From Candidatus Calditenuaceae archaeon HR02 (GTDB lineage Archaea > Thermoproteota > Nitrososphaeria_A > Caldarchaeales > Calditenuaceae): DNA of 53,692 nt. The notes beneath the pieces were generated by a model. That model saw only the letters and a list, made by a program, of their open reading frames with translations. It made no database searches and had not been told where the DNA came from. Below are positions 1 through 53,692 of the stretch, in pieces (position 1 is the first letter of the stretch; each line of letters begins with the position of its first letter). Location: NCBI GenBank assembly GCA_002898395.1, contig BEHE01000014.1, positions 1 to 53,692 on the forward strand, in the 5' to 3' direction. Both the position numbers and the translations under genes were made by a program.

Positions 1-75
1 TGCAGAAACACCCCCAGAGGAAGAATAGAGAGCAAAAAGACTAAATCAAGCCACAAAACACAAAAAACAGCCTCG
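1..75 (+). promoter_or_regulatory. CRISPR leader of array 1 (truncated by window start)
   Basis: A-rich sequence abutting the first repeat; exact reverse complement of 1642-1716; colinear with leader 3 (13320-13446). Confidence 0.9.
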
Positions 76-941
76 GAATCTCGCAAAGAGAGTTGAAAGG
101 CCTCTTCGTTCTTCACATCCACCGCAAAACTTATATAGCCGAAGAATCTCGCAAAGAGAGTTGAAAGTGCCTGATGCTTTTGTGCCCATTGCCTGGACCT
201 TTCTGGAATCTCGCAAAGAGAGTTGAAAGTCCATGAACTGCTCGGTAAACGTCTTAATCTTAGTCCGACGAATCTCGCAAAGAGAGTTGAAAGTCGAGAA
301 GAGAGAAGCCTGGATAATCCAGGCCATAGGGACTAAGAATCTCGCAAAGAGAGTTGAAAGGCACTTCCATTCGCTCGCAATACTCCGAAACGGCAACGGA
401 ATCTCGCAAAGAGAGTTGAAAGACAGCCCCCACTGTAACCTTAGTCGTCATTATTCATCACTTGAGAATCTCGCAAAGAGAGTTGAAAGCCTCAATCACC
501 GCATGTAATGTATGGTTGAGGTTGCTGAATCTCGCAAAGAGAGTTGAAAGAGTCGCCGCAGACGTAGATGCTCCAGCCAACCCAACGTATGGAATCTCGC
601 AAAGAGAGTTGAAAGGCTCGAATTTTGCGATTCTCGAACTACAGCAATTACATCTGAATCTCGCAAAGAGAGTTGAAAGCCTCCTCCGAGACTACCTGGA
701 TCCGCCAAATAATTACGTGTGAATCTCGCAAAGAGAGTTGAAAGTGGATATAAGCAATGCAACGATCGATAGCCTTAGGAGCTATTTGGGAATCTCGCAA
801 AGAGAGTTGAAAGTGGCGGTTATCGAGGCGCCAGTCGTTGGTGATTTGTTTACTGAATCTCGCAAAGAGAGTTGAAAGCTTATAGGACGGGATATTGCTT
901 AGCGGGGTTTTGTAGTTGAATCTCGCAAAGAGAGTTGAAAG
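76..941 (+). CRISPR. CRISPR array 1: 14 identical 24-nt repeats GAATCTCGCAAAGAGAGTTGAAAG, 13 spacers
   Basis: Repeats start at 76,144,206,270,337,399,466,527,592,656,721,790,855,918; unique spacers of about 37-45 nt; 3' TTGAAAG handle typical of archaeal repeats. Confidence 0.99.
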
Positions 942-981
942 TATGAGGCACGCATATCATGATGGGTATAGGTATTGCACA

Positions 982-1641
982 CTTTCAACTCTCTTTGCGA
1001 GATTCAGAGCGAGAATGCCGCCGAAAGCGCAGAGGAGGTTACTTTCTTTCAACTCTCTTTGCGAGATTCAATAATGGTGTTATTGATTGGTGTTTGTGCT
1101 TGTCTGCTTTCAACTCTCTTTGCGAGATTCTAGAAAGAGCCAGGTCGTCCACGTAGGCCACGGATTTCCTTTCAACTCTCTTTGCGAGATTCCTTAGAGT
1201 TTAGTTTCCTCTTTGGCTCCACTTTTCTCTCTATCTTTCAACTCTCTTTGCGAGATTCCCTCCGCCTCCCAGCATTTTCTCAGCGGATTCCACTTCCTTT
1301 CAACTCTCTTTGCGAGATTCTAGTAGCAGTATTTCCGTATCGCCTTTTTCACAACTCTTTCAACTCTCTTTGCGAGATTCTAAATGCTCCAGCCAACCCA
1401 ACGTATGACGTTAAGCTTAACGTAGCTTTCAACTCTCTTTGCGAGATTCGTAATTGCTGTAGTTCGAGAATCCGCCAACTCGAGTGGGCTTTCAACTCTC
1501 TTTGCGAGATTCGAAGAGCCGTCTTATACTATGGCTGAATTCCCTACCCGACAACTTTCAACTCTCTTTGCGAGATTCCCCAGTCTGCGGTCGCCTACTA
1601 CGCCTAAGCAGCCGTAACTTTCAACTCTCTTTGCGAGATTC
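982..1641 (-). CRISPR. CRISPR array 2 (opposite strand, convergent with array 1): 11 identical repeats, 10 spacers
   Basis: CTTTCAACTCTCTTTGCGAGATTC at 982,1046,1107,1169,1235,1297,1357,1426,1489,1555,1618. Confidence 0.99.
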
Positions 1642-1767
1642 CGAGGCTGTTTTTTGTGTTTTGTGGCTTGATTTAGTCTTTTTGCTCTCTATTCTTCCTC
1701 TGGGGGTGTTTCTGCATGGGGGTATATAAAGAGCAGGCGAGTGGTTGGGGCTCGGTATTTATGTTTT
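1642..1767 (-). promoter_or_regulatory. CRISPR leader of array 2 with TATA box (TTTATATA on minus strand, 1723-1730)
   Basis: 1642-1716 is the exact reverse complement of 1-75; shares the blocks AAAACATAAATAC, CGCCTGC, CTTTATATACCCCC and GCAGAAAC with leader 3. Confidence 0.9.
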
Positions 1768-1782
1768 CGCTCATCTCTGGCG

Positions 1783-2247
1783 GGGTCTGTTAAGTTGCTT
1801 TTATGGTTTTGTTTATGGCCTGGTTTTCTTGTTCTTTGTTTATGGGTTTTCTTGATGGTCTTAGGACTCCGGTGCCTGTAGTCCTCTACGCCCTATTCCT
1901 GATAGATGATACTGAGGTTAGGTTGGGTGGTTCTAGTGCTTGGTTCTTTATAGCATATGAGCCATTAGAGAGGAAGATACTGGGTATGTGGCTATCTTGG
2001 ACTAGGAACCAGCTGGTAGTTGAGAGGTTCCTGAGGGAGCTTGTCAGGAGGTTTGGGAGGCATCCAGTATATGCTGATGGTGGGAGTCATTACTTGGCCG
2101 CTTGTAAGAGCCTAGGCCTAGAGCATAGGGTATAAGGCTTCGGTAGCTGGATGAAGCTAAGAATACTATTCCAAGAAGAATGGATAAAAAACACTAAAAA
2201 GACTAGTATGAGAGATCAAGATTGAGTAATACCAACTTAACAGATCC
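1783..2247 (+). mobile_element. Internally deleted IS6-family insertion sequence
   Basis: TIRs GGGTCTGTTAAGTTG (1783-1797) and CAACTTAACAGATCC (2233-2247), 14/15 match; flanks TCTCTGGCG/TCTCGGGCG (8/9) resemble a TSD; DDE transposase remnant inside. Confidence 0.85.
1890..2135 (+). pseudogene. IS6-family DDE transposase fragment
   Basis: LFLIDDTEVRLGG..AWFFIAYEP..KILG..LSWTRN..VERFLRELVRRFG..PVYADGG..Y..AC..LGLEH; N-terminus missing and stop at 2133-2135 before the catalytic Glu region. Confidence 0.8.
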
Positions 2248-2255
2248 TCTCGGGC

Positions 2256-2463
2256 GATAGTGTCCGGATAAGGGGTCTTTATTAGTAATACTTCTTGGCT
2301 TGCTCTGTAAATTTAAAAAAGGATCGTAATGACGTCCTTGAGGCCCTCTACGGTGCTGCAGGATGCCCGGCACCTTAACCTCAAGACTCTCCGCTACATC
2401 TGAAACGATATCATTACGACCAGGCCCCGCCTATAAATTATGGCAGCTTATCCGGACACTATC
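2256..2463. mobile_element. 208-bp non-coding MITE-like element with perfect 17-bp TIRs
   Basis: GATAGTGTCCGGATAAG (2256-2272) and CTTATCCGGACACTATC (2447-2463); no ORF inside. Confidence 0.7.
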
Positions 2464-2816
2464 CCTTGTCAACCCTCATCATTTTTAAACACTTCTTGCA
2501 ATCAAATCTCAGCCTTCTTTCCCATTTAGAGCACACGATTTTCCCTTTTTCAGCATCTCTCGCAGCACTCACCAACACTTAGATTATCTAATTTAGTCCC
2601 CCCTTCTAGTCTCCCTCCTCAGCATCTCGGACCGGACGAGAACCTTCGATGTGCGTGGGATAAAGTTGGTGTTTGTCCATGGAGTTCGCCCCACATGATC
2701 TGCTCTTCTACTCCCCTCACCCCGCTCATTCCGCTGAAGATGTCGTCCTCGCGTTACGCGCTGAGCTCTACACAATTTCAGGTCATGAAGTAGACGCGCT
2801 AAATTCATCAGTAGCT

Positions 2817-3491
2817 TTACCGCATGCGAGTGAGTTCTCGCCAGCAGACTAGCTCGCGGTAAAATTTGCCCGATTTAGTGAGCGAAGCCACCGCCTCTCT
2901 TTTCCTCCCCTTGGAGAGCTCAAGGAGCCCAGCCTCAGCGAGTCGTCGGAGTCTGCGCCAGACGGTCGGCTTCGAGAGTCCCAGACGCTCAGAGAGGAGG
3001 CCCAGCGTCATCGCTCCGTAGCCGAGCGACTCGATGATCTGCCTGTCCACCTCGTCCGTCTCGGGAAGCGTCAGAACGGTCGTGCTGAACTCCGCCAGCA
3101 CCTTCCCATCCTCCGACTCGATCTCCACCGTCATCGGCACGCGCGAGAGCAGGGCTGCGCTTAGCGCTTCTGCCACCAGAAGCCGCATCCCCCCGCTCAG
3201 GTTTAGCACCACGGGCCGCTCGGTCCAGCTGCGGAAAGTCCGGGCCAGCATGAGCACCGATCCGAGGAAGTCCTCAACCGGGACAGCCAACCGCTCGATG
3301 CCGCGCCCCGTCACATATTGGGTCACGAAGTCGTTCAGCACCGAGAGCGCCCTCTCGAGGCGTTCCTGCTCGCCTTCCTCTGGGACCAGGACCGCTATCC
3401 TGACTGCCCCGCGGATACCCCGCCTCATCAGCGCCCGTATTGCGAAGCGCTCGTCAAACCCGAAAGTGAGCGCAATTATCACGATCATCAT
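2817..3491 (-). CDS. csa3: CRISPR locus transcriptional regulator Csa3 (CARF + wHTH)
   Basis: TFGFDERFAIRAL, LNLSGGMRLL CARF motif, C-terminal wHTH (LSERLGLSKPTVWRRLRRLAEAGLL); divergent from the cas operon; start moved to the MMIVII ATG. Confidence 0.9.
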   Translation of the reverse strand: MMIVIIALTFGFDERFAIRALMRRGIRGAVRIAVLVPEEGEQERLERALSVLNDFVTQYVTGRGIERLAVPVEDFLGSVLMLARTFRSWTERPVVLNLSGGMRLLVAEALSAALLSRVPMTVEIESEDGKVLAEFSTTVLTLPETDEVDRQIIESLGYGAMTLGLLSERLGLSKPTVWRRLRRLAEAGLLELSKGRKREAVASLTKSGKFYRELVCWRELTRMR

Positions 3492-3593
3492 TTCGAAATG
3501 CTGAAAAATAAAGTATTCTTTTTCCCTACAACGAAACAATAGGTTGTCCTATGAAAAAAGGCTTATTATCCTGTTAATAACATATCACCTGCC

Positions 3594-4043
3594 ATGAGTG
3601 AAGTCAGGGAACAGGGGGAACCCGCAAAAAGAGGCCAGGAACTGGAGGAGCCGACAAGGAGGTACCGGGACGTTGCGGTCCTGCTTGCCGCGGCATCTGC
3701 CATGACCGGTTCGCCGTCGCTGATCGACCGGATGACGTACGCCCTAGGTCCTGAGCCGGCGATGAAGGCGGTGGCCGACGCGCTGCGCATAGTTCAGAGT
3801 GATCTCTCCTCCCAGAGGCCCGCGATTTCGCAGGGGGCGTCGGAGAAGGGGTATCCCGAGGTCCGGGTCAGGGACGAGGCTGGTAACACGTCGGTGGTCA
3901 TACCAGGCAGGCTCCCCGGGAGCGAGACCGTCCGGAACTTCCTCGAGGAGGTGAGCCGGGACGTCTCCATCGCCAGGAAGATTGGGACGTACGCCTCAAG
4001 CCTCCTCGTCGGTGCCCTCATCAAGGCGGAGGGGGGTGGATGA
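3594..4043 (+). CDS. csa5: Type I-A small subunit Csa5 (Cas11)
   Basis: 149 aa, LIDRMTYAL..E...KAVADALR motif, first gene before cas7. Confidence 0.8.
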   Translation: MSEVREQGEPAKRGQELEEPTRRYRDVAVLLAAASAMTGSPSLIDRMTYALGPEPAMKAVADALRIVQSDLSSQRPAISQGASEKGYPEVRVRDEAGNTSVVIPGRLPGSETVRNFLEEVSRDVSIARKIGTYASSLLVGALIKAEGGG

Positions 4044-4044
4044 G

Positions 4045-5058
4045 GTGTTCCTGAGCTGCTCCTTCAGGTTGCTGGTCAACGTCGAGTCGCTGAACTCGGT
4101 CGAGAGCGTCGGCAACGTCTCGAGACATAGGTCGGTCCCGATCGTCGTGCCCGTGAACAACAACTACTCGATCAAGTACGTCCCAGCGGTATCCGGAGAG
4201 AGCATCGCCCACGGGTATCAAGCCCTGCTGGCTGACGTCGCGCGCAGGGAGGGGCTCCCGGTGGGGGTCTACTCAGGCAGGAAGGAGTTCATCAAGTTCT
4301 CTGAGGACGACTACCTGAAGGACGAGGGGATAGAGCCGCCGAAGGACCACGACGACGCCAGGCGGTTCGAGGTTGACGTGTTGCTCAAGGATTTGGTCGC
4401 TGACGTCGGAGGCTTCCTGTACGCCGGTAAGATTCCCGTGAAGAGGACGTCGAGGTTCCAGGTCGGGTACATGTTGCCAGCGCTGGAGGACGTGACCGAT
4501 GCATCAGCCCTCGAAGCACAGTTCCACGTGAGGTTCCTGCAGTCGAAGCCCACCAAGTCCTCGGACCAGGAAGGGGCCAGGCTGGGGCAGATACCGTACA
4601 ACATTGAGGCCGCGTCGGCTCTCTACACGTTCACCCTCAACCTCGACATCGACGGCATAGGGGTACCGTCGACCGTCTACGGCAAGAGGGACTCGCGGAA
4701 GGAGATGGAGTTGGAGAAACAGCGTGCCGCGAGGGTGAGGGCCGCGCTGAAGGCCCTGGGCCTCTTCGTCTCACAGATATCCTTCGGGGCCAGGCACGCG
4801 AGGTACCTGCCTAACGCCGAGCTGATGTCGTGCGTCCTCGCGGTCTCCGACGTGCCCTTCACCGTCTCTGCCGGCAACTTCCGGGGCTACGTCGAGAGGA
4901 CCTTCGAAAGGGCCGAGAGGACGTCGAGGCTGCTCGGCGTCAGGACCAGAGTCTGGGCCGTCGTTAGGGAGGACGGCGTTAGGGTTCCGGAGGACGTGGT
5001 GCGGGTCAACTCACCCGAGGAGGTTATCGAGGAGCTGATCAGGCAGCTGGGGCAGTGA
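4045..5058 (+). CDS. cas7: Type I-A Cas7 (Csa2/DevR)
   Basis: NVESLNSVESVGNVSRHR, YVPAVSGESIAHGYQ, DVGGFLYAG..PVKRTSRF; GTG start at 4045 inferred. Confidence 0.95.
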   Translation: MFLSCSFRLLVNVESLNSVESVGNVSRHRSVPIVVPVNNNYSIKYVPAVSGESIAHGYQALLADVARREGLPVGVYSGRKEFIKFSEDDYLKDEGIEPPKDHDDARRFEVDVLLKDLVADVGGFLYAGKIPVKRTSRFQVGYMLPALEDVTDASALEAQFHVRFLQSKPTKSSDQEGARLGQIPYNIEAASALYTFTLNLDIDGIGVPSTVYGKRDSRKEMELEKQRAARVRAALKALGLFVSQISFGARHARYLPNAELMSCVLAVSDVPFTVSAGNFRGYVERTFERAERTSRLLGVRTRVWAVVREDGVRVPEDVVRVNSPEEVIEELIRQLGQ

Positions 5059-5071
5059 GGTAACCTAAGGG

Positions 5072-5911
5072 ATGTTCGGCGTGCTGATGAGGGTGAGGTT
5101 CGCGTGGGGCTTCTCGGTTAAGGCTCCGAAGGAGGCCAAAGCCCAGTCGGCCTACTCGGTCCCTCCTCCGACCACGCTGATCGGTGCCGTATCGAAGCAC
5201 CTGTCCTCGTCGAGCGGCCTGGGTGAGACGGTGGTCTACCAAGTTAGTAAGAAGGAGGTCATCGCCTCGGCCGCGTCGAGGTTCTCCTCAGTCTTCAGGG
5301 CGGCCTCGGCGTTCTACGATAACGAGAGGAGCGGCAGGTTCCCGCTTGGGAAGTACTGGGAGGACCAGATCCGCTACCAGGTGCTCCAGTTCCAGAAGCC
5401 GACCAGGAGGGGATTGCCTCAGTTCCGATTCAACCTGATACCAGCCGGCAAGGTCTACTTCCCCGGAGGGGAGATGGTGGTCGGCCTTCTCGGGTCGGAG
5501 GAGGAGGTGCGTAAAACGATCGGCGACCAGTGGGCCGTTAAGCTGAGGGACGCCTGCTACGCGGTCACCTCCATCGGATCGAAGGAGGGGATCGTCGAGG
5601 TCGAGGAGGTGGAGGTCATGGAATCCCTGAGCCCGATCAGCGGCGAGTTCGAGACGAGATTCTACCAGCGCATGGACCTGATCGAGGAGGTCCTCGAAAT
5701 CGATTACGGGTCGGCTCCATACGGATTGGCTGGGGCGTACGTGGAGCGTTTCTGGGAGATGGGGTACGGGTGGGGGGTTCAACAGAGGCCCGTCGAGTAC
5801 ATCGTCCCGGGGAGGAGGGACCCTGTGACCAGCTGCAGGATACGTGTCAGGCCCACGCGCAACGCGGCGGTCTACCTGGTGGGAAAGGATGGGATCGCCG
5901 TCCCTGCCTGA
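5072..5911 (+). CDS. cas5: Type I-A Cas5a
   Basis: N-terminal FAWGFSVK..KAQSAYSVPPPTTLIGA and IGSKEG motifs. Confidence 0.93.
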   Translation: MFGVLMRVRFAWGFSVKAPKEAKAQSAYSVPPPTTLIGAVSKHLSSSSGLGETVVYQVSKKEVIASAASRFSSVFRAASAFYDNERSGRFPLGKYWEDQIRYQVLQFQKPTRRGLPQFRFNLIPAGKVYFPGGEMVVGLLGSEEEVRKTIGDQWAVKLRDACYAVTSIGSKEGIVEVEEVEVMESLSPISGEFETRFYQRMDLIEEVLEIDYGSAPYGLAGAYVERFWEMGYGWGVQQRPVEYIVPGRRDPVTSCRIRVRPTRNAAVYLVGKDGIAVPA

Positions 5912-7535
5912 GGTTTACGAGCGCATCTCCGAGATCTTCAGCCCGCCTGGTCCCAGGCCGTTGCTCACGCAGGCCCTCGAGAGGCTCGACGAACACCTTC
6001 GCGAGGATGAGCGAGTCGCGGTGTTCCTTGAGGCCCCCACGGGCTACGGGAAGAGCACGCTCTCCTTGGCGCTGTACGCAGCGATCAAGCTGGGCCGCCA
6101 AGACCTCGGCCAGAGGGTCATACACGTGCTGCCGCTCCGGTCCATTGGGACCGATCTGAGGGATAAGTCGATCAATCGGATCTACACAGTGAAATCGTCA
6201 ATCGGAGGCCAGTTCTCCGTCCTCAGCGAGAAAGACGTCGGCCTCCAGCAGATGCACTCGCCGGGGAGCCCTATGCTCTGCAAGCGCTTCGTCATCACGA
6301 CCCTAGACACGTTCCTCACCTCCTTCTACAAGATGCCCGCGTCGGAGATCCACAAGCTCTTCGTCAGGGGGACGGCCCACTACGAGGTCCCCAGGGCCTG
6401 CATATACACCTCTGTCGTGGTATTAGACGAGTTCCACCTCTTCCTCAGCTCGAGGTCGCTCGTGGACGGCAAGAGTAAATCGCTCACCTCGGCCGTGGCG
6501 TGCATCCGCGCCCTCCTGGACGCTGGGGTCCCGGTCCTCGTGATGACCGCGACAATGCCCGAGGTCGTCAAGGGGGCTGTTATGGACCAGCTGGAGACCG
6601 CAGGGCTCGAGGACGCGGTCGTCGAGGTCAGACCACCTCCCGGAGACGCCGGCCCCGTCAAGCGCAGATTGAAGGTAGAGGCGACGAAAGAGGACCCAGT
6701 TAGCCTGCTGCAGCACATAGGTGGGGACAGTAGGGTGCTGATCTTGCTGAACACCGTGCGCGAAGCGGTCGAGCTGTACCACCGCCTGAAGGGGAAGGGG
6801 TACTCGCCGGTGCTGCTGCACTCCCGCATCGTGGAGCGCGACAGGGAAGAAAGGCTGATGCTGATACGCGAGGGGCGCGAACGCAAGGTCTTCGTCACGA
6901 CGCAGGTTGTAGAGGCGGGTGTTGATGTGAGCTTCGACGTGCTGATCACCGAGTCAGCTCCGCCGGACTCGCTCCTCCAGAGGGCCGGCCGCGTCGCGAG
7001 GTACGGCGGCGAGGGCGAGGTCTACGTTATGCCGGTCACCGAGGGTGGACGCGCGGTCTACGGAGATCAGCTCCCAGAGAGCTCGTTCGAATACGTCGCG
7101 AAGAAGGGAACCCTGGGCACTGAGATGCTCGGATTGATTGACGAGGCGTTCAGGGGCAGGAACCCGATTGACCTCTATCACTACAACATGCTCACGGATA
7201 TAGACAGGTACCCGTCGTGCTCTCACAAGTTCGCGATGAAGGTGTGGGATGTCCTGTGCGGCTTCGTCAGGGACGGCGAGCAGATAACCGCCATCCCCCG
7301 GCAATACCTCAACGGGACCGTGAACCTACAGGAGCAAACGTTCGCGATGGACGAGGACCTCTTCCTGAGGCTGGTCGAAAGGTCAGGGACTGTTGAGGTG
7401 CTGCTGGAGTCCCTCGAGAGGAGATCGGTGGGGTTCCAGAGGAGCCACGAGTGCCTGGCGAGGGACCTCATCACGAGCGGAATAGCCGCCGTGATAGTCG
7501 ACGGTTACGACGAGGAGGTCGGGTACGTGGGATGA
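5889..7535 (+). CDS. cas3: Cas3' helicase
   Basis: APTGYGKS, VLDEFH, MTAT, TQVVEAGVDVSFD, QRAGRVAR; start uncertain. Confidence 0.95.
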   Translation: MGSPSLPEVYERISEIFSPPGPRPLLTQALERLDEHLREDERVAVFLEAPTGYGKSTLSLALYAAIKLGRQDLGQRVIHVLPLRSIGTDLRDKSINRIYTVKSSIGGQFSVLSEKDVGLQQMHSPGSPMLCKRFVITTLDTFLTSFYKMPASEIHKLFVRGTAHYEVPRACIYTSVVVLDEFHLFLSSRSLVDGKSKSLTSAVACIRALLDAGVPVLVMTATMPEVVKGAVMDQLETAGLEDAVVEVRPPPGDAGPVKRRLKVEATKEDPVSLLQHIGGDSRVLILLNTVREAVELYHRLKGKGYSPVLLHSRIVERDREERLMLIREGRERKVFVTTQVVEAGVDVSFDVLITESAPPDSLLQRAGRVARYGGEGEVYVMPVTEGGRAVYGDQLPESSFEYVAKKGTLGTEMLGLIDEAFRGRNPIDLYHYNMLTDIDRYPSCSHKFAMKVWDVLCGFVRDGEQITAIPRQYLNGTVNLQEQTFAMDEDLFLRLVERSGTVEVLLESLERRSVGFQRSHECLARDLITSGIAAVIVDGYDEEVGYVG

Positions 7536-8305
7536 GGCCCTGCGCATTCACGGGACACCCGCTGGGAGAGCACCTGAGGGAGACCGCCGCGCTCGCCCAG
7601 TGCCTCGTGCGGGGAGGGTACGCGCTCACGGTCGTCCGGAGGCTAAGATCCCTGGGGCTGGGAGCGGAGCCGGAGCAGGTGGTGGAGCTCGCGGTGCTGG
7701 CATCGATCTTCCACGACACCGGCAAGGCCGCGGAGCACTACCAGAGGCAGTTCGAGGGCGACTGCACCTGCGCACAGGGCCGCGACCCGTCCTTCAAGTA
7801 CCACGAGCTGATCTCCGCCGTCCACCTGAGGAGGTACTTCGATCTGACCAGGGCGTACGACGATGGGCTCGCGTTGCTCGCGGAGATGGCCGTCCTGAAC
7901 CACATGCACGCTCTGCGGGACTACAGCGCCTTCAAGGAGGTGCTCGATCCTCAAAGATGGTTGCCCTATGACCTCAGGTCAATCCTCGAAGGCTCCTCCG
8001 TCAGGGAGGAGGACGTGGAGGCCCTCGTCTCCGAGGTGAGAGGCTTCGACGCGCTCGACGTGGAGGCCTTCAGGCGCGCCCTTCCGGAGAAGGTGAGGCT
8101 CAACGAAGAGGTCAGACCACTCCTCAACAGGATCTCCGAGGCCGAGAGCCGAAGACCCTTCACGAAGCTCTACGTCGCACTGCTGCTCCCAGTGGTGGTC
8201 GGCGACAACCTCGACGCCCGCAAGAAGAGGAGGGACGACAGCGATCACAAGGGAAGGAAGCTCTTCGCGGAGGAGCTGGAGAGACTCCTAGAGGTGACCT
8301 GCTGA
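7532..8305 (+). CDS. cas3'': Cas3'' HD nuclease
   Basis: LGEHL, FHDTGKA..YQ, HELISA, NHMH, GDNLDA; ATG overlaps the cas3' stop. Confidence 0.93.
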   Translation: MRPCAFTGHPLGEHLRETAALAQCLVRGGYALTVVRRLRSLGLGAEPEQVVELAVLASIFHDTGKAAEHYQRQFEGDCTCAQGRDPSFKYHELISAVHLRRYFDLTRAYDDGLALLAEMAVLNHMHALRDYSAFKEVLDPQRWLPYDLRSILEGSSVREEDVEALVSEVRGFDALDVEAFRRALPEKVRLNEEVRPLLNRISEAESRRPFTKLYVALLLPVVVGDNLDARKKRRDDSDHKGRKLFAEELERLLEVTC

Positions 8306-9432
8306 TGGCGGAGGTCAGAATCCCGCTTCCCCCGAGGTTCGCGACCGAGTGCCTGATGGGCCTGCTCTACCACATCGACCCGGCATACACTATAACGCTC
8401 TCGGCAGGCGAGGCGACAGTGGAGGGGCCGCACCCGAAGAGGGCGTTGAGGGACGTTCTGGAGCTCGCGGCCCAGGTCCTGGAGGAGAGGGCGCAGGCGG
8501 GCCTCCGGGTGGAGCTGGGGCTTAGCGGCAACGACAGGAAGTATCACGGCCAGATCTGGAAGGCCCTCTCGCTCCCGCCAGATGCGACTCCGGTCGAGAT
8601 GGTCAGGATCCTCGCGTCAAACCCGCTTGTCGATGCCGGAAAGGTGAAGCTACTCTCGGCGCTGAAGCCGGAGTACTACGAGTACAACAGGATTCCAGGG
8701 TACGCAGGCAGCGAGAACGTGAGGAAGGCTGGCGAGGAGTACCCGATCAACGTAGTCGCCATGTGCCTGACCGGTTATCTGCTCTGCAGGGTCGGTGCCG
8801 CAAGGCTCGAGAGGGGGATGACGGTGTCCGTCGTGCTGGCGCCAGTGCTGGCTGGTCGCGGCCTCGCGGTCGACCCGGATTACCGCCTCACCCTCTTCGC
8901 AACGCCTCTGAGGAGGTTGAGCACCTCGCTCCTCGGCAGGAAGGGGCTGCTCGCGGGTCTCTTCCCAGAGACCGCGCTGGCCCTGCTCCTCGCCAGCCGT
9001 ATGGGAAGTTCCCTCTTCAGGCTGTACGCCATCAAGGAGGCGAAGGGCCAGGAGCCCGCGACGGTCTTCGCCGCGATGCAGATGAACCTGGTGCCGTTGC
9101 GCGAGGCGATGGAGAGAATGGGCCTCACCGAGGACCGGTACGCCGAACTGGTGGAGCGGCTGGCCGAGAGGAGCATGAACGTCAACGTCCAGGGGGTGGA
9201 GAAGACGTTGGCAACTAGGTTCTCGTCGCTGCTGTACGAGGTCCTTTCCAGAACGAGGCCACCGGAGGAGTTCGTGAGCGTCGTCAATAGGGAGTACGTC
9301 TCACTCACCCTTCCCAGAAGCGCTTCTAGGCGAAGGTATGACGAGGATAGTCGGATGGAGAAAATGGTAGAGTCGGTGGTATACCTAGCGAACAGAATAT
9401 GGAAAGCGGTCATAAGGGGCGAGTTCTCATGA
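8305..9432 (+). CDS. cas8a: Type I-A large subunit Cas8a2-like (Csa4/Csx9)
   Basis: LSGND and LSALKPEYYEYNR motifs; position after cas3'' in a I-A operon. Confidence 0.75.
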   Translation: MAEVRIPLPPRFATECLMGLLYHIDPAYTITLSAGEATVEGPHPKRALRDVLELAAQVLEERAQAGLRVELGLSGNDRKYHGQIWKALSLPPDATPVEMVRILASNPLVDAGKVKLLSALKPEYYEYNRIPGYAGSENVRKAGEEYPINVVAMCLTGYLLCRVGAARLERGMTVSVVLAPVLAGRGLAVDPDYRLTLFATPLRRLSTSLLGRKGLLAGLFPETALALLLASRMGSSLFRLYAIKEAKGQEPATVFAAMQMNLVPLREAMERMGLTEDRYAELVERLAERSMNVNVQGVEKTLATRFSSLLYEVLSRTRPPEEFVSVVNREYVSLTLPRSASRRRYDEDSRMEKMVESVVYLANRIWKAVIRGEFS

Positions 9433-9586
9433 CTAGCCCCTACCGGTCAGGGCATCCCCGACTATCAAGTGCCCCTACGAGATTTCTGTCCCTCGCCATA
9501 AGAAACATCGATCACCCATACCCACTCAGACTCAGATACCTTGACGGGAAGAGAAGTGGACGCGACCTTGTAGGTGGGGTGGAAGA

Positions 9587-10483
9587 ATGATCTTTGAGCT
9601 ACAGGCTCGGATTCTCGTCGATAGGCCGGTCAGGTTCCAAAGCTTCTCGGGCTTCGCGGTGAGGGGCGTTTTCTATGAGCTCCTCAATAAAGTCGACGAA
9701 GAATACTCCGACAGGCTCCACAAGGGCAAGAGTCTAGCGCCATTTACAGTTAAGCCCCCCTCTCTAGACGTGTCCGGTGGGCGGTATGTTTTCAGGTACG
9801 TCAAACCCCCCTCCGAGGTCTGGCTTCGACTCTTAACCTTCGACAAGAGAGTGTTCACGGCATGGAGGAAGATCCTGATAGAGGGTATGCTCGAGAAGGT
9901 AAGTCTCGCGGAGCAAGAATTCACGGTCAGCGAGGTAAGGCTAGTCATCCATGATCCCATCACGATGCTAGCCGAGAACTCTGTTGAAGATGTTTCAGGG
10001 TTTAGGGTGGTTTTCGAGACACCCACATTCTTTAGGATGACTTCAAGAAATGCGGTCACATCACAGGGCCTGCATATCTCGAGGGGGGTGGTCAAGGCTC
10101 GTAAACAAGCCTACCGGTTTATTCCTCTCCCCCTCCCAAGCCTCATCTTCAGGAGCCTCACGCGGCTCTGGTCCACCTTCATAGAGCCTTCATTCGATTA
10201 CCGGGGGCTACTCGAGTGGGTCGACGCAGGGGGTGTAGTGGTCTCCGGATTCCCGGAGGGGATATACACCCAGAGACTCTACGAGCACCCGACACTCAAC
10301 AAGTGGGTGGTCGGATTTACTGGCAGCGTCTACTACTCCATTCCAGACGACCTTTACGATAAGAGGGTGGCTGGGAAGGTAATTGGGTTGCTACGATTCG
10401 GCGAGCTCACAAACGTGGGTGGGGGGCGAACCGCCGGCTTCGGCTCTATGAAGCTGATGCTGAACCAGCAGGTGAATGAATAG
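9587..10483 (+). CDS. cas6: Cas6 crRNA-processing endoribonuclease
   Basis: LH..K.LAPFTV, FETPTFF, GFTG, C-terminal G-loop NVGGGRTAGFG. Confidence 0.95.
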   Translation: MIFELQARILVDRPVRFQSFSGFAVRGVFYELLNKVDEEYSDRLHKGKSLAPFTVKPPSLDVSGGRYVFRYVKPPSEVWLRLLTFDKRVFTAWRKILIEGMLEKVSLAEQEFTVSEVRLVIHDPITMLAENSVEDVSGFRVVFETPTFFRMTSRNAVTSQGLHISRGVVKARKQAYRFIPLPLPSLIFRSLTRLWSTFIEPSFDYRGLLEWVDAGGVVVSGFPEGIYTQRLYEHPTLNKWVVGFTGSVYYSIPDDLYDKRVAGKVIGLLRFGELTNVGGGRTAGFGSMKLMLNQQVNE

Positions 10484-11424
10484 TGTTCTTTTTAAGGAGG
10501 GAAGAGTTCGAGCGGCGGCTCCGCGCCCTGCGGGACCAAGTCGATGCCGCCATGGTTAGCCCGGAACTAAGGGGGTGGAACAGCTCTAGGCCACCTGTGA
10601 AGCCTTTAGGACGCCATCTCCTATCAGTCAGCGAGCTAGCATCTAGGTACTGCCCGACGATGAGGGACGTCTATCTGCGCCGGATCGCTAGGATTTCCCC
10701 GCCACCTAGCTTCAAGATGTTTCGAGGCCTAGTATACCACTTCATCATCAATCAACTGACGACAAGGTCCAAGAGATACATATTCGAGAGAGGTAAGATT
10801 CCGGGGCCAGAGCTCTTTAAACTCCTCCTCATAGACGAGCCTGTAGCAGTCGAGTCAGCAGTTCGTGACGCCTCTACAAAAGTTCAAGTCGACGAGGACG
10901 AAGTACGTTCTCTAACACTTCTAGCCTCCAGGCTATACCGTTACTTGGCTCTTCAAGTTGCCTCTGGCGTAGATTTAACCCAAAGCAAATTTCCGCACGT
11001 GGATGTCGACTCACTTGTGAATGAGTCCATCCCTGCCGTCAGTGAGATGAAGGTGGACGGGTCGCTGGTTGGGCTTAGCAGAGAGCTTTCAGTTGACATA
11101 TATACGCCGTACAACACGGTGATTGACATAAAGACTGGTGATATTAGGTCGTTCCACAGGTATGTAGGTGCCGGCTACGCACTCGCCATCGAGTCGGATA
11201 AGGGAGTTGAGGTTGACTTCGGGGTCACGATATACATCTCAGTACAGCCGTCCGCCCCCGCACCTGAAGTGAAGGCGGACTACTACTTGATCGGCGATGA
11301 GCTGAGGCGTGAGTTCTTAGAGCTAAGGGACGAGGCACAACTACTCATCGAGAAGGGCAAAGATCCCGGCATGCCTGTCAAATGCCCAGAGTTCTGCCCA
11401 TACTACACTGTCTGCAACAGGTGA
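10483..11424 (+). CDS. csa1: Type I-A Csa1 (Cas4-like) protein
   Basis: ELRGW....PPVKP, YCPT.RDVYLRR, VDGSLVGLS, DIKTG, GYALAIES, CPEFCPYYTVC. Confidence 0.92.
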   Translation: MFFLRREEFERRLRALRDQVDAAMVSPELRGWNSSRPPVKPLGRHLLSVSELASRYCPTMRDVYLRRIARISPPPSFKMFRGLVYHFIINQLTTRSKRYIFERGKIPGPELFKLLLIDEPVAVESAVRDASTKVQVDEDEVRSLTLLASRLYRYLALQVASGVDLTQSKFPHVDVDSLVNESIPAVSEMKVDGSLVGLSRELSVDIYTPYNTVIDIKTGDIRSFHRYVGAGYALAIESDKGVEVDFGVTIYISVQPSAPAPEVKADYYLIGDELRREFLELRDEAQLLIEKGKDPGMPVKCPEFCPYYTVCNR

Positions 11425-11425
11425 C

Positions 11426-12439
11426 ATGAGGAAGCTCGTCATAGCCGAGCCTGGACTCTTCCTCGGCGTAAAGGAGGAGCGGATAGTAGTTAGGAGGAGT
11501 GGTGAAGTGGTTGCTGAAGTCCCGGCGGCTCAGATCAGTCACGTCTTTGTATCGACGAGGGGTGCCTCTCTGTCAAGTGCTGCTCTATCTCTTCTCCTGC
11601 GGCATGGAGCGCAGCTCGTGCTGCTGGATGGTAGGGGGAGGCCGCTGGGGAGGCTGCTTCCGCTGATGAGGCGGGGACTCAGGGCCGTAGAGGCGCAGAT
11701 AGAGGCTCTTAAGGATGAGAGGGGAGCAGCCCTTGCGAAGGCTTTTGCATCTTCGAAGGCCTTGAATCAGGCAGCTCTTCTCAGGTCTGCCGCACATAAC
11801 AGGGCAGAGTCTAACCCGCAGCTAGCCCGCATGCTGCTCGAGGCATCAGTCGAGATTAAGAGTTACGCAGGTTTGATACTCCAATTCGAAGGAAGGCTTG
11901 AGGAGATTAGGCCCGAGATCGTTCGGATGGAGGCTGCCGCCGCAGATATCTATTGGAAGCTAGTTGCGGAGCTTCTGGGCGGGTTAGTTGATTTTCCAGG
12001 TAGGAGGAAGCGGTTCGACGAGCCGAAAGACCCAGCCAATCTGCTCCTTAACTACGGCTACGGCATACTTTCATCGATCTGTTTCCTCGCACTGGAGCTC
12101 TCCTCCCTCGACCCTTACAGGGGATTCCTCCACGTCAACTCTCCGAGAAGGCCCGCACTAGTTATGGACTTAATGGAGGAGTTCAGGCAGACTGTAGTCG
12201 ACAGAGTTGTATTCAGGCTTCTCCGGGAGCTTGACCTAAGGGCGGTGGTAGGTGCTGATGGGCTCACTAGAGAGGCTAGGAAGGCCTTAGCACTGAAGAT
12301 TCTTGAGAGGGTGAAGGAGAGGACTACATTCCGTGGGCGGTCTCTACCCATAGAGGCGCACATTTACCTGCAGGCAAGGAGGATACGGGGGTTCCTCCTT
12401 GGGCACGAGCCCGAGTATAGGGGGTACGTCGAGAGGTGA
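11426..12439 (+). CDS. cas1: Cas1 integrase
   Basis: EAAAADIYW, DPANLLLNYGYGIL, DPYRGFLH, LVMDLMEEFRQTVVD. Confidence 0.97.
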   Translation: MRKLVIAEPGLFLGVKEERIVVRRSGEVVAEVPAAQISHVFVSTRGASLSSAALSLLLRHGAQLVLLDGRGRPLGRLLPLMRRGLRAVEAQIEALKDERGAALAKAFASSKALNQAALLRSAAHNRAESNPQLARMLLEASVEIKSYAGLILQFEGRLEEIRPEIVRMEAAAADIYWKLVAELLGGLVDFPGRRKRFDEPKDPANLLLNYGYGILSSICFLALELSSLDPYRGFLHVNSPRRPALVMDLMEEFRQTVVDRVVFRLLRELDLRAVVGADGLTREARKALALKILERVKERTTFRGRSLPIEAHIYLQARRIRGFLLGHEPEYRGYVER

Positions 12440-12714
12440 GGACCCTTGTGATCTACGACATATCCTCTGACAACATCAGGAACGAGGTCAGCGAGACCTG
12501 CAAGAACTTCGGGCTCTCGAGGATACAGAAGAGCGCATTCATGGGTATCTTGCCGCCTGGGAGGAGGAAGGAGCTTGCGGCGAGGCTTAGGAAGGTATTA
12601 GGAGAGAGCGAGGGGAATATCCAGATCTTCGTCATCTGCGATGCCGACTTGGCACTCCGCGAGGTTATTGGGAGGGAATACGTGGAGGGTGGCGAGGAGG
12701 TCGTGATTGTTTGA
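12436..12714 (+). CDS. cas2: Cas2
   Basis: LVIYDISSD..R..VSETCKNFGLSRIQKSAFMG. Confidence 0.97.
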   Translation: MRTLVIYDISSDNIRNEVSETCKNFGLSRIQKSAFMGILPPGRRKELAARLRKVLGESEGNIQIFVICDADLALREVIGREYVEGGEEVVIV

Positions 12715-13301
12715 GTGAGGATGATGGCGACCTCATACCCGTAGTGCTTGTGAAGCAGTATATCTTCTGTCCGAGGATTGTCTACTTCTCTGAAGTCCTC
12801 GGGCTAAAGGAGAGGGAGACAGAGTTGATGTATGAGGGGCGGGATATGCAGTGGGCGGAAGACCGCCGTGATCGGAGGAGGAAGAGGGTGCCTGGCACAG
12901 GACTTGAGGCCAGGGGGGCAAAGCACGGGGTGCTATACGTGTCGAGAAGGCTTGGCCTCGCCGGTGTGGTTGACCTAGTCGTAGATGAGGGGGGCGTAGC
13001 TGTTGTTGAGCGAAAGGCGGCCAAGCGGCCGAAGCGGGTGCATAGGAACCACCTCTATCAGTTGGCGGCGTACGCTCTGCTCGTCGAGGAGGCCACCGGT
13101 AAGCCAGTCATGCGCGCATACATCCACTACCTCAAGTCTGGCGACATTGTTGAAGTCACACTCACAGATGAGGCTAAGCGGCACGTGCTCTGGATAGTCA
13201 GGCAGATCAAGAGTATAATCTGGGAAGAGCGGCTCCCACCCTATTCTGAGAAACCGGCCTGCAAGAGCTGCGGCTACCGATGGATCTGTAGGCAGCTCTA
13301 A
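12711..13301 (+). CDS. cas4: Cas4
   Basis: KQYIFCPR, GVVDLV, VVERK, QLAAYALL, CKSCGYRWIC. Confidence 0.95.
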   Translation: MSEDDGDLIPVVLVKQYIFCPRIVYFSEVLGLKERETELMYEGRDMQWAEDRRDRRRKRVPGTGLEARGAKHGVLYVSRRLGLAGVVDLVVDEGGVAVVERKAAKRPKRVHRNHLYQLAAYALLVEEATGKPVMRAYIHYLKSGDIVEVTLTDEAKRHVLWIVRQIKSIIWEERLPPYSEKPACKSCGYRWICRQL

Positions 13302-13319
13302 CACATTAGACCAAAAAGT

Positions 13320-13446
13320 AAAACATAAATACAAGACCAATCGTCTACGCCTGCACTTTATATACCCCCTCGCAGAAACGACACCAGACGAATAAAAACA
13401 TACAAAAAACCTAAATTAACCAATAATACCAACAAATACGGCTCGG
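13320..13446 (+). promoter_or_regulatory. CRISPR leader of array 3 with TATA box TTTATATA (13357-13364)
   Basis: Colinear homolog of leaders 1/2; directly upstream of the first repeat. Confidence 0.85.
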
Positions 13447-13658
13447 GAATCTCGCAAAGAGAGTTGAAAGAATAATAGCTTATCCACAAACAATGACCCA
13501 TCGATTAGGGAATCTCGCAAAGAGAGTTGAAAGCTCTATTAGACAGTTACCGAGCGTGAATTGAATATAGGAATGAATCTCGCAAAGAGAGTTGAAAGCA
13601 TACGGCTCGAATGCGATGATGCTGCTCATGACTCTTGAATCCGAAGAGGAATTGAAAG
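13447..13658 (+). CRISPR. CRISPR array 3: 3 consensus repeats, 1 divergent terminal repeat, 3 spacers
   Basis: Repeats at 13447, 13510, 13575; terminal GAATCCGAAGAGGAATTGAAAG at 13637-13658. Confidence 0.95.
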
Positions 13659-14544
13659 TACCCCCCAACTGCATCATCACCACGAGGAATCCCCCGAGCC
13701 GACCGCCGGGTCGAGAACATTGAGAGAAAGCAGCTTCTCCCTGAACTCCCTTATCGCGCTCTCATCCCTACGCCTCTTCAACTCCTCCACATGCAGCTCC
13801 AAACCTTAGACAAACCTCAGCTCACTATTCCTCCGCTGCACGCTCTCCTCCAACCCAAGCCGAGCCGCTATCGCCCTCCTACACATGAAACCTATCTCGT
13901 TCACGGGCGTGTAGAAGGTGCCTCTATTACCACGCTCATGCTCTGGCAACATGTTTTCTAAAACTGTTTCCAGTAGAAGCGGGTCGTTGCTTACCTCAAC
14001 CTCTAGCGGATAAGTCTCGTAGACGGTGAAATTATATCCGTTGAAGAAGTTCCTCGCCTCGTAGAATATAGGATTCATCTTCGCGGCTAGTTTCTTCTCA
14101 ACCATGTCGGTAAGGTATTCTTCCCGTTCAAACAAGGAACCGTTCAGAAAGGATTCCCTCCTCACAGTTTTTCCTGTTTAAGCTATCGTAGAAGAGACGG
14201 TTTAGCTCGAGGTAATCCTTTATCTTGTTTATGAAGCTCCTGTCTCCCTTAAGCCAGCCCTTCCTCTGCAGAAAGTAGAGAAACATAAGCCGTCCAAGGA
14301 AAAGCTGAGCATACGCGGCAGCGTTATCGCCCAGAACACTCTCCACCGCGTCAACTATTCTCCCATATAGGCTTCTGTAGCCTTGGAAGAACTCTTCCTT
14401 AACCTTGTCGTACGGCAGCATCTCGCTATCGTATGCCTTTTTGAGGCTCTCGTGGTCGCCTCTGTATCTAAGACTCTCAATCACCTCTATATCCGTCCTG
14501 TAGAGCTCATCCTCGATATGGAGGGCCCTAGCCTCTCCACCCAC
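13659..14544 (-). pseudogene. Eco57I-like / type IIG restriction-modification adenine methyltransferase pseudogene
   Basis: YAQLFLGRLMFLYFLQRKGW, FLNGSLF, YNFTVYE, GTFYTP, LNVLDPAVGSG(G)FLV; frameshift near 14150, in-frame TAA at 13806-13808, frameshift in the G-run near 13693, truncated at the CRISPR repeat. Confidence 0.85.
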
Positions 14545-14706
14545 TCTTAGTTTTAGTGTCCCTCGAGGCGGAATAGGTTTGTTGACCTGGCTTTTTTCTT
14601 TTTAGGATAAGGATTGACCTCCGAGGTATGGTTGTTTGGTAAAGCCGTAGTTCATGGTCTAACGGCTGACCGTTGCTAAGAAGCGCGAAGTGTTCAACCG
14701 GTAGGG

Positions 14707-15435
14707 TTATTTTGGCGAGAAAAACTTTAACGCCATTTCTATTATTTGTCTTACGGTCGTGTTTCCGTCGAGGCTCACCGTGTAATGGGGTTTACCCTTC
14801 ATGATTATTGCTATCTTCCACTTACGGTAAAGTCCATAGGAGCGCGCGAAAAGGTACCACACCAGAATCCTTATTGCTACGGACACAGATAGCACCAAGT
14901 AGATCAATAACGCGTATTGAACTAGCTGGGGCTGTATGAGTATGTAGCCAGTGAACGCGTATAACAGTATTATGGCATTCCACATCAGGATGCTGACCGA
15001 CTCTTTGCCGGGAAAAACGTAGGGAGCGTATATCAGAACTCTATCGCCAATTTTTTGGGTAAAGAGAGGCCGGAACTTTAACCGGTTTATAAACGGTATC
15101 CGGCGTAGAATTCTGAAGCGTCTTAGAGGAACACCTTCAACCACACATTCCCTTATGTAGTTCTCGATTGTCCGCTGAGATACAGACGTCTCAGTGGATT
15201 TTCTAATCTCTTCCTGGTATTTAGCGTAATTGTTTCTCTTCAGAAGCCAGAGAAGTTCATTGAATTTTGAGGGCCTGCCCTTGCTTTTCCGTCTACCTGT
15301 ATAGGGGGTTGGATTTTTTGCGGACAATTTTGCCCCCTTTCGCCGCTGTGAGGCGTTTTTTCTACCATCAGAACTTATCAAGTCCCTTTTATCTTTTTTG
15401 CTGGAAATGATGGGTTTGGTGGTCGCAGCGTTCAT
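14707..15435 (-). CDS. Hypothetical membrane protein with basic N-terminus
   Basis: 242-aa ORF, K/R-rich N-terminal half and two hydrophobic helices; start uncertain. Confidence 0.55.
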   Translation of the reverse strand: MNAATTKPIISSKKDKRDLISSDGRKNASQRRKGAKLSAKNPTPYTGRRKSKGRPSKFNELLWLLKRNNYAKYQEEIRKSTETSVSQRTIENYIRECVVEGVPLRRFRILRRIPFINRLKFRPLFTQKIGDRVLIYAPYVFPGKESVSILMWNAIILLYAFTGYILIQPQLVQYALLIYLVLSVSVAIRILVWYLFARSYGLYRKWKIAIIMKGKPHYTVSLDGNTTVRQIIEMALKFFSPK

Positions 15436-16393
15436 GGCTGCTTACGTGTTTCTCGTAGCCTACACAATCTTAACGCATTTTGCCGGAAGACACAGGCGAT
15501 GTAAAGCTCTGGCTCTTCTGTTGGCGGTGGCCTCACCCTTTGCTTACTTGGCGACAAGTTATCCCGCTGACCCAGTGGTCGTAACTCTGCAGTCAACGCT
15601 GCAAACAGCTACTGTTCTTACCTTAATTCTAGCACCTCTAACAGCGTTGGCGGCTTTGCTGCAGAAGATGGCTGACGGACAGTTGGAACGATACGTTACA
15701 GAAGACATAGTTCCACTGAACGAAAACAACAACGAGTTAAAGCAGTGGAATGATTCAATATTGCAACGGTGTTACAGCCACGCCGCCCCAACCCAGCCCC
15801 CTATAGAGGGTTACACAAACCAATCAAGTCTGGAAGAAAACCCGCTAGGTTTAGCTCTGCAGTCTCTTCCACATACCCCTGAGGGCGCAGCTACATACAT
15901 AGCTAAAACCTCGTCTATGTTTAGAAAGTCTGGCCCAACCGGGTACAAAGACACGAGAGAGGACGTCGCTGCATATAGAGCCCAAGCTCAGCAGGATGCC
16001 AAGCCAGCAGCCAATAGAGGGATACCTGCAGCCAATAGAGGGATACCTGAGGGCCTTAGGGTCAAGAACCTGATAAACTCCGGCATATACGACCTGGAGC
16101 TAAGCAAGCAAATAATAGAAATCCTGCACAGCGACCAGAAACTCAGGGACCATCTAGACTTCATCAGGTGGAGTGATGTAAGAATCCTATACAGAATCAG
16201 GGACAAGGGTGTGAAGCTTGAGCTGACCCCTCGAACCCATAGAAGGCTGAAGGGCTTGAAGATGATAGAGGAGAGGGATGGGAAGATTTTCTTGACACCT
16301 AGGGGGAAGAAAGTCAAACTCGCCGCGATAGAGGCAACTCTGCGGCTGAGGGAACAGCTCCTCGGACAGAGGCACCACCATGACATTAATTAA
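15398..16393 (+). CDS. Hypothetical membrane-anchored protein with C-terminal wHTH-like domain
   Basis: Three N-terminal hydrophobic segments; C-terminal RLKGLKMIEERDGKIFLTPRGKKV wing pattern. Confidence 0.6.
   Translation: MLEMMGLVVAAFMAAYVFLVAYTILTHFAGRHRRCKALALLLAVASPFAYLATSYPADPVVVTLQSTLQTATVLTLILAPLTALAALLQKMADGQLERYVTEDIVPLNENNNELKQWNDSILQRCYSHAAPTQPPIEGYTNQSSLEENPLGLALQSLPHTPEGAATYIAKTSSMFRKSGPTGYKDTREDVAAYRAQAQQDAKPAANRGIPAANRGIPEGLRVKNLINSGIYDLELSKQIIEILHSDQKLRDHLDFIRWSDVRILYRIRDKGVKLELTPRTHRRLKGLKMIEERDGKIFLTPRGKKVKLAAIEATLRLREQLLGQRHHHDIN
16007..16048 (+). repeat. Perfect in-frame 21-bp tandem duplication (AANRGIP x2)
   Basis: GCAGCCAATAGAGGGATACCT at 16007-16027 and 16028-16048. 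Confidence 0.9.
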
Positions 16394-16592
16394 AGCGGTG
16401 ATGGTGGAATGTGAAGGCCATAAGTATTTAGTGGCTAAGGTTGGCTGTAGAGGGGCGGGGGCAAACGAGAAAGAAGACGCAGGACAACGATTGAGAAAAA
16501 CCAGCCCAGCCGACATAAAAACCACCCACCACTTTTTCCCCTTTCCAACAAGGGACCCGCCGAAAACCCTTTATCAACATGGGCGGGTGTAC

Positions 16593-16819
16593 GGTGGGGA
16601 GTCGAGCTGGGCAAGGTGGCCCCGTGCAGCCGTGGCTGCCTGTAGCATCCGCCTGGGCCACTCAGATGACCCCAGGGAGCCTGTGCATGGCCACGGACGT
16701 GTACAGGTTGTCTGGGCCCCGCCAAACCTCTCCGCTCCCATTCTCCGGGAACGTTCCGCTGATGCGGAGCCCCCCTCTGCCTTACATGGGGGGCCAAAGG
16801 TCCCCGGAGGTGATGGGAG
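16593..16819 (+). ncRNA. Candidate structured RNA / 5' leader upstream of the LAGLIDADG gene
   Basis: At least 8 nested helices found by eye, with G-U pairs favouring the + strand; BRE/TATA-like GAAAACCCTTTATCAA about 25 nt upstream; no known family recognised. Confidence 0.5.
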
Positions 16820-16823
16820 AAAA

Positions 16824-18107
16824 ATGGAGAAAGGTTTGGTGGGTGGCGAAGACGATGAGAAGGATGCGTTTTCGAGGCTGATGGCGATGCTGGAGAAAGA
16901 CCTTCAACAAGTCGAAGAAAGAGACGCCGAGCTAAGGGCTAGGCTACCGGCGCCGAAGAAGATTGGTAGGAAACGAGCCATCTATCCGCCGCCATACCTA
17001 GGGGCAGCCGCTATACTCTACGAGGCTGGCTACAGCTACAGAGAAGTATCCGAAGCAGTAAATAGACTGCTGGAGCCGAAGCATCGGATAAACGAAGAGA
17101 CGCTAAGGAACAGGCTAGTAGAGGCAGGGGTAAAGCTACGAAGCCAGGCCGAGGCCGTGCGTAGAGCAACGCTCAGAGGCCCTAGGCAGCCGCCCAGGGA
17201 CACGATACAGATGGCTATGGCCGCGGCATTAGCACAAGGAGACGCGGCAGTACGGGTGAAGGGCAAGACAATGGTTGAAATGATACTGAACACACCGTAC
17301 GAAGGTTTCGCAAGAACGGTTGCCAAACTCTTCGAAGGCCATGGAACAATATCCCTAGGAGCACGAAAATACACGGAGGACTACTACGAGTGGCAGCTAA
17401 TAATTAGATTCGATCTCAAAGACTGGCAATTCCTCATAGAGGCCAAAAACTCTATGAGGATACCGGACTTCATCACAACAGATGAAGAGCTACGGGCATA
17501 CCTAGCGATGATGCTGGCATGCGAGGGGTACATAACTTGGAAAGAAAACAACAAGGAGAGAACCAACAATACTACGACGACGTTCTTCGTATCTGTAATT
17601 ACCAACACAAATAAACGACTCATACACGACATCGAAGCAAGGCTTCGAGAGCGTGACTACACTGTTTCACGGATTATTGCAACAAGATCCGGAGAGGTTC
17701 ACATAGACCGTTACGGGCGTGTCTACGAAACACAACAAGACGGGCAACGTCTCCAGTTATATGTTAGGCAAGAAGTCAGAAGATTTCTGGAATGGCTAGG
17801 CAGAATACCGCATCCCACGAAGGAGGCGCAGAGACTAGTCACGTTGCGGCTCCTGCGAGAATATGCTGAACATCCAATAAGGTGGCGACAGATCGAAAAA
17901 CTTAGAGACAGATTACAGTTTGCTCATGAGAAAGCTGCTGAACTCGGAAGGCAACGCGCTAAACACTTCTTTGACTTCGTACAAGCCGAGCTCGAAAAAG
18001 GGAGACGAAGAGATACTAGACCATTGAAGGCCCAAACCGCCTCTCACCACATACAGTGTTACTGTAACAGAATAGAAGGTATGGAGATGGCGTTATGGGT
18101 CTTATGA
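16824..18107 (+). CDS. HTH + two-motif LAGLIDADG-like homing endonuclease/maturase
   Basis: HTH (LYEAGYSYREVSEAV...TLRNRL...GVKLRS), motif 1 AAALAQGDAAV, motif 2 YLAMMLACEGYI, ITNTNKRLI; ATG 16824 follows SD GGAGGTGA (16806-16813). Confidence 0.7.
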   Translation: MEKGLVGGEDDEKDAFSRLMAMLEKDLQQVEERDAELRARLPAPKKIGRKRAIYPPPYLGAAAILYEAGYSYREVSEAVNRLLEPKHRINEETLRNRLVEAGVKLRSQAEAVRRATLRGPRQPPRDTIQMAMAAALAQGDAAVRVKGKTMVEMILNTPYEGFARTVAKLFEGHGTISLGARKYTEDYYEWQLIIRFDLKDWQFLIEAKNSMRIPDFITTDEELRAYLAMMLACEGYITWKENNKERTNNTTTTFFVSVITNTNKRLIHDIEARLRERDYTVSRIIATRSGEVHIDRYGRVYETQQDGQRLQLYVRQEVRRFLEWLGRIPHPTKEAQRLVTLRLLREYAEHPIRWRQIEKLRDRLQFAHEKAAELGRQRAKHFFDFVQAELEKGRRRDTRPLKAQTASHHIQCYCNRIEGMEMALWVL

Positions 18108-18400
18108 AAGAATATGAGGCAGTTAGAGTGGATACAGGCCTACATGGGCAACTTATTTCCCAAATTGTTGTGGTTTGCAGGAATTTGAAAAAGTCTGGTG
18201 AGAGTTTGCTGAGGAACTATTTTAAGCTGGGTAGGCTTGTAGACACTTTACACAACGAAGGCTATTCATATAGAGAGATAGAGCGGGCTCTCAGGAACAA
18301 AGAGGCTAACGACTGGATACCGAGGCACACGACGCTATTCAGAGCGCACAAGTTCTACCTTGCTGTCTTACTGCATGAAAGTTCTAAGAGGAGCTGCTGA
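18095..18400 (+). CDS. Small HTH-like protein resembling a DUF1016/YhcG N-terminal domain (possibly truncated)
   Basis: LLRNYFKLGRLV...GYSYREIERAL...TLFRAHKFYLA; overlaps the LAGLIDADG stop. Confidence 0.45.
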   Translation: MGLMKEYEAVRVDTGLHGQLISQIVVVCRNLKKSGESLLRNYFKLGRLVDTLHNEGYSYREIERALRNKEANDWIPRHTTLFRAHKFYLAVLLHESSKRSC

Positions 18401-18722
18401 GGGTACCTTAGTAGCATGTCTCGAATGCGGCTTTCCAAACAATGTCTAGTTACAGATTGTAGAACACTATCCCACTGCAACACAAAACTGTGCGGCGTTA
18501 CGGCGTTAACCTAGAAACTCTTGTAAGATAACTTGGAGTATTGCATCCTTACAACTGATAAATTAAAGGTTGTGTCTAATAATCTGGCGGCGAGTATCGG
18601 AGATAGTTTACATAGATCGTGGGACAGGAATTCTGAGAAAGAGTATACTCGCAAGGCTGGATGATTGGTCGATATGCAGGTATACTCACACCATATTGTC
18701 TAAAAACCCAGCGCCGCAATAA

Positions 18723-19514
18723 GTGGTGGAACTGTATGTGGAGCGATCTACTTTTGATGACCGATTGTTCAGAATGCACTTTTCGGGAAAACCTTGGTCC
18801 GGTTCGTGCCCCTCACGTTTTAATACATCCTGTGAACAGATTGTCCTTTGGATGAAGTATAGTGTTCAGACAGGCCCACATGGCGCCTATATTCAGACTT
18901 ACGCTTCATTTCTCGAAAACGTTGTGGAGGGTTTCAGGGTTGGGAAGCCATCTCTTCTACTTGTAAAGGCGGTGAATGAGAAGGGAGTTGAACATCGTTA
19001 TTACTCCCACTATGGAGGGGGCACAGGTAAGCTGAACATCGCCGTCCCCACGTGGTTAGCAGGCAAAGGAGAGAAGATACAGGTTTTCTTCAAAGTGGTC
19101 AGGGACGCGGAATTCATACAATCAGTTCCAGAGATTGTGGTTGACGGTGGTGAGAACCAGCCCCCGCTGGTTATAGAGAAGCTTACATTAGACGAGGACG
19201 TTTTGAAGCTCATGGTCAAGCAGGGCCCGGTTTCCCGCCTGTTGGAGGCATGCAACCCAGTCATTGGGTTTGATCCAAGGGGTGTGGAGATAACGGAAGG
19301 TAGATACGCAGGAGCACCCTATGTCCAGTTCACGTTAGGCGACAAAACCCTACGAATATACCATAACCATGGAAAAACCAGGGTAGCGTTAGGAAGCGGC
19401 AGAAACTACTACACAGTAAAAAGCATGGAGATAACAGACACACACATCAAAACTGTCATACAGAAGAAGGAAGAAAAAGTTAGGAATGTCTCTTCCCAGA
19501 TTCCCTTGGACTGA
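18723..19514 (+). CDS. Hypothetical protein (beta-rich)
   Basis: 263-aa ORF; real start probably the internal MKYSVQ ATG near 18852. Confidence 0.6.
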   Translation: MVELYVERSTFDDRLFRMHFSGKPWSGSCPSRFNTSCEQIVLWMKYSVQTGPHGAYIQTYASFLENVVEGFRVGKPSLLLVKAVNEKGVEHRYYSHYGGGTGKLNIAVPTWLAGKGEKIQVFFKVVRDAEFIQSVPEIVVDGGENQPPLVIEKLTLDEDVLKLMVKQGPVSRLLEACNPVIGFDPRGVEITEGRYAGAPYVQFTLGDKTLRIYHNHGKTRVALGSGRNYYTVKSMEITDTHIKTVIQKKEEKVRNVSSQIPLD

Positions 19515-19526
19515 GAAAACGGGTGT

Positions 19527-21230
19527 TTAGTGGCTGCAGCCGCAACCTGACCCGTGGTTTTCTACTTTGCCGAAGCCGCCCTGAATGACGGGGACATTCT
19601 TAACGCCCCCGAACCCCGCCGTCTTCGTAGAAGCAGTAGGCACAGACGCCTGCCCTGTCGGCAACTTACGTTTATAGAAGTCGTCAGACAACCTCCTCCC
19701 CGTCCTCCTCTCCCACTCCTCAATAGACACACCATAAACCGCCTGAATCCTATCCCTATACCAAGCCGGCACCACGTTAAATGAGCAGAAGGGCACGATA
19801 CGCATATCGGGCGTTAAATAGTGGATGTCGCATCTTCTTAATCGTTCCTCATCGTGGTTATAGGGGTCCATAAAGTGCATCATGCCTAGGAAGAGTGATT
19901 TGCGGTGCCATTCGCCTACGCTTTTGTAGTCGTGTCGTACTATGATGTCGAAGAGCATTCGGGAGAGGTTCATTCCTTCGGGTTCTTTTTCTTTTCTGAT
20001 GAATTTGGAGATGTTGGCGAGTACTTTTATTCCGACCCAGACTCTGCTTCTCCCCATCTCTATTTCCTCGGCCTTGTCTCTTAGATAGTTGATGAGTCCT
20101 TCGACGTCGACGAACTCTGTTATGGGGATCATTCTGTCACCGCTTTTGAAGACGTAGGTGCCTGCGCCGCAGGCGAAGTGTATGCTGAGCTCGTATTTGG
20201 GAGTCCTGGTCAGGGCTTCTATGAAGTTTGTGAGGGGTGTGCAGGCGGGTACGGGGAACCATGCGTCGCGGGGGATTTCGCCGTTGGTCTGCTCTTCGAT
20301 CCTGATTATGCAGTCGGGGATTGTGATCCTGTACTTCTCCCTCTCCTTCTTAGGCATCCTACCCGTGAGGGAGACTGGCTGGAAGTTGACTGCCCTCACG
20401 ACATCAATGTTCTTGAATCCGAATCTGATTATGTCTCCGAGCTCGTGGTCGTTTACACTCTTGATGACTGTGGGGACTAGGACTATGCCGACGCCGAGCT
20501 TCCTGGCGTTTTCGAGGACTCCAGGGACCTCCCAGTGATTCTTTGGATTGGTTCTGGGTGTGACGCCGTCGAAGCTCATGTAGAGGTTGCTTACTCCGGC
20601 TTCCTTTATTTTCTTGAAGTATTCGAAGTCTCTGGAGAGTCTTATTCCATTCGTGTTTAGCTGGATATGGTCTACGCCCACTTCTTTTAGGATTCTTATT
20701 ATCTCGGGGAGGTCGTCTCTGAGTGTTGGTTCTCCGCCTGTTATCTGGATGCTGTTGCCGGGGACGGGCCTCTCAGCCCTTAGATTTAGGGCCATTTCTC
20801 TTATCTGGTCGAGTGTAGGCTCGTAGATGTACCCGGCCTTCTCCGCGTAGAAGAAGCAGTACCAGCAGTGTAGGTCGCACCTGTTTGTTATGACGAGGTT
20901 TGCCAGTCCTGTGTGGCTTAGGTGTGAGCTGCATAGTCCGCAGTTGTAGGGGCAGACGCTGCGGGCTGTCTCTACATCGGGGTTCCCTGTGCCCTTCCCA
21001 TCCTTAAGCCACCTCGCAAACCGGTAATAGATCTCGGCGTCGCCGAAGTATAACTCGTCGAATTCCCCGTGCTTGGGGCAGGTCTTTTTGATGTATATTT
21101 TGCCATTGATCTCTAGGACTTCTGCGGGGAGGACTTGGTAGCACTCTGGGCAGATGCTCCTGGTCCTAGTGACTAGCTTCTCCCCCGGTTTTGACTCCTC
21201 TTTTGGCCTTTCCTGGACTAGTGTTGCCAT
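19527..21230 (-). CDS. tes: Tetraether lipid synthase (GDGT-MAS, radical SAM)
   Basis: N-terminal CPEC...CPKH, CPYNCGLC..H, NRCDLHCWYCFF, QITGGEPTLR, VNFQPVS, HFACG, RCDIHY..PD.RIVPFC. Confidence 0.88.
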   Translation of the reverse strand: MATLVQERPKEESKPGEKLVTRTRSICPECYQVLPAEVLEINGKIYIKKTCPKHGEFDELYFGDAEIYYRFARWLKDGKGTGNPDVETARSVCPYNCGLCSSHLSHTGLANLVITNRCDLHCWYCFFYAEKAGYIYEPTLDQIREMALNLRAERPVPGNSIQITGGEPTLRDDLPEIIRILKEVGVDHIQLNTNGIRLSRDFEYFKKIKEAGVSNLYMSFDGVTPRTNPKNHWEVPGVLENARKLGVGIVLVPTVIKSVNDHELGDIIRFGFKNIDVVRAVNFQPVSLTGRMPKKEREKYRITIPDCIIRIEEQTNGEIPRDAWFPVPACTPLTNFIEALTRTPKYELSIHFACGAGTYVFKSGDRMIPITEFVDVEGLINYLRDKAEEIEMGRSRVWVGIKVLANISKFIRKEKEPEGMNLSRMLFDIIVRHDYKSVGEWHRKSLFLGMMHFMDPYNHDEERLRRCDIHYLTPDMRIVPFCSFNVVPAWYRDRIQAVYGVSIEEWERRTGRRLSDDFYKRKLPTGQASVPTASTKTAGFGGVKNVPVIQGGFGKVENHGSGCGCSH

Positions 21231-21392
21231 CTATCTTCAAATGCCTTCGAATGGCTTGCATATTTAAGACTTATCCGACCAAATTCACTGTGACAATGGT
21301 AGAATTGTGCTCAGAATAGTTTAGTTTAAAAAATCATAAATACAGGCATTAGGGAGAAGATATCAGGGGGTTTAAAAAGGGGTCTGGGGAAG

Positions 21393-21764
21393 ATGCTGCT
21401 CCCATCCGAGATAGAGGCGAGAGTCATGCTCCCACTACTGAGGGCCGCAGTAGTGACCCTCCTTGTCAGGGATCACGGCTTTCAGCAGAGGCGGGTGGCC
21501 CGGGCCCTCGGAATAACCCAGCCCGCCGTAAGCAACTACCTGAGGATGGCGCGCGGAAAGATGCGGGAGCTGTTAGAGAACATGACTATGCAGGAGGTTG
21601 CCGGGGAGATTGTCCACGCAATTCTGCGTGGTGAAAACGACATGATTGTGAGGGAGCTTATCCAGAGGGGGCTTGAAAGGCTTAGGAGGGAGAGGGTCCT
21701 CTGCCTCGCCCATAAAACCCTCGAACCCTTACTAGACGTCGATTCTTGCCACATCTGCGATTGA
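21393..21764 (+). CDS. HTH transcriptional regulator (COG2522-like)
   Basis: MLLPSEIE...LPLLRA, QRRVARALGITQPAVSNYL..ARG, LC..H...CHIC. Confidence 0.85.
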   Translation: MLLPSEIEARVMLPLLRAAVVTLLVRDHGFQQRRVARALGITQPAVSNYLRMARGKMRELLENMTMQEVAGEIVHAILRGENDMIVRELIQRGLERLRRERVLCLAHKTLEPLLDVDSCHICD

Positions 21765-21800
21765 AACGCTTAAAAGCATCTGAGACAGCCTCTATAGAAC

Positions 21801-22304
21801 GTGAAGGCTTTCATCCTAGGGTCGGTCGGTAAGAGGAGCGAGCTTATAGAGTGTCTCCACGCTACTAGGAGGACCCAGTTCGTGGAGGAGGCATACCTCA
21901 TCTTCGGGACTGCCGACGTCATTGCTAAGGTAAAGGTAAACAATCTAGAGCAGTTAAACTCGGTTCTCGACACACTCTATCAGAACGGAATAGTCGACAC
22001 GAACACTCTAATCGTAAACGAGGGGGGGCTGAACTTCGAGAGGCAGCTCGACAAGCCCAAGAAGAAGTGCGCCTACACATTTATCAAGATTAGGCGGCCG
22101 GCGGCGCCCAGGCTTTGGGATAGGTTTCTACAGGGCATCGAGTATGTTACAGAGGCGTATGAGATTTTCGGCATATACGATGTGATTGTGGGTGTGAGCG
22201 AGGATGCTCGAGGCGATTTCTTCAACTCCTATTTCAGGAAGTTGTGGCTTCTCACGGAGATTAACATGAACTCAACAACGACTATGTTTACTGTAGATAT
22301 CTAG
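21801..22304 (+). CDS. Tandem Lrp/AsnC ligand-binding (RAM) domain protein
   Basis: Two copies of EAY.IFG..DVI; no HTH. Confidence 0.75.
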   Translation: MKAFILGSVGKRSELIECLHATRRTQFVEEAYLIFGTADVIAKVKVNNLEQLNSVLDTLYQNGIVDTNTLIVNEGGLNFERQLDKPKKKCAYTFIKIRRPAAPRLWDRFLQGIEYVTEAYEIFGIYDVIVGVSEDARGDFFNSYFRKLWLLTEINMNSTTTMFTVDI

Positions 22305-23545
22305 GCTTTGAAGTATTCCAAGGCCTGTTTTAAGCCATCAGCTAGAAGCTGGACCTCCTCCTTCGTGTTGTAGATATAGAAGCTGGCCCGCGTTGTTGCT
22401 ACTAGGCCTAGCTTTGTGTGGAGTGGCATTGCGCAGTGGTGCCCTGCTCTGACAGCTATATTGAACTCCCTGTCCAAGTACTCTGCCAGGTCGTGTGGGT
22501 GGATATCGCTGAGCAGAAAAGAGACGAGGCCGCAGCGGTCCTTTACAGACTCTGGCCCTATAACTCTGAGCCTGGGAATCTCAGAGAACTCTTGTAGAGC
22601 TGTCCTGGTTAGCTCCTCTTCATGCCTCCTAACCCACTGGAGACCTATTTCCTGGAGATATTCAACGGCTGCTCCAAGACCTACTACGTCGCCTACGCTT
22701 GGTGTGCCTGCCTCGAATTTCCAAGGTATCTCGTTCCACCTTGAGCCGCTCAAGGTCACCTCGCTGATCATCTCACCGCCCCCCATGAAGGGCTCCATAG
22801 ACTCGAGAATCTCTTCACGCGCAATGAGACAGCCAACGCCCATGGGCCCCAGCATTTTATGGCCTGAGAAGGCCAGAAAGTCGCATCCAATCTGTTTGAA
22901 GCTGACGGGCATGTGCGGGACACTCTGGGCCGCATCAACCAGCACCGTTACGCCGTACTCCTTCGCAGTCTTCGTAATCTCTTTAACTGGGTTTATTGTT
23001 CCCAGTACGTTTGATGCATGGACTATGGCAAGCATATCAGCATCTCTCAGAGAGTTGTCGAGTGAGCTTAGGTCGAGGTAGCCATCCATCGTGATGGGTA
23101 TCGCCTCAATTCTGAGACCCTTGATTCCTGCGACGAGCTGCCACGGCACTATGTTGCTGTGATGCTCCATCTCTGTGATTACTATCTTGCCGCCTCTCTT
23201 GATCTTGTGGAGGGCGTACGAGTAGGCGACTAGGTTTATCGCTTCTGTGGTATTTCTAGTGAAGACGACCTCGCGCCAGCTATTCGCATCCACGAAGTTT
23301 GCTACCTTCCTTCTGACACCCTCATAGAGCTCGGTCGCCTCTATCGAGATTCCGTACACACCTCTGTGGACATTTGCATTGGTATTGGAATAGTAAAGCA
23401 CAATGGCGTTTAACACTTTCCTAGGCTTCTGCGTCGTGGCCGCATTGTCCAGATAGACTAGGGGTCTGGGGCCCCTCATTCTGGAGAAAATGGGGAAGTC
23501 TTCCCTAATCCTATAGGGCGACCTAGATGCGGCCTCCATGCTCAA
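22301..23545 (-). CDS. sufS: Cysteine desulfurase, SufS family
   Basis: YLDNAATTQKP, EMEHHSN, FSGHKMLGP, RAGHHCA. Confidence 0.95.
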   Translation of the reverse strand: MSMEAASRSPYRIREDFPIFSRMRGPRPLVYLDNAATTQKPRKVLNAIVLYYSNTNANVHRGVYGISIEATELYEGVRRKVANFVDANSWREVVFTRNTTEAINLVAYSYALHKIKRGGKIVITEMEHHSNIVPWQLVAGIKGLRIEAIPITMDGYLDLSSLDNSLRDADMLAIVHASNVLGTINPVKEITKTAKEYGVTVLVDAAQSVPHMPVSFKQIGCDFLAFSGHKMLGPMGVGCLIAREEILESMEPFMGGGEMISEVTLSGSRWNEIPWKFEAGTPSVGDVVGLGAAVEYLQEIGLQWVRRHEEELTRTALQEFSEIPRLRVIGPESVKDRCGLVSFLLSDIHPHDLAEYLDREFNIAVRAGHHCAMPLHTKLGLVATTRASFYIYNTKEEVQLLADGLKQALEYFKA

Positions 23546-23645
23546 ACTATGAAGCCAATATAGCTAGGATTGATATAAGTCTGCGCATACCTCTCCAAAC
23601 CGGCTAACGGTTATATCCACCTACTACCCGTGGTAGATACGTGCC

Positions 23646-24038
23646 TTGAGGTTTAAGGAGAGCGAGGTCCGCTTTCTCCAGAGGAATGAGCTATGCCGCC
23701 TAGCTACACTGGACAGTGATGGTTCGCCGCACCTAGTGCCCGTATGCTACATTTTCAGGGACGGGTTCTTCTACATTGTCTCAGACCTCGACACTGCTAA
23801 GGTTAAAAACATTAGACATGACAAGCGAGTTGCAGTCTTGGTCGACCAGTATCAGCCAAACAGGGCGGTCCTCATCCGCGGCGAGGCTGAGATTCTTACG
23901 CATGGTGAAGAGTTTAAAAAGATATCTGAAGACTTCTACAAGAAATTTGCCTGGGCGAGGCGCGACCCGTGGGATGAGGGAGAAGTTGCTCTGATAAGGG
24001 TGAGGCCTCTCAAGAAGGTTAGCTGGGGTCTGAAATAG
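23646..24038 (+). CDS. Pyridoxamine 5'-phosphate oxidase-like flavin/F420-binding protein
   Basis: RLATLDSDGSPHLVPV, KVKNIRHDKRVAVLVD. Confidence 0.85.
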   Translation: MRFKESEVRFLQRNELCRLATLDSDGSPHLVPVCYIFRDGFFYIVSDLDTAKVKNIRHDKRVAVLVDQYQPNRAVLIRGEAEILTHGEEFKKISEDFYKKFAWARRDPWDEGEVALIRVRPLKKVSWGLK

Positions 24039-24049
24039 CACGCCGGAGG

Positions 24050-24622
24050 TTGAGCCCCTTGAAGACCACCCGTAGAATCTCCTACATAATAGCTATCTCT
24101 GCCATCACTCTTATATCTTCACTCTATGTCTGGTTTCCATTCCTCGGAACCCGGGCCGCACCTATGCAACACTTCGGGAACGTTTTGGCCGGCGTGATGG
24201 TTGGACCGCTCTGGGGGCTAGCCGTGCCACTAATTGTAGGCTCTCTGAGGATAGGTCTGGGCGTGGGCACACTCTTCGCATATCCGGGAGGGCTTCCCGG
24301 CGTCGTTTTGGTAGGCCTCGTCCACAAACTGACTAGGAGGTTTACGAGCCCTAGGGCGAGGTTTCTCTGCGCATTTGCCGAACCCATCGGAACAATCCTG
24401 ATAGGCGGCACAGTCTCCCTGCTGGTGCTCTCACCCTTTCTCCCACAATTCTTCCCCCTCTCTCCAGGAATCACAGCGCTACTCGCGCGCAACGAGTACA
24501 CGCTCGCCCTACTTATCTTCTGGTCTGGATGGGCCGCTAGCTCCGTGCCCGGCTCAGTTGCAGGCTATCTAGTCCTACTCGTGCTTAACAAGGTGATGCC
24601 CCAGATATTCGAGCAGGCGTAG
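24050..24622 (+). CDS. thiW: ECF thiazole transporter S-component ThiW
   Basis: PMQHFGNVLAGVMVGP, LRIGLGVGTLFAYPG, EPIGT, SSVPGS; upstream of thiDN. Confidence 0.85.
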   Translation: MSPLKTTRRISYIIAISAITLISSLYVWFPFLGTRAAPMQHFGNVLAGVMVGPLWGLAVPLIVGSLRIGLGVGTLFAYPGGLPGVVLVGLVHKLTRRFTSPRARFLCAFAEPIGTILIGGTVSLLVLSPFLPQFFPLSPGITALLARNEYTLALLIFWSGWAASSVPGSVAGYLVLLVLNKVMPQIFEQA

Positions 24623-24636
24623 TATACTTCGGCACA

Positions 24637-25188
24637 ATGCTGACCCCTCAGGTACTTGCTAATAGCCGGACCGCAGTGCTGGGCGAGGTTAGGACTGGAA
24701 AGACCAGGCTACTGTACAGGTTCGTATGGATGCTTACAGAGGCTGGCTTCGGTGGCGAGATAACGGTTATCGACATGGCCCCGGGCCTCTCGTGGGGCGT
24801 TGGGGGTAAGCTGGTGGAGGTGGGAGAGCTGCCAGTCGGATTAAGATATCTGACTAGTTGGGAGATAATGCCCCCGAGGCTAATCGGCAGAGATGCCGAG
24901 GATGTAAAGAGGCTGGCTAAGAAAAACGAGGAGGCGATAAGGCCATTATTAGAGGAGTATAGCAAGAGGCCCACGTCAATCCTAGCGATAAATGATGCAA
25001 CCATCTACATACATAGGGGAGAGCCGGGACAACTATTCTCTACCATGTCCCTCGCTAGGGCATGGTTGGTCACAGCATACTATGGCTCCAGGCTCGCAGA
25101 TGATAAGGGTACGGGCATATCAGTGAGGGAGAAGAGTTTTGTCGAACAGCTGTTACAGGTATCTGACATAGTTATAAGAATGGGGTAG
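24637..25188 (+). CDS. Hypothetical P-loop NTPase-like protein
   Basis: Walker A-like GEVRTGKT; ILAINDATIY. Confidence 0.65.
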   Translation: MLTPQVLANSRTAVLGEVRTGKTRLLYRFVWMLTEAGFGGEITVIDMAPGLSWGVGGKLVEVGELPVGLRYLTSWEIMPPRLIGRDAEDVKRLAKKNEEAIRPLLEEYSKRPTSILAINDATIYIHRGEPGQLFSTMSLARAWLVTAYYGSRLADDKGTGISVREKSFVEQLLQVSDIVIRMG

Positions 25189-25203
25189 AGTGTCTTAGAT
25201 AGA

Positions 25204-26580
25204 ATGGTCGCGAGAGTCCCTAGAGTTCTCACGGTAGCGGGCTCCGATTCCGGAGGCGGGGCAGGGATTCAGGCAGACCTCAAGACTATAGCTGCCCTGG
25301 GTGGGCATGGAATGTCAGCTATAACATCTCTCACAGCCCAAAACACTAAGGAGGTCACGAAGATAGTTGACCTTGACCCGGAATTCATAGCCGAGCAGAT
25401 CAGAGTGTGTGTAAGCGATATCGGCGTTGATGCGATTAAGACTGGAATGCTCCACACGTCAGATATTATTAGGACGGTCAGCCGGGAGTTGCGAGGACTT
25501 GATGTACCCAAAGTGGTTGACCCTGTGATGGTTGCTAAGAGTGGCGCCCAGCTCCTCCAACCCGCCGCTGTGGATGAGCTCAAAAAGAGCCTACTCCCAG
25601 TCTCCACCGTAATAACGCCAAATGCTAGTGAGGCAACAGTCCTAAGCGGTATAAGAATCAGGACGGAGGAGGACCAGAGGGAGGTGGCAAAGAATCTAGC
25701 AGAAGCGTACGGAATTCCAGCAGTTGTGGTGAAGGGCGGCCACCTACATGGCGAAAGAGTAATTGACATACTATACTATGAGGGCTCATACTATAGATAC
25801 GAGGTCCCGAGACTCGATACGAGAGCTACGCACGGCACAGGTTGTGTATTTGCATCAGCAGTAGCTACAGAGTTGGCGAAGGGCTCCACGATACCTGAGG
25901 CCGTCAAGACTGCTCAGAGATTCGTGTATGATGCAATTAAGGGCGGCTTCCTCATAGGTCAGGGGGCAGGACCAGTTAACCCAATGTCGTATGTAGCTAA
26001 GCGGGCTGGCCTCCTAGAGGCGTTGACTAACGTTCGCGAGGCGGTCAGGATGATAGAGGATGCTGAGGGGGGAGAAGAGCTAGCGCCCGAGTCTGGAATA
26101 AACATAGCAGAGGCCCCAGTTGGAGCCACCAATCGAGACGAGGTAGTGGCGGTCCCAGGGAGGATTATACGCGTATTTAACAGGCTAAAGGCCGCCTCAC
26201 ACCCATGGATGGGCGGCTCGAGACACGTGGCTGACACGGTCCTGACGATAGCCCAGTATGACCCCACCAAGAGGTCCGCCATGAACATCAAATACTCCGA
26301 GGAAATCCTCGCAGCTGCCCGCGAACTCGGACTTTCCATCAGCTCATATGACAGGTCCCAGGAGCCGCCAGAGATCAAGTATGTTGAGGGTATGACCATT
26401 AGATGGGGGGTTGCTAGGGCCTATGAGTCAGCCGGCAAAGTGACAGACATAATATTTCATCGGGGAGACTGGGGGAAGGAGCCGATGATAACGATAACGG
26501 GTAGGAATAGTATAGAAGTGGCGGAAAAGTTCCTCCTAATACTCCAGAAAAAGTTAGAGAAAGGTGGGGGAAAATCATAA
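25204..26580 (+). CDS. thiDN: Bifunctional HMP/HMP-P kinase and thiamine-phosphate synthase ThiDN
   Basis: AGSDSGGGAGIQADLKT, DPVMVAKSG, THGTGC, C-terminal ThiN (GGSRHVA, HRGDWGKEPMI). Confidence 0.93.
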   Translation: MVARVPRVLTVAGSDSGGGAGIQADLKTIAALGGHGMSAITSLTAQNTKEVTKIVDLDPEFIAEQIRVCVSDIGVDAIKTGMLHTSDIIRTVSRELRGLDVPKVVDPVMVAKSGAQLLQPAAVDELKKSLLPVSTVITPNASEATVLSGIRIRTEEDQREVAKNLAEAYGIPAVVVKGGHLHGERVIDILYYEGSYYRYEVPRLDTRATHGTGCVFASAVATELAKGSTIPEAVKTAQRFVYDAIKGGFLIGQGAGPVNPMSYVAKRAGLLEALTNVREAVRMIEDAEGGEELAPESGINIAEAPVGATNRDEVVAVPGRIIRVFNRLKAASHPWMGGSRHVADTVLTIAQYDPTKRSAMNIKYSEEILAAARELGLSISSYDRSQEPPEIKYVEGMTIRWGVARAYESAGKVTDIIFHRGDWGKEPMITITGRNSIEVAEKFLLILQKKLEKGGGKS

Positions 26581-26840
26581 AAACGGCTACTAAACACTGA
26601 AAACAATACTCGCTATTTAACTCAATAACAGTATGGTACAGGCCTCACTATTAAGACAAGGTCAGATAGACAAAAAGAATTGCAATTATATACCGTAAAA
26701 TCAAAAAATATGACATACGCGCTTATATCACTAATCAAGTGATAATAACTGTCCTTAAATACTAATGTGGGAGTATGAAATATAATTTCCTATATAAGTT
26801 GAGAAGTTTATAATGTCGAGGCTAAAATTATAGAACCAGT

Positions 26841-27968
26841 ATGAGGCATGAAGAACTAGTAGTTGTAGGGGGCGGGATAGTAGGATGCTTTACGGCCTAT
26901 TTTGCTGCAGAGAAGGGATTCAGAGTAGCACTCGTTGAGGCCGGACATCTGGGAAGTGGGTCTAGTGGAAAAAGCGCGGGAATCCACACCACACAGCTTG
27001 TACTCCCTATTGATATCCAGTTGTCTAAGAGGAGTCAAGAGATTTATAGGAACGTTGCCACCGAGTCTGTATCGAAGGTAGGGTTTCTCTCAATAGAGCC
27101 TTACTGGATGTCCAAATACTCTAAGAAGCTCCTAGATGGCGCCGATGTAAGATATAGGGTCTTGAGTAATGGAGAGTTGGCAGACTGGGTGAGGTGGATG
27201 AGGATAAGAGACTATGAGGTTGGGCTATACACCCCCGATGACATTGTGGTTGATGTGTCTGGCCTCTTCTCCATACTGAGAGAGCGGCTGAGCGGATTAG
27301 GTGTCAGGGTCTATGAGTGGTGGCAAATTACCAATCTAGACGCGGGGCAGAGAGTCATCAACTTGGAAAGGGATAGGCTCTCTTTTGACTACGCAGTATT
27401 AGCCGGAGGCGCGTGGAACAGGGATCTACTTGCTAAGAGTGGGGTATGGCGGGTGCCGACCCTGGTCTATGCATGCCAAGTACTATCGTTCAACGTCGAT
27501 GGCAACGTGTTCGACGTTCCCGTATTCATCGAGGAGAACCACGTCTATATGAGACGATTTGGACAGAGTTCGCTACTAGTGGGTAATGGATTCGCTCTAA
27601 AGCTCAAGTCACCCTCGGACTGCCCCCCACATCCTGTGAGGGAGTTCATAGATGAGCTTGGGCAAAAACTGCTGGACAGGTTGAAGCATCCCGAGAATTA
27701 CCGCCTGACAGGTGGGTGGACCGGTGTATGTAGCTCAACACCGGATGGGCGCCCACTAGTGGGTCAGGTTCCAGGCAACCCATACTTATTCATTATTGAT
27801 GGACTTGATGGCTACGGGATAATGAGGGGCCCAGCTCTGAGCCAAGACCTAATAGAATATATCTCCACTGGGAAGGCCCCGGCCACTATTGAAGCTTTCA
27901 CCCCAGCGAGGTTTACGAATTTTGCGGGAGAGCCAGAGGAGGTCATCGAGCTGCATTCATGGCTTTGA
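26841..27968 (+). CDS. FAD-dependent oxidoreductase (DAO/sarcosine oxidase beta family)
   Basis: VVGGGIVG, GSSGKSAG, TPDGRPLVG, GYGIMRGP. Confidence 0.88.
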   Translation: MRHEELVVVGGGIVGCFTAYFAAEKGFRVALVEAGHLGSGSSGKSAGIHTTQLVLPIDIQLSKRSQEIYRNVATESVSKVGFLSIEPYWMSKYSKKLLDGADVRYRVLSNGELADWVRWMRIRDYEVGLYTPDDIVVDVSGLFSILRERLSGLGVRVYEWWQITNLDAGQRVINLERDRLSFDYAVLAGGAWNRDLLAKSGVWRVPTLVYACQVLSFNVDGNVFDVPVFIEENHVYMRRFGQSSLLVGNGFALKLKSPSDCPPHPVREFIDELGQKLLDRLKHPENYRLTGGWTGVCSSTPDGRPLVGQVPGNPYLFIIDGLDGYGIMRGPALSQDLIEYISTGKAPATIEAFTPARFTNFAGEPEEVIELHSWL

Positions 27969-28178
27969 TGTCTCCCTCTTCGCCGCCCTAGAAATTTTCA
28001 AATGTGCTATCACATGCCTCGCCTCCTCGGCCGAGCTGGCATAAGCCACTACAAGCTCCTGCTTTAGACTTGACACATTTCCGCAACTAAAGCATCTGAA
28101 AGTTTTCTGCACCCCACTTACAACCCTATAGCCACCGCACCTCGAGCAAACAACTACCAGATACCTAACCATCACCAC
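27957..28178 (-). CDS. Small zinc-ribbon protein (DUF1922-like)
   Basis: YLVVVCSRCG...KTFRCFSCG...AEEAR. Confidence 0.7.
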   Translation of the reverse strand: MVMVRYLVVVCSRCGGYRVVSGVQKTFRCFSCGNVSSLKQELVVAYASSAEEARHVIAHLKISRAAKRETSKP

Positions 28179-28241
28179 AGATGTGGAGAGGATAACTAAT
28201 TAATAACTAGTGCTTTACGAAAGCTAGGCATGGTGTAAGTT

Positions 28242-30248
28242 ATGAGTGTTACGCCTGCCAGAGAGAATTTCGTACTGATGCCTGAAGGGACTGATATTAT
28301 CATGTATATTGTCCTAGCACCATTCGCCGCGGTTTTTCTCTATGGCCTGTATCTTAGGCTGGGCAGCTATGATTTGAGGCTTCTCTGGATGGTCTTCAAG
28401 AGTAGTCCCGGAGGGTTCATAAGGTCTATTATAGAGTTTGCGTGGGCTCAGCGACGTATCCTCCGTGACGCCCGGGCTGGGATAATGCACCTGCTGATAT
28501 CCTATGGCATCCTAGTGCTCTTCATCGGGACAACCCTAGTATTCGTCGATCACGATATTTTGCGGCCGCTCAAGGCGCGTCTCTTAGTGGGAGACTTCTA
28601 CTTAGTTTTTGAGATTCTACTAGATGCATTCGGCCTACTCCTCATAGCGGGCCTAGCATATGCATTGCTCAGGAGGACAGTCACAAGGCCCAGCCGCCTC
28701 AGCTACAGAAGAGAGTATTTGGCAATACTCTGGCTGCTCCTATTCATAGGCGTGACAGGCTTCGTCCTGGAGGGGATTAGAATCTATCTCCGAAGCCCGC
28801 CTTGGAGCATCTACTCACCGGTAGGGGCATTGCTGGCCGCGGCTATGGGTGGTCTGAATGTTGGGGGCGATGTTATGATGGCTACGTATAGGGCTCTCTG
28901 GTGGGTCCACGCCGTGGCGTCTTTCGCCGGAGTGGCGGCCCTGCCGTTCACCAACCTACTCCACATACTGGCAGCCTCGCTTAACGTGGCTGCGAATAAG
29001 CAACACGCAAGGACCCCAGGCCTGATAGAGACACCCTTCATACTAAGCAAGCTCGACCTAGAAGCGGCTCTACCCCCCATAGGCATCAGCAGCATCAACG
29101 ACTTTAAGCCGCGCCAGATACTGCAGATCGACGCCTGCACAGACTGTGGCCGGTGTGATGAAGTATGCCCAGCCCTCATCGCGGGTACACCCCTCTCCCC
29201 CCGAATGATTGTGCAGAAGCTGAGGAGGGTGTGGTGGGAGAGAAGGGGTGATGACCTATTCGACTCCGGCGTCTTCACTCTGGAGGAGGTCTACGCCTGC
29301 ACAACATGTGGGGCCTGTGAATACGCCTGCCCTGCCCTGATAAGCCCCATGGAACTAATAGTCGAGCTGAGGAGGGCCCTAGCCCTCCGGGGGATCGTCA
29401 CTAGAAAGGGTGTAGAGACTCTGTCAAACTTGGCTAGAGCTAGAAACCCGCTTGGGCTGGGCCAGGGTGAGAGGATTAAGCTCCTCGAGGAGCTTGCCCA
29501 AATAGGGGTTAGGAAGGTTGAGGATGAGGAGTCGGTTGAGACGATTTACTGGATTGGATGCATGGGGGCTTATGACCCTAGGGCGAGAGAGGTTGTTAAG
29601 CAGATAGCGTCTCTTCTGGCCTCAGCGGGTGTTAAGTTTGCGGTGATGTGTAGCGAGGAGGTGTGTAATGGCGACCCGGCGAGGAGGTTGGGAGAGGAGG
29701 GGAGGTATCAGGAACTGGCCGAGGAGGTGATAAACCTGATGAAGTCCAAAGGGGTTAAGGAGGTTATCACCCACTGCCCACACTGCTTCGACATATTCTC
29801 GAGACAGTACAGGGACCTAGGCGCGGAGTTTAAAGTAGTAAGCCATATACAGCTGTTGCAAAGGCTTGTTAGGGAGGGGAAGCTCAAGCCAGCCGCAGCG
29901 GAGCCCCTAACCATACACGACTCATGCATCTTCTCGAGGATGCACGGGCTCGTAGAGGAGCCGAGAGAGGTGCTTAGTGGCTCTGATGTGAGGGAGCCGA
30001 GGAGGGGCGGTAGGATGACCATGTGCTGCGGGGCAGGTGGCGGGAACTACTGGCTCGATATTAAGCGTGTTAAACGTGAAAACCTACTTAGGCTTGAGGA
30101 GCTGATGGAGACGGGAGCGACTACAGTGGTGACAGAGTGTCCCTTCTGCCTAGCCATGCTCGAGGACGCTAGGAGGGTTCTGGGGGTGGAGGACCGTATA
30201 AGCGTCAAGGACATCTCGGAGCTTCTCAGACCGGCGGGTAAGGGTTGA
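28242..30248 (+). CDS. Membrane-bound heterodisulfide reductase-like Fe-S oxidoreductase (FadF/HdrF-like)
   Basis: Cytochrome-b-like TM region with His ligands, two CxxCxxCxxxCP motifs, two CCG domains. Confidence 0.88.
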   Translation: MSVTPARENFVLMPEGTDIIMYIVLAPFAAVFLYGLYLRLGSYDLRLLWMVFKSSPGGFIRSIIEFAWAQRRILRDARAGIMHLLISYGILVLFIGTTLVFVDHDILRPLKARLLVGDFYLVFEILLDAFGLLLIAGLAYALLRRTVTRPSRLSYRREYLAILWLLLFIGVTGFVLEGIRIYLRSPPWSIYSPVGALLAAAMGGLNVGGDVMMATYRALWWVHAVASFAGVAALPFTNLLHILAASLNVAANKQHARTPGLIETPFILSKLDLEAALPPIGISSINDFKPRQILQIDACTDCGRCDEVCPALIAGTPLSPRMIVQKLRRVWWERRGDDLFDSGVFTLEEVYACTTCGACEYACPALISPMELIVELRRALALRGIVTRKGVETLSNLARARNPLGLGQGERIKLLEELAQIGVRKVEDEESVETIYWIGCMGAYDPRAREVVKQIASLLASAGVKFAVMCSEEVCNGDPARRLGEEGRYQELAEEVINLMKSKGVKEVITHCPHCFDIFSRQYRDLGAEFKVVSHIQLLQRLVREGKLKPAAAEPLTIHDSCIFSRMHGLVEEPREVLSGSDVREPRRGGRMTMCCGAGGGNYWLDIKRVKRENLLRLEELMETGATTVVTECPFCLAMLEDARRVLGVEDRISVKDISELLRPAGKG

Positions 30249-30961
30249 GTCTGAGGGAGCAGAAGCATAGGATACGTGAACAAGTCTGGGCCCTGCTCGT
30301 CAGAGAAAAGGTAGCGAGGCCTCCATTCCCCATCCGTGGACGCATCCCAAACTTCGTAGGAGCAGAGAAGGCAGCTGAAAACCTACTCCAACTCGGCCCA
30401 TTCAGATCGGCGCGGACCGTGAAGGTGAGTCCAGACTCCCCCCAACGCCCCGTTAGAGAGCTATGCCTCAGGCTGGGGAAAAAGCTGGTCATGCCAACGC
30501 CACGGCTCCGCGAGGGGTTTCTTCTGCTCGAGCCGTCTAAAATCTCTGAGCACAACTATAGGCACGCATCAACGATTAGGGGAGGGTATACATTTGGTGA
30601 GAAGGTGGAGCCAGAGAGCCTCGACATTATCGATTTTATAGTGGTGGGGTCTGTGGCCGTATCGCGCGGTGGAGCCCGCGTAGGGAAGGGTGAGGGCTAC
30701 TCTGAGATTGAATACGCCCTGTTGAGAATGTTGGGCAGAGTCTCCGAAGATACACCAGTCACAACAACGGTCCACCCCCTACAGATCGTCGGCGAGATCC
30801 CTGTAGAGGAGTTCGACGTCCCAGTCGACTACATAGTTACTGAGTTGGGTGTAGTTGTGACTAATACGATGTTTTCCAGGCCGAGGGGGATTATTTGGCG
30901 TCTACTCAGTAATGAGAAGATGGGGGAGATACCGCTGCTCAGGAGGTTTAAGCAAACCTAA
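30245..30961 (+). CDS. 5-formyltetrahydrofolate cyclo-ligase family (MTHFSD-like)
   Basis: GRIPNFVGA, PDSPQ, PTPRLR, GARVGKGEGYSEIEY. Confidence 0.88.
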   Translation: MSLREQKHRIREQVWALLVREKVARPPFPIRGRIPNFVGAEKAAENLLQLGPFRSARTVKVSPDSPQRPVRELCLRLGKKLVMPTPRLREGFLLLEPSKISEHNYRHASTIRGGYTFGEKVEPESLDIIDFIVVGSVAVSRGGARVGKGEGYSEIEYALLRMLGRVSEDTPVTTTVHPLQIVGEIPVEEFDVPVDYIVTELGVVVTNTMFSRPRGIIWRLLSNEKMGEIPLLRRFKQT

Positions 30962-31017
30962 CCCCGTCATGATCGGTTAAACATTTATAGGATCGACTAT
31001 GTGTAATAGCCAGACTC

Positions 31018-31353
31018 ATGACAACACTTATTACATCCATTATAGACCCGCTTCTAATCCTAATCATTATGCTTGCATCTCTGATCCTCCCGGCCATCCT
31101 GCTCAGGAGAGAGAGGGAGGAGATGGAGGCCGTCCCGAGGAACTACATAGAAGAGCTATGGGATTTCCTAAGGGGTGTCAAGAGGGGTAAGCCGGTAGAA
31201 GCCGCCGAAACTCTTTTTGAGGCGTGTACCTCCCTAGGGTTGGTCGAAGGCATTCGCGCCCGTGTTTGGAGAAGTCTCTTGACAGGCCCACCATCTAAGT
31301 TCATCCCAGCCAGCATATACAGGTGGATACTTAGCCGTTTGATCAGCTCGTAG
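31018..31353 (+). CDS. Hypothetical membrane protein
   Basis: N-terminal TM helix; first gene of the MoxR cluster. Confidence 0.6.
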   Translation: MTTLITSIIDPLLILIIMLASLILPAILLRREREEMEAVPRNYIEELWDFLRGVKRGKPVEAAETLFEACTSLGLVEGIRARVWRSLLTGPPSKFIPASIYRWILSRLISS

Positions 31354-31368
31354 GGTGGTGAGAAGGGA

Positions 31369-32322
31369 TTGTCGAAGCTCTCTTGGATTAAGGACTTGTC
31401 TGAAAGGGTGAGAGCGGAGATACACAGGTCAATAGTTGGAATGGATGTTGCGATTGACTCCCTGCTTATCTCCCTCCTCGTCCAAGGGCATGTCTTGATC
31501 GAGGGGGTGCCAGGACTCGCCAAGACCTATCTCGCAAAGGCCTTCGCCAACACCCTGACACTCTCCTTCAAGAGGATCCAGTTCACCAACGACCTACTAC
31601 CAAGCGACATAGTAGGAGGAATGATATTCGACCGGCGCACAGGGGAGTTCCTGTTTAGGCCCGGCCCCATCTTCGCGAACATAGTTCTCGCAGACGAAAT
31701 CAACCGCGGGGCACCGAGGACCCAGTCAGCACTCCTCGAGGCTATGCAGGAGTTCCAAGTCACGGTCGAGGGGAAGACATATCCTCTCCCAAGGCCATTC
31801 ATGGTCATAGCAACGCAGAATCCTATAGAGCTGGAGGGTACCTATCCGCTACCCGAGGCTGAGCTCGACCGATTCCTAATCCGCGTCCTCGTGAACTATC
31901 CATCGCGTGATGAGGAGATTGAGATACTCAGGCTTAAGAATAGGCATGGCGAGGAACTCGACGTTAACCCTGTTGCTGGTTCTGAAAAAGTCCTTGAGGC
32001 GATCCAGGCTGTGAAGAATGTCTACATACACGACGATATTCTTGGATACATTGTAGACATTGTTAGAGAGTCGAGGAGCATGCCCGACGTTGTTATGGGC
32101 GGTAGCACGCGGGCGGAGACGGCCCTACTATATGGCTCTAAGGCATACGCAGCAATAAGAGGAAGAGACTACGTGATACCCGATGATGTGAAGTATGTGG
32201 CACCGCTCATACTGAATCACAGAATACTGTTGAGGAGGCGGACAACGTCCCTGGGCAGAGGGGAGCAAGAGACTATGCTTGTGGCGAGGAAGGTGCTTGA
32301 GAGGGTGGAGGCACCAAAATAA
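31369..32322 (+). CDS. moxR: MoxR-family AAA+ ATPase
   Basis: GVPGLAKT, RIQFT.DLLPSD, ADEINR, ATQNPIE.EGTYPLPEA.LDRF. Confidence 0.95.
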   Translation: MSKLSWIKDLSERVRAEIHRSIVGMDVAIDSLLISLLVQGHVLIEGVPGLAKTYLAKAFANTLTLSFKRIQFTNDLLPSDIVGGMIFDRRTGEFLFRPGPIFANIVLADEINRGAPRTQSALLEAMQEFQVTVEGKTYPLPRPFMVIATQNPIELEGTYPLPEAELDRFLIRVLVNYPSRDEEIEILRLKNRHGEELDVNPVAGSEKVLEAIQAVKNVYIHDDILGYIVDIVRESRSMPDVVMGGSTRAETALLYGSKAYAAIRGRDYVIPDDVKYVAPLILNHRILLRRRTTSLGRGEQETMLVARKVLERVEAPK

Positions 32323-33638
32323 TGCTCACAAGGGAGGCGGCCCTACTTCTAATAAGCCTCTCCGGATGGACGTTATTCATTTCAGCACTACTCTATCAGC
32401 CTTTCATATTCCTAGCCTCCTTTTTTCTTCAGACATTCTTCACCATATACATCCTCCTAGCGGATAGAAGACTCCGAAAGATCAGTATCGAGGGCTTCAA
32501 AGTAGAGCGAACGGCTGAGCCCCAGAGAATAGGTGACAAGACCCTTCTGAAGGTCATTTTGCACGTAAGGTTTGACAGTGAGTCGCAGTTATTCGTGCGG
32601 GTGATAGACAAGCCGCCGTACGGTACAAGGGTTGTTGGGCAGCAGTCAAACTCGGAAGGCATCGTGGGCGCTGGCGAGAGTATCGAATCATCATATACAC
32701 TTGAAATCGATTCATCCATCGGTCTTGCAAGGTTTAGGAAAGTGATTCTGCTAATACACGACCCATTGAAACTCTGCTACGTCGCTAGGGAGTTAGAGGT
32801 CGCATCTGACATCATCGTTCCGGTCGGCGAGCAGCTAGTCGGAGCTGCCTACACAAAGCTGTCCGCAGGTTGGATTAGGCCGCCTATGGGTCTGGGCTAT
32901 CGGGGGCTCGTGGGCTACGACGATGAGTTCTCAGGCACTAAGCCCTACGAGTTGGGTGACAGAATAAGGGATATCCACTGGATGAGATATGCCCAGCAAG
33001 TCGATGATGAAGGATTAGTTGCGAAAAAGTATGTCAAGAGAGGGGAAGTCACCCTCCACATAGTCATCGACTGCTCCTCTTCAATCAACACAGGAGACAA
33101 TGCGGCCCTCCTCACCGACATCTCTATCCTAATACGGCGGCTCTGCCAGACTGCTGAGGAGGAGGGGAATCCGGTACAGTTTTGGTTGATAAATCCACTG
33201 CTTAGCCATGATGAGAAGATCTCTCCCCGACGCGTATTTTCAAGGGTGGCTCTGGAACAATACATAGCTAGGGTTTTCCCCTCTAATGGGCGTGACGACG
33301 GGAAAATTGTCGAGGAATTCCTAAAAACACTCGGTAGCTCAAGCATAGTTATCTTTGTGGTCAATCCACCATCACAAAACACCGGCATCGTTGAGGCCAT
33401 GATTAACGCGTGTAGAATAGTTGGTGCTAGATACATTATATGCATGCCAGATGTATCCAGCTATATCTCGGGCCTAGACGGTGAGGCTAGCCGACTGCTG
33501 CAGCTGGACCGACTCTATAAGGATAAGTGGTTGTCAAGGTTTTCCGAGCCAGGCACAGTCATTGAGATAGGCAAGGGATACGCGGTAGACCTGGCCAAAG
33601 AGGCTATGCGGAGGGGTGTTGATTGGGGACGCGACTAG
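32322..33638 (+). CDS. DUF58 (vWA-like) protein
   Basis: EFSGTKPYELGDRIRDIHW, IVIDCSSS; coupled to moxR. Confidence 0.85.
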   Translation: MLTREAALLLISLSGWTLFISALLYQPFIFLASFFLQTFFTIYILLADRRLRKISIEGFKVERTAEPQRIGDKTLLKVILHVRFDSESQLFVRVIDKPPYGTRVVGQQSNSEGIVGAGESIESSYTLEIDSSIGLARFRKVILLIHDPLKLCYVARELEVASDIIVPVGEQLVGAAYTKLSAGWIRPPMGLGYRGLVGYDDEFSGTKPYELGDRIRDIHWMRYAQQVDDEGLVAKKYVKRGEVTLHIVIDCSSSINTGDNAALLTDISILIRRLCQTAEEEGNPVQFWLINPLLSHDEKISPRRVFSRVALEQYIARVFPSNGRDDGKIVEEFLKTLGSSSIVIFVVNPPSQNTGIVEAMINACRIVGARYIICMPDVSSYISGLDGEASRLLQLDRLYKDKWLSRFSEPGTVIEIGKGYAVDLAKEAMRRGVDWGRD

Positions 33639-34333
33639 CAGACAGAGTCTTACTTGCAGCGGCCCTCCTCACACCCCTGCTTATGAGCATAGACTTTCTA
33701 GCCCAGATCGTGCTGACACCTTTCCTAGTTCTGGGCTGCATCTCGCTTCTCTCAACCTATCTTCCGGCGAGGTACCAAAATGTTGTGATTCCGCTAATAT
33801 ATCTGCCAGCAATCACGAGCCTCGTGATTCTGGTGTTAGATAGGAGGCCACACTTTCTCATAGACTTAGCAGGCGGATACTTGATAAGCATACCATTCAT
33901 AGCCATGATAGGCCTGGCCAAGAGCGCAAGCCTCAGAGCATTAGTGCTAAGTTATATTGCAAGCCTGACAAGTACCTACTTCATCTGGTCAATAGCGGCT
34001 CAAGCAAGAGAAGGGGGCGGCCACCTATTCCTCTCCTTAGTCAACATGTTCGTGAACAGACGGGCGTGGGAGAAGATTCAGCCACCCCAGTATTTCGCAG
34101 CTCTCGCCGCGCTATCGTCCATTGCACTAGTCGTCTACCTTTGGAGGGTCTATGGCTCCACGCTGGTTCGCGAGAAGGGGGATGTCTTCATCTACTCAGC
34201 CGCAGCGGCAAGCTTGGTCGTAGCCCTTACAGTCCTCTACTCGCTGGCATACACAGACTCTGTTGCCTTGGGACTGATAATTGCAGCAACGCTAACCATA
34301 GCAGCTACATTGCGGGCTGGTGTTAAAAAGTGA
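33623..34333 (+). CDS. Hypothetical polytopic membrane protein
   Basis: Multiple hydrophobic helices; overlaps both neighbours. Confidence 0.7.
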   Translation: MGTRLADRVLLAAALLTPLLMSIDFLAQIVLTPFLVLGCISLLSTYLPARYQNVVIPLIYLPAITSLVILVLDRRPHFLIDLAGGYLISIPFIAMIGLAKSASLRALVLSYIASLTSTYFIWSIAAQAREGGGHLFLSLVNMFVNRRAWEKIQPPQYFAALAALSSIALVVYLWRVYGSTLVREKGDVFIYSAAAASLVVALTVLYSLAYTDSVALGLIIAATLTIAATLRAGVKK

Positions 34334-35919
34334 TAGAGAAGAGCTTAGCCTCTCTAGTGTTGGTCATAGCAATTCTTGCGGTGCATCAGCCGACAGTTCA
34401 GTCGCAGGAACAGGAAGATGGGTTCTTGCTGATCGGCTACGGAGGCGAGAAGTTTCTACCATTCCTCGACGGTGCAAGATACAGATTTGTGGTTGGAGAG
34501 GGGCTGGTGTTGAAAGCAATAGGACATGACGTCTCCGTGATATTGACGACAAACTGGGGTGAGGAGCATGCCTTCCACGTAGGGGCCGGAGAGGCAGTAG
34601 AGATCTGGAGATTTAGAGGTGAGGATGTGGGGACCGCGGCTTTGACTGTGATAGGTGGGGGGAGGGCTACAATTGAGGTGCTCAGCCTAGAGGAGTCTGC
34701 TCTGGGTTGGATTGATTTCCAGCCGGCTGGGTTCATGCCCGCAGACTCTGACGGCCAAGAGGTCTTGGAGGCGAGGATAGTTGGATCAACTCTCTCAGGC
34801 TTCGCGATAACAGGAGAGGGGGGCGGTGCTCGGAAAATATTCATCAGGCCAAACTCCACCCTACATCTCCAAATCCCACCCAACGCGTTGAGCGTAAAGA
34901 TCGCGCTCCGGCACTACGACTCAATTGAATTGAGCGGCTATAGCGGTCGACTCCACATACTGTATAGGGCTGAGCCAATAGTAGCTGAATACAGGTTTGA
35001 AGGGACTGGGGAGGACCTACCAATGCGCGTTGTTGACGTGTATATCCCACCCCTAGGAGAGACGGGTGAGAATGGACTTGTTCCTCTTAGATATGGCACA
35101 CTGGTGGTTAACCTAGTGTACACTGGGCGTGGAGGCGGGAGGTTTGAGCAGAGTTTCGAGGTGACGGTGTCACCCATTGCCGAGGAGCCGCCACCAGTTA
35201 GCTCGTCCACGACCATAGTCCTCAGAGACCTTTTACGCAACGGCTTAGAGGTGGTCACTGCAAATCTCACCACTGGAAGATTCGAGCGGCGCATAATTCG
35301 CGTCCCTGATTATCGAGTCAGGGTCTACGACAGCCACCTCAGAGTGTGGGTTGAGGACTATTCCATAAGCCTCCCCGGATATCTCTCTCTGAGGAATGGG
35401 TCCGAATCGGTTATCATTCCTAAGACTATCTCGATAATCGAAGGGGGGTACACGCCCATCATCAGTGTCAGACCTTCGCTCAAGGTTTACTCGGTGGACG
35501 TCAGCGAGTCTATCGGCCCCCTAACGCTGGAGGCTGGCAAGCCGGTGACAATTTACGTGGATGGAAGGCTTGTTGAGGTCGAGGTGAGACATGCGGCAGG
35601 GTTTATCATTCAAGATTCACAAATCTACATCAATGACTCGCTCAGAGGAGTTGGTGGTAGATTAAGCCTAAGGCTACCAGGTGGGATTTACAACTTCTCG
35701 GCAGAGACACCTTTTGGGAAGGTCTACTCAACTGTAGACGTTAGAGACGTGGCGCATGTTGTCTTAGTAGTTAGAGGATATACGGCAGAGACGCTCGCAC
35801 TAATAACTGTCTTCCTCATCCAGCTATCAATCTTTGCGATATACTTCTGGAGGTGGTACCGGCGGGTTAGGCTTAGAGGCGGCGGGGCGTCAGGTGTGGA
35901 AGCACCCTATAAGAAGTAA
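34330..35919 (+). CDS. Hypothetical secreted, C-terminally anchored protein
   Basis: Signal peptide, beta-rich body, C-terminal TM helix plus basic tail. Confidence 0.7.
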   Translation: MIEKSLASLVLVIAILAVHQPTVQSQEQEDGFLLIGYGGEKFLPFLDGARYRFVVGEGLVLKAIGHDVSVILTTNWGEEHAFHVGAGEAVEIWRFRGEDVGTAALTVIGGGRATIEVLSLEESALGWIDFQPAGFMPADSDGQEVLEARIVGSTLSGFAITGEGGGARKIFIRPNSTLHLQIPPNALSVKIALRHYDSIELSGYSGRLHILYRAEPIVAEYRFEGTGEDLPMRVVDVYIPPLGETGENGLVPLRYGTLVVNLVYTGRGGGRFEQSFEVTVSPIAEEPPPVSSSTTIVLRDLLRNGLEVVTANLTTGRFERRIIRVPDYRVRVYDSHLRVWVEDYSISLPGYLSLRNGSESVIIPKTISIIEGGYTPIISVRPSLKVYSVDVSESIGPLTLEAGKPVTIYVDGRLVEVEVRHAAGFIIQDSQIYINDSLRGVGGRLSLRLPGGIYNFSAETPFGKVYSTVDVRDVAHVVLVVRGYTAETLALITVFLIQLSIFAIYFWRWYRRVRLRGGGASGVEAPYKK

Positions 35920-35922
35920 TAT

Positions 35923-37380
35923 TTGCCTAGGCCTGTGAGGTGTGTTGGCGCCCCCATGTCCTCACCCTACAGGGTCGTGGTAGGGTCTTGGCAAGGCCGA
36001 TTATCCTTGATCCTCCTCTTAATCATGGCAGCCATCTCTCTCTTTACAATCTCCAGCTATCCACTAGACTACGGCCCCAGGATCTGGAACAATCCTTCCT
36101 ATTGGGCCGAGTATCCTAAAGCAGTCCCACCTGAGTGGGCTTCCTCAGACACAAGCTTTCCACACACGATACTTAGACTTGACAAACAAGTCTACTTGGA
36201 TGAGAGGCTAGCCATCTACGAGGCCAGGCTTTGGTATGACTCGCAGGAGCATCCCAGTGGAATAGTTGTGAAGATTGGTGAAATAAGGTTTCAGTCCGCC
36301 CCGCCCATAATTGAGGTGGTTGTCAAACGGCCAGACGCGGTAGATATTAGTCTCGCAACACTTAGCCCGGGTGGCCCGAGGCCTGGTGAAACCCCGCCCT
36401 ACACCAGGTATGCTGACCAGCCGTTGAGGATTTTCCCTGCATCGTCTAGGAGTGTTCAGACGATAGTTGCCCAGAAGCTGTCAGAGGCTTATGGGGTGGA
36501 GATTAGTGAGGAGGATGTCTCCCAGAGGCTGGAGGACTATATTTTTTCGAGGCCGGGCGGTGATGGCCGCACTGAGCCCCTTTGGGGAGAGTATGTTTTT
36601 AGACTCCTACTTTACCGCCAAGACGCGGCCGACAGTGTTGGCGAGGCCGAGATAGTCCTAGCAGGGACTGCTTACGGGCTAATGGGCACAGATACACTGG
36701 GGCGGGACCTAGCTCAGGGCCTTCTCTTTGGATTCCCGGTCTCACTCTCCATCGGATTGCTTGCCGCCGGAGTGACAACCTTCATAGGCACATCGCTGGG
36801 CCTTTTGAGCGGCTACCTAGGTGGGAGGGCAGACCACCTCATACAGAGGGCGGCGGACGTCGTAGCCAACATTCCTCTACTGCCAATTCTCATCCTACTG
36901 GCCTACACCTTCAGGCCAGGACTACTATTCATCATACTCCTCCTGACCCTGTTTAGCTGGCCCGGCCTCACAATCATAGTCCGATCGATGGTTATTCAGA
37001 TCAGGAACTCTCCACTCGCCGAGGCAGCCAAGTCAATAGGAGCCGGAGACTTCAGGATCATAGCAAGACATATAGCGCCTAATGTCGCACCCTATGTTCT
37101 GGGGCAGATGATTCTGAGCATCCCCTCGGCGATCCTTGCCGAGGCCGGGCTGAGCTTCCTAGGTCTCGGAGACCCGCAGATTCCTAGTTGGGGAGGAATA
37201 CTCGAGCAGGCCTTCCGGACAGGCGCAATCTTCGTGGGTTACTGGTGGTGGGTGGTACCTCCGGGCCTCCTAATCGCCCTAACCTCAATCACATTCATAC
37301 TCTTAGCTCTGAGCTTGGAGCCGGTGATGAGCCCGCGCCTAGCCTCAAGGCCCCGAAAAGGCTCCTGGGTGAGCGGATAA
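35923..37380 (+). CDS. ABC peptide transporter permease (DppC/OppC family)
   Basis: GLMGTDTLGRD, EAAKSIGA loop, LSFLGLG..PSWG; start probably the internal MSSPY. Confidence 0.9.
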   Translation: MPRPVRCVGAPMSSPYRVVVGSWQGRLSLILLLIMAAISLFTISSYPLDYGPRIWNNPSYWAEYPKAVPPEWASSDTSFPHTILRLDKQVYLDERLAIYEARLWYDSQEHPSGIVVKIGEIRFQSAPPIIEVVVKRPDAVDISLATLSPGGPRPGETPPYTRYADQPLRIFPASSRSVQTIVAQKLSEAYGVEISEEDVSQRLEDYIFSRPGGDGRTEPLWGEYVFRLLLYRQDAADSVGEAEIVLAGTAYGLMGTDTLGRDLAQGLLFGFPVSLSIGLLAAGVTTFIGTSLGLLSGYLGGRADHLIQRAADVVANIPLLPILILLAYTFRPGLLFIILLLTLFSWPGLTIIVRSMVIQIRNSPLAEAAKSIGAGDFRIIARHIAPNVAPYVLGQMILSIPSAILAEAGLSFLGLGDPQIPSWGGILEQAFRTGAIFVGYWWWVVPPGLLIALTSITFILLALSLEPVMSPRLASRPRKGSWVSG

Positions 37381-37405
37381 ATACAGCCAGCGACATACTT
37401 CACCC

Positions 37406-38092
37406 ATGCAAATAAGGATAATAGTTCAATTCGTCCTTATCCTCCTACTCTCAACTGCCCCCCTGGCTCTGGGTCAAGAAGGGAAGGTGCCAGGCACTAG
37501 CTATTCTACGGCGCTGGAGCTGGGTGTTGGAGAGCACAGCTTCTACCTTGAGAGGGGTGATACACACTACTTCTCCGTTAGGCTGGAGAAAGACGACACA
37601 CTCTACCTCCAACTCCGCTCGGCACCCAACCAGGACTTTGACATGGCCTTGATCTCCCCTGATAGAGATATTATCGAGCTCTCCATTAGAGCGACAGGCT
37701 TTACTGAGAGGATAACATACACTGCTTCGAGCAGTGGCCTCTACTATATCGTGGTGTTCCCCTTTGGAGCATCGAGCGGCGCGTACAGCCTTTTAATAGA
37801 AATCTCGAAGCCCCGCGTCACCACAGTAACATCGATAGTGACCGTAGCCTCCTATGTTACCTTAACACAGCGGGAGTTGAGGGATGTTGTCATCGTCATG
37901 ACAAGAGAGAGCTATAGGACCGTCACGGTTACGAGCCAGGAGGTTATTGGCAGGGGGCTAGAGGTTCTGGGCTGGTCGATCCTCTCCCTCGCAATCATAG
38001 CCGTGGCCGTTCTCATAAGGGATGGCTTAATGAGAGCGAGACCCGTCACAGTGTCTGGCGAGAAGGTAAAAGAAAGCGAGACAGGTGGATAG
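37406..38092 (+). CDS. Secreted PPC-like domain protein with Thr-rich linker and TM anchor
   Basis: Signal peptide, DFDMALISP..GLYYIVV..GAYSL, TTVT repeats, C-terminal TM helix. Confidence 0.7.
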   Translation: MQIRIIVQFVLILLLSTAPLALGQEGKVPGTSYSTALELGVGEHSFYLERGDTHYFSVRLEKDDTLYLQLRSAPNQDFDMALISPDRDIIELSIRATGFTERITYTASSSGLYYIVVFPFGASSGAYSLLIEISKPRVTTVTSIVTVASYVTLTQRELRDVVIVMTRESYRTVTVTSQEVIGRGLEVLGWSILSLAIIAVAVLIRDGLMRARPVTVSGEKVKESETGG

Positions 38093-38094
38093 GC

Positions 38095-39084
<990 letters not shown>

Positions 39085-41082
39085 CTACCCACCTCTATTC
39101 ATCACTATTCTTTTAGTGTTTCTCACCAACACTTCCTTGACCGCGTCCCTAATCTCGGTCGATGTAAATGGCCTGCCATTATACTTCAGTATCAAGTTCG
39201 TAGGCCGTAGACCACTCTCCATAGCCATAAGCTTGCCCATCTGCCCGCTATAGTTCTGCTCAATATCGATTATTCTCCTTGCGGACTGTAGGGTCTCTAA
39301 GCAGAGCTCGGCGGGGAAGGGGTGGAGAATCTTGACCTGTAGGAATCCTATGGGGCCGACGCCCTCCTCCTCGAGCATCTCAAGCGCGTCCAATATCGGA
39401 CCTTTAGTCGAGCCCCAGCTGACTATCCAGTCTTTAGCATCTGGGTCGCCGTATGTAGCGACCTTGTCACCTGCCGGTATGGACTCTTTTATGAGCTCGA
39501 GCTTGCCCATACGCTTATCCATCATACGCGTCCTTATGACCGGGTCCTCGCTGATGTGGCCCAGCTCATCATGCTCGTCTCCAGTATTCCAGAATATGGC
39601 ACCGCGCGTGCCTAGCGGGGCCCTGGGCGAGATACCATCTTCGGTGAACTGGAACCGCTTATAGCCCCTATCTTCCAAGTGCTCATTAATTAAAAGGCCC
39701 CGGTCCAGCAACACATCATCAATCGATGGGATCGGTATGGTTTGGGTCGAGTTGGCCAGGGACTTGTCTAGCAGGTGGATCACAGGTACCTGGAACTTCT
39801 CGGCATAGTTGAAGGCTTTGATTGTGTCGTAGAAGGCCTCTGTCATGTCGCCCGAGGCCATCACAATTCGTGGGAACTCCCCGTGCCCTGCGAAGATGGC
39901 GAAGAGGAGGTCAGCCTGCTCGTGGCGGGTGGGGAGGCCAGTGCTCGGCCCACCCCTCTGGAAGAGAGTTACGACTATTGGGACCTCGTTCATTCCTGCC
40001 CATCCTAGGCCCTCGGCCATGAGTGAGAAGCCAGGGCCCGAGGTGGATGTCGCGGCTCTAATACCGGCCAGGCTTGCACCTATTGCCATGTCGATTGCGG
40101 CCAGCTCATCCTCTGACTGGAAGACAAGTATATGTCCCTTCTCGGATAGCTGCTTGCTTTCGGCTAGGTGTGGATACTCGTACTCGTCTAGAGCGGAGAC
40201 GGCGTTCAGATTGAAGACCTGCTTATCCTCGATGTATACGCTCTCATCCGCGGCAGGTGTTATGGGGTAGTATGACTGGAACCTGCAGCCGGCCACGATC
40301 TTGGCAATACCAACTATCGTGGTCCCATTGACTAGGATAAGGTCTTCGCCGTTCTTCCTGTTGGGAAGGGTTAAGGGGAAGTCGTCGGAGAAGTTGTCCT
40401 TGACATAGTCGTAGACCACCTTGCAGGCGGCGAAGTTCATATCGACAACTGCCCTCTTAGCCCTGAAGGCATAGGATAGCCCACGGTGGAGCCGGTTTAT
40501 ATCAGCCTTAAGAATGGCGAAGGAGGCTGCGACAGCCATAGTATTAACCATTCTCAACAGGAGTGTAAGCTGCTTCTCTCCAATTATCTCGCCAGTCTTC
40601 TTGATAAGATCCATATAGGGTATCGGATAGGTCCTAACCCCCCTACGCTTAGCGACTGTGATCACGTCGCGGAGAGTCTCGCCGACATTCTCGTTCTTTA
40701 GCTTCTCCGAAATCTCGGACTTCAAACGCTCCTCGATGGTTGGAATGTTCTTTAGACTCTCATTCTCGAGAGCTACGTCATAGATAATACCTCCACCCGC
40801 CTCAACCTCCCAGGCGTGTCTAAACACTGTCTCAGAATCAAAGCTCGCAAGAATATGCACATTGTCAACCGTGCTCCTGACAGGAGAATCAGCCGCTACG
40901 ACATTGAAGTATGAGTGCTCCCCCTTAATGTTCGAGTAGTATTCCCTCTTTCCGAAGACGTAATAACCGGCAGAGGCAATTGAGTATGCAAATAGGTTTG
41001 CAGAAGAGTCCACACCAGAGCCTTGAGCCCCACCAATCATCCAACTGAGGGTAAATCTTTTCTTGCCACCATTCTTACCCAT
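39085..41082 (-). CDS. korA: 2-oxoacid:ferredoxin oxidoreductase alpha subunit
   Basis: GGAQGSG, YYPITPA, TSGPGFSLM, QRGGPSTGLPT. Confidence 0.93.
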   Translation of the reverse strand: MGKNGGKKRFTLSWMIGGAQGSGVDSSANLFAYSIASAGYYVFGKREYYSNIKGEHSYFNVVAADSPVRSTVDNVHILASFDSETVFRHAWEVEAGGGIIYDVALENESLKNIPTIEERLKSEISEKLKNENVGETLRDVITVAKRRGVRTYPIPYMDLIKKTGEIIGEKQLTLLLRMVNTMAVAASFAILKADINRLHRGLSYAFRAKRAVVDMNFAACKVVYDYVKDNFSDDFPLTLPNRKNGEDLILVNGTTIVGIAKIVAGCRFQSYYPITPAADESVYIEDKQVFNLNAVSALDEYEYPHLAESKQLSEKGHILVFQSEDELAAIDMAIGASLAGIRAATSTSGPGFSLMAEGLGWAGMNEVPIVVTLFQRGGPSTGLPTRHEQADLLFAIFAGHGEFPRIVMASGDMTEAFYDTIKAFNYAEKFQVPVIHLLDKSLANSTQTIPIPSIDDVLLDRGLLINEHLEDRGYKRFQFTEDGISPRAPLGTRGAIFWNTGDEHDELGHISEDPVIRTRMMDKRMGKLELIKESIPAGDKVATYGDPDAKDWIVSWGSTKGPILDALEMLEEEGVGPIGFLQVKILHPFPAELCLETLQSARRIIDIEQNYSGQMGKLMAMESGLRPTNLILKYNGRPFTSTEIRDAVKEVLVRNTKRIVMNRGG

Positions 41083-41219
41083 CTATATCGTATACCGTAT
41101 TCCGATAGCCATTATTTAAGTATCCAACCGTATAACGTAGGTGCGGGGGTAACAGAGAGGACGGGGCCGGCGGGAAGGCCAAGAATTTATTAAACCCTGC
41201 GCCAGTATGGTCCTAGGGA

Positions 41220-42362
41220 GTGTTTGAGGGCAGCTATATCGTCGAGGAGAGATACGATCTCTGGAGCCTAGCAACGTTCAAGCCGAATAAGAATATACCC
41301 ATTCACAGGTGGTTCTACTTTAAGGAGGGTTTTTCGCGCGACCTAGTTGTTATGCTCTTGCAGGAGCTGGGGGTCTCGAGGGGCTGCGTCGTCTTAGACC
41401 CATTCGTAGGTTCTGGAACCACGCCTCTCGCATGTATGGAGGAAGGATTTGTGGGTGTTGGTGTTGACGCCTCACCCCTCGCCGTCTTCGTCTCCCTAGC
41501 CAAGACACGGATTTACGACCCAGTAGAGTTGCGGGAGGCGCTGGATAAATGCCTCTCAACAGCTCCCCAACATCCAGCACTCCCTGACGGTTTGAGCCCC
41601 ACAGTCAGGAGGGCTTTTCCCAGGAGAAATCTTGAGGAGCTCTTCAACCTTAAGGAGGCCGTAGATGAGATTGAACCGAAAGGCCCGAGAATCTTTCTAA
41701 AGCTCGCCTTGATGAATGCGTCGGTAAAAGCCTCTTACATATTCAGGGACGGGTCGGTCTTGAGGTTTGTTAAACGGCCGGTCCCACCGCTCAGGACCAT
41801 ATTCCGGAGGATAGCCCAATCAATGATTGAGGATGTTAACCGTGTGAAGTTCAAGTGCGGGCCTGCCGTAATATTGCAGGGCGACGCTAGAAGGCTCAAC
41901 CAAATAGAGGATGAGTCAGTTGACGCGGTGATAACCTCGCCCCCATACCTCAACAAGATAGAGTACACTAGAGTGTATGAGGTTGAGCTGGAGATATTTT
42001 TCGGGAAGAAGGTGCAGGACCTTATAAGGTCGTATATCGGGCTTGTTGGTAGAGAGGCGCCGAGGGTTATACCGGGGCTTGAGGACCTGCCTGACTCTGC
42101 TAAGCTATACTTTTCGGACATGAGGGAAGTTTTAGAGGAGATGTGGAGAGTTCTGAAGGATGGTGGAAAGGCTGCCGTCGTGGTAGCGGGCGGTGTCTAC
42201 CCTGATAGGGTGGTGGAGTCTGACTATATTTTGGCCGACCTGGCTAGGCGGGCTGGTTTTAAGGTAGAAAAAATACGCGTGGTTGGTAAGAGGGTTGCAA
42301 CCAGCGGCAGGGTTCACAGAATAGGTGCTGCCCGAGAGAGCATAGTCTATCTTGCAAAGTAG
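41220..42362 (+). CDS. Amino (N4-C/N6-A) DNA methyltransferase
   Basis: HRWFYFKEGFS, VLDPFVGSGTT (motif I), ITSPPY (motif IV). Confidence 0.85.
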   Translation: MFEGSYIVEERYDLWSLATFKPNKNIPIHRWFYFKEGFSRDLVVMLLQELGVSRGCVVLDPFVGSGTTPLACMEEGFVGVGVDASPLAVFVSLAKTRIYDPVELREALDKCLSTAPQHPALPDGLSPTVRRAFPRRNLEELFNLKEAVDEIEPKGPRIFLKLALMNASVKASYIFRDGSVLRFVKRPVPPLRTIFRRIAQSMIEDVNRVKFKCGPAVILQGDARRLNQIEDESVDAVITSPPYLNKIEYTRVYEVELEIFFGKKVQDLIRSYIGLVGREAPRVIPGLEDLPDSAKLYFSDMREVLEEMWRVLKDGGKAAVVVAGGVYPDRVVESDYILADLARRAGFKVEKIRVVGKRVATSGRVHRIGAARESIVYLAK

Positions 42363-42365
42363 CCC

Positions 42366-43535
42366 TTAAACGTCTATTCTCCTCCCACGCCAAGTCAGCC
42401 CCAAGCGTCCTGACCTGAATGAGATGTAAGCCTCGATTAGGGCTGCGACCAATACCCAGTTGGCCAAAACTGTAAGGGGCGCATAGAGGGGGGCATACTC
42501 CAAGCGCAGCCTCCTGAGCTCTAAATAGTTGGCGGCTACATTAATGACTATTGATGCCGCGGCCAAGATTGCTAGTGGCGGATCGCCGTAGATGCTAGCG
42601 GCTATTAAGACGACTAGGGGGAGCAGGAAGAGGATTGCAGCCCCTGTAATATAGTACTTCATATTGGCGAGACTATGGGTCATGGAGTAGTCCGCTACAA
42701 GCCGTTTGATAGCGGCCACGTAGCCGGCCAAACTCCCAGCGTACTCTGCCCCAAATCTATCGGACCCGTCCAGTAACCTGATCCTATATCCACCACTCTT
42801 GAGGAGGCTGGCCAGAGCCCTGTCCTCAAGTATGCGTCCTCGAACCGCCTTATGGCCGCCAACCTCTAGGTAGACTCTCCTTCGTACGAGTATGAAGGCT
42901 CCGAAGAGTATGGCTCGGGGGTCTTGAGGATCATTGCTGCGGGCAGGTGAGAATAGGGAGAGTAGAATGTTCTGGAGGAGCGGCAGCATTATCTTGGATG
43001 AGATGGAGCCCGTGTCTAGTCGGGGAATTAGGGAGAGGGCGTCTAACCCTTCCCCGCACCTATCGAGGGCGTCAGCTACGACGCATTCATCAAAAAACAC
43101 GGTGTCGGCGTCTAGGAATAGGAGCCATTCACCAGAGGCATGCAGGAAGCCTCTCCAGCACGCCCAGTTCTTCCCCAGCCAGCCGGATGGAGGAGCGCCA
43201 ACCCTAACATACTTAACCCCCCTCTTCAAGAATCTCTCGAGTACTATTCTACCCGTCCCATCCTCCGACTCGTCATCAACGAAGATGACCTCTATTCTAA
43301 CCCCTCGTTGTTCCAGGAGAGTGGACAGGCACTTCTCAACCCATCCCGCGACATTCCTCCCAGGTATTATGGCGGAGACAAGTGGACTGGCTTCCCCACA
43401 GACCCTCTCTAGCTTCTCGAGCCTGTGGAGCGTGACTGCCCTCTTATGGACAATCCATATCCACGCCAGCGGTGTCAAGGATGTAATGACCGTGAGGAAG
43501 GATAGGGCGGCTATCCAGAGGTGGTCTAGGATCAT
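42366..43535 (-). CDS. Family 2 glycosyltransferase (CrtQ/HpnB-like)
   Basis: VDDESEDGT, GWLGKNWAC, FLDAD, ILEDRALA, C-terminal WRGR. Confidence 0.88.
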   Translation of the reverse strand: MILDHLWIAALSFLTVITSLTPLAWIWIVHKRAVTLHRLEKLERVCGEASPLVSAIIPGRNVAGWVEKCLSTLLEQRGVRIEVIFVDDESEDGTGRIVLERFLKRGVKYVRVGAPPSGWLGKNWACWRGFLHASGEWLLFLDADTVFFDECVVADALDRCGEGLDALSLIPRLDTGSISSKIMLPLLQNILLSLFSPARSNDPQDPRAILFGAFILVRRRVYLEVGGHKAVRGRILEDRALASLLKSGGYRIRLLDGSDRFGAEYAGSLAGYVAAIKRLVADYSMTHSLANMKYYITGAAILFLLPLVVLIAASIYGDPPLAILAAASIVINVAANYLELRRLRLEYAPLYAPLTVLANWVLVAALIEAYISFRSGRLGLTWRGRRIDV

Positions 43536-43600
43536 TCCACCTACTCAACAGCCTTGTCATAAGGGGAGATTTAAAAGTCACCAAGCCACAAGATAGGCTG

Positions 43601-43921
43601 GTGTGGATGTTGGAAAGGCCTAGTGAGGAGAAGATACTGCAGGCCCTGCGAATGTGCTACGACCCAGAGATACCGGTGAACATAGTGGACCTAGGGCTGA
43701 TATACGACCTACAGATTAGGGATGACAACTCGGTCTACATCAAGATGACGCTCACGGCGCCCGGCTGCCCCGTCGGCTTCTTTATCGTGGAACAGGTTAA
43801 AGAGGCTGTCAAGACGATGTGCCCCAGCGTGACGCGGGTTGATGTCGACCTAGTATTCGACCCACCCTGGACGCCTGACAGGATGACCGACGATGCTAAG
43901 GAAATGTTAGGGATGCTCTAG
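43601..43921 (+). CDS. DUF59/SufT-like Fe-S cluster assembly factor
   Basis: DPEIPVNIVDLGLIY, TLTAPGCP, PPWTPDRM. Confidence 0.92.
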   Translation: MWMLERPSEEKILQALRMCYDPEIPVNIVDLGLIYDLQIRDDNSVYIKMTLTAPGCPVGFFIVEQVKEAVKTMCPSVTRVDVDLVFDPPWTPDRMTDDAKEMLGML

Positions 43922-45027
43922 CCTCCACTGTTGTCGCTTTTCCCCTCGACAATCAGTTCAAGCTTCGATGCTATGGACCTGCTCTTCTCGCTGGCTAGTA
44001 GTGAATACCTCACAGCCTCTATCAGGTCCCACATAATCTGGTAGGTCCTCCCTCCCGGCGGCCTCTTCTCCTGCAGCTCATTGAATAGGATTGCGATGTC
44101 CTCTAGATACGGCGTTATGCCCAGGAGTCTATGGCAGCATATGGCCAAGAATCTTAACGTTTCGGCTCCAATCCCCTTCACGGCTAAGAGGTCTTCGAAA
44201 CTCCGCGGGGGAGAGTCTGCAATGTTTGCTATGGCCGTCCAATTCACCCTAACGGGGACTGTAATGGGGTTCACATCTCCCGCGACGCCTCCCCCGGTGA
44301 AGTCACTTAGCTTGGTCTGTTTGCCGCTTAGCCCTATCCTGATCGACCTGAGGCGTGAAAGGGGGTAGCTTAAAATCTCGAGGCATCCCTTCTGGAGCTC
44401 CAGGTTCTTCTTCAGCGTGAAGTCAAGTGCGTAGAAACTCCTCATCGCCGAGGATACCCCAGTGTGCGGTTCAACTGTGAATCTAGAGTAGGAGATGCGC
44501 CCTGAGTGCCACTGGTATAGCCTGTTAAGGCCTGCCTTCGAGGCCACCTGTATAACCGCCCACTCTGCCCGAGTATTAAAGACTATGACGTGGAGCCAGA
44601 GGCGGAACCCGTCCTGGACAGCAACGTCATCCACCTTCGCCGTCATCCTGCTTGAGTATTTTAGCCAGTTCACCTGCTTATCGGAGAGGCCCATCGCCGA
44701 GGCAACCTTCTCAACGGTCTCGGGGACAGTAAACCTCTTAGCGTAGAGGCCGCCCGCCACACTGACCTCCCAATCACTTTTAGCATTATTCATCAGAGCC
44801 GAGACCATCAATGCTATGCTCCCGGCATCATCGTTGTTAAGGTCTACTGAGCGGCAGAGAAGCCTGAACGTCCACGGGTTGGATAATAGCTCGAGGAACT
44901 CTGAGGAGCCGAAGTACCCTATAAAAGAGTCGACGATCGCTGGAAGAGTTGAGGAGACTTCCAAGTATGCTGCGCGGCTAAAGGTGGGGGGCCCCGATCC
45001 TAAGTCGATAGCGCCGAGCCTGAACAT
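43918..45027 (-). CDS. DUF763 family protein (divergent)
   Basis: SRMTAKVDDVAVQDGF.LWLH, WAVIQ, FTVEPHTG, FEDLLAVKGIGAETLR. Confidence 0.8.
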   Translation of the reverse strand: MFRLGAIDLGSGPPTFSRAAYLEVSSTLPAIVDSFIGYFGSSEFLELLSNPWTFRLLCRSVDLNNDDAGSIALMVSALMNNAKSDWEVSVAGGLYAKRFTVPETVEKVASAMGLSDKQVNWLKYSSRMTAKVDDVAVQDGFRLWLHVIVFNTRAEWAVIQVASKAGLNRLYQWHSGRISYSRFTVEPHTGVSSAMRSFYALDFTLKKNLELQKGCLEILSYPLSRLRSIRIGLSGKQTKLSDFTGGGVAGDVNPITVPVRVNWTAIANIADSPPRSFEDLLAVKGIGAETLRFLAICCHRLLGITPYLEDIAILFNELQEKRPPGGRTYQIMWDLIEAVRYSLLASEKSRSIASKLELIVEGKSDNSGG

Positions 45028-45123
45028 CTGAGTATTGATTGGCCATGGGTCGTGGTTATAAGTTGACTATCTAGAGATTTTTGAGGAATTCCAGAGTAAA
45101 AATTGTGTATGACGAAGCCACGT

Positions 45124-45369
45124 TTATATTGCGATCTTCTCAGCCTCGAGGGCCTCTTTTAGAGGTATGTCAATATAGGTGCCGTCTGGCAGGTGCCGTC
45201 TAATTATGATGGGTAGGACTCCAAGAGCTAGCTCGCGGCGTGCTATGGTGAAGGCTGTATCGTTGGGTTGAGGCTCGACAAGGGGGAAGGCGCCTAGGGA
45301 GAGCTGGAGAGCCCTTCCGCCGATAATCTTGGTGATCTCATACTTCGTTAGCCGCTTCTGAAGAGTCAT
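45124..45369 (-). CDS. rpo6: DNA-directed RNA polymerase subunit Rpo6 (K)
   Basis: LTKYEITKIIGGRALQLSLGA, LPIIIRRHLPDG. Confidence 0.95.
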   Translation of the reverse strand: MTLQKRLTKYEITKIIGGRALQLSLGAFPLVEPQPNDTAFTIARRELALGVLPIIIRRHLPDGTYIDIPLKEALEAEKIAI

Positions 45370-45376
45370 GAGTATC

Positions 45377-47044
45377 TTAGTCGAGGCTGGAGGAGGTGCT
45401 GGACTCTCCCTCCTCTTCCTCCTTCTTCTCCTTCTTCGCTCCTGTCTCTGAGAGCTTGGAGGCCGCTATGATGTCATCAATCTTGAGTATCATGCACGCA
45501 GCCTCGACTGCCGACTTAACCACCTGCTTCTTCACGACGAGGGGGTCAAGCACCCCTGCAGCCCACATGTCGCTCAGCTTGTTCTCTAAGACGTTGACTC
45601 CCTCCCACTTCTTCCCCTCCTTGTGACTTGACCTAAGGGAGACTATACTCTCGATGGGGTCTAGGCCGGCGTTCTCAGCAAGTTGCATCGGTATTCTCTC
45701 AATTGCGTCGGCGAACTTCTCAACCGCAAGCTGCTCCTTGCCTGGCAGTGTCTTGGCGAAGTCCCTCAGCCTTGATGCGACTTCGATCTCCGGCGCCCCG
45801 CCCCCAGCAACTATCTTCGGCTCCAAGAGAATGTCTTTGACGACGTTTATCGCGTCTTTGAAGGACCTTTCAGTCTCATCAACAATCCTCTGTGTCCCTC
45901 CATGAATAAGTATTGTTACTGACTTGGGGTTCTTGCAGCCCTCGATAAACACCATCTTATCCTCCCCCACCCGCCTTTCCTCAAGAAGCTCCGCGGTTCC
46001 CAGGTCCGCCGGCGTCAGGTCATCCACCCTCGATACTATTCTCCCCCCAGTGGCCTTGGCTAGCTTGTCCATGTCGCTTTTCTTTATCCTTCTCACGGCG
46101 ACTATTCCCTTCCTTGCGAGGAAGTGCTGGGCGAGGTCGTCTATACCCTTTTGACAAAGGACTACGTTAGCGCCGGTGGCGGCTATCTTCTCTACCATAT
46201 CCTTCAACATCCTCTCCTCCTCTTCCATGAAAGCCCTCATCTGCTCCGGGCTCTCAATATTCAGCTTAGCGTCAAACTCGGTCTTCTCTATCTCTAGGCT
46301 GGCGTCAAGCAGGGCTATCTTCGGATTTCTAACGAGCTTGGGCATGTCCGGGTGTACAATCTCCTTGTCGAGGACAACACCCTCAACCAGCCTCGTGTCC
46401 ATAATTGAGCCATATTCCTTCTTCTCCAGCTTAACATCGTCGAGGTCTACCCTCCACTGCCCATTAACCTGCTCCGCCACCCTCAGGACCGCGTCAACTG
46501 CTAAGCCCGCGATAAAGTCGGCGTACTCTGAGACAAGCTTGCTGACGAGGGCGCTTTTAGCAATTTTAGCTAGCTCCTGCTTATTCTTTGGATCTACAGG
46601 AACTGCGATGCTGTCTAGTATATTTATTGCCTCCTTCGCGGCCTTCCTGAATCCCTCTATAATTATTGCGGGGTGAACCTCCTTCTCTATGAGTTCCTCA
46701 GCCCTGGCGAGAAGCTCGCCCGCCAGCACTACCGCGGTTGTTGTCCCGTCACCCACTTCCTCGTCCTGAGCCTTCGCAACCTCCACAAGCATCTTAGCCA
46801 CCGGGTGCTCTACATCCATCTCCTTAAGAATCGTAGCCCCATCATTGGTAATCACGATGTCTCCGAAACTGTCCACAAGCATCTTGTCCATTCCGCGTGG
46901 GCCTAGGGAGGTTCTCATCGTCTCGGCGATGACCTTAGCCACCATTATGGCGGCTGACTGAGCCTCTCGGCCTCTCGTCCTCTGGGTGCCCTCCTTCAGA
47001 ATTAGTATTGGGACAGTACCTACGCTACCTGGAGCTGCTGCCAT
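45377..47044 (-). CDS. ths: Thermosome (group II chaperonin) subunit
   Basis: [25 protein letters not shown]. Confidence 0.97.
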
Positions 47045-47214
47045 AATTAATCACCGATATTTGATGGGTTATGTCCTATTTATATACCCTTTCCGGGGAC
47101 AAGACGGTGACGTGAAGCACTTACAGCATATTCCCACAAAATTTTTTGAGTATTATGTTCAACGGTTTAGGGTATTGAGTTTATCTACCAGCGTATAGCT
47201 TCTCAACTATCGCG

Positions 47215-47358
47215 ATGAAGCTGATAAGTGTCAAGCTTCCAGAGGCGTTAATAGAGGGGATGGATGAGCTTGTAAAGAAGAAGATCTATCCTAGCCGTTC
47301 AGCCATTCTGAGGGCTGCGGTGAGAGACCTACTGAAGAGGGAACTCTGGAGCGAGTAG
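47215..47358 (+). CDS. 47-aa ribbon-helix-helix regulator (CopG/CdrS-like), absent from the ORF track
   Basis: Translated by hand: MKLISVKLPEALIEGMDELVKKKIYPSRSAILRAAVRDLLKRELWSE. Confidence 0.85.
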   Translation: MKLISVKLPEALIEGMDELVKKKIYPSRSAILRAAVRDLLKRELWSE

Positions 47359-47452
47359 AATAGGCACCCCCAGTAACGACTTCGCCGTCGCAATCGGCAT
47401 TTCGGGCCATAGTTTTATTAGCTGAGGTATAGTTAGAGAGCCCAGACCTGGC

Positions 47453-48448
47453 ATGCGTTTAAGGATGGTGGTTCCGAAGGGCTCGCTGGAGAAGGGGGCG
47501 ATCGAGCTGCTTGAGAAGGCCTTTTACAGGGTTGAGGGCTATGAGAGGAGCTATAGTCCAATGATCAGCGACAGGGAGATTGAGCTTAGGATTCTGAGGC
47601 CGCAGGAGATTCCCGTGTATATTGCGGAGGGGCTGTTTGACGTGGGGATCACGGGGCGTGATTGGGTGGAGGAGACAGGGGCTGATGTCAAGGTACTTAG
47701 AGACCTGGAGTTTGGGCGGGTTAAGCTGGTCTTCGCGGCCCCAGCTAGCAGTCGGTATGAGAGTCTTGACCAGTTTCTGGAGAAGAACCTATCCAGCGGC
47801 AGGCCTGTGAGAATAGCTACTGAGTACCTCAACATCACGATGAATAGGGTGATTGCGACGGAGGCTTACGCGTCGAGGTTTGGGTCCAGAAGGCCCACCA
47901 TAATCACTCCTTGGTATCGGTATGGCGATAATCCCCAAGTCTCAATTCTCCTTTCCTTTGGGGCTACGGAAGCAAAGCCACCGCTCGCTGCAGATGCGAT
48001 AGTTGACAACACCGAGACTGGCCGGACACTCGAACAGAATAACTTGGCCGTCGTTGAGGAGCTGATGGAGAGCTCCGCCCTGCTGATAGCCAACAAGAAG
48101 TCGCTTGAGGATGGATGGAAGCGTGAAAAAATTTACGATATATTAACTATGTTCACTGGCGTAATAGAGTCAGAGAAGAAGTTGCACATCTTCCTGAACG
48201 TAAGGGGGGAGAATCTTGATGAACTTCTCTCAGCACTCCCCGCGCTAAAGTCTCCCACGATAAACAAGCTATCTATGGAGGGGTGGTATGCCGTGAACAC
48301 TGTCATCGATAAGTCGGATCTCCACAAGATACTCCCCAAACTGAGGCGGCTGGCCCAAGGCCTAGTAGCCCACAAGCCTGAGCTCATCCTACCCCTAGAG
48401 GAGATTGGGCGTGAGAGTGGTAAGGATATCGAGAGAAAACGCGGCTGA
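47453..48448 (+). CDS. hisG: ATP phosphoribosyltransferase (long form)
   Basis: PKGSL, LRPQEIP, DVGITGRDW, GATEAKP, TGRTL..N.L, LPALKSPT. Confidence 0.95.
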   Translation: MRLRMVVPKGSLEKGAIELLEKAFYRVEGYERSYSPMISDREIELRILRPQEIPVYIAEGLFDVGITGRDWVEETGADVKVLRDLEFGRVKLVFAAPASSRYESLDQFLEKNLSSGRPVRIATEYLNITMNRVIATEAYASRFGSRRPTIITPWYRYGDNPQVSILLSFGATEAKPPLAADAIVDNTETGRTLEQNNLAVVEELMESSALLIANKKSLEDGWKREKIYDILTMFTGVIESEKKLHIFLNVRGENLDELLSALPALKSPTINKLSMEGWYAVNTVIDKSDLHKILPKLRRLAQGLVAHKPELILPLEEIGRESGKDIERKRG

Positions 48449-49700
48449 AGCCGCCCAGCTTATCCGGGCCCAGGCCAGTCCACCGCCAGACATCATAGAG
48501 GCTGTAGAAGAGATAGTCAAGGCTGTACGTAGGGAGGGGGATGACGCCTTGATCAGGCTGGCAGAGCAGTTCGACGGCGTCCACCTAAGCAGAGACGAGC
48601 TCGTATCCACTATGGAGGAGGCTAGGGAGGCATACGAAGCAGCTCCCTCCAAACTCATCTTGGCAATGAAGAGGCTGAGACAGAGACTCCTGACATTTGA
48701 GAAGAGGCTCTACAAACGGCTAGTCTTGAACATCGGCAGCGAAGGGACTAGGATTGAGATTAGGCCAGCCCCCCTCGAGTCTGTGGGATGTTATGCGCCG
48801 GGAGGCTCTGCATCTTATCCATCCACAGTCTTGATGATGGGTGTCCCGGGGTCGATTGCTGGAGTTAGACGGCTCACTTTAGCCACACCACCTCGAAAAA
48901 ACGAGCAGGACCGGAGGACTGTCTTAGCCGCATCATACATAGCTGGCTTCAGCGAGGTGCTCTGGTCTGGTGGTGCTCAAGCCATAGCGGCCCTAGCATA
49001 TGGCACGGCGACCGTCAGAAGTGTGAAGAAGATAATCGGGCCGGGAAACAGGTATGTCCTCGAGGCTAAGAGGGTCGTCTCGAGGGATGTTGCAGTAGAC
49101 TTCGCAGCGGGGCCGACAGAGCTGCTTGTCGTGGTTGATTCATCCACACCCTTCAGACAGGCTGCCCTAGAAATGGCTGCGCAGGCAGAGCACAGCCCAG
49201 ACACGTTGGTGGGGGCTCTGGCTCTTGACTCAGAGTCTGAGGCCGGAGTCCTGGAGAGCCTCTCAGACCTTTTGAAGGAGCTGCCCCACTACTCACCCGC
49301 CTCAACATCCCTGAGGAGCCGCGGATTTGTCTGCACAGCAGACGGCTGGGATGCCGCTAGCCGTTTCATAGAGGCGCTTGCACCAGAGCACCTGCTGATT
49401 TACGCCGAGACGGGGAGAAAGAGGCTCAGAGATATACGGAGCGTCGGAGTCGTGAGCTATGGCAGAAACGCTTCAGGCGTATTTCTAGACTACTACGCTG
49501 GGCCCAGTCATGTCCTGCCCACGGATGGGTGGGCATCCATAAGAGGTGGGCTGACGGTCTTAGACTATGTGAAGCTTCTCCCCACAGTTAGGCCTTCAAA
49601 GATTGCGTTGAGACGCGCATATCGGGAGATGCGGGAGCTTATCTTGGCGGAGGGGCTACCACTACACCTCAAGGCATTGGAGGAGGCTGCGATGTTTTGA
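48405..49700 (+). CDS. hisD: Histidinol dehydrogenase
   Basis: YAPGG, GGAQAIAALAYGT, GPGNRYV, AGPTE, QAEH, APEHL, HVLPT. Confidence 0.93.
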   Translation: MGVRVVRISRENAAEAAQLIRAQASPPPDIIEAVEEIVKAVRREGDDALIRLAEQFDGVHLSRDELVSTMEEAREAYEAAPSKLILAMKRLRQRLLTFEKRLYKRLVLNIGSEGTRIEIRPAPLESVGCYAPGGSASYPSTVLMMGVPGSIAGVRRLTLATPPRKNEQDRRTVLAASYIAGFSEVLWSGGAQAIAALAYGTATVRSVKKIIGPGNRYVLEAKRVVSRDVAVDFAAGPTELLVVVDSSTPFRQAALEMAAQAEHSPDTLVGALALDSESEAGVLESLSDLLKELPHYSPASTSLRSRGFVCTADGWDAASRFIEALAPEHLLIYAETGRKRLRDIRSVGVVSYGRNASGVFLDYYAGPSHVLPTDGWASIRGGLTVLDYVKLLPTVRPSKIALRRAYREMRELILAEGLPLHLKALEEAAMF

Positions 49701-50869
49701 CACTAGCGAAATATTTCAAAATATCTGGCGAGAGCCCCGCCTACATCTATAAGGAGTCGGCAAAAATGCTCAGAAAAGTAGACTCCATACTCTTTGACTG
49801 CGACGGGGTCCTAATAGACACGCGGGAGAGCTACGACATGGCCATAGTGAAGACGGTCAGTATACTTTTCGAGAAGATACTCAACCTAGAGCTAATGGCT
49901 TCGACAGTCAGCAACAGCCACATCTACCTGCTCAGGTCGACGGGTGGATTTAACAACGACACAGATACGGCATATGTATTATCCCTCTGGCTGTTCACGG
50001 GTCTTCCAAGGGATATAGCCGGCGTAATCCAGGGACTCGACTCAGCGGTGGAGGATTCCAAAAACCCTCAAACACTCCTGGAAGCGGTTTCACAGACGGT
50101 CGACCTGAGGACAGGACACCTCCAGCACGAGTATAGATACTCACCCCCACCGCTAGAGCAGATAATATCTGAAACCATGCGGCGTGTAGGGGATCAGGTC
50201 CTCTCTGTCGCGGACCTTGAGCAGACTTTAAGGGAGTTCGCGGGGAGGAGGGGGCAGCTCGAGCTTTTCGAGACGTTCAGACACATAATTGGCCGGCCTG
50301 GAAGTTACGGGGAGGGGCTTCTAGAGACCCTATTCTGCGACATCTACTACGGTCCAGAGAACGTCCGCCTAATCTTCGGCAGAGGGAACTTCTTTGACCT
50401 GGGGCCCGGGATGTATTTGAAGGAGCGGGTCAACGTGAAGGAGGATACTTTGAAGTTGCTTGCGGGCAGATTTGGGGTCGAGAATATGGGTATTGTCAGC
50501 GGCCGGGACAGGTTCTCCACAGAGATTGTACTGGGCGACCTGATGAAATACTTCAATGCTGATGCATGTGTGTTCCTTGCAGATGAGTACCGGCAGATAG
50601 GCGAGGTTGTTAAGAAGCCAAGCCCCTACGGCATTGTCAAGGCAGTTATTCGGATGGGGGGAGCCACATCCCCAATGTATTTGGGGAACTCGGCTGAGGA
50701 CTTCTTCATGTCGCGAAGTGTCGAAAAGTATGGCTACAGGACCCTCTTTGCTGCAGTAGTTGGCCTAGCCCCAAACCCCGCAGAGTCCTCCGAATTCTTC
50801 GCATCACTCGGCTGCGACGCCATACTTTTGAACCCAGACGACATTACTAAGGTGTTTGGGGTGGTTTGA
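49697..50869 (+). CDS. HAD-superfamily hydrolase (candidate histidinol-phosphatase)
   Basis: FDCDGVLID, GGFNND, KKPSP, YLGNSAED; located between hisD and hisB. Confidence 0.8.
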   Translation: MTLAKYFKISGESPAYIYKESAKMLRKVDSILFDCDGVLIDTRESYDMAIVKTVSILFEKILNLELMASTVSNSHIYLLRSTGGFNNDTDTAYVLSLWLFTGLPRDIAGVIQGLDSAVEDSKNPQTLLEAVSQTVDLRTGHLQHEYRYSPPPLEQIISETMRRVGDQVLSVADLEQTLREFAGRRGQLELFETFRHIIGRPGSYGEGLLETLFCDIYYGPENVRLIFGRGNFFDLGPGMYLKERVNVKEDTLKLLAGRFGVENMGIVSGRDRFSTEIVLGDLMKYFNADACVFLADEYRQIGEVVKKPSPYGIVKAVIRMGGATSPMYLGNSAEDFFMSRSVEKYGYRTLFAAVVGLAPNPAESSEFFASLGCDAILLNPDDITKVFGVV

Positions 50870-51450
50870 TGGAGAGGCGTGAAAGCTCTGTCACACGCAA
50901 GACAGGAGAGACAAGGGTTGACGTAAGGCTTGTCCTAGAGGGTGAGGGAAGATTCAGCGGCTCCACGGGTATAAAATTCTTCGACCACATACTCACTCTC
51001 CTCGCTTATCACAGCCTCATGGACCTATCGGTGGAGGCGGGGTGGGACCTCAAGCACCACGGCGTCGAGGACATAGGTATAACCCTTGGGCAGGCCCTGG
51101 GAGAGGCACTCGGAGACCGCTCAGGCATTGCTAGGTTCGGGTACGCGATCATCCCCATGGACGAGGCCCTAGCCGAGGCTTCAGTAGACTTGGTTAAGAG
51201 GCCACACGCTAAGGTTGACATCGGCCTATTAAACGCGTCGATCGAGGACATGGTGGCGGAAGACATAATCCACTTCTTCCAGTCGCTCGCCCACTCGATC
51301 CCAGCAGTGATCCACATCAACGTGAGGTATGGATTAAACGAGCACCACAAGGTAGAAGCGGCGGTCAAGGCTCTGGCCATAGCCCTTAGGAACGCGTGGC
51401 AGAGAGAGCAGAGAAGAAGGGGGGCGCCCAGCAGTAAGGGAGTGATATAG
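50866..51450 (+). CDS. hisB: Imidazoleglycerol-phosphate dehydratase
   Basis: FFDHIL, HHGVED, PMDEALA, NEHHKVEA..KA. Confidence 0.95.
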   Translation: MMERRESSVTRKTGETRVDVRLVLEGEGRFSGSTGIKFFDHILTLLAYHSLMDLSVEAGWDLKHHGVEDIGITLGQALGEALGDRSGIARFGYAIIPMDEALAEASVDLVKRPHAKVDIGLLNASIEDMVAEDIIHFFQSLAHSIPAVIHINVRYGLNEHHKVEAAVKALAIALRNAWQREQRRRGAPSSKGVI

Positions 51451-51452
51451 CT

Positions 51453-52046
51453 TTGCGGGTCGGCATACTAAGCCTAGGGCTCAGCAATCTCTTCAGCATA
51501 ACTTCTGCGATAAAGAGGCTTGGGGTGGAGGTCGCCCTCCTCGAAAAGCCGAACGACACTATTGACGCTTTCATCTTCCCAGGTGTCGGAAACTTCACCG
51601 AGGCAGCGCGTAGGATCGAAGGGATACGTGAAGTGATGCTGGAATATATACGCTCAGGCAGACCATTTCTCGGAGTCTGTCTCGGAATGCAGATACTCTT
51701 TGACTCGAGCGATGAAGGGCCTGGGACAGGGCTTGGAGTATTCGGAGGGCGGGTCGCACGCCTCAGGGCGTCAAAGCTTCCACATATGGGCTGGAACAGG
51801 ATAAATCCTGTGAGACCCTCTCCACTGACAGAGGGAATCCAGCCTGGAGAATATGTCTACTTCATGCACTCCTACGCCCCGCAGCCTATAGATGAGCGCA
51901 TAGTCATAGCCACGACCAGCTACCAGACCGACTTCCCCTCAATAATCGGGGAAGGAGCCCTATTCGGGACACAATTCCACCCAGAGAAGTCAGGTAGAAC
52001 AGGCGAGAAGATACTGAAGAACTATTTCAGAATTGCTAAACAATGA
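51453..52046 (+). CDS. hisH: Imidazole glycerol phosphate synthase glutaminase subunit
   Basis: PGVGNF, GVCLGMQ, PHMGWN, YFMHSY, QFHPEKS. Confidence 0.95.
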   Translation: MRVGILSLGLSNLFSITSAIKRLGVEVALLEKPNDTIDAFIFPGVGNFTEAARRIEGIREVMLEYIRSGRPFLGVCLGMQILFDSSDEGPGTGLGVFGGRVARLRASKLPHMGWNRINPVRPSPLTEGIQPGEYVYFMHSYAPQPIDERIVIATTSYQTDFPSIIGEGALFGTQFHPEKSGRTGEKILKNYFRIAKQ

Positions 52047-52104
52047 CGTAATAGGTGAAAGTTTAAGAGCGGCGGCCGACTTTTATACATAGAGTACGAG
52101 CATT

Positions 52105-53184
52105 ATGCAGATTCCCGGAAAAGAAGCGGAGCTATGGACTGTAGAGGGAGGGAAGATCAAATGCACGGCCTGCGCTAGATACTGCCGCCTCTCCGACAAC
52201 CAGGTGGGCCTATGCGGCGTTAGAGGCGCCCACAACGGAAGACTCTACCTCTACGTCTATGGCAGAGTAATCGCGAGCCACATAGACCCAATAGAGAAGA
52301 AGCCAGTCACACACTTCATGCCGGGAACCAAGATATTCAGCATAGCTACAACCGGCTGCAACTGGCTCTGCCAATACTGCCAAAACTTCGACATCAGCCA
52401 GAGGAGAAAGGTTGAGGGCATCGAGGTCAACCCAAGACAGGTGGCGGAGCATGCCGCAAGATACGGCTCACATGGAATAGCCTACACCTACAACGAGCCT
52501 ACAATCTTCATGGAGTTTGCTCGGGATGTTGGTCTTGAGGCTAAGAGGCTCGGCCTATTCAACATCTTCGTCACCAACGGGTACTGGACGCCGGAGTCAG
52601 TGGCTATGGCCGCCACATTCCTCGACGCTGCTACAGTAGACTTCAAGGGGAACGGTGAGAGAGGGTTCGTAAGGCGCTACATCGGGATACCCGACGCGGA
52701 GCCGATCTTCCAAACACTCCTCGAAATGAAGGAGAAGACGCGGATACACATAGAGATAACCGATCTCGTTGTCCCTGAAATCGGAGATGACCTAAACGCC
52801 GCCCGAAAGCTTGTGAGATGGGTTCACGACAACCTCGGCCCCGACACGCCCATACACTTTCTAAGATTCCACCCAGACTACAAGCTCATGCACCTACCCT
52901 GGACGCCAATAGAGACGCTTGAAGCCCACTGGAAAATAGCAAAAGAGGAGGGGATGAAATACGCCTACATAGGCAACGTCCCAGGCCACCCATACGAGCA
53001 CACCTACTGCCCAGGATGCGAATACATCGTCGTGGAGAGGTTTGGATTCGACATAATCGACTGGCGCCTAACCCCACAGAACACATGTCCGAAATGCGGC
53101 TACAAGATAGCAATAGTTGGGAGGCCGCCAGAAAAAGAATCCAAGAAGAGCCGGTTCATACCAGTTCACTGGAACTTAACCTAA
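52105..53184 (+). CDS. amrS: AmmeMemoRadiSam system radical SAM enzyme
   Basis: CTACARYC, DPIEKKP, GCNWLCQYCQN, AYTYNEPTI, RFHP.YK, Y.GNVPGH. Confidence 0.9.
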   Translation: MQIPGKEAELWTVEGGKIKCTACARYCRLSDNQVGLCGVRGAHNGRLYLYVYGRVIASHIDPIEKKPVTHFMPGTKIFSIATTGCNWLCQYCQNFDISQRRKVEGIEVNPRQVAEHAARYGSHGIAYTYNEPTIFMEFARDVGLEAKRLGLFNIFVTNGYWTPESVAMAATFLDAATVDFKGNGERGFVRRYIGIPDAEPIFQTLLEMKEKTRIHIEITDLVVPEIGDDLNAARKLVRWVHDNLGPDTPIHFLRFHPDYKLMHLPWTPIETLEAHWKIAKEEGMKYAYIGNVPGHPYEHTYCPGCEYIVVERFGFDIIDWRLTPQNTCPKCGYKIAIVGRPPEKESKKSRFIPVHWNLT

Positions 53185-53453
53185 CACGCCCCCACAGCCC
53201 TCCACTACTTTATTATCTTAACCCCCCATCTATCGACAATATCGCTATCATAATCACGATAACGCCGAAGATTATCATCCAAGTGTTTAGATCTATTGCA
53301 TGAATGCTTGGACCGGAATCAAGCCACCTAATAATTAACACTCCCCAACAGAGTCCTATGCACACCGCCGACACAATGCGTTAGCGCCGTCCCACCTACA
53401 ACACCGCTTGCAAAGAGCAGTATCTTGCCCAGGACACCAACCTGCACATACAT

Positions 53454-53593
53454 ATCCTGTATGAAGGCCGTGACCATTCCCAACTTGTAGGCTATGAAGC
53501 CCGTGAGCCCCTTTCTGTCTCTCCTCTTAGGCTCTCAGGCCAGAAGTTGACGCGGGGGATTGGAGACCCTGCCCTTCGCCTAGGTGAGTATGC
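53454..53593 (-). pseudogene. rpl3: Frameshifted fragment of the ribosomal protein uL3 N-terminus
   Basis: Minus strand reads AYSPRRRAGSPIPRVNFWPE, then after a frameshift RKGLTGFIAYKLGMVTAFIQD, matching the archaeal L3 pattern PRKRA...PR...WP...GF.GYK.GM. Confidence 0.65.
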
Positions 53594-53692
53594 TTAAGAA
53601 GCCCATCGATATCGACAGAATAAGACCATTCGTCGAACACTGCGAGCGATGCATTGCGATGTTCCTTAGGGGATTCTTTGATAGCGAGGCGT
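53590..53692 (+). pseudogene. LAGLIDADG endonuclease fragment running off the window end
   Basis: LKKPIDIDRIRPFVEHCERCIAMFLRGFFDSE; FLRGFFDSE is a LAGLIDADG helix. Confidence 0.7.

Follow-up and report, generated by a model that had tools for sequence, protein, structure and literature searches.

ORF-bearing bulge-helix-bulge (BHB) introns are known from archaeal rRNA genes, and their persistence there is accounted for by the host RNA. The intron of cbf5 is short, ORF-less and located within the coding sequence. LAGLIDADG proteins also include mitochondrial maturases such as bI3, whose ORFs lie in group I introns and continue the reading frame of the exon before them, and the homing-endonuclease genes of phage T4 I-TevI and its relatives are controlled by sequestration of the ribosome-binding site. 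For Aigarchaeota (Caldiarchaeum subterraneum), PMC4496867 describes the identification of 16S rRNA introns and states that LAGLIDADG homing endonucleases are the products of many introns in archaeal rRNA; PMC2738675 places a BHB intron in the cbf5 pre-mRNA of Crenarchaeota. A literature search, with supplementary files outside its scope, returned no description of the element reported here and no LAGLIDADG-bearing BHB intron outside rRNA/tRNA genes.

We analyzed a 53,692-nt stretch of DNA (the window) from Candidatus Calditenuaceae archaeon HR02 (contig BEHE01000014.1), in which an original prediction had placed a structured RNA directly upstream of a LAGLIDADG gene. All features described below lie on the + strand.

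The three-gene module and its leader RNA

The upstream gene of the module, gene A (15398–16393), encodes a 331-aa membrane-type protein for which no Pfam family and no PADLOC match was found; in G024, G038, G027 and L012/L013 its homologues immediately precede the RNA. Gene C (18095–18400), an ORF that overlaps the gene B frame where the latter ends, encodes a 101-aa HTH-like protein; in G024, G027, L009 and L011 a homologue immediately follows gene B. A comparison of gene C with the HTH region of gene B yielded a 15-residue stretch alone (E 0.004). PADLOC, employed on five module proteins and one gene C homologue, assigned 0 families.

Gene B (16824–18107) combines an N-terminal helical/HTH region with a two-domain LAGLIDADG nuclease-like part, as judged from the ORF, a structural model and Foldseek. 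The protein measures 427 aa when read from ATG 16824 and 575 aa when read from ATG 16380. Its score against Pfam LAGLIDADG_3 was 17.3 bits, under the cut-off of 22.5; a precomputed PF14528 match exists for 9 of the 36 proteins listed, and a profile search against PDB sequences gave 9 noise matches and no LAGLIDADG enzyme. The AlphaFold2 model (pLDDT 82.7) shows two alpha-beta-beta-alpha-beta-beta-alpha domains packed through the LAGLIDADG helices; it matched 133 PDB chains at E <= 0.001, those listed being LAGLIDADG enzymes, engineered variants or LAGLIDADG-containing inteins. The best Foldseek matches were I-AniI, I-Tsp061I, the bI3 maturase and I-DmoI (E 2e-7 to about 5e-5), so that the fold is nearest to intron-encoded enzymes, of which I-Tsp061I and I-DmoI are archaeal, with TM-scores normalised to the target of 0.66 for I-Tsp061I and 0.64 for I-DmoI. 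D140 and E234, assigned by eye as the acidic residues that end the two LAGLIDADG helices, are invariant in 19 sequences. As modelled, gene B thus has a LAGLIDADG fold of two domains, and neither catalytic acid varies.

The region between genes A and B is rich in G+C (62–67% in the block 16500–16799 vs 41–59% in flanking windows). On the + strand, 16585–16825 folds at −126.1 kcal/mol (z = −4.03), energies being computed at 37 °C for a host organism that dwells in hot springs; none of 200 shuffles folded as well, and for the − strand of the same region 1 of 200 did (z = −2.83). No Rfam family was matched at gathering score in the whole window. At E <= 10, the region 16350–16950 gave four weak matches, the top one reaching 19.8 bits against a cut-off of 63, and Intron_gpI was matched neither there at this threshold nor window-wide at gathering score. 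The leader RNA is present upstream of every close homologue of gene B, and all helices named in the original prediction were found at the coordinates given there, so its central claim of a conserved structured RNA absent from Rfam and tied to a LAGLIDADG gene is borne out. Its suggestion of a HEARO/omega-like guide RNA, evaluated by a RuvC/HNH nuclease partner and a match to an RF02033-type model, is not supported: the nuclease has a LAGLIDADG fold, Rfam gave no match, and no sign of guiding was seen.

Covariation was assessed on a 12-sequence alignment, using the previously named helices together with two pseudoknots and one long-range helix. Pairing was retained in 87.1% of 936 cells, compared with 38.8–46.1% when partners were slid. 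Both sides were altered at 24 of 81 pairs (5–8 in slid controls), and the covariation score was 0.249 against 0.051–0.076.

Domain 1 (16593–16723) is a three-way junction supported by folding, covariation and a covariance model, R1. Its closing stem P1, GGTGGGG/CCCCGCC (16593–99/16717–23), is 98% paired and shows one-sided changes only. P2, GTGGCCC/GGGCCAC (16616–22/16655–61), has one compensatory change from U-A to C-G, and P3, GCAGC/GCUGC (16626–30/16635–39), displays three pair types at one position. P4, CCCAG/CUGGG (16671–75/16712–16), and the 11-bp helix P5 (16678–88/16699–709) were counted jointly and carry two-sided changes at 12 of 16 pairs. The loop-loop contact CGUG/CACG (16631–34 with 16692–95) becomes CAUG/CAUG in 2 of the 12 sequences, a compensatory change that supports the pseudoknot proposed earlier as possible.

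Domain 2 (16724–16837), delineated by folding, covariation and leader pairing probabilities, is enclosed by a long-range helix (16724–28/16833–37) that extends into codons 4–5 of gene B. P6, CTCCCAT/ATGGGAG (16735–41/16813–19), is confined to the window's clade (5/12 sequences) and never covaries. P7 (16743–49/16803–09) is the helix between the Shine-Dalgarno (SD) sequence and its anti-SD, recovered by folding and pairing probabilities, and the hairpins P8, TCCGC/GCGGA (16755–59/16764–68), and P9, GCCCCCC/GGGGGGC (16769–75/16788–94), both covary.

A further hairpin, P0 (16555–16590), precedes domain 1; in it the strand ACCCGCC (16555–16561, 'up') pairs with GGCGGGT (16582–16588, 'mid'). The TTTATC at 16571–16576, previously read as a BRE/TATA-like promoter, sits in the loop of this covarying hairpin and is not kept in the other 11 sequences, so the promoter assignment is not supported. 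Farther upstream, at 16531–16553, the alignment of upstream regions shows that CCACCCACC is conserved, with a T-rich tract (16541–16553) after it; this stretch could be a terminator-like or promoter-like element. A pairing of the upstream GGCGGGG with the 3' strand of P1 was considered by eye and rejected, the upstream alignment showing no covariation for it. Together, these data show a structured leader RNA that belongs to no Rfam family and whose conserved fold takes in the SD, with two mutually exclusive helices that both covary.

A covarying bulge-helix-bulge motif around leader and gene

The original prediction saw no intron host surrounding the gene. This view is not supported, as a covarying BHB of canonical archaeal form brackets the leader and the ORF. 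Its 5' half (16445–16473) and 3' half (18022–18050) were delineated by covariation and cofolding, and a long-range covarying helix links 16450–16465 with 18030–18045. The 5' outer-helix strand GAGGGGCGG (16450–16458; 7–10 contiguous pairs) pairs with the 3' outer strand CCGCCTCTC (18037–18045). The central helix is formed by GGGC (16459–16462) and GCCC (18030–18033), and the bulges are AAA at 16463–16465 and AAA at 18034–18036, both central strands and bulges being recorded for 9 loci.

All nine two-ended loci, which represent five clades, have at homologous places a 9-bp outer helix, the GGGC/GCCC helix and a 3-nt bulge on each of the two strands; the central helix is complete (4/4) in each. 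Compensatory changes occur at outer positions 7–9, and 115 of 126 cells are paired compared with 37–73 in slid controls. Cofolding recovers the pattern in 8/9 loci, and the spacing between the cuts is 1555–1604 nt in the nine. The inner helix is weak, consisting of 1–2 pairs followed by a loop, which speaks against an intron. For comparison, the 9+4+bulge arrangement arose by chance in 28 of 4000 random pairs of 60-nt windows 1.56 kb apart. GCCCARACCGC is kept in seven more distinct loci whose 5' side is cut off or lost, with Y replacing the last C in one locus.

An identical layout of outer helix, 4-bp helix and 3-nt bulges is seen in the genome's tRNA-Phe intron, and two splicing-endonuclease paralogues (PF01974 over cut-off) are encoded there as well. 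The predicted cuts fall between 16464 and 16465 and between 18035 and 18036, delimiting a putative excisable intron-like segment of 1571 nt (16465–18035) that comprises the leader RNA and the conserved part of gene B. Conservation of the gene B protein stops between the residues AQ and TA, at the predicted 3' cut, and the tails beyond it are unrelated; the predicted 3' exon has gene C as its first gene. ARAGORN, run without introns and with introns of up to 2 kb, found no tRNA host. The 3-nt bulges were also inspected by eye as a possible K-turn, which was dismissed because GA/AG pairs are lacking, and a search for complementarity between the leader and the end of gene B beyond the BHB gave no consistent 9-mers.

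Competing readings of the locus

The explanation that we prefer, and whose chances we consider evenly balanced, is an intron-like RNA that encodes a LAGLIDADG protein, could be excised by an endonuclease and occupies the spacer of a three-gene Caldarchaeales operon, with a leader that would keep translation low. Genes A, B and C would form one accessory operon of Caldarchaeales. From the BHB pattern we infer that the tRNA-splicing endonuclease would cut 16465–18035 out of the A–C transcript and that the excised segment would probably be circularised, as with archaeal rRNA introns. We likewise infer translational repression by the leader of ~270 nt, which comprises the hairpin P0, domain 1 with its three-way junction and loop-loop contact, and domain 2; the last would pair the SD and the first codons and thereby hold internal initiation of the nuclease at a low level. 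The intron alone leaves the open upstream frame unexplained. This frame stays open from gene A's end to beyond the 5' strand of the BHB, which suggests a second, read-through route: ribosomes coupled to gene A may continue through the unspliced precursor, and since they would melt both leader and BHB, translation and excision would compete.

A rival account, which we regard as rather unlikely, takes the RNA as a plain 5' leader (operator, thermometer or riboswitch-like) of a free-standing nuclease gene and the end-to-end helix as a panhandle of uncut mRNA. The SD GGAGGTGA (16806–16813) lies 10 nt before the ATG (16824–16826), and its GGAGG is predicted to be paired in 12 of 12 leaders with a probability of 0.79–1.00, which sustains the earlier claim of SD sequestration and suits such a leader. 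An in-frame ATG follows the SD in 9/12 leaders and is missing in the L012/L014/L018 clade, so the SD reading is not valid everywhere. A switch would also suit the up:mid helix and an alternative mid:down helix (16581–16590 with 16645–16654), which exclude each other, yet both covary. Up:mid forms 6–7 of 7 pairs across all 12 sequences with two compensatory variants, its partner sitting farther upstream in L013 and L010 and being doubtful in L020 (3 Watson-Crick pairs); mid:down is 92.5% paired, with two pairs altered on both sides.

Moreover, neither an intron-less allele nor a host product was found, which also counts against the preferred reading. A search of 76 genomes for the ligated-junction pattern gave 6 matches compared with 5 for the reversed control and no intron-less allele, and the sole exact match lies inside an unrelated 541-aa ORF. 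Gene A was never found without the element, and the ligated exons contain no conserved ORF, hence no host product requiring splicing. Against the plain leader, a panhandle needs no invariant 4-bp helix with two 3-nt bulges in tRNA-intron geometry, and it leaves unexplained why protein conservation ends at the bulge.

Next in standing, though improbable, is the view that the leader is coding sequence for the first 148 residues of a 575-aa product and that its fold is incidental to G+C richness. An open frame (16380–16823) in phase with gene B connects ATG 16380, which overlaps the gene A stop at 16391–16393, to ATG 16824. Over ~435 nt it contains no stops in 10 of 12 sequences, against 0–5 (mostly 1–5) per other frame, and gene models of 553–582 aa exist for 9 of the 36 proteins listed. 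However, substitutions by codon position upstream of the RNA amount to 43/39/43 (six close pairs summed), whereas gene B shows a strong third-position bias (e.g., 16/16/58). The conserved nucleotides of the leader RNA are read in two different frames in different clades, G024 having an in-frame stop and a shifted frame across the RNA, and the peptide encoded by the P5 region is unrelated from clade to clade; the 24 compensatory base pairs also count against coding. The possibility, stated with the original prediction, that homologous proteins extend through this region thus stands insofar as gene callers extend the homologues and the frame is open, but the codon-position and frame tests reveal no protein-like evolution. 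The upstream frame stays open yet lacks amino-acid constraint, and annotators should be aware that the 553–582-aa models of the gene B family span a non-coding structured RNA. A 'start-stop' mini-ORF after gene A was discarded, as its phase differs from that of the open frame and the conserved GAGGTG is read in different frames.

Still less probable is an RNA that partners the LAGLIDADG protein in trans, either as a maturase-like RNP or as a new ribozyme, with the protein seated on the three-way junction. Such a partner would have no separate promoter/terminator signal, its structure continues into the start codon, and no known ribozyme or group I model was matched, even though the RNA outconserves the protein (90% identity to G024 vs 71% for gene B), the junction strands and the GGCCAYGGAC loop are almost invariant in the 12-sequence alignment, and the maturases I-AniI and bI3 are among the closest folds. 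Finally, it is highly improbable that the two complementary blocks act in DNA, as terminal inverted repeats bounding a transposon-like unit: they do flank a 1.6-kb unit with a nuclease gene, and the element is patchily distributed, but the helix tolerates G-U pairs (e.g., at position 6 in the window), the symmetric 3-nt offsets suit a BHB, a target duplication and a second copy are absent from the genome, and LAGLIDADG enzymes are not known to act as transposases. An integrase/att explanation was also rejected, as no integrase was found in the G021 insert.

Distribution and comparison with known systems

Of 76 genomes of the order, the same four carry the leader RNA, gene A and a full-length gene B, and covariance model R1 detects a single copy of the RNA in each. 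The model detected none in L021, a homologue with 41% identity, in the decayed copies L029/L031/L009 or in the same-genus regions L033–L037. A pattern scan of genome contigs with the most conserved 27-nt consensus returned four stretches, three of them on known Caldarchaeales-type contigs; the fourth (Kiloniellales) was discarded as a stray match (model E 0.35), and a scan of viral contigs returned 0. Among public sequencing runs, no RNA run was listed for the sequence, and two DNA runs contained small shares of it (0.10 and 0.08). Gene B is 71% identical to its homologue in another family vs 54% within the genus, and the neighboring radical-SAM gene runs the opposite way (81% and 93%, respectively), as expected of a mobile element. 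The genome has roughly 20 further LAGLIDADG genes.

Extending the preferred intron-like reading, we tentatively propose that the element may be a mobile BHB intron in an mRNA spacer, that its 1.57-kb circle could serve as the nuclease mRNA, and that the leader could switch between read-through and excision. If so, the element would belong to a wider undescribed class of leader-plus-LAGLIDADG RNAs of hot-spring archaea outside rRNA/tRNA genes, and the known locations of ORF-bearing BHB introns would be broadened to a protein-coding operon spacer. It would also offer a natural example of a probably circular, SD-driven mRNA, a sizeable new structured RNA family with a three-way junction, a loop-loop contact and competing helices, and an archaeal test bed for translation versus endonuclease processing.

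Several known systems share parts of this organization. As in bI3-type ORFs, a LAGLIDADG ORF continues in frame across a structured RNA where amino-acid constraint is absent; unlike them, the locus has no group I core, its boundaries are BHB-type, and the upstream frame begins about 85 nt before the predicted 5' cut. The burial of the SD and start of a potentially harmful nuclease gene in a helix resembles the control of phage T4 I-TevI, whereas the present leader is far larger, belongs to an archaeon and adds alternative covarying helices to a three-way junction and a loop-loop contact. The cbf5 intron differs from the present element, which is 1.57 kb long, ORF-bearing and located between cistrons. 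The two would nevertheless have in common a BHB-type intron in mRNA rather than stable RNA, as PMC2738675 describes for cbf5.

The rRNA BHB introns of the I-DmoI, I-Tsp061I, I-PorI and I-ApeI type resemble our element in that a BHB motif marks either boundary and the interior carries an ORF for a two-domain LAGLIDADG protein. A splicing endonuclease is encoded in the genome, the lineage (Aigarchaeota) carries rRNA introns according to PMC4496867, and the gene B fold is near I-Tsp061I and I-DmoI, with no sequence similarity to solved LAGLIDADG enzymes detectable in the profile search against PDB sequences. Unlike in rRNA introns, an intron-less allele was not found for this element among the 76 genomes, and the open reading frame reaches back into the predicted 5' exon. 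The host site here is the intercistronic spacer of a protein-coding operon, and gene B adds an N-terminal HTH region and a covarying leader of ~270 nt.

Folding and covariation of the leader RNA

Every motif listed in the original prediction was found in place upstream of gene B, the LAGLIDADG ORF that starts at ATG 16824 on the plus strand. The G+C content of 16500-16799 is 62–67%, compared with 41–59% in flanking windows, and the plus strand of 16585-16825 folds at -126.1 kcal/mol (z = -4.0 against dinucleotide shuffles; 0 of 200 shuffles as good), in line with the structured RNA proposed there; the minus strand gave z = -2.8 in the same comparison. Rfam 15 returned no match at gathering score for the whole window and, at E ≤ 10, four matches only, all far below threshold, which leaves the RNA uncatalogued. 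ARAGORN found no tRNA in the window.

The window is one complete contig (53.7 kb) of the 1.73-Mb HR02 genome, which belongs to the Caldarchaeales, also called ‘Aigarchaeota’. A 271-nt RNA query was single-copy in this genome and present in 3 of 40 relatives at 77–90% identity; further loci were gathered by protein scans of genome and metagenome collections. By BLASTN, the RNA lies upstream of gene B in all loci with sufficient upstream sequence and a protein identity of about 53% or more. The resulting alignment, A4, holds 12 distinct sequences from six clades. The pairs scored were the originally predicted helices, two pseudoknots and one long-range helix, and the control was the same set with partners slid. 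Pairing was kept in 87.1% of 936 cells vs 38.8–46.1% in the slid controls, two-sided changes occurred in 24 of 81 pairs vs 5–8, and the covariation score was 0.249 vs 0.05–0.08.

The hairpin at 16671-16716 contributes 12 pairs with both sides changed; the GTGGCCC/GGGCCAC helix (P2, 16616-22/16655-61) has one such pair, and the GCAGC/GCUGC helix one position with three pair types. The suspected loop-loop pseudoknot is supported by a change from CGUG/CACG to CAUG/CAUG in two sequences. The CTCCCAT/ATGGGAG helix is present in the window's clade and restricted to it. A new hairpin was found 5' of the predicted start (16555-61/16582-88, two compensatory variants), and an overlapping strand, 16581-90, is alternatively complementary to 16645-54, with two compensatory positions. 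By our own reading of the topology, the latter pairing is incompatible with P2, because the strands have no linker between them. Another covarying helix joins 16724-28 to codons 4–5 of gene B (16833-37). The Shine-Dalgarno GGAGG is predicted to be paired in all 12 leaders (P = 0.79–1.00), as the proposed sequestration implies, and is followed by an in-frame ATG in nine. The suggested BRE/TATA-like promoter fared worse, the TATA-like TTTATC not being kept in A4.

A bulge-helix-bulge motif around the leader and ORF

According to the original prediction, no intron host surrounds the gene; a covarying bulge-helix-bulge (BHB) motif nevertheless brackets leader and ORF. In a long-range interaction, the final conserved codons of gene B pair with a block lying 130 nt 5' of the predicted RNA: an outer helix of 9 bp (GAGGGGCGG, 16450-58, with CCGCCTCTC, 18037-45), a central helix of 4 bp (GGGC, 16459-62, with GCCC, 18030-33) and 3-nt bulges on opposite strands (AAA, 16463-65, and AAA, 18034-36). 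This layout recurs at homologous positions in 9 of the 9 loci holding both ends, with pairing in 115 of 126 cells vs 37–73 when slid. The outer helix varies in a compensatory manner, from GAGGGGCGG/CCGCCTCTC in the window to TAGGGGCGG/CCGCCCCTA in G024, a genome of another family, and GGAGGGCGG/CCGCCCTCC at a further locus (L012), and cofolding returned the pattern in eight of the nine loci. Random 60-nt window pairs at a spacing of 1.56 kb contained a 9+4 arrangement with bulge in 28 of 4000 cases.

As a control for handedness, an intron-containing tRNA-Phe of HR02 was folded. Its order on each strand (outer helix, 4 bp, 3-nt bulge) is the same as in the element, and its intron fold is also without an inner helix. 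The genome encodes two splicing-endonuclease paralogues; ARAGORN predicted introns in 14 of its 45 tRNA genes, several non-canonical in position. If the bulges are cut at the customary position, the predicted excised segment is 16465-18035 (1571 nt; 1555–1604 nt in other loci), and the genomic stop codon of gene B falls within the predicted 3' exon.

Several results tell against an intron: a 16-nt ligated-junction pattern with at most one mismatch gave 6 matches in 76 genomes vs 5 for the reversed control, the sole exact match lying inside an unrelated ORF; the ligated exons hold no conserved ORF, and the inner helix is weak. We therefore infer excision from the motif. BHB motifs are described as defining archaeal rRNA and tRNA introns, many of which encode LAGLIDADG enzymes, and Aigarchaeota as carrying 16S rRNA introns (PMC4496867); a cbf5 pre-mRNA intron is also described (PMC2738675). 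Full-text literature searches of main texts yielded neither a description of the element nor a LAGLIDADG-bearing BHB intron outside rRNA and tRNA genes.

All observations taken together are most simply explained by a BHB intron-like RNA that bears an ORF and sits in an operon spacer; we hold this reading with middling confidence. A plain leader closed by a panhandle accounts for part of the evidence, and is a doubtful alternative.

The gene B protein and its open upstream frame

Gene B encodes 427 aa from ATG 16824, and its Pfam LAGLIDADG_3 match is sub-threshold (17.3 bits vs a cut-off of 22.5). A search of 5.8 billion proteins returned 36 proteins from hot-spring metagenomes and Caldarchaeum MAGs; those that have a name are called ‘LAGLIDADG family homing endonuclease’. 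A 19-sequence alignment shows D140 and E234 to be invariant and, as assigned by eye, they would be the acidic residues ending the two LAGLIDADG-like helices. When the AlphaFold2 model (mean pLDDT 82.7) was compared with the PDB in Foldseek, the best-matching structures were I-AniI (E 2e-7), I-Tsp061I (an archaeal enzyme encoded in an intron), bI3 maturase and I-DmoI. A sequence-profile search matched none of the solved LAGLIDADG enzymes, and the relation is thus seen at fold level only. Residues 1–125 are helical and include an HTH-like stretch; conservation stops at ...RPLKAQ|TA, where the predicted 3' cut falls and past which the C-terminal tails are unrelated in length and sequence.

Many homologue calls are 553–582 aa long and run across the RNA, so that coding through the region, which would have told against the original prediction, does appear in gene calls. 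The frame of gene B is stop-free for about 435 nt upstream of its start in 10 of 12 sequences; its opening ATG, at 16380 in the window, overlaps the gene A stop. The other two frames have 0–5 stops, mostly 1–5, in each of the two parts examined. A translated N-terminal extension would account for this part of the evidence. Three tests speak against the stretch being ordinary protein-coding sequence. Substitutions by codon position are 43/39/43 upstream of the RNA (six close pairs summed) and 12/6/9 in the leader of the pair L015/L016, vs, for example, 16/16/58 in gene B proper; the conserved nucleotides of domain 1 (16593-16723) lie in one frame in the window and loci L002, L006 and L013 and in another in the remaining eight sequences; and the complete genome G024 (L002) has a shift in the upstream frame, which there runs into a stop. 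With no third-position excess, two reading frames and this stop, the stretch evolves as RNA, and an N-terminal extension is improbable. Something nevertheless keeps the stretch stop-free; the simplest idea would be that ribosomes read through from where the gene A stop overlaps the start.

A covariance model of domain 1 found one copy each in 4 of 76 genomes of the order, exactly those with full-length gene B, and no RNA copy at a 41%-identical homologue or at decayed copies. A ribonucleoprotein partnership would account for part of the evidence and is judged very unlikely.

Genomic context and probable mobility

The order gene A (15398-16393; 331 aa, no family), RNA, gene B and gene C (18095-18400; HTH-like, overlapping the end of gene B) is kept in three other genomes (G024, G038 and G027), and gene A is restricted to the four genomes holding the RNA. 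Directly after its stop, an SD-like GAGGTGA (GCGGTGA in the window, 16395-16401) is kept in all six clades, though read in different frames. In the window and G024 the module borders on the 3' end of a radical-SAM gene (HMPTM-type); in G038 and at loci L008–L011, L014, L018 and L021, a homologue of that gene, whole or partial, follows gene B at a distance of a few hundred bases to a few kb. Synteny between the window and four genomes of its genus ends exactly at the radical-SAM gene, and 1-19526 had no DNA match in three same-genus genomes. Gene B is 71% identical to its counterpart in G024, from another family, and 54% to that in the same-genus G006; the radical-SAM gene contradicts this order (81% and 93%). 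The conflict points to horizontal movement.

At 3677-3970 of locus L048 (G021:C1:792000-800000), the last 66 radical-SAM codons are present a second time, 1.8 kb downstream of the intact gene and next to a truncated homologue of the 242-aa gene of the window; at this locus, which holds the element in other genomes, the arrangement resembles the scar of a rearrangement. The element also occurs on a partly N-masked contig of 1.5 kb assigned to a bacterial Caldimicrobium MAG (CAYTDX010000190.1), where RNA and protein N-terminus are each 90% identical to the window; the contig is probably archaeal and mis-binned. Two adjacent minus-strand ORFs at 13669-14541 have no Pfam match; their DNA is 83% identical to a place in G024 far from the element and 68% to a second, and could be part of a mobile or defence gene.

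The left 13.6 kb of the window (65-13600) is a type I-A CRISPR-Cas locus (Csa3, Cas7/Csa2, Cas3 helicase, Cas3 HD, Cas6, Csa1, Cas1 and Cas4) with three arrays of 24–25-nt repeats at 65-941, 981-1641 (inverted orientation) and 13446-13598 (3 repeats). The two large arrays share a spacer-sized 27-nt stretch (565-591 and 1381-1407). G027 also carries csa1-cas1-cas2-cas4 homologues, 3 kb downstream of the element. LAGLIDADG genes also lie on other contigs of HR02 (L059–L064): the genome has 26 Pfam LAGLIDADG_3 matches, 19 over the cut-off, and at four of the five best loci examined a tRNA gene (Met, Thr, Ile, Asp) lies about 100–400 nt from the ORF 3' end. At L063 (C1, ~143170-143451), complementary stretches of 9+4 bp, offset by 3 nt, lie on either side of the ORF (AGAGGAGGGGGAG about 100 nt upstream, CTCCCCCTTCTCCTCT about 10 nt past it); this could be a second unit with BHB boundaries or, given the large search windows, a chance match.

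Inverted repeats in the DNA would account for part of the evidence and are hardly credible. In the intron-like reading, the internal leader would restrain translation of the nuclease. Systems with which such an element can be compared include the control of I-TevI and the exon-fused mitochondrial maturases.
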